Assembly (NCBI GenBank): GCA_046759865.1 | Contig: JBHIDB010000002.1 | Span: forward strand, 1-48,122 | Source of the DNA: Thermoplasmata archaeon | GTDB lineage: Archaea > Thermoplasmatota > Thermoplasmata > RBG-16-68-12 > JAJISG01 | Reading direction: 5' to 3' | DNA length: 48,122 nt | Shown: positions 1-48,122 of the stretch, piece after piece | How positions within the stretch are numbered: position 1 is the stretch's first letter | Layout: every line of letters starts with the position of its first letter | Made by a program: the position numbers and the translations under genes | Notes under the pieces: model-generated | The model's input: only the letters and a program-made list of their open reading frames with translations | What the model was told of the DNA's origin: nothing | Database searches by the model: none

Positions 1-66
1 GTCTCGAGACCGATGGCGCACTCCTGGGAAATCCGGAGGTCGCGGGTTCAAACCCCGCCCCCGACA
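1..66 (+). tRNA. 3' portion of a tRNA gene truncated by the window edge (probable exon 2 = 31-66, preceded by intron sequence)
   Basis: T-arm GCGGG(42-46)/TTCAAAC/CCCGC(54-58) is followed by the 7-nt 3' acceptor strand CCCCGAC and discriminator A(66). Nt 31-66 have exactly the length of tRNA positions 38-73. Nt 1-30 cannot be folded into a 5' anticodon stem-loop, so I read them as intron. Isotype not determinable. Confidence 0.45.
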
Positions 67-398
67 TCCGATTCTCCGTTACCACCCCTTCCAGGGATGT
101 CACCACAATCCGGGTCCGGCGGCTTGGATGTCTACCGTCACGAGGAGGCACGAAATGACCCGAAGCGTTCGGCGCACCCGTACCAGCTCCCAACTCCCAC
201 GATGAGAGCAACCAATCGGGCCGAGGCGATCCGACGGCGAGTAACCATTCGCCTCGGCTGGAGAAGGGGCCCGAGAGGCTCCAGACTGACAGGAGTTAGC
301 ACGAGGTCGGGAGGATGGGGACGGGTTCTCGGTGCGCGTTGACAGCTCGGTCAACACGAAACGGACTTTCATAGCCGTTGAAGGGCCTGCGACAGGTC

Positions 399-2294
399 AT
401 GGCTGTGAGGGCGGCCTTGGCCAGTTTGCTTGTCGCCATGCTCGTCTTCGGCGGTGTGGTGTCCTACGTCGGGACCGTGAGCGAGGAAAAGGGACTCGCT
501 ACCTTCCGAACCCGGGCCGAGTTTCACGCCTATCTAGAGGGCCTTCAGGCCGAAGGGAGCGGGACAGGCGGCTTCCCTTGGACCCAAGGGGGACCCTTCA
601 CGGACGTCGTCACGGCCGCCGAGACGGGGGACGCGGAAGCGGAGTTCTCGAGAACCAACATACAGGTTGCCGGCGTGGACGAGGCGGACATCGTGAAGAG
701 TGATGGCGAGTTTCTCTACGTCGCGGCGGAGGAAGAGGTCGTCCTCATCCGGGCCCATCCGCCGTCCTCGTTAGGAGTTGCCTCCCGCATCAAGGCACCG
801 GCGCTGGTGGGCGATCGGGAAGGGGAGGTTCAGATCCTCGGCCTCTTTCTCCACGAAGAGATTCTGGTGGTCATCTCCTCACTCCACCGTGATCTCGGCG
901 GTCCTCACATCCTGCCAGGTTCCGAATACCTCTGGCCCATGCCCGATAGCAGGACCATTGTCTCCCTCTTCTCCGTCGGCGACCCAGGCGATCCCGTTCG
1001 CCTCCGCGTCCTAGAGCTCACGGGGACCTACCAAGCTTCACGCATGAAGGAGGCGGTGGTCTACCTCGTGCTTCAGCAACCGGTGTGGGCCCAAGATGGT
1101 GAAGCGGCCTACCCGACGATATGCGCGGACGGAGGGTGTAATCCGTATGCCGCAAGCCGGATCTACTATGACCCGGGGGCTCCTGGCGCCAGCTCACTCA
1201 CCAACGTCGTGGCTGTCGACCTCTCGAGCGACGCCGTCGGCTACCTATCGGTCCTCATGGGATTCGCGTCCACCATCTACATGTCCCTGGATAACCTCTA
1301 CGTCACCTTCGCGAAGTGGCGGGGCTTTGTGGGATCCTTTCCCCGGTCCGATATTGTCGTCGAGCCGGCTGGCTACACCTCCCTGTACCGCATTGCCGTC
1401 GAAGGCACGAACCTCATCCCGGCCGCCGAGGGGAACGTGGAGGGTTGGCTCCTGAACCAATTCTCAATGGACGAGAGTGGGAGCTATCTGCGCCTTGCGA
1501 CGACGACGTCGGGCGGCGTCCCCGAAAACAGCGTGTACATTCTCGACGGCGACCTGCGCGTAGTTGGGGCGCTGGAGGGACTCGCCCGCGGAGAGAGCAT
1601 CTATTCCGCCCGTTTTGTCGGCGAGTTCGGCTACTTGGTGACGTTCCAGAAAGTCGATCCCTTCTTCGTCCTTGATCTTTCGAATCCCGTCCGCCCGGAG
1701 GTCCTGGGGTATCTGAAGATTCCCGGGTTCTCGGAGTACCTGCATCCCATCGACGAGACCCACATCCTGGGTGTCGGGAAGGACACCATCGAGGACCCCA
1801 GCGGCACCTTCGCGTGGTTCCAAGGCCTCAAGCTCTCCCTCTTCGACGTGAGCGATGTCGTCGCCCCGAAGGAGGTGGCCAAGCACGTAGTGGGGGACCG
1901 AGGGAGCTCATCGCCCGTGCTCTACGACCACAAGGCCTTCCTGTACATCCCGGAGGATCGCCTCGTAGTCCTCCCCGTCGTGATCGTCGACGCAGTCGAG
2001 CCAAGGGACGATGTGCCGCCGTGGGAACAAGGCACCGTCCACTGGCAAGGGGCCCTCGTCCTCTCGGTGCATCCGGAGCGCGGATTCGAGGAGCGGGCTC
2101 GCGTTACTCACCTTCCTCTGGATGAGGAGGCCTGCCCTTACGGAGCCGGACCATACGGGATAACGCGCTCGGTGTACATCGGCGCCCTTCTCTACACCGT
2201 CTCCCCCACCGTCTTGAAGGCCCACTCCCTCGTCGACTTCACGGAGGTAAATTCCCTCGTCTACGGGGAGGCTTCGGGACACGGATGGTGCTGA
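399..2294 (+). CDS. secreted/membrane-anchored beta-propeller domain protein (Pfam Beta_propel-like family)
   Basis: N-terminal hydrophobic signal/anchor (MAVRAALASLLVAMLVFGGVV). C-terminal motif block YLVTFQKVDPFFVLDLSNPVRPEVLGYLKIPGFSEYLHPIDETHILGVGKD is typical of the prokaryotic beta-propeller domain family. ATG at 399 lies ~30 nt downstream of an AT-rich box (364-372); the track start TTG 378 is the alternative. Confidence 0.8.
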   Translation: MAVRAALASLLVAMLVFGGVVSYVGTVSEEKGLATFRTRAEFHAYLEGLQAEGSGTGGFPWTQGGPFTDVVTAAETGDAEAEFSRTNIQVAGVDEADIVKSDGEFLYVAAEEEVVLIRAHPPSSLGVASRIKAPALVGDREGEVQILGLFLHEEILVVISSLHRDLGGPHILPGSEYLWPMPDSRTIVSLFSVGDPGDPVRLRVLELTGTYQASRMKEAVVYLVLQQPVWAQDGEAAYPTICADGGCNPYAASRIYYDPGAPGASSLTNVVAVDLSSDAVGYLSVLMGFASTIYMSLDNLYVTFAKWRGFVGSFPRSDIVVEPAGYTSLYRIAVEGTNLIPAAEGNVEGWLLNQFSMDESGSYLRLATTTSGGVPENSVYILDGDLRVVGALEGLARGESIYSARFVGEFGYLVTFQKVDPFFVLDLSNPVRPEVLGYLKIPGFSEYLHPIDETHILGVGKDTIEDPSGTFAWFQGLKLSLFDVSDVVAPKEVAKHVVGDRGSSSPVLYDHKAFLYIPEDRLVVLPVVIVDAVEPRDDVPPWEQGTVHWQGALVLSVHPERGFEERARVTHLPLDEEACPYGAGPYGITRSVYIGALLYTVSPTVLKAHSLVDFTEVNSLVYGEASGHGWC

Positions 2295-2935
2295 GGGGTC
2301 CCAGATATATGGTCGGTCAGCGCTACCGCATGAGAGAGACAAGCCCCATGCGCGTCACCCTCGACAAGAAAGCACTTCTCGCCCTCGCGTCCGATACTCG
2401 CTTGGAGATCATGCGCAACCTCGAACCCATGCGGCGGACCGTGACGCAGGTCGCGGAGGCCCTGGACATCGACAAGGGCGGCGTCCATCGCCACCTCCAG
2501 AAGCTCGTAGAGGGGGACCTCGTCAAGCGGTTTGACGACCATGGCTTCGTCTACTATGGTCTCTCCTGGAAGGGCCGCGACCTCCTGAACCCGACCGAGA
2601 ACACGAAGATTGTGATCCTGCTCGGTCTGTCCGTGGTTCTCCTCCTCGGGGCGGCCGTCGTCACCCTGGCGGCTCTCACGCCCGTGCCAGGACCTGCGAG
2701 TGCGGACCCCTATTTCGGGGGCTTTGAGCAGGATTACCGTCTCGATGAACTGGCGGGAGGGACTCCGACGGAATCCGGACCCGGCACCATCGAGCCAGCC
2801 ATGGCCGCGATGAATCCGGTCCTGCTGCTGTTCGGGCTCCTCCTGATTCCAGGGGCCGCCGTCCTGCTGGCGGTGGTGACGCGACGCCTATGGAGGCCGC
2901 TGCAGAGGCCAGCCCCGCAGAGCGAGGCCACGTAG
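2285..2935 (+). CDS. ArsR/SmtB-type winged-helix regulator fused to two transmembrane helices
   Basis: LLALASDTRLEIMRNLEPMRRTVTQVAEALDIDKGGVHRHLQKLVEGDLV is a classic ArsR HTH. It is followed by hydrophobic segments IVILLGLSVVLLLGAAVVTLAAL and VLLLFGLLLIPGAAVLLAVVT. True start may be an internal ATG (2309, 2330 or 2348). Confidence 0.7.
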   Translation: MVLRGPRYMVGQRYRMRETSPMRVTLDKKALLALASDTRLEIMRNLEPMRRTVTQVAEALDIDKGGVHRHLQKLVEGDLVKRFDDHGFVYYGLSWKGRDLLNPTENTKIVILLGLSVVLLLGAAVVTLAALTPVPGPASADPYFGGFEQDYRLDELAGGTPTESGPGTIEPAMAAMNPVLLLFGLLLIPGAAVLLAVVTRRLWRPLQRPAPQSEAT

Positions 2936-2980
2936 GCGGAGAGAAACGCTTTTCCGCCCCGTCCCCGTGAGTCGGGCTCC

Positions 2981-3730
2981 GTGGTTGTTCTTGAGGCACA
3001 GACGGGGTTCGTCATCGCTCTGCTGGGGCTTCTGGGCCTCGCCCTCCTCCTCTTCGCGCCTCGCATCCAGGGGACGCCCGGACCGTGGCTCGCCTTCTTC
3101 GTCGGCGTCCTCCTATACCTTATCATTCACGACCTGGTGGACGCGGTCCTCCTGGAATCGGCCCTCCGCGGGGACCTCGGAGTGGCGGGGACCTTCGCGC
3201 TCGTGGCGGTCGGCTTGCTGGTCGGAGGCGCGGCCTCCCTCTTCCTCCTCCGAGGGGCGGCCGATCGAGGTGCGCCCGCCCTCGGGGTCGCGGTCCTGGT
3301 GGGACTCCTCCTCGCCCTCCACACGACCCTAGACGGCTTCGTAGTCGGGATCGCCGTACAGACAATCCCGGGAGCCCAGGTGGTCGAGGCCTCGACGATC
3401 GGGTTGCAGGCGGTCCACCGAGCTCTCGAAGGAGGGCTCCTCGTGGTGGTACTCCTCCTTGCTAGCATCCGCAGGAACCGCATCTTCGCGGCCGTGGTCT
3501 TCGTCAGCCTGCCGTTGGTTGCCACGGCTGCCCTCGCCTCCCTGACCCCGGACCTAGTCTCCGCTGCCATCTCCGTCCTCCTCGCGTTCGTGGCGGCCGG
3601 CGTCTTCTTCCTTCTGCTGCTTCGAGGGTCCTGGGCCGCCCTGGCGGAGGACATCGAGAGTCTCCGGGCGGCTCCCTGGCTCCTTGTGGGCTTCCTGGTG
3701 GCCTTGCTCGCCCACAACCTTGCGCACTGA
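2981..3730 (+). CDS. polytopic membrane protein, possible ZIP-family divalent metal transporter
   Basis: About 7-8 hydrophobic helices. Two H-x-x-x-[DE]-G motifs inside helices (ALHTTLDGFVVG, AVHRALEGGLL) resemble the ZIP/ZupT metal-binding motifs. Lies directly downstream of the ArsR-type gene. GTG start. Confidence 0.5.
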   Translation: MVVLEAQTGFVIALLGLLGLALLLFAPRIQGTPGPWLAFFVGVLLYLIIHDLVDAVLLESALRGDLGVAGTFALVAVGLLVGGAASLFLLRGAADRGAPALGVAVLVGLLLALHTTLDGFVVGIAVQTIPGAQVVEASTIGLQAVHRALEGGLLVVVLLLASIRRNRIFAAVVFVSLPLVATAALASLTPDLVSAAISVLLAFVAAGVFFLLLLRGSWAALAEDIESLRAAPWLLVGFLVALLAHNLAH

Positions 3731-3758
3731 TTGGGACACGAACACGCGCCGGGGCGAG

Positions 3759-4040
3759 CTAGATCGTCTCCCCGATGAGCGTGACGAGCAACGCAATCGC
3801 CAGGAAGAGGGGGATCAGGGCGACCAGGGCCAGGACCCGCGGCTCGTAGCGGACGTGCATGTAGTAGAGGACCACGAGGGCTGCCTTGCTGATGGCGAAG
3901 ACCATGAGGAGGAAGATCTGGCCCAGGATCTGCACCTCGATGAGGGTGAGGATTCCGAGGGCGATGAAGACCGGGATGTACGGCCGCTTGAGCGGTTCTC
4001 GGATCCCCGCCGTCCCTGCCTGTTCCACTCCCGTCGCCAT
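3759..4040 (-). CDS. cytochrome c oxidase subunit IV-like small membrane protein
   Basis: 93-aa product MATGVEQ...YIPVFIALGILTLIEV...FAISKAALVVLYYMHV...ALVALIPLFLAIALLVTL with 3 TM helices and the YYMH motif of prokaryotic CoxIV family proteins. Lies 11 nt downstream of coxIII. I trimmed the 169-aa track ORF to the ATG at 4040 because the extension overlaps coxIII. Confidence 0.6.
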   Translation of the reverse strand: MATGVEQAGTAGIREPLKRPYIPVFIALGILTLIEVQILGQIFLLMVFAISKAALVVLYYMHVRYEPRVLALVALIPLFLAIALLVTLIGETI

Positions 4041-4051
4041 GCTCCGTCTCC

Positions 4052-4894
4052 TCAGAGTAGGTACACGATGGTGAACAAGAAGATCCACACCACGTCCACG
4101 AAGTGCCAGTAGAGGCCCATCAGCTCCACCGTACCGTGGTTCTTCGCCGTGAAGCCCCCCTTCCGCGCCTTCAGGGTGACGTACGACATGGCGATGACGC
4201 CCCCCGTCACGTGGGCCCCGTGGAACCCCGTCTGGATGTAGAAGGTCGACCCGTAGGCCGCGGGCCACCCGTCGGGACTGCTGAAGGGGGTGAGTCCCTC
4301 TTCAAAGATGAGGGCGATGTACTCCGTCCCCTGGATGGAGAGAAAGGTGATGCCTAGGGCGAGGGTGATGAGGAGGCGCTGGACGAAGGCTCTCTGGTTC
4401 CCCTGCTGGATGGCGTGCAGGGCCTCCGCCATGGCCAGGCTACTCGTGATGAGAAGGAAGGTGTTCAGGGCCGTCAGGGGGACGTTGAGGATGAGTCCGG
4501 GAGGCGGCCACATGTCGGGGGCGAAGGACGCCCGAACCGCCCAGGAGCCCCCGATGATGCCACTGAAGAACATGATCTCCGAGGCCAGAAAGACCCACAT
4601 GGCGGCCTTGCGCGTGGGAAAGGCCTGAAGGGTTCCTTCGTCCCCCTTCATCTCCCCCGGAACATAAGGGACTCGGCGGCCCCGGAAGTCGTCCCACACC
4701 CAGCCCCCCACGGCCCCGGCGAACACGGCGATGCCCAGGAGGAAGAGGGGGTTCAGGAGGGCGGTCCCGTAGACGCCCAGGGAAGCGAAAATCAGCCCGA
4801 GTCCCAGCGCTACGATGATGGGCCAGGGACTCCCGTGGACCTCCTCGTCTGCTTCGGCCTCGTGCGCCTCGTCGGGGGCCAACGGGCGCTCCAA
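4052..4894 (-). CDS. cytochrome c oxidase subunit III
   Basis: Seven-TM pattern with conserved subunit III blocks (FLASEIMFF, FYIQTGFHGAHVTGG, ELMGLYWHFVDVVWIFLFTIVYL). TTG start. Confidence 0.85.
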   Translation of the reverse strand: MERPLAPDEAHEAEADEEVHGSPWPIIVALGLGLIFASLGVYGTALLNPLFLLGIAVFAGAVGGWVWDDFRGRRVPYVPGEMKGDEGTLQAFPTRKAAMWVFLASEIMFFSGIIGGSWAVRASFAPDMWPPPGLILNVPLTALNTFLLITSSLAMAEALHAIQQGNQRAFVQRLLITLALGITFLSIQGTEYIALIFEEGLTPFSSPDGWPAAYGSTFYIQTGFHGAHVTGGVIAMSYVTLKARKGGFTAKNHGTVELMGLYWHFVDVVWIFLFTIVYLL

Positions 4895-4954
4895 AGGTGG
4901 CCCGAGTATAAGCTTGATGGTGGGGAATTCAGGCCTCTGGCCTGGGGACAGGGC

Positions 4955-4961
4955 TTAAATA
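4955..4961 (+). promoter_or_regulatory. TATA-like box (TTAAATA) for pckA
   Basis: The only AT-rich heptamer in the intergenic region, centred ~26 nt upstream of ATG 4984. This is the geometry expected for a leaderless archaeal mRNA. Confidence 0.45.
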
Positions 4962-4983
4962 GACCTCCGCATAGAGCCGGCCA

Positions 4984-6621
4984 ATGGGCGGCTTTCAGGA
5001 CGTGCTGGCCTCCGTATCCGCGACCGTCGAGGCCCTCCCCGACCGGCCGAACGTCACCTCGCCGAGCGGAGAGGAGCTCCGGAAGCGGGCCCGGCGCATC
5101 GGGACGAAGACGAACCTGGGCAGTTACAATTACAGCTCCGTCGTCCGCAGTCGGAGCGCCGGCCTGACGGTATATATCGGCGGCCCGGAGGTGCTGCAGG
5201 AGGCCCTGAACCCCCAGCAGGCGGAGATTCTCGACGGGCTGGGGGAAACTGTCGCCAAGGTAGACGCCTACGTCAGACGGGCCCCCATCGTGCAGACGGT
5301 CCGGCGGATGGGGCAGAACGGCGACTTTTCGCCCCGATGTACCCTCTATCTCTCGACCTACCGCCCCGAGGTCGTGCGTCTCGCCCACTTCTTCAACCTC
5401 GCCCTGTTCGAGCCGGACGGGGGGGAGGTCGGCCCGGGCGCGACTCTGGTGGACCTCCCCGAGTGGCAGGAGAAGGACCGTCAGATCCTCGTGTTCCCCG
5501 AGATCGCGGTCACGTACGTCCTCGGCTCCGACTACTACGGCGAGATCAAGAAGGGATTCCTCCGGCTCGGGATGTGGCACGCGAAGCAGCAGGGCATGCT
5601 TGGTCTCCACGCGGGGTCCAAGATTCTCAGGGCCCGAGGGCCGGACGGCGGCCTCCGGCGTTCCAGCATGTTCTTCCTCGGTCTGACGGCAACGGGGAAG
5701 ACGACCCACACCGCGCATACCCACGGGTTATCGGGGGACGGAGAAGGGATTGCGATCGCACAGGACGACGTGGTCTTCCTGCGGGACGACTGGTCGGCCC
5801 TAGGAACGGAGAGGGGCTTCTTCCTGAAGACGGAGGGACTCACCCCGGACACCCAGCCGCTCATCTACCACGCGATCACCCAGGGCGACGCGGTCCTGGA
5901 GAACGTCCTGGTGGATCACGCAGCCGTGGTGGACCTCGGCGACCTCACGCTCACGGGGAACGGGCGGGGGATCATGCAGAGGACGGCCTTCGGCGAGTCC
6001 ATGGGCCCCATCGACGTCCCGCCCGCCGCGGAGCTGGACGGCGCCCTGGTCGCCTTCATCACTCGGCAGAACACCGTCATGCCCATGGCCGCCAAGCTGA
6101 CCAAGGAGCAGGCGGCCGCTTTCTTCATGCTGGGCGAGTCCGTGGAGTCCTCCGGAGGGGACCCACGTCGGGCGGGCATGTCCGTGCGACAGGTGGGGAC
6201 AAACCCATTCATCATCGGGAGCAAGGCAGAAGAGGGGAACCGCTTCTTCGAGTTTCTCCAAGGAGCCGGCGAGCGAGTCCAGACTTACCTCCTAAACACC
6301 GGCGGGGTGGGCGAGATCGCCCGCGTGGAGGAGGGCAAGAGGGTGGTCACCCAAGAGGTCCTCCGGGTGGAGATCCCGGAGATGGCGGCCATCATCCGCG
6401 GCATCGCCCGGGACACCATCACCTGGCAGCGGCACCCGTATTGGGACCTCCAGGTCCCGGCGCAGGTCGACGGCGTCGACATGGGGAAGTTCGACCTGGT
6501 GCGCTTTTACGACGAGGACCAGGCCGGGAGGATGGTCGAGACCCTGCGGAGGGAGCGTGAAGAATACCTCAAGGACTTCCCTGGATTGCGGCCCGAGATC
6601 GTGGGCGCAGCGATCTTCTGA
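4984..6621 (+). CDS. pckA: phosphoenolpyruvate carboxykinase (ATP-type)
   Basis: Kinase-1a-like motif FFLGLTATGKTTHT (cf. GLSGTGKTT), followed by GFFLKTEGL, ENVLVD, FITRQNTVMPMAAKLTKEQAAAFFMLGES and LLNTGGVGE, in the same order as in ATP-dependent PEPCK. Confidence 0.75.
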   Translation: MGGFQDVLASVSATVEALPDRPNVTSPSGEELRKRARRIGTKTNLGSYNYSSVVRSRSAGLTVYIGGPEVLQEALNPQQAEILDGLGETVAKVDAYVRRAPIVQTVRRMGQNGDFSPRCTLYLSTYRPEVVRLAHFFNLALFEPDGGEVGPGATLVDLPEWQEKDRQILVFPEIAVTYVLGSDYYGEIKKGFLRLGMWHAKQQGMLGLHAGSKILRARGPDGGLRRSSMFFLGLTATGKTTHTAHTHGLSGDGEGIAIAQDDVVFLRDDWSALGTERGFFLKTEGLTPDTQPLIYHAITQGDAVLENVLVDHAAVVDLGDLTLTGNGRGIMQRTAFGESMGPIDVPPAAELDGALVAFITRQNTVMPMAAKLTKEQAAAFFMLGESVESSGGDPRRAGMSVRQVGTNPFIIGSKAEEGNRFFEFLQGAGERVQTYLLNTGGVGEIARVEEGKRVVTQEVLRVEIPEMAAIIRGIARDTITWQRHPYWDLQVPAQVDGVDMGKFDLVRFYDEDQAGRMVETLRREREEYLKDFPGLRPEIVGAAIF

Positions 6622-6624
6622 ACG

Positions 6625-6993
6625 TCAGCGGCGGATCTGGACCGTGAGGAGGCTCTCGAGGCTGTCCTTGGAGGTCTCCCAATCTCCTAGCACCTCCCCT
6701 AGACCCGAGACGGCCCCTCGGCCCTTTTCGGTAATCGTGTAGGGCTTCTTCGCGCGTTCGCCCTCCGCCCCCACCGTGACGAAGCCCTTCTCTTCGAGGG
6801 AGAGGAGCGCGGGGTAGACGGCTCCCGGGCCCGGCCGCCACATGCCTCCGGTGCGCGCCGTCACCTCTTCCATGATTTCAAACCCGTGCATCGGCCGATC
6901 CCGGAGGAGGTGGAGGATGACGGGCTTCAGCAGCCCCCGGGGGACAAGGCTAATGCGGAAGGGACCGCAATAACAGTAGAGCTCGTCGGGCAT
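6625..6993 (-). CDS. PadR-family transcriptional regulator
   Basis: LLKPVILHLLRDRPMHGFEIMEEVTARTGGMWRPGPGAVYPALLSLEEKGFV is the PadR winged-helix signature. Confidence 0.85.
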   Translation of the reverse strand: MPDELYCYCGPFRISLVPRGLLKPVILHLLRDRPMHGFEIMEEVTARTGGMWRPGPGAVYPALLSLEEKGFVTVGAEGERAKKPYTITEKGRGAVSGLGEVLGDWETSKDSLESLLTVQIRR

Positions 6994-7194
6994 CTACCCG
7001 GCGGAGGCCTCCTCCCTCAACTTGGCGATTCGCTTCTCCAAGTGGCGAATCTCCAGTTCCAAACGTTCCTTGTACTCCTCCAAGTCATCGACGAACTCCT
7101 CGCCGGACCCCAGTCCGTACGAGAAGCCGCCGTACCCCGGCGGGCACACGCACACGACGCTCCGGACACCTCGATACCGACCCATAGTGGTCAC
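6994..7194 (-). CDS. small Gly-rich/coiled-coil protein (DUF5320-like), first gene of the PadR operon
   Basis: 66 aa. N-terminal Cys/Gly-rich stretch (CVCPPGYGGFSYGLG) followed by a heptad-like tail (LEEYKERLELEIRHLEKRIAKLREE). Its stop abuts the PadR start (6993/6994). Family assignment is from memory only. Confidence 0.55.
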   Translation of the reverse strand: MTTMGRYRGVRSVVCVCPPGYGGFSYGLGSGEEFVDDLEEYKERLELEIRHLEKRIAKLREEASAG

Positions 7195-7206
7195 CTATCG
7201 GTACCG

Positions 7207-7226
7207 ATATATCGATATCGATATAT
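7207..7226. promoter_or_regulatory. perfect 20-bp palindrome ATATATCGATATCGATATAT overlapping the TATA position of the DUF5320-PadR operon (candidate operator)
   Basis: Read directly from the sequence. It lies 13-32 nt upstream of the ATG at 7194 (minus strand) and is the only strongly AT-rich stretch in this neighbourhood. Confidence 0.5.
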
Positions 7227-7258
7227 AATGCTTCTCTCGTCATTTTCGCGAGGGAGGG

Positions 7259-8275
7259 CTACGCCTCCGTAGCTCTTTCCATCCACTCCAAAGAGAGGTT
7301 CTCCTCCTCGAGGGCGGCTCGCAGGACGTCGGCGTAGCGCGACCGCAGAGCGGGGTCGGCGAGCCTTTCCGCGGCCTTGGTCGCGGCCTCTTCGGGGGCC
7401 TCCCGCGAAAAATACAGGATCTTGCGAGCCTCCCCCAGGGCCGTGACCTGGTGCCGGTAGTGGTCGGCCGCGCGCCCCAGACTCGCGCGCCACTCCTCTC
7501 TCATGGCGGCGAGGATCTGGGTGAACTCACTAGCCGTTCGTCGGGCGTCCAAGAGCGCGTTTAGGTTGAGGGCCATGTTGAAGGCCTTGCTCTCAAGGTC
7601 CTCCTCAGCCTCCTGCAAGGCCCCGATCCACGCCTGGTAGGAGGCTAGTCCCGTACGGAGACCCTTCGCTTCGAGCTGCGAAGCTAGAGGCCCTTCTCCT
7701 CGGGCGAACCGGAGCGCCCGCCGCAAGGTCCCCTCGAGGGTGGGTTTCTCCTCCGTCCCGGTCTTCGCGAGGACCAGCGGATTCCGACCATACCCTGCGT
7801 AATTCCACCCGATCCAGGGCTGAAAGGGAATCTCCCCCTCGTCCTTGGCGAAATAGCTCCGTACAAGCAGTCTCTGCGGGTCGGTCCGGTAACCGTAGAC
7901 GATGCAGAATTCCGGGGCCCCAGCGAGCCCGCAGCTGAGGACTGGGAGGGACGCGTCCAATCGGTCCACCAGCTTCTCCCACGCCTCCCCCAGGGGGAGG
8001 TCCACGTGGCTCGTCGTCTGGAGGCCCAGCCCTCGCGCGCCGTTGGCCACGAGGTCCTCGGGCGCGGCGTACGTCATGTCTAGGCTCCACGTGTCCGACC
8101 AGGCTGACCGGAAGGCTCCCCCGCTGATCCCCATCAGCCAGGGATAGCTGGCATCCGTCCCCAGGAAGTCGGCCACGGCCTTCAACGCTCCCACGGGGGT
8201 GAAGCGCTGTCCGCTGGCGAAGCTGAGAGCCGGGACGTCTTTCAGGACCTTCCCTGCCATTGGGTCCGGAAGCAC
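7259..8275 (-). CDS. hypothetical protein (338 aa)
   Basis: Long ORF with genome-typical codon bias and balanced amino-acid composition. The C-terminal third is helical. I recognise no motif with confidence. Confidence 0.6.
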   Translation of the reverse strand: MLPDPMAGKVLKDVPALSFASGQRFTPVGALKAVADFLGTDASYPWLMGISGGAFRSAWSDTWSLDMTYAAPEDLVANGARGLGLQTTSHVDLPLGEAWEKLVDRLDASLPVLSCGLAGAPEFCIVYGYRTDPQRLLVRSYFAKDEGEIPFQPWIGWNYAGYGRNPLVLAKTGTEEKPTLEGTLRRALRFARGEGPLASQLEAKGLRTGLASYQAWIGALQEAEEDLESKAFNMALNLNALLDARRTASEFTQILAAMREEWRASLGRAADHYRHQVTALGEARKILYFSREAPEEAATKAAERLADPALRSRYADVLRAALEEENLSLEWMERATEA

Positions 8276-8326
8276 CCTGCGCTACATCAAGGTAAGCGCC
8301 GATTCCTTCTGGCTCACGAAAGGCCT

Positions 8327-10312
8327 TTGCCTTCCGAACCTTCCCGCCCCGTGATGAGAGCTTGGTCCGGCGCCCAGGTCTTCTTGCTGACGCTGACGAC
8401 CTCTCTCCTGTTCCTCCCGGCCCTGCGCGTCTTCTTCGCCAGCGTGTACTTTCAGAATCTCATCAGCCTATCGCTGAACGCCTCCTTGCTCTTCCTACTC
8501 GTTCTCTTCGCACCTGTCGTCTATCTCATCACGCCCCGTCGCGTCTGGACACGAACCGCCCTTCGCGCCCTCGTGGTGGTCCTCTTCGGTGCGCGCCTGG
8601 GCATGTTCGCGACGGGCGAATCCACGCTCTTGCTCCCCCTTTCCGCTCTGGGGGTCGCCGCGTTCCTGATTCTCCTCCCCCTGCTCCTTGCCGCCCCCTC
8701 CTCGCCGGCGCAGGAACGGTGGGCTCCGGTGGCCCTCGGGTTCGTCCTGGCGTTTGCCATGGACGCCTCGTTGGCCCTGCTAGGGGCGTCCCGCGATCCG
8801 GGCGCGGGCTTCTCCGGGTTGAGCTACTCGCTGGTCTGGGGGGCCGTTAGCGTCTATCTGATCGCGGTTCGAGCCCCTCCCGCACCCGAGGCGGGGCCCG
8901 TCCCCACGAGCTCCCGGTCCCGACGCCTCCTCGTGGGGTCGGCCCTGGGCGCCTGGCTCTTCTTGGAATACGGAGTCCTTGGGAGTCCCTTCGCCGTCGC
9001 CCGATGGAATGCACTCCCCCTCGCCCCCGTCGCCCTCGGCACGATCGTCGGCCTCCTCGCGATGGTCGCCTCCACGATCCCGCCCCTCCATCCGGTGCGC
9101 CACCCTGGGGCTCTCCTCGCCCTCCACGCCCTCGCCCTAGTCGCCCTCATCGACCACGCGTTCGTCCACTCCCCCGTCCTGCCGGGCCTTCTGGTCATCC
9201 TGCAAGCGGTCCTGGTTCTGGACCTCTTTCTCCTCCTGTCCGTTCTCGCGCCCTGGGGCGTCCGGGCGACGGCCGGCGCCCTCCTTTACACTGGCTTGGT
9301 CTTGGTCCTCCTCTTGCTCGTCCTCGCCTTCACCCTTGTGTACGCCTTCGTGCCCCTCTCCTTCCTCTGGCAGGGTGCCGAAGTCGTCCTCCTGCCTGCG
9401 GCCCTTCTCTGGCTCCTTCTTGCCGGGGCGCTTCTCTCCCAGGGGTTCCGACACTTGCGGGTCCCCCCGCTTCCTCGCAGCGCCCTCTCCCTCTTCCTGG
9501 TCCTCATCCTGGCGACATCTGTCGTCCCCTTCGCATTCCCCGCCCGTGCCCCTGGCATGCCCGTGATCCCCGCCCCGTTCGCCGTCCTGACCTACAACGT
9601 CCATCAGGGGTTCAGCAACGACGGCGGCATCGACCCGGACCTGTACGTGCAGGTCATTCGGGATAGCCTTGCGGATGTCATCGCCCTCCAGGAAAGCGAC
9701 ACGGCCCGGTTCACGAGCGGGCACCTGGACCTCGTGTGGTACCTCGGGGCCGCCCTCGGGTACCACACCGCCTACGGGCCCCCGACCCGCGAGCAGAGCT
9801 TCGGTGTGGCCCTCCTCTCTCGCTACCCCATTCTCGAAGCGGACCACCTCTTCCTCACCAGCTCGGAGGCGAAGCGGCCCCTCTTGCAGGCACGAATTGA
9901 CGTCGTGGGCGTCCCGGTTTGGATCCTCGTTCTCCACATGGGGCTGGAGGCCGCGGACCGGGATATCCAGGTTACAGAGGTCCTCGCCCGCGCGGCGGTC
10001 CTCCCAGGCCCCGTCGTCGTGGCGGGGGACTTCAACGCCTGTCCGAGCGGGATGTGCCCCATGCAAGAGGTCGTGGATGGTGTCTATGCATCCATGACGG
10101 GGGCTTACCGGGACGTCTGGACCGAGGCAGGTTCCGCCCGCGACGACCCCCTCGGATTCACCTTCTCCGCTCGGGACCCGCGGCAGCGGATCGACTACGT
10201 CTTCGTTTCCGCGGAACTGACGGTGTTGGGCGCGGTGCGCCTGCGCACCGCTACGGAGGTCCGGGCTTCAGACCACCTTCCGGTCCTCGCGGTCCTGGCG
10301 CTGGGGTCCTAG
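8327..10312 (+). CDS. polytopic membrane domain fused to an endonuclease/exonuclease/phosphatase (EEP) family domain
   Basis: About 400 aa with 10 or more hydrophobic helices, then EEP hallmarks: FAVLTYNVHQGF, VIALQESD, VLVLHMG, VVAGDFNA, RIDYVF, SDHLPVLAVL. Start is TTG 8327 or ATG 8354. Confidence 0.8.
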   Translation: MPSEPSRPVMRAWSGAQVFLLTLTTSLLFLPALRVFFASVYFQNLISLSLNASLLFLLVLFAPVVYLITPRRVWTRTALRALVVVLFGARLGMFATGESTLLLPLSALGVAAFLILLPLLLAAPSSPAQERWAPVALGFVLAFAMDASLALLGASRDPGAGFSGLSYSLVWGAVSVYLIAVRAPPAPEAGPVPTSSRSRRLLVGSALGAWLFLEYGVLGSPFAVARWNALPLAPVALGTIVGLLAMVASTIPPLHPVRHPGALLALHALALVALIDHAFVHSPVLPGLLVILQAVLVLDLFLLLSVLAPWGVRATAGALLYTGLVLVLLLLVLAFTLVYAFVPLSFLWQGAEVVLLPAALLWLLLAGALLSQGFRHLRVPPLPRSALSLFLVLILATSVVPFAFPARAPGMPVIPAPFAVLTYNVHQGFSNDGGIDPDLYVQVIRDSLADVIALQESDTARFTSGHLDLVWYLGAALGYHTAYGPPTREQSFGVALLSRYPILEADHLFLTSSEAKRPLLQARIDVVGVPVWILVLHMGLEAADRDIQVTEVLARAAVLPGPVVVAGDFNACPSGMCPMQEVVDGVYASMTGAYRDVWTEAGSARDDPLGFTFSARDPRQRIDYVFVSAELTVLGAVRLRTATEVRASDHLPVLAVLALGS

Positions 10313-11243
10313 CGTGGGTCGCTAGTAGTCGCCCCAAAACGGGGATCCAGAAAATCTGGAATACAATCATCATGGTGGGGGCCACCACCGCCGTCGGCGC
10401 GAGGAGGGCAAGGGCGATGGTCGCCGCGAGCCCCGCGTTCTTGTAGCTCGAGAAGAGGACCAGGGAGATTCGTAGGTCCGTCTTCAGCCGTTGGAAGAGA
10501 ACCCATACGACTCCTGCCCCCAGCGCCACGATGAGGGCAGAGGCGATCAGGGCCTCGAGGGCGAGGGCCGGACTCTCCAGGAGGACCTGGCGGTTTGCCG
10601 CCCCAATCAAAAAGGTCAAAGGGGCGAAGGAGAGGTTCCGAAGCACACGGACCGACGTCCCCGAAGGGGCAGCCCCACGCACCAACCGGGAGAGGACGAG
10701 AGGGAGAAGGATGAGAACGAGGACCGTGAGGACGAGTTGGGCCGGGCTCACGGCCACGCCGAGGAGCAGGAGGGCCAGGAGGGGCGTGACGGCGAGGGAG
10801 ACGAGGTAGATCAGGGCGTTGGACGCGACGGAGGCTGGGACACTTCCGCGAAGGATGGCCGTGAACGGGATGATGGAGACGGCCGGCGGGACCGCGATGA
10901 GGATGGCCCAACCCTCCCAGAGGAGGGGGGAGGTGAGGAGGGCCGCCCCGAAGAGAAGGGCCGGCAGGAGGCCGAAGCTGAGGGCGAAGGCGAAGGGAAC
11001 GTAACGCAGGTTCTCCCCGAAACCCCGCAAGGGGACCTCGGCCAGGGAGAAGGTCATGAGGGCCGCGAGGGCCGCCATGGCCGCCAGATCCATGCCCGGG
11101 AAGGTGCCTCCCACGAGGAGGCCGGCCGCTAGGGAGAGGAGCATCAATGCCGAAGGGCTCTCGAGAATCCGCGGAAGCTTTCGAATCCCTCGGTCCCGAG
11201 TCCTCCGGGAATGCGACACCGATGAGCCTTCCGAAGGGTCCAA
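10251..11243 (-). CDS. membrane transporter, possibly sodium/bile-acid symporter-like (SBF/ACR3 superfamily)
   Basis: About 9-10 TM helices. FSSYKNAGLAATIALAL resembles the conserved C-terminal block of SBF-like carriers. Family assignment is tentative. The 3' end overlaps the convergent EEP gene by 62 nt. Confidence 0.55.
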   Translation of the reverse strand: MDPSEGSSVSHSRRTRDRGIRKLPRILESPSALMLLSLAAGLLVGGTFPGMDLAAMAALAALMTFSLAEVPLRGFGENLRYVPFAFALSFGLLPALLFGAALLTSPLLWEGWAILIAVPPAVSIIPFTAILRGSVPASVASNALIYLVSLAVTPLLALLLLGVAVSPAQLVLTVLVLILLPLVLSRLVRGAAPSGTSVRVLRNLSFAPLTFLIGAANRQVLLESPALALEALIASALIVALGAGVVWVLFQRLKTDLRISLVLFSSYKNAGLAATIALALLAPTAVVAPTMMIVFQIFWIPVLGRLLATHARTPAPGPRGPEGGLKPGPP

Positions 11244-11444
11244 TGGAGCGCCGAGGTGAGGACGCTATTCAGAACCTTTGGTGGGACCGCCTGCGCCCGA
11301 GCGAGAGAATGAGGATTAGGGCCATGCCGTCCGTGCTCGGAGGCCCACGCCGTCCGCGGTCCGCCAGGGACGGGAAAAACTCTCCCCATCGTTATCAGGG
11401 TGGATGGGAGGAACCGTGTGGACGACCGTCTCCCCTCCCTAGGG

Positions 11445-11452
11445 GTTTTATG
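11445..11452 (+). promoter_or_regulatory. TATA-like box (GTTTTATG) for the VOC gene
   Basis: Centred ~28 nt upstream of ATG 11476. Confidence 0.4.
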
Positions 11453-11475
11453 GGAGGTCCCTCGTTGCAGCGCCC

Positions 11476-11889
11476 ATGAAGGGCGTCCAGAACGTCCTGG
11501 CCGACAAGGAACGGATCCTCATCCGGAGGATCGATCCCATCATTCTGTGGGTGTCCCGTTTCAGCGATTGTCTCGGATTCTATCGGAAGGCTCTCGGGAT
11601 GTCCCTCAAGAAGCAGATCGGAGAGTGGGCCGAGCTCGACGCAGGGGGCATCACCCTCGCGCTACATGGGACCTCCGACGGGGAGGGGCCCAAGGCTCGA
11701 ACCCAGGAGGCACCCATAGCCCTCCACTTCGTCACGAAGGACATGGAGAGGTTGGAGGCCGCCCTTGAGTCGTGGGGCGGAAGTTTCGTGGAGGGTCCGG
11801 AGGAGAAGGACTATGACGGGTTCAGAGTCCTCGAGGCCACCTTCCGCGACCCCGATGGCAACGAGATGGATGTCATTCAGAACCTCTAG
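11476..11889 (+). CDS. VOC (glyoxalase/bleomycin-resistance/dioxygenase) family protein
   Basis: RIDPIILWVSRFSDCLGFYRKALGM...ITLALHG...FRDPDGNEMDV is the typical VOC beta-alpha-beta-beta-beta module pattern. Confidence 0.85.
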   Translation: MKGVQNVLADKERILIRRIDPIILWVSRFSDCLGFYRKALGMSLKKQIGEWAELDAGGITLALHGTSDGEGPKARTQEAPIALHFVTKDMERLEAALESWGGSFVEGPEEKDYDGFRVLEATFRDPDGNEMDVIQNL

Positions 11890-11925
11890 GTAGCCTACGT
11901 GGTTGCCGGACGGGAGCGGATTCCC

Positions 11926-12972
11926 TCACTCCGCTGACCCGATGGCCTCCTCCACGGTCGCAAATCCGTTGGCTCGGAGGGCCTCGGTGAGTTCGCGGGA
12001 GAGTCGTCGCGCGACCCCGGGACCGCGAAGGATGAGGGCCGTGAGCACCTCGATCGCCTGCGCCCCCGCCGCCAGCATGCGAAACGCATCCTCCCCCGTC
12101 GTCACCCCCCCCACGCCGATGACTTGGATTCGTTCTCCAAACTCCCGCCGGAAGTCTTGAACGGCTCGGAGAGCGAGGGGGAAGAGCGGGCGGCCGCTCA
12201 GACCGCCTCGGGCCCCTCCCACCCGATTCTCCTTGACCGCGAGCGTGTTCGTAAGGACGAAGTTCGCGAACCCCATGCGAAGGGCCTGGTTCGCCAACTC
12301 CAACGTCCGCGCCCGTTCGGCCTCCGTGTTGTAGGGGGAGAACTTTAGGAAGGGACGCTCAGGAAAGGAACGAAAGTGTTCGAGGAGTTCGGTCAATGCC
12401 CGCGGGTCCTCCTCGAAGGCCCGTCCCGTCCTGGTATTGGGGCAGCTGATGTTGATCTCCCATCCCGCGGCGAGTCCTTCGAGGCTTTCCCGGACGGCGG
12501 CGAAGTCCCTCGCCGAATCGCCCGCAATGCTGACGAAGATGGGGACCTCCTCTGAGCGAAGCGAGAGGTGCTCTCGAACGTGTCGCACCCCCTTCGACGG
12601 GAGTCCCATCGCGTTGACCAGGCCGTCGTCTTGGGTATGGCGAAAGAACCAGGGACGTGGATTTCCTAGATGGGCGTGGGGCCGAACCGACCCGACGACC
12701 AGGAACCCGAAGCCGAGATGGCCCATCGCTTTCGTGATTTCCCCGTTCTTGTCGTATCCGGCGGCCAGTCCGAAGGGGTTCGTGAGTTCGACGCCCGCTA
12801 CCTGCGTTCGCAGTGCGGGGTCCGCTCTTCCCTTCGCCAAGCCCAGCCCCCAGCCCCTCCGGCGGAAGGCCCACATGGAAGCCTCGTGGGTCAGGTCCGC
12901 CGGGAGGCGGTAGAGGAGAGGTCGGAGGAACCGGTAGAGGCCCACGGCTACGACCAAGGCGAGGCTGTGCAA
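11926..12972 (-). CDS. pyrD: dihydroorotate dehydrogenase (quinone), class 2
   Basis: NPFGLAAGYDKNGE, GFLVVGSV, EINISCPNT, VIGVGGVTTGEDA, plus the N-terminal amphipathic extension typical of class 2 enzymes. Confidence 0.9.
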   Translation of the reverse strand: MHSLALVVAVGLYRFLRPLLYRLPADLTHEASMWAFRRRGWGLGLAKGRADPALRTQVAGVELTNPFGLAAGYDKNGEITKAMGHLGFGFLVVGSVRPHAHLGNPRPWFFRHTQDDGLVNAMGLPSKGVRHVREHLSLRSEEVPIFVSIAGDSARDFAAVRESLEGLAAGWEINISCPNTRTGRAFEEDPRALTELLEHFRSFPERPFLKFSPYNTEAERARTLELANQALRMGFANFVLTNTLAVKENRVGGARGGLSGRPLFPLALRAVQDFRREFGERIQVIGVGGVTTGEDAFRMLAAGAQAIEVLTALILRGPGVARRLSRELTEALRANGFATVEEAIGSAE

Positions 12973-12990
12973 AAAGGGTTGTCTTGCCGG

Positions 12991-14163
12991 TTATTGGACC
13001 ACGCTGAGCGCGTAGCGGCTCCTGAAAACATCGCCCTCGTCGAACCGCTCGGGGCGAAACGGGGTCAGGTCCAAGGACCGATATCTCCCCTCCAAAATCA
13101 GTTCTGCCAGGCCGCGACCCACGGCCGGGCTGAACTTGTATCCGTGGCCGCTGAAGCCCGTGTCGTGGTAGAGGCCCTCCACCCGAGGATCCGCCCCGAT
13201 GATGGGATGGAGGTCAGGCGTCGCCGCATCAACGCCGGCCCAGCCGTTCACGAAGTGGGCGTCCGCCATCGAGGGCCAGCGCCGTGCGAGCCGCTCGGAC
13301 GCATGCACGAGAAAGTCAAAGCCAACCGCCCCCGGCAGTGCATCGGGATCCCAATCCCCCGTCTCCTCGTCCGTGCCCACGAGGAGTCTCCCGTCCTCGT
13401 ACGGCCTCCAGTAGGTCGCCGTCGTCATGTCAAAGGCCATCGGCGTGTTGCGGATGGATTCAGGGGGATCCAGAAGGCCCACCGAGAGGAGAGCCGAGGT
13501 CACCGGAATCACCGCGTTCGCGGTTTCGGCAAGGCGGGCGGACCAGGCGCCTGCCGCGAGGACGACGTTGTCGGCCTCTACGGATCCCGCAGAGGTGTCC
13601 ACCCCCTTCACTCGCCCTCCCCCTACCCGAACGGAGGTCACCTCCACGCCCGTAAGAATCTCGCCGCCCAGGCGCGAGATCTCCTCAGCGTACGATTCGT
13701 CGAGCCGCATGGCGTCGCCGTATCCCGCGTCCTCCTCCAACGCGGCCACGGCGATTCCTGTCAAGTCGAGATAGGGGAATCGTTTCGCCACTTCCTGGCG
13801 CGGGAGGACCTCCGCCCGCACCCCTAGATTACGATGCATCGCGACGTTCTCCCGCAGGGGTTTCGCGTGGTCGTCGCCCGCCAAGACGAGGAGGGGGTTG
13901 GGGGTCATGTGGGATCCACTCTCGGAGAGCTCGTCCAGCTCCCGCAAGAGCTTCACCGTCTCCTGGACCAGCCGCACACATATTTCGTTGGAGTAGTGGT
14001 GGCGGATGAAGGAGGCGGACCAACCCGTGGCCCCTGCCCCGAGCCCGCTCTTCTCCAGTACGAGGACGCGTCCGGCCTCCGCGCGGAGGAGATGATAGGC
14101 CAGGCTGGTTCCATGTACGCCGCCCCCGACGACCACGACGTCCGCCTTCCGGCTCAAGGACAA
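12991..14163 (-). CDS. FAD-dependent oxidoreductase (DAO / sarcosine-oxidase-beta-like family)
   Basis: N-terminal dinucleotide fold ADVVVVGGGVHGTSLAYHL and C-terminal GFSGHGYKFSPAVG block. Lies 18 nt upstream of pyrD on the same strand. Confidence 0.85.
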   Translation of the reverse strand: MSLSRKADVVVVGGGVHGTSLAYHLLRAEAGRVLVLEKSGLGAGATGWSASFIRHHYSNEICVRLVQETVKLLRELDELSESGSHMTPNPLLVLAGDDHAKPLRENVAMHRNLGVRAEVLPRQEVAKRFPYLDLTGIAVAALEEDAGYGDAMRLDESYAEEISRLGGEILTGVEVTSVRVGGGRVKGVDTSAGSVEADNVVLAAGAWSARLAETANAVIPVTSALLSVGLLDPPESIRNTPMAFDMTTATYWRPYEDGRLLVGTDEETGDWDPDALPGAVGFDFLVHASERLARRWPSMADAHFVNGWAGVDAATPDLHPIIGADPRVEGLYHDTGFSGHGYKFSPAVGRGLAELILEGRYRSLDLTPFRPERFDEGDVFRSRYALSVVQ

Positions 14164-14227
14164 GAGGACTTAATGGCAGGGAATAACCCTTCCGGGAGTC
14201 AGTGAGCTGGACGCCTCAGGGTAAGGC

Positions 14228-14233
14228 TTTAAG
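14228..14233 (+). promoter_or_regulatory. TATA-like box (TTTAAG) for the DUF1684 gene
   Basis: Centred ~29 nt upstream of the in-frame ATG at 14259. This supports that ATG over the track start at 14202. Confidence 0.4.
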
Positions 14234-14258
14234 TCGCCGACAACCACATTCTAGATGG

Positions 14259-14813
14259 ATGGACGTCAACGAGCGGCGCGAGGCGCTGCAGCAGGCCCGT
14301 GTCGAGAAGGACCGCCTCTTCCGGGGGTCTCACAATTCCCCCATCCCGGAGACTGAGCAGCGGAGCTTCCGCGGCCTGCGGTACTTCCCCTACAGTGCCC
14401 AGTTCGCTTTTGAGGTAGAGCTGGAAGAGACCGTAGACCCCGACGAGGTGGTCATGGCCACCAGCGTGGAGGGGCAGGAGAGCCTCTATCGCAAAGTGGG
14501 TTTCTTCGAGTTCGAGGTCGAAAGGCTTCCGCAGAAGATCTACGCCTATCGGCGGGACGACGAGCACATCCACGGTCCCCCCTCCCTCTTCATTCCCTTC
14601 CGGGACGGGACCTCGGGGAAGACGACCTACGGGGCGGGCCGCTACATCGACCTCCAGGTCAGCCCCTCGGGAAGCTACGTCTTGGACTTCAACGAGGCGT
14701 ACAACCCGTACTGCACCTACAGCCCCTCCTACATCTGTCCGCTGCCGCCGCGGGAGAATTGGCTCATCGTGGACATCCCCGCCGGGGAGAAGGATTACGC
14801 GACGCGCCACTGA
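14259..14813 (+). CDS. DUF1684 domain protein
   Basis: FRGLRYFPY, GAGRYIDL and AYNPYCTYSPSYICPLPPRENWL...GEK are the conserved blocks of DUF1684. Confidence 0.8.
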   Translation: MDVNERREALQQARVEKDRLFRGSHNSPIPETEQRSFRGLRYFPYSAQFAFEVELEETVDPDEVVMATSVEGQESLYRKVGFFEFEVERLPQKIYAYRRDDEHIHGPPSLFIPFRDGTSGKTTYGAGRYIDLQVSPSGSYVLDFNEAYNPYCTYSPSYICPLPPRENWLIVDIPAGEKDYATRH

Positions 14814-15070
14814 CTTCTCTCTTACTGGTTCCCTCAGGGCCGTCTTGTCCTGCTGAGTTCTCTTGACACACCTGGTTTTCCGCCATGAGAACCGTGGGCA
14901 AATTCCTTTAAGGACCGTTCGTCGAGCCGCATCTCAGAAACCGTCATGGCTAGACGAGGCCCGAGCCTTCATCTTCAGCATTCGGCTCGGTTGGACAGTC
15001 TTGGATATCCCTTGGTCTCCGTGCGAGACCCAAGGTCGTCCTCGAGGTACAGGCCGAGGAGGATGGCCTG

Positions 15071-16681
15071 ATGAAGAGGCGGCACGTTCTCCTCTTCGCG
15101 GCAGCCCTCCTGCTCCCGGTACTTCTCATCTACCTCCCCGCGCAGTCCCTAGCGGCCTCTACCGTGGTGGACCTCAATGCATCCACACCGACCGCCACGG
15201 AGCAGAGCCGGAAGGTCTTCAAGAACCCCCGGGGGCTGACCAACTACTACGTCTTCTACTTGGACGACACGGACACCTTCGTCCGGTACGCATACTCGGC
15301 GGACGGAAGCGCCTGGACGGCCGGCAACGCCGCATCAGCCAACGCCCTGGAGATGACCACTGGGGACGCCTCCTCCTGGGCCACGGCCATCTACGACGAC
15401 GGGAGCCAGCTCCACGTCTACCTCGCCTACGAGAAGGACACGAACGACCGGATGGCATACCGGCACGGGACGATCTCCGACACGAACACCACCATCACCT
15501 GGGCGACGGAACAGTCTTTCGGCGGGTATTCGCAGCAGGCCTACGGCGTCTCCCTCACCCTCGCCTCCAACGGCCGCCTGTTCATGGCGTGGTCGGACGA
15601 GCGGGTTCCGACCTCGGAAGCGATGCGGGTCTTCGCCTTTGACACGATCCCCGCTGGGGATTTAGTATCCGGCGCCCACGCCGCCCTTGCCGAGTCCGAT
15701 CGTCTGATGGTGACCGCGAATCCCACGGGGACGACGAACGAGATCAACGCCGTTTACCAGGAGGGGACCGGCATTCTCAATGCCGTGAAAGTCACCAGTG
15801 ACGGTACCGCACCCACGTTCGGAACGAAGAGCGAGGTGACGGGGATGAGCCTGACCCGAGGCAAGATCTCCGCCGCCACCGACACCCAAGTGAGCCCGAA
15901 AACCCACGTTGCTCTGCGGAACGGCACCCTCGTGGAACACAGAACCTATGACGAGGCCTCCGGCCTCAGCGCCCCCACCACGGTGCTGGCGGCGACCCCC
16001 GACTCCGTTTCCGTGGCGGTGGACGAGACCTCCTCGCCGGACAAGGTCTTCGTGTTCTACGTCAAGAACGGCGTGGCGGGCAGCATCTTCTTCCGAACTT
16101 CTCCCGTCGACGCCGTCTCCTTCGGGAGCGAGAGAACGATCAGCGACGGTTCGGAGGGGATCGACTACCTGTCCGCGGGGGTCAAGGACTGGGGCGCGGA
16201 CAGCAAAATCCCCCTGGCGTACACGACGCAGACGACCTTCCTCGTGAGATTTCATGAGGCTGACGAGGTGACAGGCTGCGAGGCCCTCACCCTTGTCACG
16301 AGCGATCCGGCGGGTGAGCTGTGGTTCAACGAGACGGTGGAGCCCGATGGCCTGCCCTTCACCACGCAGGTCAACGTCTCCGCCTCGTTCCAGGGCGGGG
16401 CAACTCCGGCCCTCAGCGTCACCAACGATGGCACCGGGACCTGCAACATCACGATTCGACTCCTGAGCGACCCCGGCACGGGCCGCTCGATGAAGTTCAA
16501 CACGACGGACAGCGCCCCATGGCCCAGCGATGTCTCGAAGGAGGTCCCTCTGGACCCGTCTAGCGTGACGGTGTGCTCCGGAGTGGGCCCGAGCGGAACC
16601 TGCGACATCTGGCTGTGGGCTGACTTTGACGACGCGCTCGGCGGCCAAGCCGTGGCCAACGTGCGCGTGGAGAGTGTGTAG
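15071..16681 (+). CDS. secreted protein: sialidase/BNR-like propeller region plus C-terminal Cys-containing beta-rich domain
   Basis: Signal peptide MKRRHVLLFAAALLLPVLLIYLPAQSLAAS. One clear Asp-box (YSADGSAW, nt 15293-15316). Thr/Ser-rich beta-type composition. The C-terminal ~135 aa share VTNDG...C...PSGTC...W motifs with the next gene. GAGGAGGA lies 8 nt upstream of the ATG. Confidence 0.7.
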   Translation: MKRRHVLLFAAALLLPVLLIYLPAQSLAASTVVDLNASTPTATEQSRKVFKNPRGLTNYYVFYLDDTDTFVRYAYSADGSAWTAGNAASANALEMTTGDASSWATAIYDDGSQLHVYLAYEKDTNDRMAYRHGTISDTNTTITWATEQSFGGYSQQAYGVSLTLASNGRLFMAWSDERVPTSEAMRVFAFDTIPAGDLVSGAHAALAESDRLMVTANPTGTTNEINAVYQEGTGILNAVKVTSDGTAPTFGTKSEVTGMSLTRGKISAATDTQVSPKTHVALRNGTLVEHRTYDEASGLSAPTTVLAATPDSVSVAVDETSSPDKVFVFYVKNGVAGSIFFRTSPVDAVSFGSERTISDGSEGIDYLSAGVKDWGADSKIPLAYTTQTTFLVRFHEADEVTGCEALTLVTSDPAGELWFNETVEPDGLPFTTQVNVSASFQGGATPALSVTNDGTGTCNITIRLLSDPGTGRSMKFNTTDSAPWPSDVSKEVPLDPSSVTVCSGVGPSGTCDIWLWADFDDALGGQAVANVRVESV

Positions 16682-16705
16682 AAAACGAAACGGAGGTAAT
16701 AGGAA

Positions 16706-17227
16706 ATGAAAGACAAAGCGTGGATCATCGGCCTGGCCCTGCTCACCGCGGCCATCCTCCCCGGCCTTTCGGGGAACGCCCTCGCCGCCACCCAAGACGT
16801 GACGACGACTTGGAACGTCGCGCAGGACACCTCGTTCAGTGTCTCGTTCCCGGCCACCCACACCGGCATCGACTTCGACCCGGCCAGCGGGACGTTCACG
16901 AACCTGGCGGCCACGGACCAGACGGACGCCCAGTGGGGCTACCGTGTGACCAACGACGGGAACGTGAACATCAACGTCTCGGCGGTGTTCACTACCGCCT
17001 TCCCGGCAGGCGTCACCGAGTTCCGGACTTGCACCGCTTCCAGCGGTGGGGCGCCTAGCGGCACCTGCTACTGGTGGACCGACACCAACGAGACGACCAA
17101 CACCCAAGTGATCATCAACGCCCTGACGCCTGGCTCCAACGCCGACCGATGGGCGTGGACCACGGGGAGTGGTGTCCTTGCCGGCACGTACTCGCGGACG
17201 TACAGGCTCACGTCGACCGCGGCCTAA
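16706..17227 (+). CDS. small secreted beta-rich protein (173 aa), paralogous to the C-terminal domain of the preceding gene
   Basis: GGAGGT lies 8 nt upstream of the ATG. Signal peptide with ALA-A cleavage-like site. Motifs YRVTNDGNVNINV and CTASSGGAPSGTCYWW. Confidence 0.7.
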   Translation: MKDKAWIIGLALLTAAILPGLSGNALAATQDVTTTWNVAQDTSFSVSFPATHTGIDFDPASGTFTNLAATDQTDAQWGYRVTNDGNVNINVSAVFTTAFPAGVTEFRTCTASSGGAPSGTCYWWTDTNETTNTQVIINALTPGSNADRWAWTTGSGVLAGTYSRTYRLTSTAA

Positions 17228-18254
17228 GCAGGCCGAGTCCAGGGAGAAGGCGAAACCCAAGGCGAAGTGGCTCGCCCTCAAGCGGCAGCTTCGCGGGTTC
17301 CGCGGATGGCTAGCGATAGCCATCACGGCCGCTGTCGTGGTCTCCACCTACCTGGCGCTGACTCTGCCCCTGGCAGTGCAAGGTCCGGCGCCAGGCGAAG
17401 GAGAGTTCAACTACGGAGAGACCCTGATCCAGGGTCCCCTCCAGTACACCCCCTCCTACAACGCCTGCACCGACGACTATCGGCCGACGTACGGAGCGGC
17501 CTGCCCGGATCTGGGCTCGATCTTTAGCCCGCTGCCCCAGGTGCCCGTCGACATGGTGGACGTCTCGGACCGCGTGTTCCGGAACGCCCAGGGGTTCATC
17601 ACCATGGGTCGCATCACGGAGCCCTACTGGCGCAACCCCGAGTTCTACCCCGGTTGGTCCCAGACCCACTTCGACGAGGTCTACATGACGGATCGATCGG
17701 GCATCGTGACCCCGATTGGGTTCGGTGCCTACCCGAGCATCACCCAGGTCGTGACACGCCCGACGTCAGACACGTGGACCTTCACCTTCTTCCTGAAGGA
17801 CGGGTGGGGGCTGACCCACTGGCAGGGCATGGTCCTGGACCTCTACCTCCCCCCGACGGCCCTGAAGGCCACTTTCGACGACCCGCTGCTGGATGAGGGG
17901 GGCAACCCGGTCACCCAGGACACCGTCATCGCGGCCGGAATGAACCCCCGGTTCACCTTCGCCAACGACCCAGTCTACCAATCGTTCGAGGCGGACCTGC
18001 TGTTCCCGCTGGAAGCGGACCAACGGATGGTGATCCTGGAGCCCAACTACCCGAACTTCCATTCGGGCTGGGTTCGCGCGATCACGGTGGACGTCGACCT
18101 AGGCGCCCTCCCGCGAGGCACTTGGTTCTTCCTGGTGAAGGCCGAAATCCCCACACAGGAGATCGGCGAGCTCTACTTCTACGAGTACGGCAACTTCTAC
18201 CAGCCCAGCGGCTTCGACATCGTGCTGTTCCAGGGCCTGATTGTAGTGGTGTGA
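17169..18254 (+). CDS. N-terminally anchored membrane protein, unknown function
   Basis: Basic N-terminus followed by one TM helix (WLAIAITAAVVVSTYLALTLPLAV) and a ~300-aa Trp/Tyr/Pro-rich ectodomain. There is no in-frame ATG/GTG/TTG between 17228 and the TM segment, so the start must be GTG 17169 or TTG 17175, overlapping the upstream gene. Confidence 0.6.
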   Translation: MVSLPARTRGRTGSRRPRPKQAESREKAKPKAKWLALKRQLRGFRGWLAIAITAAVVVSTYLALTLPLAVQGPAPGEGEFNYGETLIQGPLQYTPSYNACTDDYRPTYGAACPDLGSIFSPLPQVPVDMVDVSDRVFRNAQGFITMGRITEPYWRNPEFYPGWSQTHFDEVYMTDRSGIVTPIGFGAYPSITQVVTRPTSDTWTFTFFLKDGWGLTHWQGMVLDLYLPPTALKATFDDPLLDEGGNPVTQDTVIAAGMNPRFTFANDPVYQSFEADLLFPLEADQRMVILEPNYPNFHSGWVRAITVDVDLGALPRGTWFFLVKAEIPTQEIGELYFYEYGNFYQPSGFDIVLFQGLIVVV

Positions 18255-18258
18255 TGTC

Positions 18259-19752
18259 ATGGGATGGCGAAGGGGATGGCTTGGGGCACCCGCGCTCGTG
18301 GGCCTGGTCATTCTCTTCGCCGTCCCGGCCACTGCCCTGGACGTCGGCGTCGATTGGAGCCTTGAGAACGCCCCGTCCGTCGTTACTCTGGTCGCGACAG
18401 GTGTCTCTCAGGAGTCGGCCACCCTTGAGGGGAGCCTCGGTGGCTTGGGAGGGGAACCAAGCGTCCAGGTGAGCTTCGAGTGGGGCACCTCTCCGGCCCT
18501 CGGCCAGGAGACCACCTCACGGACCATGAGCGCGCCTGGGACGTTCGAAGCGACCATCGAAGATCTCACACCCGGGACGACCTACTACTACCGGGCCAAG
18601 GCCGCCGGCAATGGGACCGCACTCGGGGAGACCCTGACCTTCCAGACGGCCCCCGCCGCCGGTGTGGGCGACCTCCTTTCGCAGCTCTGGCTTTGGCTCG
18701 TCCTGCTTGCCATCGCGGCGGTGATGGGCTACCTGCTCACGCGGAGACAGCTGGCCGCCCGGCGCAGGCCCGGGGGGGCGGGTGTGACCGCGGCGAAGGC
18801 CACTAAGAAGGCGCGTGGTGGCCTCTCTGGAAGGGCCGGCGGCATTCGGGCCGTGGCAAAGGACGCCTCGGAGGCCCCCGCGGCCGACCTCGAGGGGGCC
18901 GTCGGCGCGGCGACGCTTTCGGAGACTCTCTGCCCCCACTGCGGCACCCAGCTCGCGGGAACCGCCGTATATTGTTACGGATGCGGTCGCGGACTCACTG
19001 AAGGCGCAGACTTGGATGAGCGGGTCGAGCGCGCCAAGGGGGCCCTGGCGGAGAACGAGCGGGACCGGGACGCCCTCTTCACACTAGGCGCCCACCTCGC
19101 GGCCGCCGGTGAGGCTCAGGAGGCGATCGAAATCCTCAACAAGCTCACTATGCTCGACCCCCACTTCCCGGGGATCTGGTGGGTCAAGGCCCGCGTCTTC
19201 CAGGCGCTTGGGAACCCTCAGGCAGCGGAGGCGGCCATGATGCGGGCCATGCAGGACGATCAGAGTGCGGGCGTGGAGGCGCTCCTCACGGCCGCAGGCA
19301 CGGCGGGAGTAGCGGCCACGGCCCCCGCGCCGACCCCGACGCCGCCTAAGAGCAAAGAGTCCAAGGAGCGCGCGGCGGGAAGAACGGGACCTGAGAAGTG
19401 TCCCCACTGTTCGGCGACCCTCGAACTCGAGGCTGGGAACTGTCCGAACTGCGGTCATTCGGTCCTCGATCAAGGCGAGGCGCTGGAAGCGAAGGTCACA
19501 CGAGCCCTCGCGATTCTCGACCTGGACGAGAACGATGTGGACGCCCTCTTCACCCTCGGAGCCTACCTGCTCTTGGACGGGAAGGTCAAGGAGGCCCTGG
19601 ACACGTTGGACCGCCTCACGCTCCTCGATCCAAGCTACCCGGGCCTCTGGTGGGTCAAGGCGCAAGCCTTCGAGAAGCTGGGAAACAAGAAGGCAGCCGA
19701 GTCGGCGATGGAGCGAGCCCAGAAGGGCGACGAGGACTCGGAGCAGGAATAG
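18259..19752 (+). CDS. bitopic membrane protein: signal peptide, FN3-like ectodomain, TM helix, and two cytoplasmic zinc-ribbon+TPR modules
   Basis: FN3-like block (ATLEGSL...VSFEWGTSP...DLTPGTTYYYRAKA). TM helix LWLWLVLLAIAAVMGYLLT followed by RRQLAARRR. CPHCG...CYGCG and CPHCS...CPNCG are each followed by DALFTLGA...LDP.[FY]PG.WWVKA TPR-like helices. Confidence 0.75.
   Translation: MGWRRGWLGAPALVGLVILFAVPATALDVGVDWSLENAPSVVTLVATGVSQESATLEGSLGGLGGEPSVQVSFEWGTSPALGQETTSRTMSAPGTFEATIEDLTPGTTYYYRAKAAGNGTALGETLTFQTAPAAGVGDLLSQLWLWLVLLAIAAVMGYLLTRRQLAARRRPGGAGVTAAKATKKARGGLSGRAGGIRAVAKDASEAPAADLEGAVGAATLSETLCPHCGTQLAGTAVYCYGCGRGLTEGADLDERVERAKGALAENERDRDALFTLGAHLAAAGEAQEAIEILNKLTMLDPHFPGIWWVKARVFQALGNPQAAEAAMMRAMQDDQSAGVEALLTAAGTAGVAATAPAPTPTPPKSKESKERAAGRTGPEKCPHCSATLELEAGNCPNCGHSVLDQGEALEAKVTRALAILDLDENDVDALFTLGAYLLLDGKVKEALDTLDRLTLLDPSYPGLWWVKAQAFEKLGNKKAAESAMERAQKGDEDSEQE
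18931..19263 (+). repeat. internal protein repeat 1 (zinc ribbon + TPR-like module, aa 225-335)
   Basis: Aligns by eye with aa 381-492 of the same protein: CPHC..., DALFTLGA, LDP.[FY]PG.WWVKA. Confidence 0.8.
19399..19734 (+). repeat. internal protein repeat 2 (zinc ribbon + TPR-like module, aa 381-492)
   Basis: See repeat 1. Confidence 0.8.
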
Positions 19753-19796
19753 CGCCTCCTGTGATCGGGTCGAGGTTCCTCCCGCCCTCGCGGCGA

Positions 19797-20051
19797 TTAG
19801 GACATTCGGTAGACCGAATCCCCGGGCCGCACGCGTTCCTTGACCTTCACGCCCACCGACTGGCCTTGGTTCGCCCCCTCCACATCCTGCCGTTCGATCT
19901 GCATGGACTCCACTTCCTGGGAGAAGTCCGTGGTGGCGCCCTGAATGTGGATCGTGTCGCCGACGCGAAGGGCGCCGTCCGTGAGCTCGATGGCCGCCAC
20001 GCCGGGCTGGGCGAAGAACTTGAACACCTGGCCGACCCTGGTCTGTTCCAT
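19797..20051 (-). CDS. small beta-barrel protein resembling EF-Tu domain 2 (translation elongation factor-like protein)
   Basis: 84 aa. VGQVFKFFAQPGVAAIELTDGALRVGDTIHIQG...GQSVGVKV resembles the translation-factor domain-II barrel. Confidence 0.5.
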   Translation of the reverse strand: MEQTRVGQVFKFFAQPGVAAIELTDGALRVGDTIHIQGATTDFSQEVESMQIERQDVEGANQGQSVGVKVKERVRPGDSVYRMS

Positions 20052-20153
20052 GGGACCGGGGGGCCATGGAGGGGATTTTCTAAAAAGCTTCCCGCCCGAG
20101 CATAGGGGCGGCGAGGAGCGACGCTAGGGGGAGGCGCTCCAGGCGTAAGAAAC

Positions 20154-20160
20154 CTTTAAG
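20154..20160 (+). promoter_or_regulatory. TATA-like box (CTTTAAG) for the Sm-like gene
   Basis: Centred ~34 nt upstream of ATG 20191. Confidence 0.4.
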
Positions 20161-20190
20161 GCCAGAGGGGAAGTTCGCGGGGCGGTCTTC

Positions 20191-20406
20191 ATGGTCCAAC
20201 CCCTTCAGATCCTGGAGAGGTCCCTCAACAAACGGATCTCTCTCATCTTGAAGGACAACCGGGTCCTCGTCGGCACCCTCGTCGGATACGACGATTACAT
20301 GAACATGGTCTTGGAAGACACGGAGGAGACCCAGGGGGAGCAGGTTCGTCGTGTCGGAACCGTGGTCCTCCGGGGGAACAACGTGGTTACCATCGCCCCC
20401 CAATGA
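20191..20406 (+). CDS. Sm-like archaeal protein (LSm/SmAP)
   Basis: Sm1/Sm2 motifs: ISLILKDNRVLVGTLVGYDDYMNMVLEDTEE ... VVLRGNNVVTI. Confidence 0.9.
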   Translation: MVQPLQILERSLNKRISLILKDNRVLVGTLVGYDDYMNMVLEDTEETQGEQVRRVGTVVLRGNNVVTIAPQ

Positions 20407-20446
20407 TGGACCCGGGGCGCTCTCCTTGCCGCGGGAGGCGCGTGTG

Positions 20447-21460
20447 ATGCAGGCGGTCATCCTGGTAGGGGGACTCGGGACGCGCCTACGCCCCGTCACC
20501 TACACCCGGCCCAAGGCCCTCGTCCCGCTGCTGAACCGCCCCATGATCCTCCACGCACTGGACGCCCTACCGCCAGCCGTGGACGAGGTCATCATCGCCG
20601 CGAGCTACATGATCGAGTCCTTGGAGGCGTTCTTCTCCGCCCGCACGGAGAGTCGGAAGGTCATCCTTGTGGAGGAGTCGGAACCCCTGGGAACCGGCGG
20701 CGCCCTGCGCAACCTGCGGGGGACCCTCCATGGAACCTTCGTGGCCCTGAATGGGGACGTCCTCAGCTCGTTGGACCTGTCCCGACTCGTGGCACATCAC
20801 GCGGTGCAGGGAGGCATCGGGACGATCGCGTTATGGGAGGTGACGAATCCGGAGGCCTACGGCATCGTTGACGTGGATGAGGACGGACGGATTCAGAGGT
20901 TTCTGGAGAAGCCGTCTCCCGACGAGGTCTTCTCGCAATGGATCAACGCGGGAGCCTACGTGTTTGAGGAGGGCATCCTCGACCTGATTCCAGAGGGCCG
21001 CCCGGTCTCGTTGGAGCGGGAGGCCTTTCCTGTGGCCCTCTCGCGGGGGCTTTACGGACTGTCCTTCGAGGGATACTGGTCGGACGCGGGCACCCTGGAA
21101 CAGTACCTGGGGGCGACCCGGATTCTCTTGGATCAGCAAGCCAGCAGGGAGGGGAATGGGCAGGCCATCGAGGCAGAGGTGGTCCCTCCCAACGCCATTC
21201 CCCCCTCGGCGGTCATTGCCGGTGGGAGTGTGGGTCCCTACGTCTCGCTGGGCGAAGGCTGTCGAATCTCGGAAGCCCATCTGGTCCGGACCGTCCTCCT
21301 GGACGAGGTGGTCGTGGAGGCCGGAGCCGCCGTGGTGGACAGCCTGATTGGGGTGGGGGCGACCATCGGAAGCGACGCGCTGGTGCGGGGCTGCATCGTT
21401 GGGGATGGCGTCACGGTGAAAGCGGGATCACAACGGGTGGCCGAACAGGTGGAGGCGTGA
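20447..21460 (+). CDS. sugar-1-phosphate nucleotidyltransferase with C-terminal left-handed beta-helix
   Basis: MQAVILVGGLGTRLRPVTYTRPKALVP, EPLGTGGAL, GYWSDAGT, then hexapeptide-like repeats. I trimmed the track ORF to ATG 20447 because the N-terminal extension overlaps the Sm gene. Confidence 0.85.
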   Translation: MQAVILVGGLGTRLRPVTYTRPKALVPLLNRPMILHALDALPPAVDEVIIAASYMIESLEAFFSARTESRKVILVEESEPLGTGGALRNLRGTLHGTFVALNGDVLSSLDLSRLVAHHAVQGGIGTIALWEVTNPEAYGIVDVDEDGRIQRFLEKPSPDEVFSQWINAGAYVFEEGILDLIPEGRPVSLEREAFPVALSRGLYGLSFEGYWSDAGTLEQYLGATRILLDQQASREGNGQAIEAEVVPPNAIPPSAVIAGGSVGPYVSLGEGCRISEAHLVRTVLLDEVVVEAGAAVVDSLIGVGATIGSDALVRGCIVGDGVTVKAGSQRVAEQVEA

Positions 21461-22815
21461 CGCGGCTTTTTGGGACGAACGGGATTCGCGGGGTCGTCGG
21501 AACGGAGATGACGCCGGCCTTGGCCCGAGGTGTGGCGCAGGCTGCGGGCACGATCTGGAAGGGCGGGTCCGTGGCCGTCGGGAACGACACCCGGACCTCG
21601 GGCCCCATGCTCAAGGCGGCCGTTCTCGCGGGACTCACCGCAGCCGGTTGCCGGGTCTCTGACCTCGGCGGGGCCCCCTCCCCCGCCGTTCAGCTGTACG
21701 TCAAAGAGCATGACCTCGTCGGGGGGGTCATCGTGACCGCTTCGCACAATCCCCCGGAGTACAACGGGATTAAGGTCCTCGACGCGGAAGGCATGGAGAC
21801 GCCCCGCGAGACCGAGGAAGAGATTGAACGCATCTACTTCGAGGGCGGGTTCGCTACCTCCTCCTGGGATGGGGTGGGGCAGGTCCTCCCCGTGGAGGGG
21901 ACAAACGGCCGGTATTGCGAAGCCATTCTCGATCAAGTGGACCGCTTGGCCATTCGGGAGAACGGCTTCCGGGTCGTGTTGGACTGTGCCAACGGGGCCT
22001 CCACCTTCACCTCGCCCTACCTGCTCAAGGCCCTCGGTTGCCAGGTCCTGACCCTCAACGCCCAGCCCGACGGCACGTTCCCGGGCCACCCACCCGAACC
22101 ACGCTCCGAACATCTGGAGGAGCTCACCTCGTTGGTCACGGAGACGGGGGCGCACCTGGGAGCGGCCCACGACGGGGACGCGGACCGGGTCGTCTTTGTG
22201 GACGAGAGGGGCGGGTACGTCGACGGCGACCGCTCCCTCGCCCTCGTCGCCGGACACGTCGTGGGCAAAGCAGGAAGTGGCACGGTCGTCACACCCGTTA
22301 GCTCTTCGAGTTGCGTCGAGGAGGTGGTCCAGGCGGCCGGCGGCGAGGTGACCTATACGCCCGTAGGGGCCCCTCTGGTTGCCCGGAAGATGTACGAGAT
22401 CCAGGCCACCTTCGGGGGGGAGGAGAACGGAGGACTCATCTTCCCCACCCATCAATACACCCGCGACGGGGCCCTGGGCCTGGCCATGATGCTGGAGATT
22501 CTGGCCGTGGGGAAGGGAGACCTCTCAGACCGTCTCGGGCGAATTCCCACCTATCATCTCGTCAAGGCGCGTCTCCCCTGCCCCCCGGACACGAGGAAGC
22601 GCGTCATGGAAGCCCTCGCCAGCCGCGTTGCCGAGCACCGCGTGGATCGGACGGATGGCCTGAAGATCTTCTTTGATGGCGGCTGGGTCCTCGCACGGCC
22701 CTCCGGGACCGAGGCAGTCATCCGCGTGTTCTCCGAGGGGAAGACCCTTGAGGACGCCCAACGTCTCTCCGAGCAGGTCATGGAGATGCTGGAAGAGATC
22801 AAGGCCTCTACCTAG
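21457..22815 (+). CDS. phosphohexose mutase (archaeal phosphoglucosamine/phosphomanno/phosphogluco-mutase family)
   Basis: LFGTNGIRG, active-site VTASHNPPEYNGIKV, metal loop AHDGDADR, GGEENGG. GTG start overlaps the upstream stop (GTGA). Confidence 0.9.
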   Translation: MTRLFGTNGIRGVVGTEMTPALARGVAQAAGTIWKGGSVAVGNDTRTSGPMLKAAVLAGLTAAGCRVSDLGGAPSPAVQLYVKEHDLVGGVIVTASHNPPEYNGIKVLDAEGMETPRETEEEIERIYFEGGFATSSWDGVGQVLPVEGTNGRYCEAILDQVDRLAIRENGFRVVLDCANGASTFTSPYLLKALGCQVLTLNAQPDGTFPGHPPEPRSEHLEELTSLVTETGAHLGAAHDGDADRVVFVDERGGYVDGDRSLALVAGHVVGKAGSGTVVTPVSSSSCVEEVVQAAGGEVTYTPVGAPLVARKMYEIQATFGGEENGGLIFPTHQYTRDGALGLAMMLEILAVGKGDLSDRLGRIPTYHLVKARLPCPPDTRKRVMEALASRVAEHRVDRTDGLKIFFDGGWVLARPSGTEAVIRVFSEGKTLEDAQRLSEQVMEMLEEIKAST

Positions 22816-22820
22816 TCGCT

Positions 22821-23591
22821 TCAAGCCGGCACGAAAAACCACAGGTATAGCGCCAGTGCCAGGACCGCCCCGAAGCTCGTGGCGATTAGGTTGACCGTCT
22901 TCTTCGAAACGAGCCCCCTCTCCTCTAGGGTCGCTCCCGCAACGCTGTCGACCTGGCAGCCCAGGAACCCCACCGAGATGGGAATCGCAAGGACTGCGGG
23001 CGCGATCGGAAAGGTCGGATCCTGGTTCAAGCCGAGGGGAATGAGGGTGAGGAAGATCCAGGCCATCAGCGCCGTGTAGAACGCCGCCAGGAGCGCGGCC
23101 CCTTGTCCGAGGTAGGAGACGCCGCCGTTGGTTCCGGGGGGCACCCGCTCCAGGGTCGTGATGCGGTAGGTCCTGGGGGAGAGGACGCCGAGCTCGCTGG
23201 CGAGGGTGTCGGACGCCGCCACGGCAATGGAGGACACGAAGAGGAGGCCGGCGAGCTCTTTGGGGATGAGACCCGCCGCGCTTAGGACGGCGATGGCCGT
23301 CGGCACGAGACCGTTGGCCAGGACGTTTCCCCACCGTCGCTCCCCACGAACGCCCTCCTGGGCCCCGAGCCCCTTCTTCACCTCAAACTTGTATCGTGTG
23401 GCAACGAAGCTCGTGAGGAGGAAGAGCAGGAGTAGGAACAGCCAGAGGATGTCGCCGAAGACGCCGATGAGGAGACCCACGGCGAAGGCGGCCACCGAAC
23501 CGTCCCAGGTCAGGACGCCGCGGTAGTAAGCCAGGGCGGAAAGCGCCGTGGTGAGGAGGACCGTCACGAGAACAATCTCGGGGGCGACCAT
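22821..23591 (-). CDS. DUF92/TMEM19-family integral membrane protein
   Basis: Seven or more TM helices with the conserved ERRWGNVLANG, AASDTLASELG and GGVSYLG blocks of DUF92. Confidence 0.75.
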   Translation of the reverse strand: MVAPEIVLVTVLLTTALSALAYYRGVLTWDGSVAAFAVGLLIGVFGDILWLFLLLLFLLTSFVATRYKFEVKKGLGAQEGVRGERRWGNVLANGLVPTAIAVLSAAGLIPKELAGLLFVSSIAVAASDTLASELGVLSPRTYRITTLERVPPGTNGGVSYLGQGAALLAAFYTALMAWIFLTLIPLGLNQDPTFPIAPAVLAIPISVGFLGCQVDSVAGATLEERGLVSKKTVNLIATSFGAVLALALYLWFFVPA

Positions 23592-23638
23592 CGCGGGCCA
23601 ATGCCCTCATTTCCCTACTTAGCTTTGTCGGACGGGTT

Positions 23639-24658
23639 CTAGGTCCAGCGATCCAGGCGGCTCTGTCCCCGTGACGCAGCACCCTCCTCGAGCTTTTGGA
23701 TCGCCGTCCGAACCCGTTCTTCGGAAAAGTCGAACCCCCGGCAGAGAAACTCCAGGATGGCCGGACCGTCCGGGTCCTCCCACGAGAGGTCGTACTCGTC
23801 GCTGACGTCGGGATCCAGGAAGATCTGGCGCACCTCTTCGCGCTCTTCGATGTCCAGGCCCGTTGCCGCCAGGGTCGCCTCGAGGTCGCCGTGCTCCCGG
23901 ATCAACTTCAAGGCTTTCTTCGGCCCGATACCCTTGATCCCGTCGTTGAAGTCCGTGCCGATGAGGAGGGCCATGTCCACGAGCTGTTCCCGGCTGACGC
24001 CGAGGGACGCCAGGTTTTCCGCGAGGCGGATGAGTTCGATCCGGACGGTGACATACTCGTTCCGCCGAGGGAGCTTCCGCCGACCTGAGAGGGCCAGGTT
24101 CTTGACGAGCCGGGTCGACCCGAAGAGGAGGGCGTCGTGGTCCTGCGACCCCGTCGCCCACGCATCCCCCTTGGCGACCATGTGGCTCGTCTGGGCCTCC
24201 CCATCGGAAGGGGCCTGGACCATCGGGACCCCCATGAGTCCGAGGAGCTCCTGGGCGCTGTCGAGCATCGGATCCGTGAGGCGCACGGCCTGTTGGGCTT
24301 TCCGTCGGGCCCTCTCAAGGTCGCCTGCCTTCCGGGCTTCCTGCCACTCGGCCTCCGCCCGGGCCCGGATCCCCGCACGGGCCTGCAGCACCCCCAGCTT
24401 CAGGGGGTTCGGGGTCCCGTCGAAGACGAAAATCGGGAGGATACCGCGCTGGAGGACGTTGGAGGTCCGGTAGATCAGCCCGCTGAGGTGGGAAGTCACC
24501 CGCCCTCGGCGGTCCATCAGGGGCGTTCCGTCGGGCTGGCGGATGATGGCCAGGAACTGGTAGAGGGCGTTGTAGGCGTCGATGGCGATGACCTTGCCCC
24601 GAAAGTCCTGCAGCCGCTGGGGGGTGTAGATCAGCAGACCCCCGAGGTCGACGCCCAT
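23639..24658 (-). CDS. fen: flap endonuclease 1
   Basis: MGVDLGGLL..., IAIDAYNALYQF, PIFVFDG, APSDGEAQ, GSQDHDALLFG, LIGTDFN and a C-terminal PIP-like tail (QSRLDRW). Confidence 0.92.
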   Translation of the reverse strand: MGVDLGGLLIYTPQRLQDFRGKVIAIDAYNALYQFLAIIRQPDGTPLMDRRGRVTSHLSGLIYRTSNVLQRGILPIFVFDGTPNPLKLGVLQARAGIRARAEAEWQEARKAGDLERARRKAQQAVRLTDPMLDSAQELLGLMGVPMVQAPSDGEAQTSHMVAKGDAWATGSQDHDALLFGSTRLVKNLALSGRRKLPRRNEYVTVRIELIRLAENLASLGVSREQLVDMALLIGTDFNDGIKGIGPKKALKLIREHGDLEATLAATGLDIEEREEVRQIFLDPDVSDEYDLSWEDPDGPAILEFLCRGFDFSEERVRTAIQKLEEGAASRGQSRLDRWT

Positions 24659-24685
24659 CGCCGGGGTCAGGGAGCCGTCCCGACG

Positions 24686-27600
24686 CTAAGAGCTTTCGCC
24701 CGAGGGGACGATGCCGATGGTGAAGGTCTCGTCGCTGATCTCCACGTCCGCGACGTAACCCTCCTCCCCTGCTTCCGAGACAAACAGGAAGTCTTTGGCA
24801 TTGGCCTCCTTCATGAGGTACTGCCTCTGCCTTCCCAGGAGGTGGCGGAGGCGCTCGTTCGCCACGAGCTGGATGACGATGGGATCCGAGTCTTCTAGCT
24901 CCAAGTCCTTCCGAGCGTCGAGGACGATCTTCATGAGTTCGTTGGCAAAGCCCTCCGCCTCCTCAGCTTCGGTGAGCCGCGTGTCCATGAAGACCATTCC
25001 CGCGCCAAAGTCCTGGACGATTACGTGGGGCGGGACAACAGCCTGGAAGCTGACCATGTCCCCGTCGATCTTTACAATCTGGCCCTCGATGCCCATTTCG
25101 TACCCGCCCTTGTCGATGCCCCTCTTGATTTTCCATGGGTCCTGCGACATGAGGATGAGTTGGATCTTCCGCGACCAGGCCTTGTAGGACCTCTCGACTA
25201 TGTCTTCCTTAATCGTCATATTGAGGTCCACCCCATGCCAGATCTCCCCCGATTCTAGAATGTCGACCTCGCGGGCGTTGGCATGGCTGAGAATCATCGC
25301 CTTGAAGTTCTCCGCTGCGGCGGCTACGTTGGGCGTCTTCGCACGAATCGCGATGCGGGGTACCGGCCAGTGGTACTCAAGGCCCGCCTTGCCGCGGGCC
25401 TTCCGAATGGCCTTGTCGACCTCTTTGACGATTTCGATAAACTCTCTGAGGGACTCGTCGTCGAGTTCGATGGTGATTCCCCCTGTCTCCCCTTGGGGCC
25501 GCTCCGTGGGGGAGAGTTTTTCCTCGACGTCCTTCGGCTCCAAAGCGGTCCTGACGGCGGCTAGACCCGCTATGGGACCCTTCTCCAAGAGGGCCTTCTC
25601 GACCTCCGGCATCATGGCCTCGACGCGGGCCTTGCGCTCCTTCGCGGCCAGACCCTCGAGAAGGTCCTGGGTGATGGGGCTCGAGGCCAGCGCCCCCAGG
25701 TCCGCGCCCTTCGCTTGGGAGATGAGGAGGGCCTTGCGCACGATCTCCCGGAGTCCTTCCAACGTCTCAGGGTCGTCCTGCAGGTCGGTCAGATCGTGCC
25801 CGTAGCGTTCCTCCGCCTCGTAAAGGAGCTGGAGGAGGTACAGCGGGAGGAGTTCGGGCTCGTTCCCGACTACAACAGCGCCGAGGTAGCAGTATTCCCC
25901 CCGCTCGAGGAGAACCTTGCTGTCCCTGAAGTCCATCCGTTTGATGCCGACGCGCTGCTTGCTCGCGAAGGCGTCCCGGAGGAACTCCTGCACGCCCTGG
26001 ATCATGGTGAGGAACAGCTCCTCGTCGAGTTCCTCCCGGAACTTCCTGCTCTCGTGTACCAGCAGTGTTCCATCAGGGAGGAAGAGGAGAGCGTCCTCGA
26101 CGGCATAGGTCCCCTTCGCGGAGACCTTGACGTCCCGGATGTAGTGGGACACGTAGGGGGTGTTGTCCAAGAGGCGTTGGTAGGTGAGCCGCAGATCCGC
26201 CAGCGTCGCGCCGGCCTTGGAGGGGCGGAGCCCGACCGTGACCCGTTTCGTCTCCCCCGGGCCTAGGCCGCTGACCTGAGAGGGCCCCTTGACCTCCATG
26301 TCGCCCCCGAACTGGATGGAGACGTCCTTGGCAGGCCAGCTCCCCTTGTTCGTGAGTTCCATCTCGTACCTCCCCCAGCTCCCCAGCTGGAGGGGAGGAA
26401 AGGTCCCCTCAACATGCACCTCGGGCTCCTTCCCTTCGAACTCCGTCTGCAGGGGCACCTGGATGGCCTGTCGGGCCTGGGGGAGCAGCACCTCGAGCTC
26501 GTCAACATCTTCCCGTTCGACGGCCTCGGTTGCTAGCTGGACGATGGCCTTCGCCCCATCCGTCACCAGCCCCTGTTCCGACGCCCGCTCGTACATCTCC
26601 GAGAGGTCTTCGAGCTCCTCGCGGTGGCGTCTCAGGAGGTAGGTCCGTTTTAGGTCCCGGGCCTCCTCGTGGGCGGACTCCAGACGCTTGGCGACGTGGC
26701 CTAGCTTGCCCTTGTCCCAAGCGTCTTGGGCGGCTCCAAGCTCCTCCTTCAGGCCGCTAACGTCGGCGCCCTCCTGCTCGAGGACCTCTACGGTACGAGA
26801 AAGTCGTCCCACCGTGGTTTCGACTTCCGCGGCCAGGACTTCTTCCTTTAGGGCCTGTACCGTGTCGTCCAAGTTCGAGACGACGCGGGCCGCCCCCTCG
26901 TAATCGCCGACTTCCAGGGCCGCCCGCGCCGTTTGCAGGTCCGTTTCGCTCCCCTCTACGCCGTGACCCAGGAGGGAGAGTCCTTCCAGGTCCTCGCTCA
27001 GGGAGTTCACTCCTGCCTCCAGCTTCTTCTGGAGTTCCTGCTGCGTCGCCAGGGCCATCTCCACGGCATCCTGGATGAGACTCCATGCGTCCTGGACGTC
27101 GTTCTCAAGGACCCCCCGGGCCTTCTCCAACAGACCCTCCGCTTCCGAAAGGTCCAGGCCGAGTGCCGTGCCCCCCCGGATGAGGTTCATCGCCTCCCCA
27201 ATGGCGGTTTCCGTCCCCTTCGGGTCCATGATCCAGCCATCCTTGGTGAAGTAGCACAGCTTGCGGCAGATCTCCTCGACCCCCTCCAGCTCGCTCAACA
27301 GGCCGCTCCACTTGTCGAGTTTCTCCCCAAACTTGCGTTCGATCTCGTTGATGAGCTCGACCATGTAGAGGGAAAGGAGGTCCGGTTCCTCGCCCAGGAG
27401 GACGGCGGTGAGGTATACGTCGGGGCCTCGCTCGATGACGATGCGACTCTCCCCGAATTCGAGACGTCGGAGGCCCACCTTCGTCCGGGTACGGAAGGAG
27501 TCCTTCACGAAGTCCTGGACCACGGTGAGCATGCCGCTGAAGACGTCCTCGTCGATCTCGTCCTGGATCTTGCGCGTCTGATGGCTGATGAGCCGGCCGT

Positions 27601-30600
27601 CGGCGTGCACGAGGAAAGCGTCCTCGACGATGTAGGTGCCTGCGGGGGAGGCATCCACGGAGGCCGCCTCTGTAACGTGGACCACCTCGCCGTCGAGGAC
27701 CCCCCGGTAGGTCAGGTCGACCTCCAGCGGGAGATGCCCGTGGGCCCGCGCCCTGACGTCCGCGCTGACGAGGTGGTTCTCCTGGGGCGCGAGACGCTTT
27801 AAGGGCTCGAGACCCTTGACCTCGACGTCCCCGCGCAGGCGGGCACTCACGTCGCTCGCGGGGGTCTGGCCGCTGTTCTTCACGTAGAACTCAAAACGAC
27901 TCCACCGGCCCTCTTCGAGCCCCTTCTTGGGAATGTCCAACTGGAGGGTGGGCCGGGCCTCGGGGGGCAGGTCCTTGGCGGCGGCACGAAGGAGGTCCCG
28001 GGCCTGACCCACGGTCGCCAGGGCGCCCCCTGGGTCGTCTTTGAGGAGACGCTTCGCCTCGGACAGGGCCTCCTTTGCGTCTTCGATCTCGAGCCCAAGC
28101 TTCTCGGCGAGACGGATGCCCCGGGAGACCTCCTTGATGGCGGCCTTGGCCGTGGGCGTTCCGTCGGCCCCGAGCTTGGTACGAGCGGCCGCAAGCATCT
28201 CCTCCATGCCCTCGGTGTCCCCGGTTTCCCACGAAGACTCGGCCTGGTCAAGGATGTCCAGGGCGTCCTCCACCGAAACGTCGGTCTCTTCACCCCCCTT
28301 TCGTTCCTTCCGCTTGGCCAGAGGCGAGGCCTGGAGGTCCTTGAGGATCTCGGAGACCCCCTGGGTGAGGGCCAGGGCTCGATCCTGCTCTCCCGCTGCG
28401 GCCGCCTCGCGCGCTTCCTCCAGAAGCGTGTTGGCTCGCTCCAGGCGGACGCCGGGTCCCTCGAGACTCTTCAGCTGCGCCTGAAGCTCCTCCACGACCT
28501 CGTCCATGTTCGCCAGCTCCGCTTTGATCCGCGTGTCCTCCACGATGTCCTCGATGACCTTGCAGTATTCCAGCGCCTCCACGTAGCGGCCGGCCTTGAG
28601 AGACCCCTGGGCGGTGGCGTAGACGTTCTCCCCTCGGGGGACGGAGAGCTTCTCCGCCTTGGCCTGTTTCAGCTTCTTGCTGACGCTCTTAAGGAGCTCC
28701 TTGGCCGCGATTTCTAGACCTCGAGCGAGGCCGTTCGCGATCTCCTCCAGCTCGGCCAGTTTCCCATCCGCCGTCTCGAAGTCGGCTTCGGCCAGGGATT
28801 CCTCTACCTCCCCCAGGAGTTCGTCAGAATCCTCGATGGTGATGTCCGCTCGACGGAGGTCTCGGAGCACCTCCTTCAGGTGGAAGAGGCGCCCCTGGAA
28901 ATCCAGGATCTTGCGGGTCACTTCGCCGCGGGCCTCGGACCGGGCCCGCTCCTTCTGGGAGCGGGTCTTCCTCTCCGCGATACGGGCCACCTCAATGGCT
29001 TCATCGAACCGGTTTTCGTCGAAGAGCTCCTGGGCCATAAGCAGCATGTCCTGCGCTTCGGGCATCGGCTTCCAGTTCTTCTCCGCCTTCTTCAGCTGAC
29101 GCTTGGCGGAAGCGATGAACTCGTGGGCGGCCCTCGCCAGATCGCTCTGGATGGCGGACGCCGTTTCCTCCAGCTCCTCGAGGAGGGGGGCTGCTTTCGC
29201 GAGCTCGTTCCCTTGCAGAGCGGCCACCGCCTGGTGAAAGGTGTCCTGGGAGTCGCTCACGTCGATGCCCGCCTTCCAGAGGCTCTCCAGAATCACCTTG
29301 ACGCGGACGGAGAGCTCCGAGAGGCGAGACAGCTCGTCCGCCTGCGCATCGGCGAGGCGTTGGGCCTCCCGAGCTTGGGCCTCCGCAACCTTGACCTCAA
29401 GGCCCTGGGCCTCCTCCAAGGCCTCTGCCAGGGAATCCTCCTTCAGGGCTTTCTTTAGCTTCGGCAGGGCGTCACGGAAGTCCCCCGCTTCATCCAGATC
29501 TTGGAGCTCCTGAATGATGCGCTCCAACTCCCCGAGTCGCGTCGCGATGTGCTTCTTGAGGGCCGCTTTGAGGCTGGCCTCCAGCTCCGAGACGACTTGG
29601 AGGAGGACTTGGAGATCCCGGACCTCCTTCTTCCCGAGTGCCGTCTCTGCGCGCTCGACGGCATCGTCCAAAGCTCCGTGATCGATCTCGGCCCGGTCCA
29701 GCAACGCGCCGAACTCCCGGGCCGTGGTGATCTTCTCTCCGGCCTCCTTCAGGGCGGCCTCCGAGCGCATGTCCTCGAGTTCTTTCTCCGCGATCTTGTC
29801 GAAGTGATCAATACGGGCCTGCTTGCAGGCCTCGAGCCCGAGGTTGGCCAGATCGAGGGCTTGGAGCGCGTCCTCATCCACCAGAGACGTCTCGGCCCGG
29901 TCGTGGAAGGCCTGCGCCTGCGGCACGCTGACCTCCAGTCGGTCCAGACCTGTGAGCTCCGTCTTCAGGTCTTCCAACGACCGCAACGCGGCGGCTGCGA
30001 GGACTTCCCTCAGGCCCTCCGTGGTCTGCTCGGACCTGGTGAGGAGGTTTTCTGCCTCCTTGATGCGCTTGTCCGTGAGGGCCTCCGACGCCTTCTCCAG
30101 CAAGCCGGCGGCGGCGCTGACCTCGATACCGGCAACCTTGAGCTCCGCCTGGGTCGTCCGTAGGCCGGCCATGCGCCGGATGAGTTCGTTCTCGCGCTTC
30201 GTGGCCTCGGCCTCAAACTTCGCCTCCACGAGGGTCTCGATCTCGGTGTGGCTCCCTTTGCTGAGCGCCTTCTCCACTTCGACGAGGAGTTCCCGGGCCC
30301 CCGAAGCGCTAACGCCCCCCTTGCCCGCCTTGTCGACGAGCATTTCCACCGTGTTGAGGACGAGATCCCGCTCCCGTTCCCGGCGCGCCTTTGCCGTCTC
30401 CCGCTGGGCCCGACTCCAGGCCTTTCGATAGACCGGCCAGCTTCCCTTCCCGAGCGCCTCCTCTGCCTCGGAGGCGGCTGCCTCGGCCTTCGCTGGGTCG
30501 GCCTTCATCGCGCGCAGGTCGTCGATTTCCGAGGTGAGAAGGTCCAGAGACTCACGAGCCTTCCGCGCGCGGGCAGCCTCCTTTGCAAGGGCACTCGCCT

Positions 30601-31609
30601 TTCGGAGGTGCTTCGTGACGTCCCCGAACTTCGCGTCGGCCAGTGCCTTCCATGCTTTCTCGAGGACCGGAATGGTCGCTGAGAGGTCCGACCCTTCCGC
30701 GGCTTCCGCCTCGAGGGCCTTTTCCACTTTGCGGATCGAGGCCTCCCCGATCTGTGTCTTGCGGGCCTTCTCGCCAAACTCCCGGGCGGTCCGCGTCCAC
30801 TTCTGGACGTCGGCGTAGACCCCGGTTTTCAGGGCCTTCCGGGCCCGCGCCAGGTATTCCTCGCCTTCCGCAACGTCGGCACGGCGGTCCGCCGCCGCCT
30901 TCAGCTTTCGCTCTACCCCATCAATGAGTTCGACCGCCCGCGCGTACTTGCGGGCATAGTCGGCCGCCCGACTCGCGGTCGCGGCCAGCTCATTGGCCTG
31001 CGTGAAGTCCGCCTTCTGGAGGGCTTCCTGGGCCTTCTGGAGGAACTCCTCGGCCTTCTCGGTCTGACCTCCCCGTTCTCGGGCGTATCCGATCCGTTTC
31101 TGGGCATCCTCGAGGCGCTTCCACGCCTTGCCGCCATGGCCGGTGAGCTTCAGACCCCGTAGGGCGGCCTGGAGGCCCTGGGACAGGTTCTTGAAGTCGT
31201 CCCGTTGGACGCGCTCCTGCAGGGCGATGACCTTCTCTTGAGCGGCCTCCACGTCAATCCCGGCCCCTTCGGCGATCCGAAGCTTGAGCTTCGCCTCGCT
31301 GATCTTGCGGTCCCAGGTCGTCCGCCGTCTGGCCAGATCCAATCCCTTCTTCAGGCCCTGGCCAAACCGCGCGGCCTCCTTCACGTCGTCGTTCTCGAGA
31401 GCCTTCCGGGCCTGGGAGAGGAGGGATCGCCCGTAGCGCGCGTCAAACCCCTCCGGGACCGACTCCATCTTCTTGGTCGTTCCCTCGAGGAGCCGCTCCG
31501 CCTCCTTCCTTCCCGTCTTCCGCGGCCGCGCCTTCGCTCCGGCGCCGCAGAAGGAACAGGCTTGCGTCTCCTCGATGACGGGGGCGTCGCAGAGCGGGCA
31601 GGAGGTCAA
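24686..31609 (-). CDS. giant (2307 aa) cytoplasmic multidomain protein of unknown function: Zn ribbon, ~22 helical repeats, 2x (beta-sandwich + longin/roadblock-like module), IleRS-C-terminal-like domain
   Basis: Uninterrupted 6.9-kb ORF with genome-typical codon bias. TTG start with AGGAG 8 nt upstream (31618-31622) and a TATA-like box at 31654-31664. CPLC-x10-CSFC at aa 4-21. No signal peptide, TM helix or P-loop seen. Confidence 0.85.
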   Translation of the reverse strand: MTSCPLCDAPVIEETQACSFCGAGAKARPRKTGRKEAERLLEGTTKKMESVPEGFDARYGRSLLSQARKALENDDVKEAARFGQGLKKGLDLARRRTTWDRKISEAKLKLRIAEGAGIDVEAAQEKVIALQERVQRDDFKNLSQGLQAALRGLKLTGHGGKAWKRLEDAQKRIGYARERGGQTEKAEEFLQKAQEALQKADFTQANELAATASRAADYARKYARAVELIDGVERKLKAAADRRADVAEGEEYLARARKALKTGVYADVQKWTRTAREFGEKARKTQIGEASIRKVEKALEAEAAEGSDLSATIPVLEKAWKALADAKFGDVTKHLRKASALAKEAARARKARESLDLLTSEIDDLRAMKADPAKAEAAASEAEEALGKGSWPVYRKAWSRAQRETAKARRERERDLVLNTVEMLVDKAGKGGVSASGARELLVEVEKALSKGSHTEIETLVEAKFEAEATKRENELIRRMAGLRTTQAELKVAGIEVSAAAGLLEKASEALTDKRIKEAENLLTRSEQTTEGLREVLAAAALRSLEDLKTELTGLDRLEVSVPQAQAFHDRAETSLVDEDALQALDLANLGLEACKQARIDHFDKIAEKELEDMRSEAALKEAGEKITTAREFGALLDRAEIDHGALDDAVERAETALGKKEVRDLQVLLQVVSELEASLKAALKKHIATRLGELERIIQELQDLDEAGDFRDALPKLKKALKEDSLAEALEEAQGLEVKVAEAQAREAQRLADAQADELSRLSELSVRVKVILESLWKAGIDVSDSQDTFHQAVAALQGNELAKAAPLLEELEETASAIQSDLARAAHEFIASAKRQLKKAEKNWKPMPEAQDMLLMAQELFDENRFDEAIEVARIAERKTRSQKERARSEARGEVTRKILDFQGRLFHLKEVLRDLRRADITIEDSDELLGEVEESLAEADFETADGKLAELEEIANGLARGLEIAAKELLKSVSKKLKQAKAEKLSVPRGENVYATAQGSLKAGRYVEALEYCKVIEDIVEDTRIKAELANMDEVVEELQAQLKSLEGPGVRLERANTLLEEAREAAAAGEQDRALALTQGVSEILKDLQASPLAKRKERKGGEETDVSVEDALDILDQAESSWETGDTEGMEEMLAAARTKLGADGTPTAKAAIKEVSRGIRLAEKLGLEIEDAKEALSEAKRLLKDDPGGALATVGQARDLLRAAAKDLPPEARPTLQLDIPKKGLEEGRWSRFEFYVKNSGQTPASDVSARLRGDVEVKGLEPLKRLAPQENHLVSADVRARAHGHLPLEVDLTYRGVLDGEVVHVTEAASVDASPAGTYIVEDAFLVHADGRLISHQTRKIQDEIDEDVFSGMLTVVQDFVKDSFRTRTKVGLRRLEFGESRIVIERGPDVYLTAVLLGEEPDLLSLYMVELINEIERKFGEKLDKWSGLLSELEGVEEICRKLCYFTKDGWIMDPKGTETAIGEAMNLIRGGTALGLDLSEAEGLLEKARGVLENDVQDAWSLIQDAVEMALATQQELQKKLEAGVNSLSEDLEGLSLLGHGVEGSETDLQTARAALEVGDYEGAARVVSNLDDTVQALKEEVLAAEVETTVGRLSRTVEVLEQEGADVSGLKEELGAAQDAWDKGKLGHVAKRLESAHEEARDLKRTYLLRRHREELEDLSEMYERASEQGLVTDGAKAIVQLATEAVEREDVDELEVLLPQARQAIQVPLQTEFEGKEPEVHVEGTFPPLQLGSWGRYEMELTNKGSWPAKDVSIQFGGDMEVKGPSQVSGLGPGETKRVTVGLRPSKAGATLADLRLTYQRLLDNTPYVSHYIRDVKVSAKGTYAVEDALLFLPDGTLLVHESRKFREELDEELFLTMIQGVQEFLRDAFASKQRVGIKRMDFRDSKVLLERGEYCYLGAVVVGNEPELLPLYLLQLLYEAEERYGHDLTDLQDDPETLEGLREIVRKALLISQAKGADLGALASSPITQDLLEGLAAKERKARVEAMMPEVEKALLEKGPIAGLAAVRTALEPKDVEEKLSPTERPQGETGGITIELDDESLREFIEIVKEVDKAIRKARGKAGLEYHWPVPRIAIRAKTPNVAAAAENFKAMILSHANAREVDILESGEIWHGVDLNMTIKEDIVERSYKAWSRKIQLILMSQDPWKIKRGIDKGGYEMGIEGQIVKIDGDMVSFQAVVPPHVIVQDFGAGMVFMDTRLTEAEEAEGFANELMKIVLDARKDLELEDSDPIVIQLVANERLRHLLGRQRQYLMKEANAKDFLFVSEAGEEGYVADVEISDETFTIGIVPSGESS
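25775..26428 (-). repeat. giant protein module 2 (aa 1728-1945), paralogous to module 1
   Basis: See module 1. Confidence 0.85.
27305..27955 (-). repeat. giant protein module 1 (aa 1219-1435): beta-sandwich (CARDB-like) + alpha/beta longin/roadblock-like domain
   Basis: Aligns along its whole length with aa 1728-1945. For example W.R[FY]E..[VL].N.G..PA.DVS......[DG]VEVKG, L.LTY, GTY.VEDA.L...DG.L..H..RK...E.DE..F..M...VQ.F..D.F......G..R..F..S.....ERG...YL.AV..G.EP.LL.LY...L...E...G..L. Confidence 0.85.
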
Positions 31610-31653
31610 CGTACCTACTCCTGGAGAGTAACGTGCGATTAGGGGCCAAATGC

Positions 31654-31664
31654 GAGTATAAAAC
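31654..31664 (-). promoter_or_regulatory. TATA-like box (GTTTTATACTC on minus strand) for the giant gene
   Basis: AT-rich box ~50 nt upstream of the TTG start. This leaves a ~20-25 nt leader that contains the AGGAG Shine-Dalgarno-like element. Confidence 0.4.
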
Positions 31665-31714
31665 TCACCACTTCGTTATCAGGCTCGATACACTGGCGTC
31701 GGGGGCGTGTGCCG

Positions 31715-31894
31715 TCAGGACAGCAGCGGACCCATCACGGTGAGGGCCAGTCCCATCCATGCGATCATGCCGATCGTGAGGACGATGCCCACCAGGTCGA
31801 AGAGGACGTTGAGGAGGATCACAAGTAACGGGGCCACGACCCCAACGAGCACGTAGAGGAGGTTTAGCAGCCAGGGTTCCAAGGCGATCCTCAC
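31715..31894 (-). CDS. small hydrophobic protein (59 aa, two predicted TM helices), not in the supplied ORF track
   Basis: My own translation: (GTG)MRIALEPWLLNLLYVLVGVVAPLLVILLNVLFDLVGIVLTIGMIAWMGLALTVMGPLLS*. The GTG start overlaps the rpe stop as GTGA. G/C-ending codons dominate, as in neighbouring genes. Confidence 0.45.
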   Translation of the reverse strand: MRIALEPWLLNLLYVLVGVVAPLLVILLNVLFDLVGIVLTIGMIAWMGLALTVMGPLLS

Positions 31895-32562
31895 CGCGGA
31901 GGCTCGAGGCCGCCCTCGGCGCTCTTCCGGAGCTTGGCGATGTTCGACCCAACGCGACCGGCGTAGACCCCGGTCCCCGCCACCAGGACGCGGGCTCCCG
32001 CTCGGGTCGCGACCCCCGCCGTCACGGTGTCGATGCCCCCGTCGACCTCGAGCTCGGTGTGAAGGCCCTCCTCATCCAGGAATTCTCGGGTCTCCTCCAC
32101 CTTGGGCAAGACCTCACTCATGAAGGCCTGGCCCCCGAAGCCCGGCTCCACGGTCATGACAAGGAAGAGGTCCGTGTCCCCCAGTAGCGGCTTCGCCGCC
32201 TCGAAGGTGGTGTTGGGCTTGATGGCCAGCCCGGTCCGGCTCCCGTGGTCCCGGATGGCTGCCAACGTCTCGGCGGGTTCCTCCTCCGCCTCCAGGTGGA
32301 TCGTCATGATACTCGCACCCGCCTCTGCGAACTCCTTGACGTAGCGACCTGGCCGCTGGATCATGAGGTGGACGTCGAACGGCACATCGGTTACGGGCCG
32401 GAGGGCAGCAACGATTGGGGGGCCGAGGGTGATGTTTGGGACGAACAGGCCGTCCATGACGTCGATGTGGACGTAGTCGGCCCCTCCTCTTTCGGCCCGC
32501 TTCACCTCCTCCCCCAGCCTGCTGAAATCGGCCGCCAGGATGGAGGGGGCGATCTTGATCAT
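31891..32562 (-). CDS. rpe: ribulose-phosphate 3-epimerase
   Basis: MIKIAPSILAADF, HIDVMDG.FVPN, DVHLM, VMTVEPGFGGQ, EVDGG. I chose the ATG at 32562 because a TATA-like box (32584-32593) lies ~27 nt upstream. Confidence 0.9.
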   Translation of the reverse strand: MIKIAPSILAADFSRLGEEVKRAERGGADYVHIDVMDGLFVPNITLGPPIVAALRPVTDVPFDVHLMIQRPGRYVKEFAEAGASIMTIHLEAEEEPAETLAAIRDHGSRTGLAIKPNTTFEAAKPLLGDTDLFLVMTVEPGFGGQAFMSEVLPKVEETREFLDEEGLHTELEVDGGIDTVTAGVATRAGARVLVAGTGVYAGRVGSNIAKLRKSAEGGLEPPR

Positions 32563-32583
32563 CCGCGGGCCATAGGTCGAGCG

Positions 32584-32593
32584 CCTTTTAGCC
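32584..32593 (-). promoter_or_regulatory. TATA-like box (GGCTAAAAGG on minus strand) for rpe
   Basis: Centred ~27 nt upstream of ATG 32562. Confidence 0.4.
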
Positions 32594-32673
32594 CTACCCC
32601 CCTGCCAAGATTCAAGTCGGGGGCCCGCCTGAGGAACGCCGATTCCCTGGATCGCAGTCAAGTCCTCAAAGCG

Positions 32674-33075
32674 ATGGGCATCTTCCTCCTCTCACTCGCC
32701 GTCGCGCTCGTGGTCGGATTTAGCCTGGGCGCCTTTGTTGCAGAGCGCGCATGTGCATTCCCGGTCATCCTGGATCGGACGATGACAGAGGCGGGCGTGG
32801 AAGCGGCGGTCAGCGAGGTGGACGGGAGCTACGAGGTGGACGTCATCGGCTACAAGGCCGTGCTCCTCGACGGCGAGGTGCGACGGATCGTCCAGGAGGG
32901 AAACCTCACGGACCTCTCGCCCGTCTCACCCGGGCTCTCCTTCCACCCCGCGGATGCAACCTCGGACCTCCTCCAGGTAGGGGACCGATTCTTCCTGACC
33001 CTCGAAGGGGAGGTGCACCTCCTTCTGGACGAGGGAGGGACCCCCATCGGGTGGACGCTAGGCTGTGAGCTTTGA
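32674..33075 (+). CDS. small N-terminally anchored hypothetical protein (133 aa)
   Basis: MGIFLLSLAVALVVGFSLGAFVA anchor followed by a soluble beta-rich domain. The upstream part of the 276-aa track ORF is antisense to rpe, so I discarded it. Confidence 0.45.
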   Translation: MGIFLLSLAVALVVGFSLGAFVAERACAFPVILDRTMTEAGVEAAVSEVDGSYEVDVIGYKAVLLDGEVRRIVQEGNLTDLSPVSPGLSFHPADATSDLLQVGDRFFLTLEGEVHLLLDEGGTPIGWTLGCEL

Positions 33076-33149
33076 CGGGTCCGCCCCCACCCCAATTCTT
33101 AATTAGCCCTCCTCTTTAGACCCACCCCGACAGCGGGGGTTGGAATCCG

Positions 33150-33983
33150 GTGGGGTTTGACGAGGCCCTCATCGACGAGTTGGAGGAGAGAGCTCGGGTT
33201 CTTCGGGTTCACGTCGTCCGCATGACCCACGCCGCGGGCTCTGGCCACCCCGGAGGCTCCCTCTCTGCGGCCGACGTCATCGCCGCGCTCTACTTCCACA
33301 CACTCCGCCTGGACCCGAAGGACCCTGCATGGGCGGACCGGGACCGGTTCGTCCTCAGCAAGGGACACGGCTGCCCGGTCCTCTACGCCGCCTTGGCGGA
33401 GCGGGGTTTCTTTCCGGTGGAGGAGCTCGTGACCTTGCGCCAGCTGGGCGGACGCCTCCAGGGCCACCCGGAGTATGGCACCACCCCAGGCGTCGAAGCG
33501 CCCGCGGGGGCCGAGGGCCACGGCTTGAGCATCTCGATCGGGATGGCGCTCGCTGGGCGCTTGGACGGGCGGGATTACCGTGTCTACACGATGGTCGGAG
33601 ACGGGGAGAACGACGTCGGGCAGACGTGGGAGGCCGCCATGGCCGCCGCCAACTTCAAGCTCGACAACCTGACGGCCATCCTGGACCGGAACCAGCTCCA
33701 GCAGGAGCGCCGGACTGAGGACATCATGCCGCTTGAGCCCTTGGCGGACAAGTGGAAGGCCTTCGGCTGGAACGTCCTGGAGATCGACGGTCACGATATG
33801 GGGTCGATTCTCGGGGCCCTCTACGAGGCCCGGACCGCGAAGGGCCGGCCCACGATGATCATCGCTCAGACGGTGAAGGGGAAGGGCGTGAGCTTCATGG
33901 AGGGCGTCCTCCGGTTCCACGGCACGGCTCCGACGGACGAGGAGCTGGAGCGGGCCCTGGAAGAGCTGGGGGAGGCTTCGTGA
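33150..33983 (+). CDS. transketolase, N-terminal (TPP-binding) subunit
   Basis: AGSGHPGGSLSAADV, DRFVLSKGH, GSLGHGLS-like (GAEGHGLSI), GDGENDVGQTWEA. Confidence 0.9.
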   Translation: MGFDEALIDELEERARVLRVHVVRMTHAAGSGHPGGSLSAADVIAALYFHTLRLDPKDPAWADRDRFVLSKGHGCPVLYAALAERGFFPVEELVTLRQLGGRLQGHPEYGTTPGVEAPAGAEGHGLSISIGMALAGRLDGRDYRVYTMVGDGENDVGQTWEAAMAAANFKLDNLTAILDRNQLQQERRTEDIMPLEPLADKWKAFGWNVLEIDGHDMGSILGALYEARTAKGRPTMIIAQTVKGKGVSFMEGVLRFHGTAPTDEELERALEELGEAS

Positions 33984-34942
33984 ACCCGCAGCCCTGGAAG
34001 GTCGAGTCCATGCGAAACCACTTCGGTCAGGCCATGGTCGAGCTCGGGCGGGAGCGAGAGGACGTCGTCGTGGTGGGGGCTGATACCACAGAATCCCTGA
34101 AGACAGCCCTTTTCGGCGAGGAGTTCCCTGATCGCCTTTTCAACGTGGGCATCGCAGAGCAGAACATGGTCGCCATCGCCGCGGGGTTGGCCATGAGTGG
34201 GAAGGTGGCCTTCGCGGCCACGTACTCCGTCTTTGGGACCTCCCAGGTGTACAACATCATCCGGCAATCCGTGGCCTACCCCAACCTCCCCGTCAAGATT
34301 TTCTGCAGCCACGCCGGCCTCACAGTAGGGCCGGACGGGGCGACCCATCAGATGAATGAGGACGTGGGTTTGCTCCGGTCCCTCCCCAATATGAAGGTCC
34401 TCGTGCCCTGCGACGGGTTGGAGGTGGCAAAGGCTGTCCACCTGGCCCCCGAGGTTCCGGGTCCCCTCTACTGCCGCTTTAGCCGGGCCAAGTTCCCGGT
34501 GCTCACCGCGCCCGAGGACCCGTTCGAGCTGGGCAGGGCAACGGTCATGCGGGAGGGGGAAGACGTGGCCCTGGTCGCCAACGGCATCATGGTCTCCCGG
34601 GCGCTGGAGGCCGCGGAAGCGCTAGCGACGCAAGGAGTGGACGCACGGGTCGTGAACAACAGCAGTGTGAAACCGTTGGACCGGGACACGCTCCTGGAGG
34701 CGGCTCGGGGTACCGGCGCGGTGGTCACGGCGGAGGAGCACACGGTCCTCGGCGGGATGGGCAGCGCGGTTTCAGAGCTTCTGGCCCAGGAGTATCCCGT
34801 CCCCATGCAGATCGTCGGGGTGCCGGACATCTTCGGGGAGAGCGGAGACGGCTTCGCGGTCCTGGACAAGTACGGACTGACCGCGGAAAGCATCATTAGG
34901 GCGGCCATGCATGTTCTGGCGACCAAGGAGATGGTCGGGTGA
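33980..34942 (+). CDS. transketolase, C-terminal (pyrimidine-binding) subunit
   Basis: FNVGIAEQNMV, FAATYSVF, GLTVGPDGATHQ, LPNMKVLVPCD. GTG start overlaps the stop of the N-terminal subunit (GTGA). I discarded the upstream part of the track ORF. Confidence 0.9.
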   Translation: MNPQPWKVESMRNHFGQAMVELGREREDVVVVGADTTESLKTALFGEEFPDRLFNVGIAEQNMVAIAAGLAMSGKVAFAATYSVFGTSQVYNIIRQSVAYPNLPVKIFCSHAGLTVGPDGATHQMNEDVGLLRSLPNMKVLVPCDGLEVAKAVHLAPEVPGPLYCRFSRAKFPVLTAPEDPFELGRATVMREGEDVALVANGIMVSRALEAAEALATQGVDARVVNNSSVKPLDRDTLLEAARGTGAVVTAEEHTVLGGMGSAVSELLAQEYPVPMQIVGVPDIFGESGDGFAVLDKYGLTAESIIRAAMHVLATKEMVG

Positions 34943-35598
34943 AGCTATTCCTGGACACGGCGCATATCCCTCACATTAAGGAGGCGGCGGACTGGGGAGT
35001 CTTGGACGGCGTGACGACCAACCCGAGCCTCATCCAGAAGGAGGGACGTCCCTTTGATGACATCGTGGCGGAGATTTGTTCCCTGGTGGACGGGCCCGTC
35101 AACCTCGAGGTGGTGAGTGAGGACCACCGGGGCATGGTCACCGAGGGACGGAAGTTGGCGGCCATCCACAAGAATGTCGTCGTGAAGGTCCCCATGACCC
35201 CCGATGGGCTGAAGGCGGTCCGGACCTTGAAGAAGGACGACATCCGGACCAACGTGACACTCGTCTTCGGGCCCAACCAGGCCCTCCTGGCGGCCAAGGC
35301 GGGGGCCTACATCGTGAGCCCTTTCATCGGGCGCCTGGATGATGCGGGGCACACGGGCATGGACCTCATTCGTCAGATCGTCACGATCTACCGGAACTAC
35401 GGGTTCGAGACGAACCTCCTCGTGGCGAGCGTCCGCCATCCGGTGCACGTCGTGGAGTCGGCCCTGGCGGGGGCCCAGATATGCACCCTGCCCTATGCTG
35501 TCCTCGCGAAGATGTTCAAGCACACTCTGACGGACGTGGGACTCCGCTCCTTCATCGATGATTGGAAAAAGGTCCCCGAGGAGATGCGCCCCTTCTAG
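34939..35598 (+). CDS. transaldolase / fructose-6-phosphate aldolase (short type 3B)
   Basis: MKLFLDTAHI...GVTTNPSL, VVKVP.T..GL, NVTLVF, VSPFIGRLDD. GTG start overlaps the tkt stop (GTGA). Confidence 0.9.
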   Translation: MKLFLDTAHIPHIKEAADWGVLDGVTTNPSLIQKEGRPFDDIVAEICSLVDGPVNLEVVSEDHRGMVTEGRKLAAIHKNVVVKVPMTPDGLKAVRTLKKDDIRTNVTLVFGPNQALLAAKAGAYIVSPFIGRLDDAGHTGMDLIRQIVTIYRNYGFETNLLVASVRHPVHVVESALAGAQICTLPYAVLAKMFKHTLTDVGLRSFIDDWKKVPEEMRPF

Positions 35599-35611
35599 GC
35601 GTGAGAGGGGC

Positions 35612-35619
35612 TTTAAATA
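35612..35619 (+). promoter_or_regulatory. TATA-like box (TTTAAATA) for the DUF4129-MoxR cluster
   Basis: Centred ~25 nt upstream of ATG 35641. Confidence 0.45.
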
Positions 35620-35640
35620 GATACCCGGGATAAATAGGCG

Positions 35641-36519
35641 ATGGCCCTTCTCCGGAGGGAACGGAGCAGCCTTCTCGCCTTCGTCCTCCTGCTTCTGGCC
35701 GCGTTCCTGGTGGCGAACCGGGTTTTTAACCTGGAGAACGTGGCCATGGGGCCGGAGACGTTCCCCGTGTTTGAGGGTGGTGCGGGTGGGGAGGACCCAG
35801 GGAGCCCGGGTTTTAGCCTGGGGAACTTCAACCTGTTTCTCCAATACCTCCCGATCGTCCTCATCATCCTCTTTGTCGTCGGGTTCCTCTACTTGCGACG
35901 CAAGGGACGCGGGCGGGCCGTCCTCGTGGAGCTGGTCGGTTTCTCGCTCGCTATCGGGTTCATCTTCTTTTTCTTCCTGTTGGGAGACCTGTTCGGCAAC
36001 TCGCCCGCCGGCGAGCTGGACCCGGACTCCGCCGTCCTAGCGGAGAATCCCCCGAGTCCTCTGCTGGGGATCCCTGTGGCCCCCTCAGGTTTGGCCATCG
36101 TTGGCATCGCCGTCTTTGTGGTCTTCCTCTCCATCCTCCTCTCACGAAGACTCGCGCGCGACCGGCTCCCAGATGGTGGGGCGGACAAGGAGACGAGGGC
36201 GTTGGACCGGATCCGAGACACGATCTACCGCTTGGAGTTGGGGGAGGACGTCCGCGCCACGGTGCTGCGGTGTTACGGCGACATGACCCATCTCTTTCGT
36301 CGGACGGGGCTCGCGGTGGGAGGGCCCGTAACCGCCCGCGAGTTGGAGGCGCAGGCCCTCGACGAGCTTGCCCTCTCGAACCGCTCGTCCGTCGAGCTCC
36401 GTCGGCTCTTCGAAGAAGCAAGGTATTCCATGCACCAGCTGCCCGCAGCGTACAAGGAGGGCGCCCTGCGCTGCCTTACCGCTGTGAAGGAGGAGCTTGA
36501 GGCCCGCGCCTCCCTCTAA
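35641..36519 (+). CDS. DUF4129 domain membrane protein
   Basis: N-terminal anchor, three internal TM helices and a C-terminal helical domain (RCYGDMTHLFRRTG...VTARELE...LRRLFEEARYSMH) typical of DUF4129. It has the usual genomic partners MoxR and DUF58. Confidence 0.65.
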   Translation: MALLRRERSSLLAFVLLLLAAFLVANRVFNLENVAMGPETFPVFEGGAGGEDPGSPGFSLGNFNLFLQYLPIVLIILFVVGFLYLRRKGRGRAVLVELVGFSLAIGFIFFFFLLGDLFGNSPAGELDPDSAVLAENPPSPLLGIPVAPSGLAIVGIAVFVVFLSILLSRRLARDRLPDGGADKETRALDRIRDTIYRLELGEDVRATVLRCYGDMTHLFRRTGLAVGGPVTARELEAQALDELALSNRSSVELRRLFEEARYSMHQLPAAYKEGALRCLTAVKEELEARASL

Positions 36520-36533
36520 ACTGGGGTCTTGCC

Positions 36534-37157
36534 ATGCGCCAGGTCCGTTCAGGGAGCGGAAACCCGTTGCGAAGCCCTCGCCCGGTACGCCGGCCCGGAG
36601 GCCGGCTCGTGAGCCTGGAACTCGGCATCATCGTAGCAGCGCTCGCGGTCATGCTGGGCCTGGCTATTTTCTACTCGATTTACAGCGGCCTCTTACGATG
36701 GGCGCTCCTGATCCTTCTCCTGATCGTCGGGGGCTGGATCGCCGGAAAGTGGCTGCGCACGCGGACGGCGGATGTCACGCCTCTCGCCCTGGACGAGCCG
36801 GGGCCGGGGATGCAGAGAAGCAGCCTCCGCAATCTCTCCCGCGCCCTCCGGCGCGGGAACCGGGGCCTGCGGTACAGCCAGCTCTACTTCGCCATCCACC
36901 TCCGTAACGCCTTTCTCGCGAAGGCCCGCAGCGCCCTCGGATTTCAGGGGTCGATTCAGGAGCTAAGTCGGCACCCCGAGCTCCTCCGGTCCCTGGGCGA
37001 AGACGGGGACCTCATTCAATTCGTTTCCTGGGTCACCCGCCTCGAGAGATCCCTCGCAGACGTCCTGGGTTCGTCCCGGGAGATGTTCCCAGGGGAGTCC
37101 TCACTCTTTGCGGAGAAGATGGAGATGATGCTCAAGCGGATGGAGGCTTGGCCATGA
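36534..37157 (+). CDS. hypothetical two-TM membrane protein of the MoxR cluster
   Basis: LELGIIVAALAVMLGLAIFYSIY and LLILLLIVGGWIAG helices, then a helical soluble tail. Overlaps the MoxR start by 10 nt. Alternative GTG start at 36609. Confidence 0.55.
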   Translation: MRQVRSGSGNPLRSPRPVRRPGGRLVSLELGIIVAALAVMLGLAIFYSIYSGLLRWALLILLLIVGGWIAGKWLRTRTADVTPLALDEPGPGMQRSSLRNLSRALRRGNRGLRYSQLYFAIHLRNAFLAKARSALGFQGSIQELSRHPELLRSLGEDGDLIQFVSWVTRLERSLADVLGSSREMFPGESSLFAEKMEMMLKRMEAWP

Positions 37158-38104
37158 AGCTGGAGGAGGTCGCCCCCACCTCCGAACGTCTCCTGTCCGA
37201 GGTCTCCAAGGCCATCGTGGGGAAAGGCGAGGTCCTTCACTTCGTCCTGCTCGCCATCCTGTGCGATGGGCACGTCCTCATCGAGGACTTCCCTGGGCTC
37301 GCCAAGACCCTCATGGCGAAGTCCTTCGCGGCCGCCTTGGGCTGCACCTTCCGCAGGGTCCAGTTTACCCCGGACCTTCTGCCTGCCGACATCACTGGGA
37401 CCTACGTCTTCGACAAGAAGCGAAGCGAGTTCGAGTTGCGGAAGGGGCCGATCTTCACCCACATCCTCCTCGCTGACGAGATCAACCGGGCCCCGCCCAA
37501 GACCCAGGCGGCCCTGCTGGAGGCCATGCAGGAGCGGCAGACGACCCTCGAGGGCGAGACGTATCACCTGGAGAGCCCCTTCATCGTCATCGCCACACAG
37601 AATCCCATCGAGTATGAGGGGACCTACCCCCTCCCGGAGGCCCAGATCGACCGGTTCCTCGTCCGCGTCCGCATGGGCTACCCCGGGGGCGAGGACGAGG
37701 TGGAGGTCCTGGAGCGCCGGCGGGCTCGGAAGCGGGAGGAGGTGGAGCTCGACGCCATCGCCAACCCCGAGAAGGTGCAGGCGCTGCAGCGTGCCATGGA
37801 GGAGGTCCACGTGGAGAGCGACGTGGAGCGGTACATCGTGGAGCTCGTGCAGAGGACGCGGGAGCACCCGAACGTCGAAGTGGGCGCCAGTCCACGGGGG
37901 TCCCTCGCCCTCATGACCTTGTCCAGGGCCAAGGCGGCTCTGGCGTCGCGGGACTTCGTGTTGCCAGACGACGTGAAGGGGGTTGCCGTCCCAGGCCTCG
38001 CACACCGTATCATTCTGAAACCCGATCCCTGGATTCGGGGGGTGAAGACAGAGACCGTCGTCGAACAAGTCCTGGCGGAGGTCCCGGTTCCTACGGTGGG
38101 TTAG
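37148..38104 (+). CDS. MoxR-family AAA+ ATPase
   Basis: Walker A variant region HVLIEDFPGLAKT, FRRVQFTPDLLPADITG, Walker B ILLADEINRAPPKTQAALLEAMQE, and VIATQNPIEYEGTYPLPEAQIDRF. Confidence 0.92.
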   Translation: MAMKLEEVAPTSERLLSEVSKAIVGKGEVLHFVLLAILCDGHVLIEDFPGLAKTLMAKSFAAALGCTFRRVQFTPDLLPADITGTYVFDKKRSEFELRKGPIFTHILLADEINRAPPKTQAALLEAMQERQTTLEGETYHLESPFIVIATQNPIEYEGTYPLPEAQIDRFLVRVRMGYPGGEDEVEVLERRRARKREEVELDAIANPEKVQALQRAMEEVHVESDVERYIVELVQRTREHPNVEVGASPRGSLALMTLSRAKAALASRDFVLPDDVKGVAVPGLAHRIILKPDPWIRGVKTETVVEQVLAEVPVPTVG

Positions 38105-39376
38105 GTGAGGACGAGGGCGAGCTTCTGGATTTTTGCAACCGCCACCACGTTCCTGCTGGTGGCCGTCGTCACCCGAGAGGCGCGCTTTCTGGCCCTGATG
38201 CTCCCGCTGCTGGCCTTCGGGGCCCTCGCCTCCCTCTTCTCCCCCCCTGCCCCGGAGGTGGAAGTCAGGAGGACGACGGAGAAGGAGGCCCTCTATGAGG
38301 GCGAGGAGATCGAGGTCCGCATATCTCTCCGGAATACCGGGGAGCCGCTTCCCTTCCTCGAGGTCTACGACGCCCTCCCCCATCGGAGCGTCCTTACGAG
38401 GGGCACCAACCACCTGCTTCTAGCCCTGGACCGGGACGAGACGAAGAGGCTGGAGTACCGCATCCAGTTCCCTTTGAAGGGGCGGTACCCCGTGGGCCCG
38501 GTGGTCCTGCGAAGCCGGGATTCCCTCGGGGTTTACCTAAAGGAGAGGAGGGTTCCTTCGGACGAGGCCTTCGTGGTCGCGCCCCGCATCGAGGACCTGC
38601 GTAAGGTCAGCGTCCTCCCGCGCCGTACGCGGCCCCGCCTCGGGCAGGTGCCGTCGAGAATCCCGGGCCTTGGGACGGAATTCTGGTCGATTCGGGAGTA
38701 CCACGCGGGGGACGACCTGCGTCGGGTCAATTGGAAGGCCTCGGCGCGTCTGGACTCCCTCCTGACCAACGAGCGGGAGTCGGAGAGGAGCGGGGATGTG
38801 ATCCTCGTCCTGGACGCCCGAGAGGCGGCCAACGTCGGCTTCTACGCGTCCAACGCAGTCGAACTGGGCATCCGAGCCCTGGCGTCCCTGGCCTCCCGCC
38901 TGCTCCATGACCGAAATCGCGTGGGTCTCGTCGTCCAGCGGGACGTCATGGATTGGGTGACGCCCGGATTCGGCCGGAGGCAGCTGTATCGGATCATCGA
39001 TACGCTCATCGGGGTGCGACCCGGCGGCCAGGCGCCCTTCGAACAGATCGGCTGGATGCTGAAGCGCCACCTCCCGACCAAGGCCCTGCTCGTCATAATC
39101 TCCCCTCTCGTCGACCGGTCCGTGACCGAGACCATTGCCGAATTGCGGGCATCGGGGTTCGACATCATCCTGCTGTCCCCCTCCTCCTTAGAGGTCGATC
39201 GACTAACCATCGGGGAGGACAGGTACGAGAACCTCGCTTATCGGCTGCTCCGGATGCAACGGGACGGGAACGTGGGCTATCTGCGACGCTTCGCCCACGT
39301 TGTGGACTGGAATCCGGATGAGCCCCTGACCCTGGCACTTAAGGAGGTGTCCCTCTGGTCGCGCTACCAACCTTGA
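38105..39376 (+). CDS. DUF58 domain protein (vWA-like)
   Basis: Two N-terminal TM helices, REYHAGDDLRRVNWKASAR signature, and a vWA-like VILVLDA block. Confidence 0.88.
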   Translation: MRTRASFWIFATATTFLLVAVVTREARFLALMLPLLAFGALASLFSPPAPEVEVRRTTEKEALYEGEEIEVRISLRNTGEPLPFLEVYDALPHRSVLTRGTNHLLLALDRDETKRLEYRIQFPLKGRYPVGPVVLRSRDSLGVYLKERRVPSDEAFVVAPRIEDLRKVSVLPRRTRPRLGQVPSRIPGLGTEFWSIREYHAGDDLRRVNWKASARLDSLLTNERESERSGDVILVLDAREAANVGFYASNAVELGIRALASLASRLLHDRNRVGLVVQRDVMDWVTPGFGRRQLYRIIDTLIGVRPGGQAPFEQIGWMLKRHLPTKALLVIISPLVDRSVTETIAELRASGFDIILLSPSSLEVDRLTIGEDRYENLAYRLLRMQRDGNVGYLRRFAHVVDWNPDEPLTLALKEVSLWSRYQP

Positions 39377-39918
39377 GGGTCTTCGCCTTCCTCCCCCCTC
39401 TCCTCCTTGGGACCCTGGTCGCCTTGAGCCTCATCCTGGCGGCGGAGCCATCCCAGCCCCGGGTCTTTCTGGGCATTCTCGGCGCAAGCGCCTTCGCGCT
39501 GCTCCTCCTCGCTGTCGCCCTCCTGCGGGAGAGTGGGTGGGCGGAGCGGGTCGCCCTCGTCGTTGCTTCCTCCGCCCTCCTCTTCGTGGCCGTGTTCGTT
39601 CGAGGTCTGGACCTCCTCTCCCTGTATGGACTCCTCGTCCTGATTGTCCTCACCGGCCAGCTCCGTGGGCCCGCGGAGGTCGTCCGCTCGCTTAGGGACC
39701 GGGACCTTCCGCCCCGGGACGCCGTAGAACTCCGGGGCGTCCTCTCGTCAATCCTGGCCCGGACGGGCGTCATCTTGTTGATCGCGGTCCTCCTTTCGGT
39801 CCTCGTTTGGATCTCCCTCGCCGCGTTCACATTCGCGCCTACCTCGGAGTTCACGGCCTTCCTCTTGGCCGCCCTCCTCATTGTCATCCTGGTCCTCCTG
39901 GCGACCCTGCCTGAGTAG
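39373..39918 (+). CDS. hypothetical polytopic membrane protein, last gene of the MoxR cluster
   Basis: Five hydrophobic helices. TTG start overlaps the DUF58 stop (TTGA). Confidence 0.55.
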   Translation: MRVFAFLPPLLLGTLVALSLILAAEPSQPRVFLGILGASAFALLLLAVALLRESGWAERVALVVASSALLFVAVFVRGLDLLSLYGLLVLIVLTGQLRGPAEVVRSLRDRDLPPRDAVELRGVLSSILARTGVILLIAVLLSVLVWISLAAFTFAPTSEFTAFLLAALLIVILVLLATLPE

Positions 39919-39960
39919 GCGGCATCATTTTGATATAGACCCCACCTCTGGTCGTCACAG

Positions 39961-40033
39961 GCCCCGATAGTGTAGCGGCCGATCATCCAGGCCTGTCGAG
40001 CCTGGGACTCGGGTTCAAATCCCGATCGGGGCG
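39961..40033 (+). tRNA. tRNA-Asp (anticodon GTC)
   Basis: Folded by hand. Acceptor GCCCCGA/TCGGGGC, anticodon stem CAGGC/GCCTG with loop CTGTCGA (GTC at 39995-39997), T-arm TCGGG/TTCAAAT/CCCGA, discriminator G. 73 nt, CCA not encoded. Confidence 0.9.
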
Positions 40034-40080
40034 CTTTCCCGTGAGAGGACGAGGTACGGCAGGTCCTCGCGCAAGGCGAA

Positions 40081-40761
40081 TCAGATGAGCTTGGCCGACC
40101 ATTCAAGGATCGCGTCGGCGAGCTCATCCAGGACCGCACCGGCGTCCCGGCCGGATCGCTTGAGGACGTTGAAGGAGTGGTCGCCCCCCTCCACGAAGTG
40201 CAGGATCCCTCGCTCACCTAGCCCTCCCACCACCGATTCGATGAGATCCCGTCGGGCTAGGGTGTCACGTGTTCCTTGGAGGAACAGCATCGGCTGCGTC
40301 ACGTCGGCGAGATGGCCGGCGCGTTCCACGCCCGGCTTCCCGGGAGCGTGAAGCGGGAACCCGAGGAAGACCAAACCCCGAACGCCGGGGAGACCGTCCC
40401 CCGCGGCGGCGCGCGACGTCATTCGACCTCCGAGGGATTTGCCACCTGCGACCAGCGAGAGTCCCGAGGCCCTGTCCCCGGCGGTTCGGACGGCGGACTG
40501 AACGGTCGCCTCGAGCAGGTGGGCCGGGTTGGGGTAACGCCGACCCTCTTCCATGTACGGGAACTGGTAGCGAAGCGTCGCGATTCCTCGCTCGCCCAGA
40601 CGCTCTGCCATGGCTTGGAGGAAGGGATGGCGCATCCCGGCGCCCGCCCCATGGGCGAGGACGTACAGGAGGCTGGCGCCTCGGGGACGAAGGAGAAGTC
40701 CCGACACGTGCGCGGTGGTCCCCTCGACCGCGAACGCGATATCCTCCGAGTGCATTTCCAT
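40081..40761 (-). CDS. alpha/beta-fold hydrolase (COG3571-like, dienelactone-hydrolase-related)
   Basis: [16 protein letters not shown], nucleophile-elbow-like [23 protein letters not shown]. Confidence 0.8.
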
Positions 40762-40828
40762 CGAGGGGAGGGAGGTCGGGGTAAGAAGGCTTTCGAAGGT
40801 CCGCGGATTGTTCCGGCGGTAGCGCTTC

Positions 40829-42082
40829 TCAGGTCCCCCTCACCCGGTCGACCACGTCCGTCACAGGGATCTCTTCCTGGCCGCCGCCCGCCATGTCCTT
40901 GAGCGCAACGTTCCCTCCAGCCCACTCCTTCTCCCCGACCAGGACAGCGAAGCGGGCACCCAAGCCGTCTGCGTGGTCCAGATTCTTGGAGGGGCCACGT
41001 CCCACCAAGTCGATGTCCGCGGTGAGGCCGGCCTCGCGCAGCTGTCTCAGCACGGCGTACGCCGCCTCCACCATGTGGTCTCCAACGGGGAGAACGTAGA
41101 CGTCCAGACCGGCCACTGGGAGTTCGACTCCCGCCTTCTCTAGGGCGAGGAGGACCCGATCGAAGCCCATGCCGAAGCCCGTGGTCTGGAGGGGTTCCCC
41201 ACCGAAGATGTTGGTCAAGGTGTAAGAGCCGCCTCCGCAAATCTGGCTGGCGGCTCCCAGCGGCTCGTAGTGGAGCTCGAACACGGCGCCGGTGTAGTAG
41301 TCGAGGCCGCGGACGACGCTCAGGTCGAACAGGATGTCTTCGATGCCGTACCGTCCGAGGAGGGCACCGAGGTCGCGAAGGTACTGGAGCCCCTCCTGTT
41401 CGCCCACCATCTCCTCGGCCTGTTCGAGGATCTCGGGGCCGCCCCTGAGGTGTATGAGGGCGACGAGATCGTCTTGCAGGTCAGCGAGGCCGGCGGCCTT
41501 TAACTCCTGGGTCAGCTCGTCCACCTTGCCCTTGTCGAGGTCGTTGAGAATTCGGGCCTTACGTTCTTCATCGACCTGAAGGAGGTCGCGGATCAGTCCG
41601 ATGTGCCCCACCCGAACCTGGAAGCCCGTGAGACCTGCCTGGCGGACGGCCTCCACCGCCGTCGCGACGACCTCGGCGTCCGACTGCAGCGGGCTGCCCC
41701 CCAGGATCTCCACCCCGAACTGGTAGAACTCGCGGTAGCGGCCGTACTGAGGCTCGTCGTAGCGAAAGCACGTCCCGAGGTAGAAGACCTTCAGAGGCTT
41801 GGGCCGGCTTTGGAGATCGTTGAGGTAAAAGCGGATGACGGGAGCGGTGAGCTCGGGGCGGAGGGCGAGTTCCCGTCCGCCCTTGTCGCGGAAGGCGTAG
41901 AGCTCCTCCACAATGGCGGGCCCCGATTTCGCGATGAAGAGGCTGGCGTGCTCGAAGGTTGGGGTGGCCACCTCGCCGTAGCCAAACGTTCGGGCCACGC
42001 GAATGAAAGCAGCCTCGACGGCACGGCGACGCGCCATCTCCTCGGGGGCAAAGTCCCGGGTTCCTCGGGGCCGCTCGAACAT
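40829..42082 (-). CDS. hisS: histidine--tRNA ligase
   Basis: PRGTRDF, class II motifs ([21 protein letters not shown]; GGGSY; GFGMGFDR) and a C-terminal anticodon-binding domain. Confidence 0.92.
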
Positions 42083-42105
42083 CTGCAGGTTCCAGGGGTG
42101 GTTTT

Positions 42106-42112
42106 GTTAAAG
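42106..42112 (-). promoter_or_regulatory. TATA-like box (CTTTAAC on minus strand) for hisS
   Basis: Centred ~27 nt upstream of ATG 42082. Confidence 0.4.
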
Positions 42113-42153
42113 CCTTTGTCGGGGCCTCGCGCCCCCAGTCCCCTGCCTCGAAC

Positions 42154-42162
42154 CCTATATAG
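42154..42162 (+). promoter_or_regulatory. TATA-like box (CCTATATAG) for the HAD hydrolase gene
   Basis: Centred ~26 nt upstream of TTG 42184. Confidence 0.4.
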
Positions 42163-42183
42163 CCCCTCCTCCTCATTCCGACG

Positions 42184-42873
42184 TTGCCTGTGAAGCTCGA
42201 GGTTCTTTTCTTCGATATTGACGGAACGCTCTGCGAATACGGGCTTGCCCCAAACGCGGCCCTTCGACGCGCTTGCACGGCGGTGGGCATCGACGCGACC
42301 CTGGATCATCACGATTACTACGACCTCTACAGGCTCGTCCAGGCGGAGCGACCGGCGGCCGGGTACGAGAAGGTCAGCGACGAGGCCTACCGCAGGCTCC
42401 TGGCTTCCCACGGGTGGGACGATCCCGTCCTGGCAAAGAGGGTGGCCGCCCGGTATCGGCGGGACCGCCTGGCAAGCATCGAGCTCTACCCAGAGACGAT
42501 GGACGTCCTGGATGCCCTCCACGGCGACTATCCGCTCGGCATCATCTCCAACGGACCAGGGGAGATTCAGTGGGCCAAGGTGGAGAAGTTCCGCCTCCAG
42601 CCCTACTTCACCGCCATCGTGATCTCGGGGGAGGTCGGCACCGAGAAGCCCGAGGCCTCGATCTTCCATCTCGCCCTGGAGCGGCTCAACGGAGACGCCG
42701 GGGCGAGTGCCCACATCGGGGACAACCCCCACGACGATGTGAAGGGGTCCCGAAGGGCCGGCCTCACGAGCATTTGGGTCAATCGAGGCGTATTTCCGTC
42801 TCCCCGCGGGAACGCACGGCCCCACCATGAGATCCAGGATCTGCGGGAGCTTTTGCATCTGCTCGATGGGTGA
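42184..42873 (+). CDS. HAD-superfamily hydrolase (subfamily IA-like)
   Basis: Motif I LFFDIDGTL, motif II ISNG, motif III/IV K...HIGDNPHDDVKG. Confidence 0.85.
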   Translation: MPVKLEVLFFDIDGTLCEYGLAPNAALRRACTAVGIDATLDHHDYYDLYRLVQAERPAAGYEKVSDEAYRRLLASHGWDDPVLAKRVAARYRRDRLASIELYPETMDVLDALHGDYPLGIISNGPGEIQWAKVEKFRLQPYFTAIVISGEVGTEKPEASIFHLALERLNGDAGASAHIGDNPHDDVKGSRRAGLTSIWVNRGVFPSPRGNARPHHEIQDLRELLHLLDG

Positions 42874-44661
<1,788 letters not shown>

Positions 44662-45861
44662 CTACGTCACCCGGGACCCGTCGGGGAGGTTTCCACGGAG
44701 GGTCGATCCTGAGGCAGCCGAGGTCCGCGCCCCGACGATGGTCCCCGCCATCACGTTGACCCCACTCCCCAGGACGGAATCTTCCCCCAGGAACGAACCC
44801 ACGTGAGCGACCTCGTGCCACTCCCCCTCGATCTGAATCGTCGCCGCCTCCGCGGGGGCCGAGAAGTGAGAGGCGCTCCGGACGCCCCGTCCGAGTACGC
44901 TGTGCGAGACGTAGGAGAAGGCGCCGAGGGAGCAGTCGGGCATGATCAGGCTCTCCTCGAAAACGGAGGAGGCCCCGATGGTGACGTTTTCCCCGATGGC
45001 GGTGGAGGGATAAATCGTAGCGTGGGGCCCCACTTCGCATCCCTCGCCGATGGCGACCGGACCCTGGACGTATGCGCCCGCCCGGAGGACGGACCCTTCC
45101 CCGAGGGCCACGGGACCCCGGAGAATGACGCCCTCTTCCACCTTCCCGGCGATCTGCTCGTTCAGGGCCTGCAGGGCGACGGCGTTGACCTTGATGAGGT
45201 CCCACGGGTAGACCGCGTCGATCCAGGTCCCCTCCGTGGGAATGGCCGTGAGCTTCCGCTTCCGGGCGAGCTGCTGGAGGATGGCGGGGATGTCGAAGAC
45301 CCCCTTCTTGCCGTGCCGCTCGGCCTCCTTGAGGAAGGACGGGTCCAGCTGGTAGATGCCCGTGTTGATGAGATTTCCGATCCGCTCCTCCGGCTTCTCC
45401 ACGATGTCCTGGACGCGGGTGCCGTCGAGGGTGACGACGCCGTACTTCGAGGGTTCCTCGCTCTCCGTGATCACCACAGCCGGTGTCGCCCCCGCCTGGA
45501 GGACATCCCCCACGGTCCGGCCATCGATTACGTTGTCCCCAGCCAAGACGAGAAACTCATCCTCCAGCAGTTTTACCGCCTGAAGGAGGGCGTGAGCCGT
45601 GCCCAGCTGCTTGTCCTGGGTGACGTACTCGATCTGGGCCCCCCACTCCTTCCCGTCCTGGAAGTGGGTCATGATGCGCTCCTTCCGGTACCCCACCACC
45701 ATGACGATGTCCCGGAGCCCGTTCTCCACGAGGGCCTGGACCACGTACTCGACGATGGGCCGGTTCCCGACGGGAATCATGACCTTGGGCTCCGTGCGTG
45801 TGAAGGGTCCCAAACGCGTCCCCTCTCCCGCGGCAAGAACGACGGCCCGCAACGAGGTCAC
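44662..45861 (-). CDS. bifunctional sugar-1-phosphate nucleotidyltransferase/acetyltransferase (archaeal GlmU-like)
   Basis: AVVLAAGEGTRLGPFT..PKVMIPV, LGTAHAL and a long C-terminal hexapeptide (LbH) region. Its stop abuts the glmS start (44661/44662). Confidence 0.88.
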   Translation of the reverse strand: MTSLRAVVLAAGEGTRLGPFTRTEPKVMIPVGNRPIVEYVVQALVENGLRDIVMVVGYRKERIMTHFQDGKEWGAQIEYVTQDKQLGTAHALLQAVKLLEDEFLVLAGDNVIDGRTVGDVLQAGATPAVVITESEEPSKYGVVTLDGTRVQDIVEKPEERIGNLINTGIYQLDPSFLKEAERHGKKGVFDIPAILQQLARKRKLTAIPTEGTWIDAVYPWDLIKVNAVALQALNEQIAGKVEEGVILRGPVALGEGSVLRAGAYVQGPVAIGEGCEVGPHATIYPSTAIGENVTIGASSVFEESLIMPDCSLGAFSYVSHSVLGRGVRSASHFSAPAEAATIQIEGEWHEVAHVGSFLGEDSVLGSGVNVMAGTIVGARTSAASGSTLRGNLPDGSRVT

Positions 45862-45917
45862 CTGCGCATCCCGTACCGCCTTACGAGGGCCGCGACTAGA
45901 TTAGCTTTTCCTCTCGG

Positions 45918-46727
45918 TTATCCCCCGCCTCGGCGCGGGAGGTCAACGACACGGTAGGTCACGGGCTTCTCGGTGCCTTCGTTGGCGGCCTCGAGGCCCT
46001 TAACGACGTCCGAGGAGGAGTCCTGGGAGGCGAGGAGGAGGACGTTGATCCCGCGCTGGGCCGCCTCATGGGCGGCCGCGACAGCCGCGAACTCGAAGTC
46101 CGTCGTAATCTCTAGCTTCTCAGCGAGGACAAGGGCGACCACGTCGCTCACGCCGACCGCGCCGTTTTCAACGGAGGATACGAGGCGACGAGCCTCTTCC
46201 AGGTCGACGTCAGCCGTGCCCCCCCGAGCGGCTCCGGGAACCCGGAACACAGTAATCGTGCCGGGCTCCAGGTCCACCATCCCTTCGAGGTCGACGACCG
46301 CCACGTCCTCCCCCCGCGCCACAGACTGGAGCGAGCGCCCTCGCGACGAGGAGTCCCGCTTCGGGTAGGCCACCAGGCGGCCTCCATCCATGAAAAGGCC
46401 TACCTCGTCCCCTGCTCGGATGGGCTCGCCGGCGATGGCGGTGGTCGTGTCCAGAATCCGCGTTTCCGCGTACGACTGTTCCACGAATTCCCGCAACTCC
46501 CGGAGGCGGTCGTGGAGGGCTTCCACGCCGGCCATGGTCGGGGCGTATACCCCGTCCTCCCGCTGGACGAGTCCCTCCTCCGTGAGGGCCGCCAAATATC
46601 CAGAGACTCCTTGCACGCTGAGGTCCAGCTTCTTCGCGAGACTCTTGAGACGGGTGTGCCGTCCCGTGCTGATCTCGAGAAGGAGGAGCAGCCGGGTGCC
46701 CTCGCGGACGTCCCGCAGGAGCTTCAT
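45918..46727 (-). CDS. archaeal winged-helix transcription regulator with uncharacterised C-terminal domains
   Basis: N-terminal wHTH (TRLKSLAKKLDLSVQGVSGYLAALTEEGLV). The rest is unrecognised. I trimmed the track ORF to ATG 46727 because the extension is low-complexity and overlaps the divergent gene. Confidence 0.6.
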   Translation of the reverse strand: MKLLRDVREGTRLLLLLEISTGRHTRLKSLAKKLDLSVQGVSGYLAALTEEGLVQREDGVYAPTMAGVEALHDRLRELREFVEQSYAETRILDTTTAIAGEPIRAGDEVGLFMDGGRLVAYPKRDSSSRGRSLQSVARGEDVAVVDLEGMVDLEPGTITVFRVPGAARGGTADVDLEEARRLVSSVENGAVGVSDVVALVLAEKLEITTDFEFAAVAAAHEAAQRGINVLLLASQDSSSDVVKGLEAANEGTEKPVTYRVVDLPRRGGG

Positions 46728-46850
46728 TGCCTCGTGGATGCCCGGCGCGCTATGTAAGAATGGTGCCCGGCAGGCGCGGAGGAGGCTCTTGCGCCCAGCG
46801 AGCCGTGCCGTGTCGCCAGACGTATAGGGGACGAGGCGTAATGCGAGGGC

Positions 46851-48005
46851 GTGAACCGGGCTCTCACGGTTCTCGTCGCCGTCCTCGTTTCGGTTCTCAT
46901 CGCGGCAGGCGTCCTGATCTTCGTGTTCGTGCTTCCCCCCTTCCTTGAGGTCCCTGTGGGGAACCTCGCCCTGGAGACGGTCCACGATGGCCTAAACACC
47001 CCCGTTGCGTTCGCATTCGCACCCGACGGGCGCATCTTCTACAACGAGCTGAGCGTTGGGGGCATTCGCATCATCAAGAACGGGACCGTCCTGTCCACTC
47101 CCTTCGTCGCGCTGAATGTGGTTAGCCAGGCCGAGATGGGGCTCCTGGGCCTAGCCCTCGATCCGGACTTCACCACGGAGCCCTTCGTGTACGTCTTCTA
47201 CACCTTCCAGGACGCCGACGGGACGTTTAACCGAATTTCCCGTTTTCCCGCGAATGGCGACGTGGCCGGGTTGGAGGAGATTCTCCTCAATCGGCTCCCC
47301 GCCAACCGCTTCCACAACGGCGGGCGGCTGGGGTTCGGTCCGGACGGCATGCTGTACGCATCCCTGGGCGACACGGGTGACGCGAGCCAGTCCCAGGATC
47401 CTCAGACCCTCCCCGGCAAGATCCTACGGATGCACCGGAATGGAACCGTTCCGGGGGACAACCCGTTCTCGGCGTCCTACTCCTACCTATACGGGATTCG
47501 CAACGTCTTCGGATTCGATTTCTCGCCAACAGGAACGCTCTTCTTCACGGAGAACGGCCCCCTCGGGGACGACGAGGTCAACCTCGGCCTCCGAGGCGAA
47601 AACTACGGGTGGCCTGTGGTCCAGGGACCCAGTTCCGACCCTCGCTTCGTAAGACCGCTCGCGGTCTTCACGCCGGCCATCGCCCCGACGGGAGTGGGCT
47701 TTTACACGGGGGACCGGCTCGGCCCGGGCCACACCCAGATCCCTTACTTCGGCTCCTGGAACTTCGGCCGCCTCTATCGGCTCGTAGAAGATGCGGAGAC
47801 GGACCAAGGCTTCCGAGCGGAACTCGTCTTGGATCCCCAGGGTGGAGGGGTTCTGGATGTCGTCAACGGCCCAGACGGGTACCTCTATGTGAGCTTCCCC
47901 GACCGGATCGCACGGGTGATCCCTGAGTCCATCCAGTCCATGACTCCCACGCTCGGGCCCCTAGAGGTCGTGATTCCGGGGAGGCGCACAGGCCGTCCGA
48001 CGTGA
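46851..48005 (+). CDS. PQQ-dependent sugar (glucose/sorbosone) dehydrogenase, membrane-anchored
   Basis: N-terminal TM anchor. Blocks MGLLGLALDPDF, FHNGGRLGFGPDGMLYASLGD, LPGKILR...G..P.DNPF, YGIRN.FGFDF.P.TG.L...ENGP..DDEVN, GENYGWP. Confidence 0.85.
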   Translation: MNRALTVLVAVLVSVLIAAGVLIFVFVLPPFLEVPVGNLALETVHDGLNTPVAFAFAPDGRIFYNELSVGGIRIIKNGTVLSTPFVALNVVSQAEMGLLGLALDPDFTTEPFVYVFYTFQDADGTFNRISRFPANGDVAGLEEILLNRLPANRFHNGGRLGFGPDGMLYASLGDTGDASQSQDPQTLPGKILRMHRNGTVPGDNPFSASYSYLYGIRNVFGFDFSPTGTLFFTENGPLGDDEVNLGLRGENYGWPVVQGPSSDPRFVRPLAVFTPAIAPTGVGFYTGDRLGPGHTQIPYFGSWNFGRLYRLVEDAETDQGFRAELVLDPQGGGVLDVVNGPDGYLYVSFPDRIARVIPESIQSMTPTLGPLEVVIPGRRTGRPT

Positions 48006-48072
48006 CCGGGGCTGGGTCGCCGCCTCACAAGACTTAAGAGCGAAGCTCGACTCACCGCATCCGCCCGAGGAG

Positions 48073-48122
48073 GGGCCGGTGGCTTAGGTTGGTCTAGAGC
48101 GCCCGGCTGATAGGTTCTCGGA
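48073..48122 (+). tRNA. 5' portion of a tRNA gene, probably tRNA-Ile(GAT) with an intron after position 37, truncated by the window edge
   Basis: Acceptor GGGCCGG, T8, D-arm GCTT/AGGTTGGTCTA/GAGC, anticodon 5' stem CCCGG and loop start CTGATA (GAT at 48109-48111). The next bases, GGTTCTCGGA, cannot pair with CCCGG, so an intron at the canonical 37/38 site is inferred. Confidence 0.55.

What the first reader, a model, noticed from the sequence alone, without database searches (positions are those of the whole stretch)
24686..31609. Giant 2307-aa cytoplasmic protein with an architecture I cannot assign to any characterised family
This is one uninterrupted 6.9-kb ORF in a window where genes average about 1 kb. 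Unlike most neighbours it has its own TATA-like box and a leader with AGGAG 8 nt before a TTG start. The domain order, read directly from the translation, is as follows. A CPxC-x10-CxxC zinc ribbon (aa 4-21, nt 31544-31600). About 18 helical repeats (aa ~60-1215). A beta-sandwich plus alpha/beta module (aa 1219-1435). Four more helical repeats. A second copy of the module (aa 1728-1945). A helical linker. A ~230-260-aa C-terminal domain resembling the C-terminal extension of archaeal-type IleRS. I saw no signal peptide, TM helix, Walker A/P-loop or ABC signature, so it is not an S-layer protein or an SMC/Rad50-type ATPase. A zinc-ribbon-anchored, spectrin-like elongated scaffold carrying small regulatory-fold modules and a putative RNA-binding end would be a new kind of archaeal cytoskeletal, scaffold or ruler protein.
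Basis: partly seen in the sequence, partly recalled or inferred. Interest (0 to 1): 0.85.

Follow-up and report, generated by a model that had tools for sequence, protein, structure and literature searches.

The report
Giant archaeal rod protein, tRNA-synthetase tail
This is a real, conserved 254-kDa protein of uncultured Thermoplasmata archaea whose function has never been studied. It combines a long helical rod, two copies of an unannotated longin-like domain that relatives pair with a Rab-like GTPase gene, and a copy of the tRNA-binding tail of isoleucyl-tRNA synthetase.

Summary
The ORF at 24686-31609 (-) encodes 2307 aa and starts at TTG. It has a C4 zinc ribbon, 18+4 copies of a 63-aa helical repeat, and two duplicated [Ig/CARDB + alpha/beta] modules. 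The C-terminal 254 aa align without gaps to the tRNA-binding appendage of an archaeal IleRS, and the arginine that contacts the tRNA wobble base (N34) is invariant.

The gene is not an assembly artefact. It has no long DNA repeats, and collinear orthologues occur in more than 50 independent assemblies from 75 species, all uncultured Thermoplasmata.

No characterised family matches the whole protein. New findings:
- The alpha/beta ("AB") domain is longin-like in fold and has no Pfam, NCBIfam or PDB sequence match. It defines a family of 3931 clusters, mostly placed just after the transmembrane helix of surface proteins.
- The family has three length classes. The short class sits next to a Rab-like GTPase gene (7/7 loci). 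The mid class sits just upstream of the IleRS gene (10 loci). The long class, which includes this gene, sits upstream of FEN1.
- A palindrome-plus-TATA promoter is conserved in 55 loci.

Best reading: a fixed-length scaffold that binds a tRNA-like RNA and docks a GTPase or membrane partners. The function itself is inferred, not shown.

The parts
24686..31609 (-). Whole gene: 2307 aa, 254 kDa, pI 5.0, soluble
   Evidence: full-length orthologues
31677..31690 (-). Palindrome TATC-N6-GATA (reads TATCGAGCCTGATA), 14 nt upstream of the TATA box; candidate transcription-factor site
   Evidence: Invariant in alignments A5 and A6. The pattern TATCN6GAT-N12-20-TTTAT matches exactly once in each of 55 loci, always just upstream of the gene. 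It is the only TTATCN6GATA in the window, against 0.07 expected.
31657..31662 (-). TTTATA box, about 51 nt upstream of the start codon
   Evidence: TTTAT is invariant
31618..31622 (-). AGGAG Shine-Dalgarno-like site, 8 nt before the TTG start
   Evidence: GGAG is conserved in A5
31523..31609 (-). N-terminal C4 zinc ribbon (aa 1-29; CPLC-x10-CSFC)
   Evidence: Cys columns at least 90% conserved; Pfam zinc-ribbon models score below cut-off
27965..31522 (-). 18 tandem 63-aa helical repeats (aa 30-1215); the rod
   Evidence: AF2 model of aa 157-545 has pLDDT 89 with alternating short and long helices; no PDB structural match
27650..27964 (-). Ig-like beta-sandwich 1 (CARDB type; aa 1216-1320)
   Evidence: Pfam CARDB 30.1 bits against cut-off 22.7; AF2 and Foldseek matches include the CARDB structures 2kl6 and 3idu
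27266..27649 (-). AB1: longin-like alpha/beta domain (aa 1321-1448); most conserved part of the protein (mean column identity 0.79)
26456..27220 (-). 4 more 63-66-aa helical repeats (aa 1464-1718)
26123..26437 (-). Ig-like beta-sandwich 2 (aa 1725-1829)
25736..26122 (-). AB2: second, more divergent longin-like domain (aa 1830-1958)
25466..25735 (-).
   Evidence: not modelled; mean column identity 0.51
24689..25465 (-). CT: copy of the archaeal/eukaryotic-type IleRS C-terminal tRNA-binding appendage (aa 2049-2307; Pfam DUF5915)
   Evidence: 30% identity over 254 aa with no gaps to a Thermoplasmata IleRS (aa ~798-1051), E 3e-43; the family CT HMM hits that IleRS at E 9e-61
24911..24913 (-). Codon of invariant Arg2233; aligns with ScIleRS Arg999, the residue that hydrogen-bonds tRNA wobble base N34
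   Evidence: role of Arg999 taken from PMC11685878
23639..24658 (-). FEN1/XPG gene 27 nt downstream on the same strand; conserved neighbour in the long class and probably co-transcribed

Best explanation
The gene encodes a soluble, cytoplasmic, fixed-length rod-shaped scaffold. It belongs to an uncharacterised protein family of uncultured Thermoplasmata.

**Shown**
- The domain order is: C4 zinc ribbon, 18 helical repeats, [Ig + longin-like AB], 4 repeats, [Ig + AB], linker, and a complete copy of the IleRS C-terminal tRNA-binding appendage.
- The appendage keeps the IleRS signature residues, including the Arg that reads tRNA position 34.
- The repeats are modelled as strings of three-helix units that share long helices.
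- Protein length is tightly conserved within each clade, and the family's repeat counts fall into three classes.
- The AB domain recurs in thousands of other proteins. It usually sits directly after a transmembrane helix, and often next to a zinc ribbon.
- Shorter family members are encoded next to a Rab-like small GTPase gene or next to the IleRS gene.

**Inferred mechanism**
- The C-terminal head binds a tRNA (tRNA-Ile-like) or a related RNA in trans. Free-standing copies of synthetase tRNA-binding domains such as Arc1p and Trbp111 work this way.
- The two Ig-AB modules act as docking platforms, as longin and roadblock domains do. The partners would be a Rab-like GTPase, the AB-bearing cytoplasmic tails of membrane proteins, or both.
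- The rod sets a defined distance between these sites, roughly 3 nm per repeat and therefore about 55 nm plus 12 nm.
- The protein would thus couple a GTPase-controlled, probably membrane-proximal site to tRNA or IleRS.
For: - **Anatomy:**
- **CT homology:** Pfam DUF5915 scores above its cut-off. IleRS chains are the only significant PDB hits. The gap-free 254-aa alignment to a Thermoplasmata IleRS gives E 3e-43.
- **Signature residues:** D2209, T2210, G2220, A2222, E2224 and R2233 are invariant and E2219 is at least 90% conserved. They align with ScIleRS D975, T976, E985, G986, A988, E990 and R999. Arg999 recognises N34 and the C-terminal domains clamp the tRNA (PMC11685878).
- **IleRS adjacency:** the IleRS gene lies 250-280 nt downstream on the same strand in 10 mid-class loci.
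- **AB fold:** the model has bb-a-bbb-a(a) topology. Foldseek matches include the AP-1 sigma and zeta-COP longin folds (TMt 0.46-0.53) and the GATOR1 and TRAPPII complexes.
- **GTPase adjacency:** a GTPase gene scoring 103-124 bits on Pfam Ras, with Rab structures as its best PDB matches, is adjacent on the same strand in 7 of 7 short-class loci. It also abuts a TMx4-ABx2 protein gene.
- **Juxtamembrane AB family:**
- **Length constraint:** 20 of 24 clade-B proteins are 2381-2388 aa long, although pairwise identity falls to 37%.
- **Regulated expression:** the promoter palindrome is conserved in 55 loci.
Against: - No GTPase gene lies in this 48-kb window or within 10 kb of any long-class or mid-class gene. 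The GTPase link is carried over from 38-40%-identical AB modules of shorter relatives.
- The IleRS link is likewise seen only in the mid class. It could reflect the evolutionary origin of the CT domain rather than joint function.
- In IleRS the tRNA is clamped between the appendage and the anticodon-binding domain, and that domain is absent here. The CT is also acidic (net charge -14), although the yeast appendage is -8.
- The longin assignment rests on one AF2 model and TM scores near 0.5. No sequence model of longin or roadblock matches.
- The rod geometry is inferred from secondary structure only, because no model coordinates were available.
- In this class the conserved downstream neighbour is FEN1, which this explanation does not account for.
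Confidence: 0.4

Rival explanations
1. The protein is a passive membrane skeleton or linker. The rod would be a structural element, spectrin-like or talin-like in role. Its AB modules would pair with the AB tails of large PKD/FG-GAP surface proteins. The IleRS-derived head would have been co-opted for protein binding, with no RNA role.
For: - AB domains sit immediately after the TM helix of large surface proteins that carry FG-GAP, PKD or Big_9 domains.
- The model suggests an elongated rod. Its best TM score is to the Ebh rod structure 2dgj.
- Length is strictly conserved.
- The CT domain is acidic.
Against: - The tRNA-contacting signature, including the N34 Arg, is kept invariant across the family. 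This is hard to explain without a nucleotide ligand.
- The Rab-like GTPase and IleRS gene linkages suggest regulation or translation rather than pure structure.
- AB-AB pairing has not been tested.
Confidence: 0.2
2. The protein is a DNA replication or repair tether. It would be co-transcribed with FEN1 and would bridge or organise DNA, like an SMC/Rad50 protein but without an ATPase. The zinc ribbon and the CT would be the nucleic-acid-binding ends.
For: - FEN1 lies 27-60 nt downstream on the same strand in most long-class loci.
- No TATA-like box is visible in the last 150 nt of the giant gene, read by eye.
- TMx3-4-ABx2 genes also abut FEN1 in other lineages.
- Relatives P0098 and P0101 carry SAP domains and basic tails.
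Against: - The whole block Rpe-giant-FEN1-DUF92-PGM is syntenic, so the adjacency may simply reflect conserved gene order.
- Several loci carry a 1.3-1.5-kb insertion between the giant gene and FEN1.
- Mid-class and short-class genes are not next to FEN1.
- No DNA-binding domain or ATPase is detected.
Confidence: 0.1
3. The protein is a coat or adaptor for membrane remodelling. The helical trunk plus the [beta-sandwich + alpha/beta platform] modules would resemble adaptin, COPI or BBSome large subunits with their appendages, and would be recruited by a Rab/Arf-like GTPase.
For: - Foldseek aligns the whole Ig+AB model (about 250 columns, E ~1e-4) to the AP2 alpha and beta2 appendages and to chains of a COPI leaf (9qpq_H) and the BBSome (6vbu_9).
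- Relatives are linked to a Rab-like GTPase.
Against: - TM scores are only 0.25-0.32 with rmsd above 10 Å. The Ig fold alone explains most of these hits.
- The trunk is not a HEAT-type or adaptin-type solenoid.
- No other coat components are seen.
Confidence: 0.05
4. The ORF is an assembly chimera or a fusion artefact.
For: A few related MAG loci show the gene split or truncated (L067, L066, L039, L013).
Against: - Collinear full-length orthologues occur in more than 50 independent assemblies, with the same domain order and near-identical length.
- There are no long DNA repeats.
- The promoter and start codon are conserved.
Confidence: 0.01

Closest known systems
C-terminal tRNA-binding appendage of archaeal/eukaryotic-type IleRS (Pfam DUF5915; C-ter A/B/C domains of yeast IleRS, PDB 8WND; P. 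megaterium IleRS2, 8C8U)
   Same: - It is homologous over the whole ~254-aa appendage, with no gaps against a Thermoplasmata IleRS.
- The signature DT...EG.A.E...R is kept, including the N34-contacting Arg.
   Different: - It is detached from any synthetase core: there is no tRNA-synt_1 or Anticodon_1 hit.
- It sits at the end of a 2000-aa scaffold.
- It is an extra copy, because the IleRS genes seen next to mid-class relatives keep their own appendage.
Trans-acting tRNA-binding paralogues of synthetase appended domains (Arc1p, AIMP1/p43, Trbp111; from established knowledge)
   Same: The concept is the same: a synthetase-derived tRNA-binding domain that lives outside the enzyme and can hand over or hold tRNA. 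Gene adjacency to IleRS in the mid class fits this.
   Different: - The fold is different: those proteins use an OB-fold, whereas this is the IleRS C-ter A/B/C fold.
- None of them is part of a giant rod or is linked to longin-like domains.
Rod proteins made of serial three-helix units: spectrin/dystrophin repeats, bacterial EzrA (PMC4243239), S. aureus Ebh (PDB 2DGJ)
   Same: - All have tandem helical units in which one long helix runs from one unit into the next.
- All have an elongated shape.
- Ebh gives the best TM score among PDB hits (TMq 0.30, TMt 0.40).
   Different: - The unit here is 63 aa, against ~106 aa (spectrin), ~100 aa (EzrA) and 126 aa (Ebh).
- There is no sequence-model match and no significant Foldseek hit.
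- Unlike EzrA it has no TM anchor, and it has no actin-binding or other known end domains.
Longin/roadblock-domain platforms for small GTPases (AP sigma/zeta-COP longin fold; Mon1-Ccz1, TRAPP and DENN GEFs; MglB-MglA; Ragulator)
   Same: - The AB domain has longin topology bb-a-bbb-a(a), and its Foldseek matches include AP-1 sigma, zeta-COP, GATOR1 and TRAPPII.
- Two copies occur per protein, which recalls dimeric platforms.
- Genes of shorter relatives are adjacent to a Rab-like GTPase gene.
   Different: - There is no detectable sequence relationship to Pfam Longin, Clat_adaptor_s or Robl_LC7 or to a roadblock protein by hhalign.
- In the giant family and its relatives the AB domain is preceded by a CARDB-type Ig domain.
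- The domain is mostly juxtamembrane and often accompanied by a zinc ribbon.
- Prokaryotic Rup-type GTPases were reported as not coupled to MglB (PMC4316618).

Membership tests
IleRS C-terminal appendage (Pfam DUF5915) | Score above Pfam's gathering cut-off | tested here: met
   44.8 bits against a cut-off of 27; aa 2157-2300
IleRS C-terminal appendage (Pfam DUF5915) | Collinear homology to the appendage of bona fide IleRS enzymes | tested here: met
   PDB 8c8u at E 8e-7 and 8wnd residues 817-1037; Thermoplasmata IleRS aa ~798-1051 at 30% identity, no gaps, E 3e-43
IleRS C-terminal appendage (Pfam DUF5915) | Conserved Arg that recognises tRNA N34 (ScIleRS Arg999) | tested here: met
   It aligns to R2233, which is invariant in 37 family members
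IleRS C-terminal appendage (Pfam DUF5915) | Binds the tRNA-Ile anticodon loop and elbow | not testable with these tools
   Needs biochemistry or complex modelling
Isoleucyl-tRNA synthetase (enzyme) | Class I catalytic core and anticodon-binding domain (tRNA-synt_1, Anticodon_1) | tested here: not met
   No such Pfam or NCBIfam hit in the 2307 aa. The protein is not a synthetase.
CARDB Ig-like domain | Pfam score above cut-off and a beta-sandwich fold | tested here: met
   30.1 bits against 22.7 for aa 1226-1297. The model is a beta-sandwich that matches 2kl6 and 3idu. The second copy is below cut-off but homologous.
Longin domain | b1-b2-a1-b3-b4-b5-a2(-a3) topology | tested here: met
   DSSP of model m7b6050462053 shows E113-121, E126-131, H140-159, E166-171, E174-180, E184-191, H198-218, H224-227 and H230-235
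Longin domain | Significant structural superposition on known longin domains | tested here: inconclusive
   AP-1 sigma 4p6z_S (TMt 0.50), zeta-COP 5mc7 (0.46) and sigma3 9ddt_B (0.53), all at E ~3-5e-4. The search used the two-domain model and was dominated by Ig hits.
Longin domain | Match to longin/roadblock sequence models | tested here: not met
   No Pfam hit at E<=1; no PDB sequence hit; hhalign against a Robl_LC7 protein gave probability 0.3%
Longin domain | Functional partnership with a small GTPase | tested here: inconclusive
   A Rab-like GTPase gene is adjacent in 7 of 7 short-class loci and next to one TMx4-ABx2 gene. None is present near this gene.
Spectrin repeat | ~106-aa three-helix bundle matching Pfam Spectrin or spectrin structures | tested here: not met
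   The unit is 63 aa. There is no Pfam Spectrin hit and no spectrin among the Foldseek hits, none of which reach E<=1e-3. Only the continuous inter-unit helix is shared.
SMC/Rad50-type ATPases | Walker A / ABC signature head domains | tested here: not met
   No [AG]x4GK[ST] motif; no Pfam hit
TPR / solenoid repeats | Pfam TPR score above cut-off; compact superhelix | tested here: not met
   TPR_1 scores 13.9 bits against a cut-off of 27.8. Superposition on compact designed repeat proteins gives rmsd above 40 Å.
Adaptin/COPI appendage (beta-sandwich + platform) | Two-subdomain superposition | tested here: inconclusive
   About 250 columns align to 1w80, 9ppp, 1e42 and 9qpq_H, but with TM 0.25-0.32 and rmsd 10-13 Å
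Zinc ribbon | Two CxxC knuckles, conserved | tested here: met
   CPLC-x10-CSFC; C4, C7, C18 and C21 are at least 90% conserved. Pfam zinc-ribbon models score below cut-off.

The most novel reading that the evidence does not exclude
A lineage of non-Asgard archaea would possess a previously unrecognised intracellular organising system. It would be built around a new longin-like 'AB' domain, present in thousands of proteins and typically forming the cytoplasmic tail of large surface proteins, together with Rab-like GTPases. In this reading the giant protein is the system's long-range adaptor: a ~60-70-nm rod whose AB modules are switched by the GTPase or dock onto receptor tails, and whose IleRS-derived head captures tRNA-Ile or IleRS. 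It would therefore place part of the translation machinery in space under GTPase control.
Probability: 0.15. Interest if true: 0.92.

Novelty: categorically new. Interest (0 to 1): 0.8.

Why it matters
- **New building blocks.** Two of the protein's domain types have no family model at all: the 63-aa rod repeat and the AB domain, which has 3931 cluster representatives. Describing them would annotate thousands of archaeal proteins.
- **Eukaryote-like pairing outside Asgard.** A longin-like domain paired with Rab-like GTPase genes outside the Asgard archaea bears on a long-standing question. It asks how widespread the eukaryote-like GTPase-plus-platform logic is in archaea.
- **A relocated synthetase domain.** A detached and strongly conserved IleRS tRNA-binding appendage on a giant scaffold would be a new kind of synthetase-domain paralogue. 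Its function can be tested directly by tRNA binding assays and the R2233 mutant.
- **Possible molecular spacer.** The strict length conservation suggests a spacer of defined size in cells whose internal organisation is essentially unknown.

Tried and rejected
- **PDB sequence searches** with profiles of module 1 and of the AB domain found nothing relevant. The only hits were YcnI at E 0.016 on the Ig part and DsrB at E 0.65.
- **Foldseek on the 6-repeat model** gave no hit at E<=1e-3. The designed helical repeat proteins at the top superpose at rmsd above 40 Å and were rejected.
- **hhalign of AB against a Roadblock protein** from locus L078 showed no relationship.
- **Literature searches** for DUF5915, for giant Thermoplasmata proteins and for longin + roadblock + zinc ribbon returned nothing on this family.
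- **Word-indexed homologue search with the AB profile** returned mostly unnamed fragments. Cluster look-ups gave almost no taxonomy. The statement that the AB domain is confined to Thermoplasmata or 'Methanomassiliicoccales' therefore rests on the few named hits.
- **PF26154** is listed in precomputed annotations of distant repeat-rich giants. It could not be identified, because the local Pfam copy does not return it.
- **A 785-aa neighbour in short-class loci** clustered with the giant, but it is an HTH + P-loop + TPR (STAND-like) protein matched only through alanine-rich repeats. It was rejected as a partner.
- **The listed ORF 31665-31952** is the wrong reading frame. The real small gene is at 31715-31894.
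- **DNA-level repeats and misassembly:** none were found.
- **Other AB, repeat or GTPase genes in the window:** none were found.
Full report
**1.

- The window has about 65% G+C.
- The ORF at 24686..31609 on the minus strand is uninterrupted, is 2307 aa long and starts at TTG.
- AGGAG lies 8 nt before the start, and TTTATA lies about 51 nt upstream.
- The product is 254 kDa with pI 5.0. It has no hydrophobic segment that could span a membrane (maximum 19-residue Kyte-Doolittle mean 1.28) and no Walker A motif.
- The coding DNA has no direct repeat longer than 24 nt and no meaningful tandem array. The protein repeats are therefore old and diverged, and repeat-driven misassembly is not an issue.
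- A search of 5.8 billion proteins returned about 40 full-length homologues of 2270-2400 aa, at 80% down to 28% identity. Where they are named, the names are only 'DUF5915 domain-containing protein' or 'hypothetical protein' from Thermoplasmata MAGs.
- They align end to end: 37 sequences in 2419 columns against 2307 residues.
- A scan of GTDB species representatives found the gene in 75 species. All are uncultured Thermoplasmata or 'Methanomassiliicoccales'-labelled MAGs, including SG8-5, RBG_19FT_COMBO_69_17, UBA280 and one closed 1.99-Mb MAG.

**2. Anatomy**

*Zinc ribbon.* The N-terminus carries CPLC-x10-CSFC, and the four Cys columns are at least 90% conserved.

*Rod repeats.*
- Profile autocorrelation of the family alignment peaks at lags 63, 126 and 189 in aa 60-640, and at 66 and 132 in aa 1440-1730.
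- An iterated HMM delineates 18 units in aa 30-1215 and 4 units in aa 1464-1718. Family members have 18-23 detectable units.
- The repeat consensus includes ...RRAGADVSEAEELLAEAEEALEEGDYDEAEELL....
- An AF2 model of six units (aa 157-545, 11-sequence alignment) has pLDDT 89. It consists of alternating ~15-residue and ~40-residue helices. Each long helix is therefore shared by two consecutive three-helix units, which is the connectivity of spectrin, EzrA and Ebh rods.
- Foldseek against the PDB found nothing at E<=1e-3. Compact designed repeat proteins superpose at rmsd above 40 Å. The best TM score (TMq 0.30, TMt 0.40) is to the Ebh rod fragment 2dgj.
- I infer, but could not measure because no coordinates were available, about 3 nm of rise per unit. 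That gives roughly 55 nm for the first block and 12 nm for the second.

*Ig + AB modules.*
- The two modules (aa 1216-1448 and aa 1725-1958) are duplicates at 38% identity, E 1e-45.
- Each begins with a CARDB-type Ig sandwich. Pfam scores the first copy above its cut-off, and the model matches the CARDB structures 2kl6 and 3idu.
- Each continues with a ~128-aa alpha/beta domain that I call AB. In the model (pLDDT 82) its topology is bb-a-bbb-a plus two short helices, which is the longin topology.
- Among the Foldseek hits are the longin-fold small chains of AP-1 and COPI (TMt 0.46-0.53) and chains of GATOR1 and TRAPPII.
- AB1 is the best-conserved part of the protein, with mean column identity 0.79 against 0.54 for the rod. 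Its invariant motif is Y.VED.FL.H.DGRL..H...DED.FSGMLTVV..F..DS.

*C-terminal domain (CT).*
- Pfam DUF5915 scores above its cut-off, and the only significant PDB sequence hits of the whole-family profile are IleRS chains.
- The alignment to yeast IleRS (8WND) runs from residue 817 to 1037, which covers much of the C-terminal appendage that the paper divides into C-ter A, B and C.
- D2209, T2210, G2220, A2222, E2224 and R2233 are invariant and E2219 is at least 90% conserved. They correspond to yeast D975, T976, E985, G986, A988, E990 and R999.
- Arg999 is the residue shown crystallographically to hydrogen-bond the wobble base N34. The appendage as a whole clamps the anticodon stem-loop and touches the tRNA elbow (PMC11685878).
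- Against a Thermoplasmata IleRS held in a related locus, the match is far stronger. The family CT HMM scores E 9e-61. The window's last 254 aa align to IleRS aa ~798-1051 at 30% identity without a single gap, E 3e-43.
- The protein has no synthetase core.

**3. The AB domain is a large, unannotated family**

- A profile of AB copies searched against 1.84 billion cluster representatives found 3931 proteins at E<=1e-3 and 1933 at E<=1e-10.
- Neither Pfam-A nor NCBIfam covers the domain, and no PDB sequence matches it.
- Architectures were surveyed with home-made HMMs. The commonest is TM-AB, with or without a zinc ribbon. It occurs either as small proteins (P0110, P0145) or as the C-terminal cytoplasmic tail of 1000-2300-aa proteins whose N-terminal parts carry FG-GAP, PKD or Big_9 domains.
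- In P0138 the order is PKD, TM helix, RRR, AB, zinc ribbon.
- Other forms are TMx3-4-ABx2 (~570 aa), ZR(x2)-AB (~250 aa, with TFIIB-type ribbons) and AB + SAP + partial CT with basic tails.
- Other giants have the form REPn-Ig-AB-REPm. A further 3100-3200-aa group has more than 30 rod repeats, an Ig domain and a RING finger, but no AB.
- Where sources give a name, the organisms are Methanomassiliicoccales, Thermoplasmata or Euryarchaeota MAGs.

**4. Three length classes with three different conserved neighbours**

All complete family genes share the core REPn-Ig-AB-REPm-Ig-AB-CT.

*Long class (this gene).*
- These proteins are about 2270-2400 aa with about 18+4 repeats.
- In clade B, 20 of 24 proteins are 2381-2388 aa long, although pairwise identity falls to 37%. 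For a repeat protein this implies selection against any change of length.
- The neighbourhood Rpe, small ORF, giant, FEN1, DUF92, (PGM) is conserved. FEN1 starts 27 nt after the giant's stop codon, and I saw no TATA-like box in the last 150 nt of the giant gene.
- The whole housekeeping block is syntenic, several loci carry 1.3-1.5-kb insertions before FEN1, and the other classes lack this neighbour. I therefore treat the FEN1 link as weak functional evidence.
- One observation remains curious: TMx3-4-ABx2 genes also abut FEN1 in other lineages.

*Mid class.*
- These proteins are about 1890-1980 aa with about 10+5 repeats.
- The IleRS gene itself lies 250-280 nt downstream on the same strand in 10 loci whose IleRS sequences are only 55-100% identical to one another.
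- That IleRS is 1483 aa. It has its own appendage plus a ~430-aa extension with HhH motifs, three zinc ribbons and DUF835.

*Short class.*
- These proteins are about 1530-1580 aa with about 7+2 repeats.
- A gene for a small GTPase lies immediately adjacent on the same strand in 7 of 7 loci. It is 55-150 nt downstream in six loci, and upstream with a 14-nt overlap in one.
- The GTPase scores 103-124 bits on Pfam Ras. It has the canonical motifs G1 (GDxxVGKTS), G3 (WDIIGQ), G4 (NKADL) and G5 (SAKTG), plus a conserved ~100-aa C-terminal extension.
- Its best solved relatives are Rab21, Rab43, Rab5, Ypt6, Ypt7 and an Asgard 'Thorarchaeota Rab' (E ~1e-33 to 1e-31).
- It is the only gene besides the family member conserved in all seven loci.
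- The same kind of GTPase abuts a TMx4-ABx2 gene.
- No such GTPase lies in this window or within 10 kb of any long-class or mid-class gene.

**5. A deeply conserved promoter**

- Upstream of the gene lies the palindrome TATC-N6-GATA (window 31677-31690), 14 nt before the invariant TTTATA.
- The pattern TATCN6GAT-N12-20-TTTAT occurs exactly once in each of 55 related loci. It is always on the gene's strand just upstream of its start. This includes orthologues at 28% protein identity and the mid class, but not the short class.
- The window contains a single TTATCN6GATA, against 0.07 expected.
- This looks like the site of a dedicated transcription factor.

**6. Interpretation**

*Shown:* the anatomy, the homologies, the conservation and the neighbourhoods.

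*Inferred:* function. The most economical reading is a fixed-length scaffold with two kinds of working ends.
- The IleRS-derived head keeps the residues that read a tRNA anticodon loop, and in one class it is encoded next to IleRS. By analogy with Arc1p and Trbp111 (established knowledge), it should bind tRNA or a tRNA-like RNA in trans.
- The Ig-AB modules have the fold used throughout biology as a platform for small GTPases. In one class they are encoded in apparent operons with a Rab-like GTPase. The same domain forms the cytoplasmic tail of many surface proteins. They are therefore likely docking sites for a GTPase, for AB-tailed membrane proteins, or for both.

*Caveats.*
- The neighbourhood evidence comes from shorter relatives, not from this gene.
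- The CT lacks the anticodon-binding domain that completes the tRNA clamp in IleRS, and it is acidic. Its net charge is -14, although the yeast appendage is -8.
- The longin assignment rests on one model and TM scores near 0.5.
- The rod shape is inferred from secondary structure.

*Rivals.* The alternatives are a passive membrane skeleton, a FEN1-linked DNA tether, a coat-like adaptor and an assembly artefact. They are weighed in the rival-explanations section, and the artefact is effectively excluded.

**7. Novelty and verdict**

- No characterised family accommodates the protein. It passes membership tests only at the domain level (DUF5915, CARDB, zinc ribbon). It fails the tests for IleRS enzyme, spectrin, SMC/Rad50 and TPR.
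- Two of its building blocks lack any family model.
- The literature library holds nothing on it.
- I rate it categorically new at the level of architecture and implied system, with high interest. The function still has to be established experimentally.

Noticed in passing
window 31677-31690 and 31657-31662 (minus strand); loci L001-L077 upstream of the giant gene: The palindrome TATC-N6-GATA lies 14 nt upstream of an invariant TTTATA. The combined pattern occurs exactly once per locus in 55 loci, always at this gene's promoter, and it is absent from the short class. It is a candidate site for a dedicated transcription factor.
   Followed up: yes
L068, L069, L071, L074, L075, L076, L087 (e.g. 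L075:7831-8679): Rab-like small GTPase genes (~282 aa; Pfam Ras 103-112 bits; conserved ~100-aa C-terminal extension) lie directly adjacent, on the same strand, to the ~1540-aa members of the family. A 187-aa relative (Pfam Ras 124 bits) abuts a TMx4-ABx2 gene in L084 and L085.
   Followed up: yes
L086:13911-18362 (also L018, L052-L054, L058, L060, L063, L064): The IleRS gene sits just downstream of mid-class family members. This IleRS is unusually long (1483 aa), with a ~430-aa C-terminal extension carrying HhH motifs, three zinc ribbons and a DUF835 domain.
   Followed up: partly
proteins P0106-P0204, P0232-P0284 (e.g. P0138, P0120, P0145, P0270): The AB domain family (3931 cluster representatives, no Pfam or NCBIfam model) mostly follows a TM helix at the C-terminus of large FG-GAP, PKD or Big_9 surface proteins. 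It is often followed by a zinc ribbon. It also occurs as ZR-AB (~250 aa) and TMx3-4-ABx2 (~570 aa) proteins.
   Followed up: partly
L081, L082, L083: TMx3-4-ABx2 genes lie next to FEN1 in three independent contigs: convergent and abutting in two, and 1.4 kb away in the third. This echoes the giant-FEN1 adjacency and remains unexplained.
   Followed up: partly
window 31715-31894 (minus strand): A conserved 59-aa protein with two predicted TM helices is encoded here. Its GTG start overlaps the TGA stop of the ribulose-phosphate 3-epimerase gene (GTGA). A homologue is present in L001 (9709-9876). The mechanically listed ORF 31665-31952 is the wrong reading frame.
   Followed up: partly
proteins P0045-P0057: Other giant proteins (1500 aa and 3100-3200 aa) contain 13-36 copies of the same 63-aa rod repeat plus a C-terminal CARDB-type Ig domain, and several also carry a RING finger. 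They have no AB and no CT domain. Precomputed annotation lists PF26154 for some, which I could not identify.
   Followed up: partly
proteins P0098, P0101: These ~1150-aa relatives combine AB, SAP (DNA-binding) domains, a partial IleRS-type CT that lacks the last subdomain, and lysine/arginine-rich termini.
   Followed up: no
window 18259-19752 (+): A 497-aa protein combines TPR repeats, two zinc-ribbon motifs and an FN3-like PhoD_N/Pur_ac_phosph_N segment. It has no AB domain.
   Followed up: no
L067 (7598-13616), L066, L039, L013, L036, L017: In a few MAGs the family gene appears split or N-terminally truncated. The likely cause is frameshift or assembly error, although pseudogenisation is not excluded.
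   Followed up: no
window 39961-40034 (+): A tRNA-Asp(GTC) gene; it is the only RNA gene detected in the window.
   Followed up: no

Follow-up and report, generated by a model that had tools for sequence, protein, structure and literature searches.

The question raised by this locus is what a giant soluble protein of an uncultured Thermoplasmata archaeon (soil or sediment lineage) does with a repeated two-domain module. The window analyzed, a stretch of 48,122 nucleotides, had been described in a first-pass annotation as encoding, at 25775-27955, an internal duplication of a CARDB-like beta-sandwich plus a longin/roadblock-like alpha/beta domain, possibly in a docking scaffold. On the minus-strand ORF 24686-31609, in which residue n begins at 31609-3(n-1), these positions translate exactly to residues 1219-1945. 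The ORF, its features outside the modules, and the adjoining gene are as follows:

24686..31609, minus strand: giant ORF, 2,307 aa, TTG start and TAG stop
31535..31609, minus strand: N-terminal C4 zinc-ribbon-like motif (CPLC...CSFC), aa 1-25, read from the sequence
26420..27274, minus strand: inter-module linker, 285 aa, from the self-comparison
24710..25141, minus strand: C-terminal domain, aa 2157-2300, Pfam DUF5915 (44.8 bits against a cut-off of 27)
23639..24658, minus strand: gene for the flap endonuclease FEN1, same strand, 27 nt downstream of the giant (Pfam XPG_I and XPG_N)

The giant protein has no transmembrane (TM) segments and no signal peptide (19-residue hydropathy maximum 1.28). 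Its composition is rich in A/E/L/K/R, and hence it is presumably mostly alpha-helical outside the modules. The N-terminus gave weak Pfam matches to UPF0547 and Zn_ribbon_3 (E 0.4-0.7), and the linker weakly resembles the helical repeats of the N-terminal part (self-comparison pairs 18-74/1452-1504, 64-199/1558-1699, and 1059-1186/1508-1628). The C-terminal domain resembles that of the archaeal/eukaryote-type isoleucyl-tRNA synthetase and was matched by phmmer to IleRS 8wnd_A (residues 815-1013, E 8e-4). FEN1 is probably co-transcribed with the giant gene, and the order RPE-giant-FEN1-DUF92 is conserved in about 40 loci.

The duplication claimed earlier is real. The copies, at residues ~1231-1456 and ~1740-1965, align without gaps at a constant offset of 509 residues, and the pairwise comparison proposed as its check gave a significant BLASTP alignment (79/201 identities, 39%; 62% positives; 0 gaps; E 2e-43). 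The masked self-comparison of the whole protein recovered the same repeat (1231-1400 vs. 1740-1909, E 5e-38; 1318-1456 vs. 1827-1965, E 5e-27), and both motifs quoted in the first-pass annotation were found in the translation. Other Thermoplasmata MAGs encode 46 orthologues of the giant that keep the two copies at about the same spacing (orthologue lengths 2,000-2,650 aa; L001-L058), and a few relatives carry three. Copy 1 is 69% identical between species and 39% identical to copy 2 of its own protein; the module duplication is old and conserved.

Each module was divided into two halves:

27647..27946, minus strand: module 1, Ig-like CARDB-type beta-sandwich, aa ~1222-1321 (Pfam CARDB; homologous to the modelled copy 2)
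27275..27634, minus strand: module 1, longin/roadblock-fold alpha/beta domain, aa ~1326-1445 (AF2, Foldseek, orthologue identity)
26120..26419, minus strand: module 2, Ig-like beta-sandwich, aa ~1731-1830 (AF2, Foldseek)
25748..26107, minus strand: module 2, longin/roadblock-fold alpha/beta domain, diverged copy, aa ~1835-1954 (AF2, profile)

For the first half, Pfam CARDB (PF07705) scored 30.1 bits, above its cut-off of 22.7, in two stretches, the best being 1226-1297. The AF2 model of aa 1725-1955 contains an all-beta sandwich with its strands in model residues 7-106 (pLDDT 93-97). With Foldseek, the Ig half of module 2 matched the TRAP luminal Ig, PapD/ASH-type Ig domains, and the CARDB domain of PF1109 (2kl6, E 1.3e-4, TMt 0.57; 3idu_B, TMt 0.61); its Pfam matches to NPCBM_assoc and HYDIN Ig were weak. 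The CARDB/Ig assignment was thus borne out by profile, model, and structural comparison.

The alpha/beta half of module 1 was modelled with pLDDT 87.1, pTM 0.80, and the topology bbabbba (E9-18, E23-28, H37-54, E64-68, E71-77, E81-89, H95-115, H121-124), exactly the beta-beta-alpha-beta-beta-beta-alpha pattern read earlier from the letters. That of module 2 has the same topology plus a short helix (pLDDT 85-96) and has a profile match of 136 bits. The pTM of 0.79 for the whole 231-aa model of module 2 (pLDDT 92.6) suggests that the arrangement of the Ig and longin-like domains is fixed. Both alpha/beta copies follow the longin order of elements, beta1-beta2-alpha1-beta3-beta4-beta5-alpha2(-alpha3), with five antiparallel strands forming the sheet. 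They do not follow the roadblock order (alpha-beta-beta-alpha-beta-beta-beta), since the domain opens with two strands; within the module, the final strand of the Ig sandwich precedes it.

The Foldseek search with the module 1 domain returned 70 matches at E<=1e-3, with longin (zeta-COP, AP sigma) and roadblock types at the top, in agreement with the proposed longin/roadblock/MglB fold. The longin matches included zeta-COP 5mc7_A (E 2.2e-5) and AP sigma 4p6z_S (TMq 0.59, rmsd 3.3 A) and 6uri_S (TMq 0.60); the domain superposes on solved longin domains with moderate TM values. The roadblock matches included MglB 3t1s and 1j3w, S. avermitilis 3kye_C (TM 0.55-0.58), LAMTOR 5x6u_B (TM 0.59-0.64), 6ehp_B, 9jq8_B, and 9jue; Rag CTD and Asgard Roadblock2/3 were also matched. 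This likeness is at the level of fold only (TM 0.45-0.60). An HMM search against solved structures gave no significant match, and the two copies of the alpha/beta domain in the window had no match in Pfam, including the Robl_LC7 and longin models, at E<=10. Robl_LC7 (PF03259) was the only Pfam family with matches in two or more of the 53 domain-family members searched (4/53, all weak, best E 0.0012), and the matches of single members to Intu_longin_1 (E 0.05) and Fuz_longin_1 (E 0.23) were not significant. Of the suggested profile checks, that for CARDB was therefore positive, whereas those for Robl_LC7 and longin were negative for the window copies. By these models, the giant protein carries two copies of an Ig-like CARDB-type sandwich directly followed by a longin/roadblock-fold domain.

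In sequence searches, the alpha/beta domain falls into a large family that spans Thermoplasmatota and has had no annotation so far. It has no model in Pfam, NCBIfam, or PADLOC, comprises 3525 representatives of 50% clusters at E<=1e-3, and all 79 named genome loci belong to Thermoplasmata or Thermoplasmatota. Some members are fused with TIR, with STAND NTPase plus TPR, or with DUF835, and the polar residues H26, D36, W117, and those of the Q48-D53 stretch hardly vary. Both features would suit a domain that binds a small molecule or peptide and signals to fused effectors, making the giant a regulatory sensor. We regard this as very unlikely: the best 50 of the 70 Foldseek matches are longin and roadblock docking domains with one profilin-family allergen at rank 50, with no PAS, GAF, or other small-molecule sensor among them, and no defence-system model matches the alpha/beta domain.

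In 78 of 154 sampled family members, a TM helix lies directly upstream of the alpha/beta domain, which identifies the domain as the cytoplasmic tail of surface proteins. The ectodomains of these members contain FG-GAP, PKD, Big, beta-helix, and DUF11 (Pfam). Giants and membrane-anchored paralogues occur together in the same genomes, CP070751.1 (L061, L069) and CAZJIP01 (L055, L078), and tandem pairs of the alpha/beta domain are found in polytopic membrane proteins. Dimerisation, with like or unlike partners, is typical of roadblock and longin domains, and the PDB entries matched here are dimers or complexes. With half of the sampled family being juxtamembrane tails, a possible if unlikely role of the giant is to tether the membrane skeleton, its longin-like domains pairing by edge strands with the homologous tails in the manner of roadblock dimers. 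The ectodomains would then be linked to a long helical cytoplasmic scaffold, and a GTPase would not be needed. Such a tether is at odds with the lack of any gene-neighbourhood link between giants and surface proteins in the loci compared, and it leaves unexplained the conserved Ras gene beside one subfamily.

The two copies of the giant are unequally conserved. Among the 46 orthologues, the mean identity of the alpha/beta domain is 69% in copy 1 and 41% in copy 2, and that of the Ig halves is 50% in both. The well-conserved copy 1 bears the family motif DEDVFSGMLTVVQDFVKDSF on helix 1. A strong first and weak second domain were also found in tandem-pair membrane proteins such as P0033. This asymmetry, typical of obligate pseudo-heterodimers, together with the conserved 509-residue spacing and the three-copy variants, could point to self-assembly, in which the two (or three) copies pair within or between chains and fold or polymerise the giant with no external partner. 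We consider this distinctly improbable, because copy 1 shares its conserved surface motif with single-copy membrane-tail paralogues that have no second copy in cis, which argues for a shared external partner.

The reading preferred here, to which we give somewhat less than even confidence, is that the giant is a cytoplasmic docking scaffold in which copy 1 binds a common partner and copy 2 is a diverged structural partner. On this reading, the alpha/beta domain would serve other proteins as a docking platform, the role that longin and roadblock domains have elsewhere. Copy 1 appears to keep the conserved helix-1 and beta2-loop surface of the family and may bind the common cytoplasmic partner of that family, the best candidate being a Ras-family small GTPase and the alternative another longin-like domain. 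Copy 2, having lost this surface, would play a structural part comparable to that of one member of a heterodimeric roadblock pair, and the mostly helical giant would be a scaffold with one or two docking stations.

The first-pass annotation correctly reported no GTPase gene adjacent to the giant. Ras-like GTPases were absent from the 48-kb window and from 0.92 Mb around the giants and their close relatives, and no related locus has a GTPase within 10 kb of the giant. In one membrane-anchored subfamily, a Ras-family GTPase gene scoring 131.6 bits with Pfam Ras precedes the gene of the membrane protein on the same strand, at a distance of 33-220 nt (L070-L075, L077, L161, L162, L164-L168). Its partner is a type-I membrane protein of ~1400 aa, whose sole sizeable cytoplasmic part is the alpha/beta domain. 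The best 120 of 1271 matches to the GTPase (E<=1e-15; cluster representatives) are 82-97% identical to it. For the membrane protein, identity is only about 50%. A deeper pair in a different genomic context (L157) shows 46% identity for the GTPase and 30% for the partner. In the largest membrane-anchored subfamily, metagenomic loci have a Ras gene within 8 kb in only 3 of 80 cases, of which one is upstream on the same strand, so adjacency is the exception in the family. Synteny extends over the entire neighbourhood (FolC, AsnS-like, DUF885, and amino-acid permease) in the main GTPase lineage, and much of the adjacency may reflect shared ancestry rather than selection. For the giant itself, we infer that a role in GTPase docking may be proposed, the paralogues beside a Ras-family GTPase being its sole direct genomic support.

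A wider and considerably less probable proposal is that Thermoplasmatota have a lineage-wide longin-like docking system, in which the family marks the cytoplasmic tails of many giant surface proteins, the near-invariant Ras-family GTPase is the reader or regulator, and the soluble giant, with its conserved and its diverged copy, is a cortical scaffold that brings the tails together. If true, coupling of membrane and cytoskeleton under GTPase control would have an archaeal analogue outside Asgard. To our knowledge, cultured Thermoplasmatales have no cell wall.

Among the known systems closest to the alpha/beta domain of the giant are the longin domains of the SNARE-like superfamily (sigma-adaptin/zeta-COP), with which it shares an identical secondary-structure order and its best Foldseek matches. 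In general, longin domains act in coat assembly and with small GTPases as platforms for docking or regulation. The giant's domain shows no significant sequence similarity to them and comes from Thermoplasmatota, not from eukaryotes or Asgard archaea, and in its family the domain is fused to the end of an Ig sandwich or comes right after a TM helix. The longin/roadblock fold also has roles unrelated to GTPases, for example in dynein LC7 and as the structural core of adaptor complexes. With roadblock/LC7 proteins (MglB, LAMTOR, Rag CTD; PF03259), the giant's domain has the alpha/beta sandwich fold in common, but it lacks their N-terminal helix. Paralogues adjoin a small GTPase gene as MglB adjoins MglA; this kind of neighbourhood is present in one membrane-anchored subfamily and L157 and absent at the giant, and the GTPase is Ras/Rab-like by Pfam, not MglA-specific. 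The Ig half resembles the CARDB domains of Pyrococcus PF1109 by its Pfam score and structural matches (2kl6, 3idu). CARDB domains are usually extracellular, whereas the giant's copies lie in a protein with neither signal peptide nor TM segment and appear to be rigidly coupled to a cytoplasmic-type platform domain (pTM 0.79).

The layout of the whole module, an Ig-like sandwich and then an alpha/beta platform, is that of the alpha-adaptin/gamma-COP appendage ("ear"), in which the platform is used as a protein-interaction hub. Foldseek aligned the module over its full length (224-258 columns) with 1w80, 1pzd, 1r4x, and 5a1u_E (E about 5e-5 to 3e-4), but with a TM of just 0.28-0.34 and an rmsd of 11-13 A, which indicates that the domain orientation and platform topology differ. 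The resemblance is best described as an architectural analogy and does not indicate homology. In SRalpha SRX-SRbeta, a longin-fold domain meets a small GTPase at the membrane. The gene pair of a Ras GTPase and a TM-anchored longin-like tail (L070, L157) may be compared with it, as a lead only, with the anchoring reversed: in the archaeal pair, it is the longin-like domain that is anchored in the membrane, next to a soluble GTPase.

Residues 1219-1945 of a giant 2,307-aa protein correspond exactly to positions 25775-27955 of the window, and the internal duplication claimed for this segment in the first-pass annotation was recovered by BLASTP (79 of 201 residues identical, 39%; 62% positives; ungapped; E = 2e-43). 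The masked self-comparison of the whole protein set the extent of the repeat at residues ~1231-1456 and ~1740-1965, with a constant offset of 509 residues; the other self-matches were weak likenesses among helical regions. Each copy of the module combines an Ig-like sandwich with an alpha/beta domain. The giant and its parts are located as follows.

24686-31609, minus strand: giant ORF, 2,307 aa; residue n starts at 31609-3(n-1)
N-terminus of the giant: C4 zinc-ribbon-like motif
27275-27634, minus strand: alpha/beta half of copy 1
25748-26107, minus strand: alpha/beta half of copy 2
24710-25141, minus strand: C-terminal domain, aa 2157-2300 (Pfam DUF5915, 44.8 bits)

The same two copies, at similar spacing, were found in 46 orthologous proteins of other MAGs. 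In the alpha/beta half, copy 1 is 69% identical to copy 1 across species, versus 39% to its own copy 2, and the module duplication is old. A recent or artefactual repeat was ruled out by the 39% identity of the copies together with the presence of the duplication in all 46 orthologues. Three module copies were observed in a few relatives (protein P0005 and the giants of loci L059 and L061). A FolC-like Mur-ligase gene lies directly upstream of three-copy or related giants (L059, L061, L062, and L063) and also adjoins the GTPase/surface-protein pair of another lineage (L070-L077); this shared neighbour may be a coincidence or a remnant of an ancestral common locus.

The previously featureless ORF could be given a defined domain architecture, comprising a zinc ribbon, helical repeats, two Ig-longin modules, and a domain like the C-terminus of isoleucyl-tRNA synthetase (IleRS). 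The protein is soluble and has no hydrophobic segment (maximum 19-residue hydropathy of 1.28). Its first 1,200 residues consist of 59% A/E/L/K/R and 1% Pro. The tail following the last module measures ~330-390 aa in all orthologues, and the last ~150-200 residues of the giant match the C-terminal domain of the eukaryote/archaeal-type IleRS (8wnd_A 815-1013, E 8e-4). A helical scaffold protein would not be expected to end in such a DUF5915/IleRS-like domain.

The window has a G+C content of ~65% and carries archaeal housekeeping genes, among them the following.

FEN1 (XPG_N and XPG_I by Pfam), DUF92, phosphoglucomutase, and NDP-sugar transferase
ribulose-phosphate epimerase, split transketolase, and transaldolase
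COX3, PEPCK, DHODH, and MoxR ATPase

The nearest public locus belongs to a 'Thermoplasmata archaeon' MAG (L001, 94% identity across the queried domain); no exact match to the giant turned up in the assembly collection. The gene order ribulose-phosphate epimerase, giant, FEN1, DUF92 is kept in ~40 Thermoplasmata MAG loci (L001-L058), down to ~57% domain identity, and continues beyond DUF92 with phosphoglucomutase and an NTP-transferase on the opposite strand. A gap of 27 nt separates the giant's TAG stop codon from the start codon (ATG) of the co-oriented FEN1 gene (23639-24688, minus strand), and cotranscription of the giant with this replication/repair nuclease is possible. On the other side, the ribulose-phosphate epimerase gene lies upstream of the transketolase on the other strand, and with the transketolase and transaldolase genes it forms a non-oxidative pentose-phosphate cluster flanking the giant; the transketolase is encoded by separate N-terminal and C-terminal genes (33150-34942, plus strand), the usual archaeal form, and is followed by transaldolase. 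Synteny with the region around the giant is also kept, in the nearest MAGs, by a 497-aa protein (18259-19752, plus strand) in which TPR repeats and zinc ribbons are combined with a purple-acid-phosphatase-N-like Ig domain. Unusually strong negative skews were observed at 8001-10000 (GC -0.17, AT -0.34), coinciding with a 661-aa ORF (8327-10312, plus strand); an Exo_endo_phos domain occupies its C-terminal 240 aa, and Pfam matched nothing in its N-terminal 420 aa.

The first half of the module had been read as a CARDB-type sandwich, and Pfam CARDB scored 30.1 bits against a gathering score of 22.7 in two stretches, the best of which was 1226-1297. Module 2 (aa 1725-1955) was modelled with AlphaFold2 from the 37-sequence alignment A5, giving a mean pLDDT of 92.6 and a pTM of 0.79; its Ig half is all-beta, as anticipated, with pLDDT of 93-97. 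The Foldseek search of the PDB with this model retrieved sandwiches of Ig type (TRAP luminal domains and the PapD/ASH domains of CEP192, HYDIN, and OCRL), MG domains of alpha2-macroglobulin, and the CARDB domain of Pyrococcus PF1109 (2kl6 and 3idu, TMt 0.57-0.61). The single pTM score of 0.79 suggests a rigid coupling of the sandwich to the alpha/beta domain. The CARDB half belongs to a known family and is ordinary in itself, and it is its cytoplasmic location that is unusual; a reading of this half as a secreted adhesin was ruled out, the giant having neither a signal peptide nor a TM segment.

The alpha/beta domain (aa 1318-1445) was modelled from the 53-sequence alignment A1 with a pLDDT of 87.1 and a pTM of 0.80. 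The proposed beta-beta-alpha-beta-beta-beta-alpha pattern was reproduced as two strands, a helix, three strands, a long helix, and a short helix. The longin/roadblock platform fold was borne out by 70 Foldseek matches in the PDB at E<=1e-3, most of the listed ones being longin or roadblock structures. They include zeta-COP (5mc7, E 2e-5) and the AP-1/AP-2 sigma subunits (TMq 0.59-0.60) among longins, and MglB, MglC, the S. avermitilis Roadblock/LC7 protein, LAMTOR subunits, Rag C-terminal domains, and Asgard Roadblock2/3 among roadblocks. The domain starts with a strand and lacks an N-terminal helix, which is the longin and not the roadblock order. The structural interpretation of the first-pass annotation was correct.

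At the sequence level, the link to longin/roadblock is almost invisible. Searches of solved structures with the alpha/beta domain alone and with the 53-sequence profile returned chance-level matches only, and no Pfam, NCBIfam, or PADLOC model matched the two copies of the window. At a permissive threshold, Robl_LC7 was the only Pfam family matched more than once among the 53 members (four of them, best E 0.0012), and two longin models gave single matches each. Since the structure-database sequence searches remained at chance level, the assignment relies on the fold and the faint Robl_LC7 signal; because of the nearly invisible sequence link, we place the domain in a new family of its own within the longin/roadblock fold class, outside PF03259.

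This unannotated family, defined by the alpha/beta half, is large and combines a known fold with new architectures. The exhaustive phmmer search over 1.84 billion cluster representatives (clusters at 50% identity) yielded 3525 proteins at E<=1e-3 and 1304 at E<=1e-10; word-indexed homologue searches had returned only 4 and 19 proteins, and it was the exhaustive search that exposed the family. When a single genome of each GTDB species was scanned with a 12-sequence alignment as query, 288 loci were confirmed, the best 79 of which are all labelled Thermoplasmata, Thermoplasmatota, Methanomassiliicoccales, or the equivalent 'Methanobacteriota/Euryarchaeota archaeon'. Three contexts were distinguished. 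The first comprises soluble giants with two or three Ig-longin modules. In the second, found in 78 of 154 sampled proteins, the domain stands directly behind a transmembrane helix; most of these members are type-I surface proteins, 1,000-2,300 aa long, that carry FG-GAP, PKD, Big, beta-helix, or DUF11 ectodomains and have the domain as cytoplasmic tail, and further members have four TM helices and a tandem pair of the domain. The cytoplasmic tail of such huge surface proteins is where the family is found most often. The third comprises fusions to TIR, STAND NTPase with TPR, TPR alone, and DUF835. Individual members (P0121, P0066, P0053, P0118, and P0033) included a STAND AAA_16 NTPase with TPR repeats, whose Walker A region is separated from the remainder by the inserted domain, a tandem domain pair behind four TM helices, and fusions to TIR or DUF835. 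None of the PADLOC defence models covers the alpha/beta domain. The literature search found nothing on this Thermoplasmatota family or the giant; it retrieved Asgard and Myxococcus longin/roadblock/GTPase work.

No GTPase gene is adjacent to the giant in the window, as stated initially: the motif screen and the iterated search with a Ras-family query found none. The same two approaches detected no Ras-family GTPase in 0.92 Mb around giants and close relatives (L001-L067), and the giant has no GTPase link at the gene-neighbourhood level. The neighbourhood of P0004, a TM protein with the domain on a 2.5-Mb Thermoplasmata chromosome, contained neither a GTPase nor another informative gene. In one membrane-anchored subfamily, a Ras-family GTPase of 174-180 aa (Pfam Ras, 131.6 bits) is encoded upstream of a type-I membrane protein of ~1,400 aa, at a distance of 33-220 nt and in the same orientation; the alpha/beta domain makes up the only sizeable stretch of that protein on the cytoplasmic side. 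This pair was found in L070-L075, L077, L161, L162, and L164-L168, and in L070 it is arranged as follows.

5574-6137 of locus L070: Ras-family GTPase
6170-10462 of locus L070: type-I membrane protein

The GTPase is 82-97% identical in the closest 120 listed cluster representatives, of 1271 matches at E<=1e-15; its membrane partner is only ~50% identical. The wider neighbourhood (FolC, AsnS-like, DUF885, and amino-acid permease) is syntenic too in the main GTPase lineage, so adjacency alone is weak evidence. In L157 the pair recurs in a different neighbourhood, with the GTPase 46% and the partner 30% identical and DUF835 added. In the ~1,700-aa FG-GAP/PKD subfamily, a Ras gene lies within 8 kb in only 3 of 80 metagenomic loci; the conserved neighbours of this subfamily (HAD hydrolase, methyltransferase, ABC-2 permease, and zinc-ribbon protein) were rejected as a functional clue, being ordinary lineage synteny. 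The link of the family to Ras-type GTPases is real but not general.

Conservation across the 46 orthologues is equal for the two Ig halves (50% mean pairwise identity) and unequal for the alpha/beta halves, with 69% in copy 1 versus 41% in copy 2. Copy 1 shares a signature with the membrane-tail paralogues, namely H-x-[ST]-R-K/R after strand 2, D-E-D-I-F-S-G-M-L-T-V-V-Q-D-F-V-K-D-S-F in helix 1, and W-x-G at the domain end. Copy 2 retains the core and E-P-x-L-L-P-L-Y at the start of helix 2, and its helix-1 motif is gone. This strong-first, weak-second conservation recurs in the tandem-pair membrane proteins.

In the most likely mechanism, the module would serve as a docking platform with the Ig domain as its spacer, the giant would be a cytoplasmic scaffold, and copy 1 would bind a partner common to the alpha/beta family. 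The analysis establishes the duplication, the folds, and the family with its contexts, and from these any binding is inferred. The best candidate would be a Ras-family GTPase, because the domain is the only sizeable part of the GTPase-linked subfamily that a cytoplasmic GTPase could reach. The main rival explanation, direct pairing of the giant's domains with the tail domains of surface proteins, is favoured by the co-occurrence of giants and such tails in at least two genomes, CP070751.1 (L061 and L069) and CAZJIP01 (L055 and L078). The Ras-family pairing of one subfamily offers a testable handle on how mostly uncultured archaea might link surface and cytoplasm. The weight of the finding lies in the family size, the Thermoplasmatota focus, the position next to the membrane, and the conserved pairing with Ras; a same-fold family of ~3,500 clusters at 50% identity has been missed by current domain libraries (no Pfam, NCBIfam, or PADLOC model), and a new domain definition would annotate thousands of hypothetical proteins.

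Longin/roadblock platforms and small GTPases are mostly treated as components of membrane traffic in eukaryotes, and for prokaryotes attention has focused on MglA/MglB and Asgard archaea. The asymmetry of the two copies is what one expects of domains working in pairs, one face-active and one structural, and by analogy the conserved and diverged copies of the giant may resemble the established heterodimeric roadblock pairs.

What the first reader, a model, noticed from the sequence alone, without database searches (positions are those of the whole stretch)
24689..25477. C-terminal domain of the giant protein resembles the C-terminal extension of archaeal/eukaryote-type isoleucyl-tRNA synthetase
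The last ~230 residues reproduce, in order, the blocks I recall from the region after the anticodon-binding domain of type-2 IleRS. HWPVPRIAIRAKTPNVAAAAENFKAMILSHANAREVDIL corresponds to rwPl..v.v......v.......li..E.NVKeV. The short Gly-rich beta stretches follow: GYEMGIEGQIVKIDGDMVSFQ....VQDFGAGMVFMDTRLTEAE. Last comes EGFANELMKIVLDARKDLELEDSDPIVIQLVANERL....QRQYLMKEANAKDF, matching EG.aRElvr.iQ..RK..gl.v.DrI.l.........l......yi..Et.A. In IleRS that region contacts the tRNA anticodon arm. Its presence at the end of a non-synthetase scaffold protein suggests RNA or tRNA binding, or recruitment by domain shuffling. I recall this IleRS region being listed in Pfam as a DUF (possibly DUF5915), but I cannot verify that here.
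Basis: inference. Interest (0 to 1): 0.7.

Follow-up and report, generated by a model that had tools for sequence, protein, structure and literature searches.

The report
IleRS tRNA-binding module on giant scaffold
The last 260 residues of a 2307-residue cytoplasmic repeat protein from an uncultured Thermoplasmata archaeon are a true, selectively maintained copy of the tRNA-gripping tail of isoleucyl-tRNA synthetase, so a piece of the translation machinery has been reused in a non-enzyme scaffold whose function is still unknown.

Summary
Residues 2045-2307 of the giant ORF (window 24689-25477, minus strand) match Pfam DUF5915 above its curated cutoff. They are homologous to the IleRS C-terminal region (hhalign E 8e-62). 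The predicted structure (pLDDT 91.8) retrieves only type-2 IleRS structures as significant matches. The module is the complete ARD2 + INS + ARD3 unit (C-ter A/B/C of yeast IleRS). It lacks the catalytic core and the helical anticodon-binding domain, so it is not a synthetase.

The protein is real. It belongs to a family of 1900-2400-residue proteins found only in Thermoplasmata genomes from metagenomes. The layout is a zinc ribbon, about eleven 125-residue helical repeats, two Ig + longin-like modules, and the IleRS module.

On a distance tree the module is sister to this lineage's own unusual IleRS, which carries a zinc-ribbon/HHH/TPR/DUF835 tail. In 11 distant genomes the giant gene lies directly upstream of that ileS gene.

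The module is under purifying selection (dN/dS 0.06-0.14). It keeps the wobble-base-reading arginine and the basic INS helices, but has lost most other IleRS-invariant basic residues of the anticodon-reading helix.

Most likely it is a non-discriminating tRNA/RNA-binding or IleRS-mimicking terminal adaptor. That function is inferred, not shown.

The parts
24686..31609 (-). Giant ORF, 2307 aa plus stop codon, TTG start. Soluble: no transmembrane segment, no signal peptide.
   Evidence: ORF listing and translation. The N-terminus LTSCPLCDAP aligns with M..CPLC starts of homologues. The maximum 19-residue Kyte-Doolittle hydropathy is 1.28. Full-length collinear homologues exist.
31657..31663 (-). 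TTTATAC, an archaeal TATA-box-like element about 50 nt upstream of the start codon. A GGAGTAGG Shine-Dalgarno-like stretch lies at about 31614-31621.
   Evidence: Read directly from the sequence. Promoter function is inferred.
31541..31609 (-). N-terminal zinc ribbon (CPLC...CSFC, Cys 4, 7, 18, 21).
   Evidence: Cys positions. Weak Pfam zinc-ribbon hits. Conserved in homologues.
27980..31522 (-). About 9.5 tandem alpha-helical repeats of roughly 125-130 aa (aa 30-1210). Probably an elongated rod.
   Evidence: jackhmmer self-repeat mapping. Ala/Glu/Leu/Lys/Arg make up 55-63% of residues.
27275..27964 (-). Module A: CARDB-type Ig-like sandwich (aa ~1222-1321) plus a longin/roadblock-like alpha/beta domain (aa ~1328-1432). 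The longin part is the most conserved piece of the whole protein.
   Evidence: Pfam CARDB. AF2 model pLDDT 86.7. Foldseek matches to sigma-adaptin and zeta-COP longin domains. dN/dS about 0.055.
26459..27211 (-). Two further helical repeats (aa 1467-1717).
25715..26437 (-). Module B: a second Ig-like + longin-like module, an internal duplicate of module A.
   Evidence: 38% identity over 226 aa to module A, E=1e-43.
25478..25714 (-). Helical segment and a Pro/Gly/Glu-rich linker (aa 1966-2044) before the IleRS-like module.
   Evidence: Sequence. Least conserved segment, dN/dS 0.11-0.29.
25214..25462 (-). IleRS-like module, ARD2 / C-ter A part (aa 2050-2132). Includes R2072, the equivalent of yeast R838.
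   Evidence: Alignment to 8wnd. AF2 secondary structure.
25049..25213 (-). INS / C-ter B subdomain (aa 2133-2187), the tRNA elbow/D-loop-binding insertion in IleRS. Net basic helices. Contains the family motif ILMSQDPWKIK (25124-25156).
   Evidence: Mapping to yeast V897-N948. Invariant residues. Charge. Best conserved subdomain at depth: 54.5% identity, 50% mean pairwise identity.
24974..25048 (-). Return strands of ARD2 (aa 2188-2212).
24704..24973 (-). ARD3 / C-ter C subdomain (aa 2213-2302), which in IleRS reads the wobble base N34. Contains R2233 (codon 24911-24913), the equivalent of yeast R999 / P. megaterium R964.
   Evidence: Alignment. R is present in 92% of family members. The neighbouring IleRS-invariant R/R/R/Q/M positions are not conserved.
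23639..24658 (-). FEN1 flap endonuclease gene. It starts 27 nt after the giant's stop codon on the same strand, so co-transcription is likely.
   Evidence: Pfam XPG_N/XPG_I. Sequence. The giant-FEN1-DUF92 order is conserved in about 45 genomes.

Best explanation
**What is shown.** The finding is a genuine paralogue of the C-terminal tRNA-recognition module of archaeal/type-2 isoleucyl-tRNA synthetase. It comprises ARD2 with its INS insertion plus ARD3, which are C-ter A/B/C in yeast IleRS. It is fused to the end of a 2307-aa soluble scaffold protein specific to Thermoplasmata. The scaffold has a zinc ribbon, about eleven 125-aa helical repeats, and two Ig + longin-like modules.

**What is inferred about origin.** The module was copied long ago from the lineage's own ileS gene, the form with a zinc-ribbon/HHH/TPR/DUF835 tail. 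The copy was probably local, because giant and ileS are still neighbours in one clade.

**What is inferred about mechanism.** The module has no catalytic core and no ARD1, so it cannot aminoacylate or read A35/U36. It most likely acts as a terminal nucleic-acid-binding adaptor. It would hold a tRNA, or a tRNA-like RNA, mainly through the basic INS helices that contact the elbow/D-loop. The retained Arg pocket of ARD3 would contribute, but without IleRS-grade anticodon discrimination. This would tether RNA or the translation apparatus to a long rod-like scaffold whose longin-like modules recruit other partners.

The confidence of 0.5 is for the whole statement. Homology and architecture alone are about 0.98, origin from the lineage's own ileS about 0.7, and RNA binding as the present function about 0.45.
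For: **Homology and fold**
- Pfam DUF5915, E=2.9e-13.
- hhalign E=8e-62 and 1.6e-74.
- PDB profile search returns only IleRS.
- AF2 model pLDDT 91.8; all significant Foldseek hits are IleRS2, E about 1e-15.

**Not an enzyme**
- Pfam finds no tRNA-synt_1 or Anticodon_1 domain in this protein or four family members.

**A real family**
- Collinear 1900-2400-aa homologues exist.
- 52 of the 63 genome loci, all in Thermoplasmata genomes from metagenomes, hold the giant's module as the match. In several of the other 11 the scan matched the adjacent ileS, but those loci carry a giant gene too.

**Origin**
- The giants' modules are monophyletic in 88-90 of 100 bootstraps.
- Their sister is the extended IleRS in 89 of the 90 replicates where giants are monophyletic.
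- The giant gene lies directly upstream of extended ileS in all 11 clade-B loci.

**Selection**
- dN/dS is 0.06-0.14 for the module.

**Retention of tRNA-contact features**
- The Arg equivalent to yeast R999 / P. megaterium R964 is kept in 92% of members. That residue is essential for reading the wobble base (PMC11685878; bioRxiv 10.64898/2026.02.03.703510).
- K2234 and L2238 are also kept in the window.
- The INS helices stay net basic: +3.6 in the family and +4 in the window, against +4.6 in the parent IleRS.
- INS is the best conserved subdomain in both the giants and the parent IleRS, with many shared invariant residues.
Against: - No experiment or RNA partner is available.
- The module as a whole is net acidic, about -11.
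- The ARD3 helix has lost the IleRS-invariant basic or polar residues at query positions 179, 183, 184 and 186. In the window it carries a net charge of -5.
- The residues that stack on G19/U20 in yeast (W900, P901, K915) are E, D and Q here. The K915 position is a conserved Glu in the family.
- ARD1, which supplies half of the anticodon-loop clamp in IleRS, is absent.
- The family has gained its own invariant residues in or next to INS (G82, Q112, W115, K116). These could mark a new ligand, possibly a protein.
- The ARD3-type fold has a precedent for protein-protein use: the UNE-I domain of IARS1.
- The tree is distance-based and built from sequences chosen for similarity to the query.
Confidence: 0.5

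Rival explanations
1. The module has been repurposed as a protein-protein interaction or assembly domain and no longer binds RNA. For example, it could dock the scaffold onto the extended IleRS or another partner, or drive self-association.
For: - Most IleRS-invariant basic residues of the ARD3 helix are lost, as are other IleRS-invariant positions (R36, N67, W245).
- The ARD3 helix is acidic in the window.
- The family has new invariant residues G82, Q112, W115 and K116.
- The metazoan IARS1 UNE-I domain matches the ARD3 part. Per the depositors' title it binds EARS1, so this fold is already known to serve protein binding.
- The giant and extended ileS are adjacent in 11 genomes.
Against: - The wobble-base-reading Arg is kept in 92% of members, although that Arg also has a structural role (PMC11685878).
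- The INS basic helices, and many INS residues shared with the parent IleRS, are retained.
- No partner has been identified.
Confidence: 0.3
2. The module still recognises tRNA-Ile specifically. It would sequester, deliver or sense tRNA-Ile for the neighbouring or extended IleRS, in the way Arc1p acts as a cofactor.
For: - The N34 pocket residues Arg, Lys and Leu are present in the window (R2233, K2234, L2238).
- The gene is adjacent to ileS in clade B.
- All three subdomains are preserved.
Against: - ARD1, which carries the Arg that reads A35/U36 (yeast R739, P. megaterium R721), is absent (PMC11685878).
- The pocket Gln is not conserved, and Lys is kept in only 54% of members.
- In the window's clade the gene is not next to ileS.
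- The tRNA gene found between the giant and ileS in five loci is tRNA-His, not tRNA-Ile.
Confidence: 0.1
3. Artefact: a decayed or frameshifted ileS pseudogene, or an assembly chimera that joins an unrelated ORF to the 3' end of ileS.
For: JGI annotates fragments of these proteins as 'isoleucyl-tRNA synthetase'.
Against: - The reading frame is uninterrupted for 6.9 kb.
- The same full architecture is found in independent assemblies, including a closed chromosome, CP070767.1.
- The module shows strong purifying selection.
- A separate intact ileS lies next to the giant gene in clade B.
Confidence: 0.01

Closest known systems
C-terminal tRNA-recognition region of type-2 / archaeal / eukaryotic IleRS (ARD2 + INS + ARD3, i.e. 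C-ter A/B/C; Pfam DUF5915; PDB 8WND, 8C8V)
   Same: It is homologous over the whole 255-aa unit, with the same three subdomains in the same order. The structural Arg (yeast R838 = R2072) and the wobble-base-reading Arg (yeast R999 = R2233) are conserved. The INS helices are basic.
   Different: It is not attached to a synthetase: there is no Rossmann core, editing domain or ARD1. Most other IleRS-invariant residues of the ARD3 helix are lost. It has its own invariant SQDPWKIK motif in INS. It sits at the end of a 2000-aa repeat scaffold.
Extended IleRS of Thermoplasmata (IleRS + zinc ribbon/HHH/TPR + DUF835, an inactivated KaiC-like domain), e.g. L053 7379-11995
   Same: It is the closest relative of the module: 30-42% identity and sister on the tree. 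It shares the unusually well conserved INS. It belongs to the same lineage and is a direct neighbour of the giant gene in 11 genomes.
   Different: It is a complete enzyme. Its tail (HHH, TPR, DUF835) shows no detectable similarity to the giant's scaffold part.
Non-catalytic tRNA-binding cofactors built from synthetase-appended domains: Arc1p, AIMP1/p43-EMAPII, Trbp111 (from my own knowledge of the field)
   Same: The concept is the same: a tRNA-binding domain related to an aaRS appendage, carried by a non-enzymatic protein that organises synthetases or tRNA.
   Different: Those proteins use an OB-fold tRNA-binding domain related to the MetRS/TyrRS appendages, not the IleRS ARD2/INS/ARD3 fold. 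They are small proteins. tRNA binding is demonstrated for them and not for this module.
UNE-I domain of metazoan IARS1 (PDB 7WRS)
   Same: It has an ARD3-like fold (HMM E=1.6e-4 on query residues 159-252; Foldseek rank 12). It shows that this fold can be duplicated and reused for protein-protein contacts in the multi-synthetase complex.
   Different: It remains part of the synthetase polypeptide, has no INS, and is eukaryotic.

Membership tests
Pfam PF19302 (DUF5915) | Score above the curated gathering threshold of the family HMM | tested here: met
   50.2 bits for the domain alone and 44.8 bits for the full protein, against a cutoff of 27. Five of the six complete homologues scanned also pass; P0027 and the two clade-B giants do not.
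IleRS type-2 C-terminal module (ARD2 + INS + ARD3) | Three-subdomain fold in the canonical order | tested here: met
   AF2 model pLDDT 91.8. Foldseek aligns 252-267 columns to PmIleRS2 and ScIleRS, E about 1e-15, TM (query-normalised) 0.55-0.63.
IleRS type-2 C-terminal module (ARD2 + INS + ARD3) | Conserved wobble-base (N34)-reading arginine (yeast R999 / P. megaterium R964) | tested here: met
   R2233 in the window. Arg in 92% of 26 family members.
IleRS type-2 C-terminal module (ARD2 + INS + ARD3) | Supporting pocket residues (Gln, yeast Q996; Lys, yeast K1000) and the invariant basic residues of the ARD3 helix | tested here: not met
   Gln is replaced by Leu in the window and is variable in the family. 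Lys is kept in 54%. Query positions 179, 183 and 184 are R in 86-95% of ordinary IleRS but show no conserved residue in the giants.
Isoleucyl-tRNA synthetase (the enzyme) | Class I catalytic core (tRNA-synt_1 with HIGH/KMSKS), editing domain and helical anticodon-binding domain (Anticodon_1/ARD1) | tested here: not met
   No such Pfam hit anywhere in the 2307-aa protein or in four family members at E up to 0.1-1. NCBIfam gives no IleRS hit.
tRNA-binding proteins (functional class) | Demonstrated binding of tRNA | not testable with these tools
   Only indirect sequence indications are available.
Roadblock/LC7-longin superfamily (for the two internal modules) | beta-beta-alpha-beta-beta-beta-alpha fold and a family HMM match | tested here: inconclusive
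   The AF2 secondary structure fits. Foldseek matches sigma-adaptin and zeta-COP longin domains with target-normalised TM about 0.55. Only one homologue gives a sub-threshold Robl_LC7 hit, E=7.7e-4. There is no PDB sequence hit.

The most novel reading that the evidence does not exclude
The giant protein and the DUF835-extended IleRS of these Thermoplasmata form a lineage-specific translation-organising assembly. In this reading a micrometre-scale helical-repeat rod uses a synthetase-derived tRNA-binding head to hold tRNA, or to mimic IleRS. Its longin-like modules recruit regulators. This would be an archaeal, structurally unrelated counterpart of the eukaryotic multi-synthetase complex scaffold (AIMP/Arc1p), or a cytoskeleton-like tether for translation in archaea that may lack a cell wall.
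Probability: 0.15. Interest if true: 0.8.

Novelty: new variant of a known kind. Interest (0 to 1): 0.55.

Why it matters
Synthetase domains reused outside synthetases, such as Arc1p, AIMP1, AlaX and HisZ, have repeatedly revealed new biology. No reuse of the IleRS ARD2-INS-ARD3 tRNA-recognition unit turned up in the literature searched here. "DUF5915" returned no paper, and the 2026 survey of IleRS C-terminal evolution does not mention the terms searched for (Thermoplasmata, DUF835, extension, paralog, stand-alone).

The case offers three things.
- It is a natural experiment on what the IleRS tail can do without the enzyme.
- It gives a handle on a conserved family of giant archaeal proteins of unknown function.
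- It points to an unusual IleRS fused to an inactivated KaiC-like domain in the same lineage.

There is also a practical consequence. Fragments of these genes are being annotated as "isoleucyl-tRNA synthetase" in metagenomes. This can distort completeness and marker-gene estimates for Thermoplasmata genomes from metagenomes.

Tried and rejected
**Searches that gave little**
- Two word-index homology searches, one with the single domain and one with an 18-sequence alignment, returned only 3-5 fragments. The exhaustive representative search was needed instead.
- Searching papers for "DUF5915" gave nothing. "Thermoplasmata" plus "giant protein" gave two papers, one listed and unrelated; none describes this family.

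**Hypotheses tested and not supported**
- I tested whether the giant's scaffold part is related to the IleRS tail (zinc ribbon/HHH/TPR/DUF835). No similarity was found, and there is no DUF835 hit in the giant.
- I tested whether the captured fragment also includes the helical anticodon-binding domain. One BLAST pair (P0012 vs P0031) extends back to IleRS residue 657. Pfam finds no Anticodon_1 in any giant, so I treat this as unproven.
- I considered that strong INS conservation was specific to the giants, which would be a sign of a new function. This is rejected: the parent extended IleRS shows the same INS conservation.
- The Ig + longin module gives Foldseek hits to COPI-gamma and AP2-alpha appendage domains. 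The TM scores are 0.22-0.26 with rmsd above 12 Å, so I do not claim an appendage-domain relationship.

**Context that gave no functional clue**
- The neighbouring genes in the window are housekeeping genes (RPE, transketolase, transaldolase, FEN1, PGM, DHODH, MoxR).

**Artefact explanations**
- Pseudogene and chimera explanations are rejected on conservation and dN/dS.
Full report

The window has 63-67% G+C. On the minus strand it carries an uninterrupted ORF at 24686-31609 of 2307 aa. The finding's coordinates, 24689-25477, are exactly residues 2045-2307.

- Pfam places this stretch in PF19302 (DUF5915) with E=2.9e-13 and 50.2 bits against a cutoff of 27.
- A single-sequence search of all PDB chains returns IleRS as the top five hits: yeast 8WND at E=4e-4 and the four Priestia IleRS2 chains at E about 0.015; the remaining hits have E about 1.
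- A profile of 18 family members raises this to E=3e-14 over yeast residues 817-1069. Again only IleRS entries are returned.
- Profile-profile comparison gives probability 100%, E=8e-62 over 258 columns against ordinary IleRS C-termini, and E=1.6e-74 against the extended IleRS described below.
- An AlphaFold2 model built on the family alignment is confident (pLDDT 91.8, pTM 0.78). Its seven significant Foldseek matches in the PDB are all type-2 IleRS, with E about 1e-15 and 252-267 aligned columns.

It is not met.

**2. What exactly is the module?**

The yeast IleRS-tRNA structure paper (PMC11685878) and the 2026 preprint on IleRS C-terminal evolution (bioRxiv 10.64898/2026.02.03.703510) divide this region into three parts:
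- ARD2 (C-ter A).
- An insertion called INS (C-ter B), which contacts the tRNA elbow/D-loop.
- ARD3 (C-ter C), which reads the wobble base N34 with an essential arginine (yeast R999, P. megaterium R964). A Gln and a Lys assist it.

Mapping through the alignments gives ARD2 = aa 2050-2132 and 2188-2212, INS = 2133-2187, and ARD3 = 2213-2302. Yeast R838 corresponds to R2072 and yeast R999 to R2233.

The module therefore holds the complete ARD2-INS-ARD3 unit. What precedes it is a Pro/Gly/Glu-rich linker, not the helical anticodon-binding domain. Pfam finds no tRNA-synt_1 or Anticodon_1 domain in this protein or in four homologues. It is not a synthetase and cannot be a decayed one.

**3. The host protein and its family**

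The protein has no hydrophobic segment and no signal peptide. Its layout is:
- A CPxC...CxxC zinc ribbon at the N-terminus.
- Helical repeats of about 125-130 aa over aa 30-1210, and again over 1467-1717.
- Two copies of a module, 38% identical to each other with E=1e-43. Each consists of a CARDB-type Ig-like sandwich followed by an alpha/beta domain.

The alpha/beta domain has a predicted beta-beta-alpha-beta-beta-beta-alpha topology. Its Foldseek matches to sigma-adaptin and zeta-COP point to the longin/roadblock fold. One homologue gives a weak Robl_LC7 hit.

An exhaustive search of 1.8 billion representative proteins found 598 relatives of the C-terminal module. The best are collinear proteins of 1900-2400 aa with the module at the very end.

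A scan of one genome per prokaryotic species returned 63 loci, all from genomes assembled from metagenomes and labelled Thermoplasmata, Thermoplasmatota, Methanomassiliicoccales, Methanobacteriota or Euryarchaeota. In 52 of them the match is the giant's module. In several of the 11 most distant loci the scan instead matched the module of the adjacent ileS, but each of these loci also carries a giant gene.

Against three close relatives (83-88% identity) the module has dN/dS of 0.06-0.14. Within the giant, only the first longin-like domain is more constrained (about 0.055). The ORF has a TATA-like TTTATAC about 50 nt upstream of its TTG start.

**4. Where did the module come from?**

The nearest non-giant relatives are full IleRS enzymes, but unusual ones. 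After DUF5915 they continue with zinc ribbons, helix-hairpin-helix and TPR motifs, and always end in DUF835. Galperin et al. (PMC5847659) list DUF835 as an inactivated KaiC-like domain.

In neighbour-joining trees the giants' modules are monophyletic in 88-90 of 100 bootstraps. Their sister is this extended IleRS type in 89 of the 90 replicates where giants are monophyletic, and never an ordinary full-length IleRS.

Gene order points the same way. In all 11 loci of the most distant giant clade (L050-L059 and L061, including the closed chromosome CP070767.1), the giant gene lies directly upstream of an extended ileS gene on the same strand. In five of them a tRNA-His gene sits in between.

The two neighbouring modules are only about 30% identical, so the duplication is old.

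In the window's own clade the order is RPE - giant - FEN1 - DUF92 - PGM - NTP-transferase, conserved in about 45 genomes. FEN1 starts 27 nt after the giant's stop codon.

My inference is that the 3' part of the lineage's ileS was duplicated locally and fused to a scaffold gene. The pair was separated later in the window's clade. The tree is distance-based and the sampling is biased towards the query, so this needs a proper phylogeny.

**5. How does it most likely work?**

*For retained nucleic-acid binding:*
- The wobble-base-reading Arg is kept in 92% of members. The window also keeps the adjacent Lys and the Leu whose backbone contacts G34.
- The INS helices remain net basic: +3.6 in the family and +4 in the window, against +4.6 in the parent IleRS.
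- INS is the best conserved subdomain of the module. It shows 54.5% identity where ARD2 and ARD3 have fallen to about 30%.
- INS shares most of its invariant residues with the parent IleRS, which has the same conservation pattern.

*Against canonical tRNA-Ile recognition:*
- ARD1, which reads A35/U36, is absent.
- The IleRS-invariant R/R/R/Q/M positions of the ARD3 helix are not conserved, and that helix is acidic in the window.
- The residues that stack on G19/U20 in yeast are not conserved. They are poorly conserved in prokaryotic IleRS as well, according to the preprint.
- The family has its own invariant G82, Q112, W115 and K116 (SQDPWKIK), which may define a new ligand.

I therefore favour a non-discriminating tRNA/RNA-binding terminal adaptor on a long scaffold, at about 0.45-0.5. 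A pure protein-protein adaptor comes second, at about 0.3. It has a precedent in the ARD3-like UNE-I domain of metazoan IARS1. A tRNA-Ile-specific cofactor is third, at about 0.1. All three are inference; nothing here demonstrates binding.

**6. Comparison with what is known, and novelty**

The module is a member of Pfam DUF5915 and of the IleRS ARD2-INS-ARD3 homology group. The protein is not an IleRS.

In concept it resembles Arc1p, AIMP1 and Trbp111, which are synthetase-appendage tRNA-binding domains on non-enzymes (my own knowledge). The fold and the scale are different.

I found no description of this architecture. "DUF5915" occurs in no searchable paper. The 2026 preprint on IleRS C-terminal remodelling does not mention the terms Thermoplasmata, DUF835, extension, paralog or stand-alone. 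JGI labels fragments of these proteins "isoleucyl-tRNA synthetase".

I rate it a new variant of a known kind, of moderate interest. It is a clear and well supported case of domain capture, with a lead towards an unusual IleRS and a conserved giant protein of unknown role.

Noticed in passing
L053 7379-11995; L054 11081-15532; proteins P0021, P0037, P0038, P0054: Thermoplasmata IleRS enzymes carry a 270-1285-aa C-terminal tail of zinc ribbons, HHH and TPR motifs. The tail always ends in DUF835, an inactivated KaiC-like domain. P0054 reaches 2329 aa. I found no paper describing this fusion.
   Followed up: partly
L050-L059, L061 (e.g. L053 1423-7329 then 7379-11995): In the most distant clade the giant gene lies directly upstream of the extended ileS gene on the same strand, about 250-280 nt apart. 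This holds in all 11 loci, including the closed chromosome CP070767.1.
   Followed up: yes
L051 6803-6876; L055 1414-1487; L057 6287-6360; L058 5676-5749; L059 2169-2242: A tRNA-His(GTG) gene sits in the spacer between the giant gene and ileS in five of those loci.
   Followed up: no
proteins P0080 (1091 aa), P0099 (934 aa), P0148 (921 aa): These are further IleRS-derived proteins. P0080 has zinc ribbon + Anticodon_1 + DUF5915 + zinc ribbon + DUF835 and no catalytic-domain hit. P0099 has Anticodon_1 + DUF5915 and only a 19-bit tRNA-synt_1 remnant. P0148 has a sub-threshold DUF5915 hit and zinc ribbons. They look like non-catalytic IleRS paralogues.
   Followed up: no
protein P0113 (1163 aa): Another architecture: a longin-like module of the giants' type (E=7e-37), SAP DNA-binding motifs, and then only the ARD2+INS part of the IleRS module.
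   Followed up: no
window 27275-27964 and 25715-26437 (-): The Ig-like + longin-like module is duplicated. Its first longin-like domain is the most conserved part of the giant: dN/dS about 0.055, and 59-64% identity at distances where the rest is about 25-30%. Whole-module Foldseek hits to COPI-gamma and AP2-alpha appendage domains are weak (TM 0.22-0.26).
   Followed up: partly
window 8327-10312 (+): A 661-aa ORF has a C-terminal endonuclease/exonuclease/phosphatase domain. It lies in the 2-kb block with the most extreme strand skews of the window (GC skew -0.17, AT skew -0.34).
   Followed up: no
window 18259-19752 (+) and 15071-18254: A 497-aa protein combines a PhoD_N/purple-acid-phosphatase-N-like domain, zinc ribbons and TPR repeats. 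Next to it are two ORFs (536 and 361 aa) with no Pfam hit. At least part of this block keeps its position in close relatives: all three genes in L002 and L004, the 497-aa and 361-aa genes in L007, and the 497-aa gene in L003.
   Followed up: no
window 37148-39376 (+): A MoxR-type AAA+ ATPase (AAA_3) is followed by a DUF58 protein, the usual MoxR-DUF58 pair. A tRNA-Asp(GTC) gene lies at 39961-40034.
   Followed up: no
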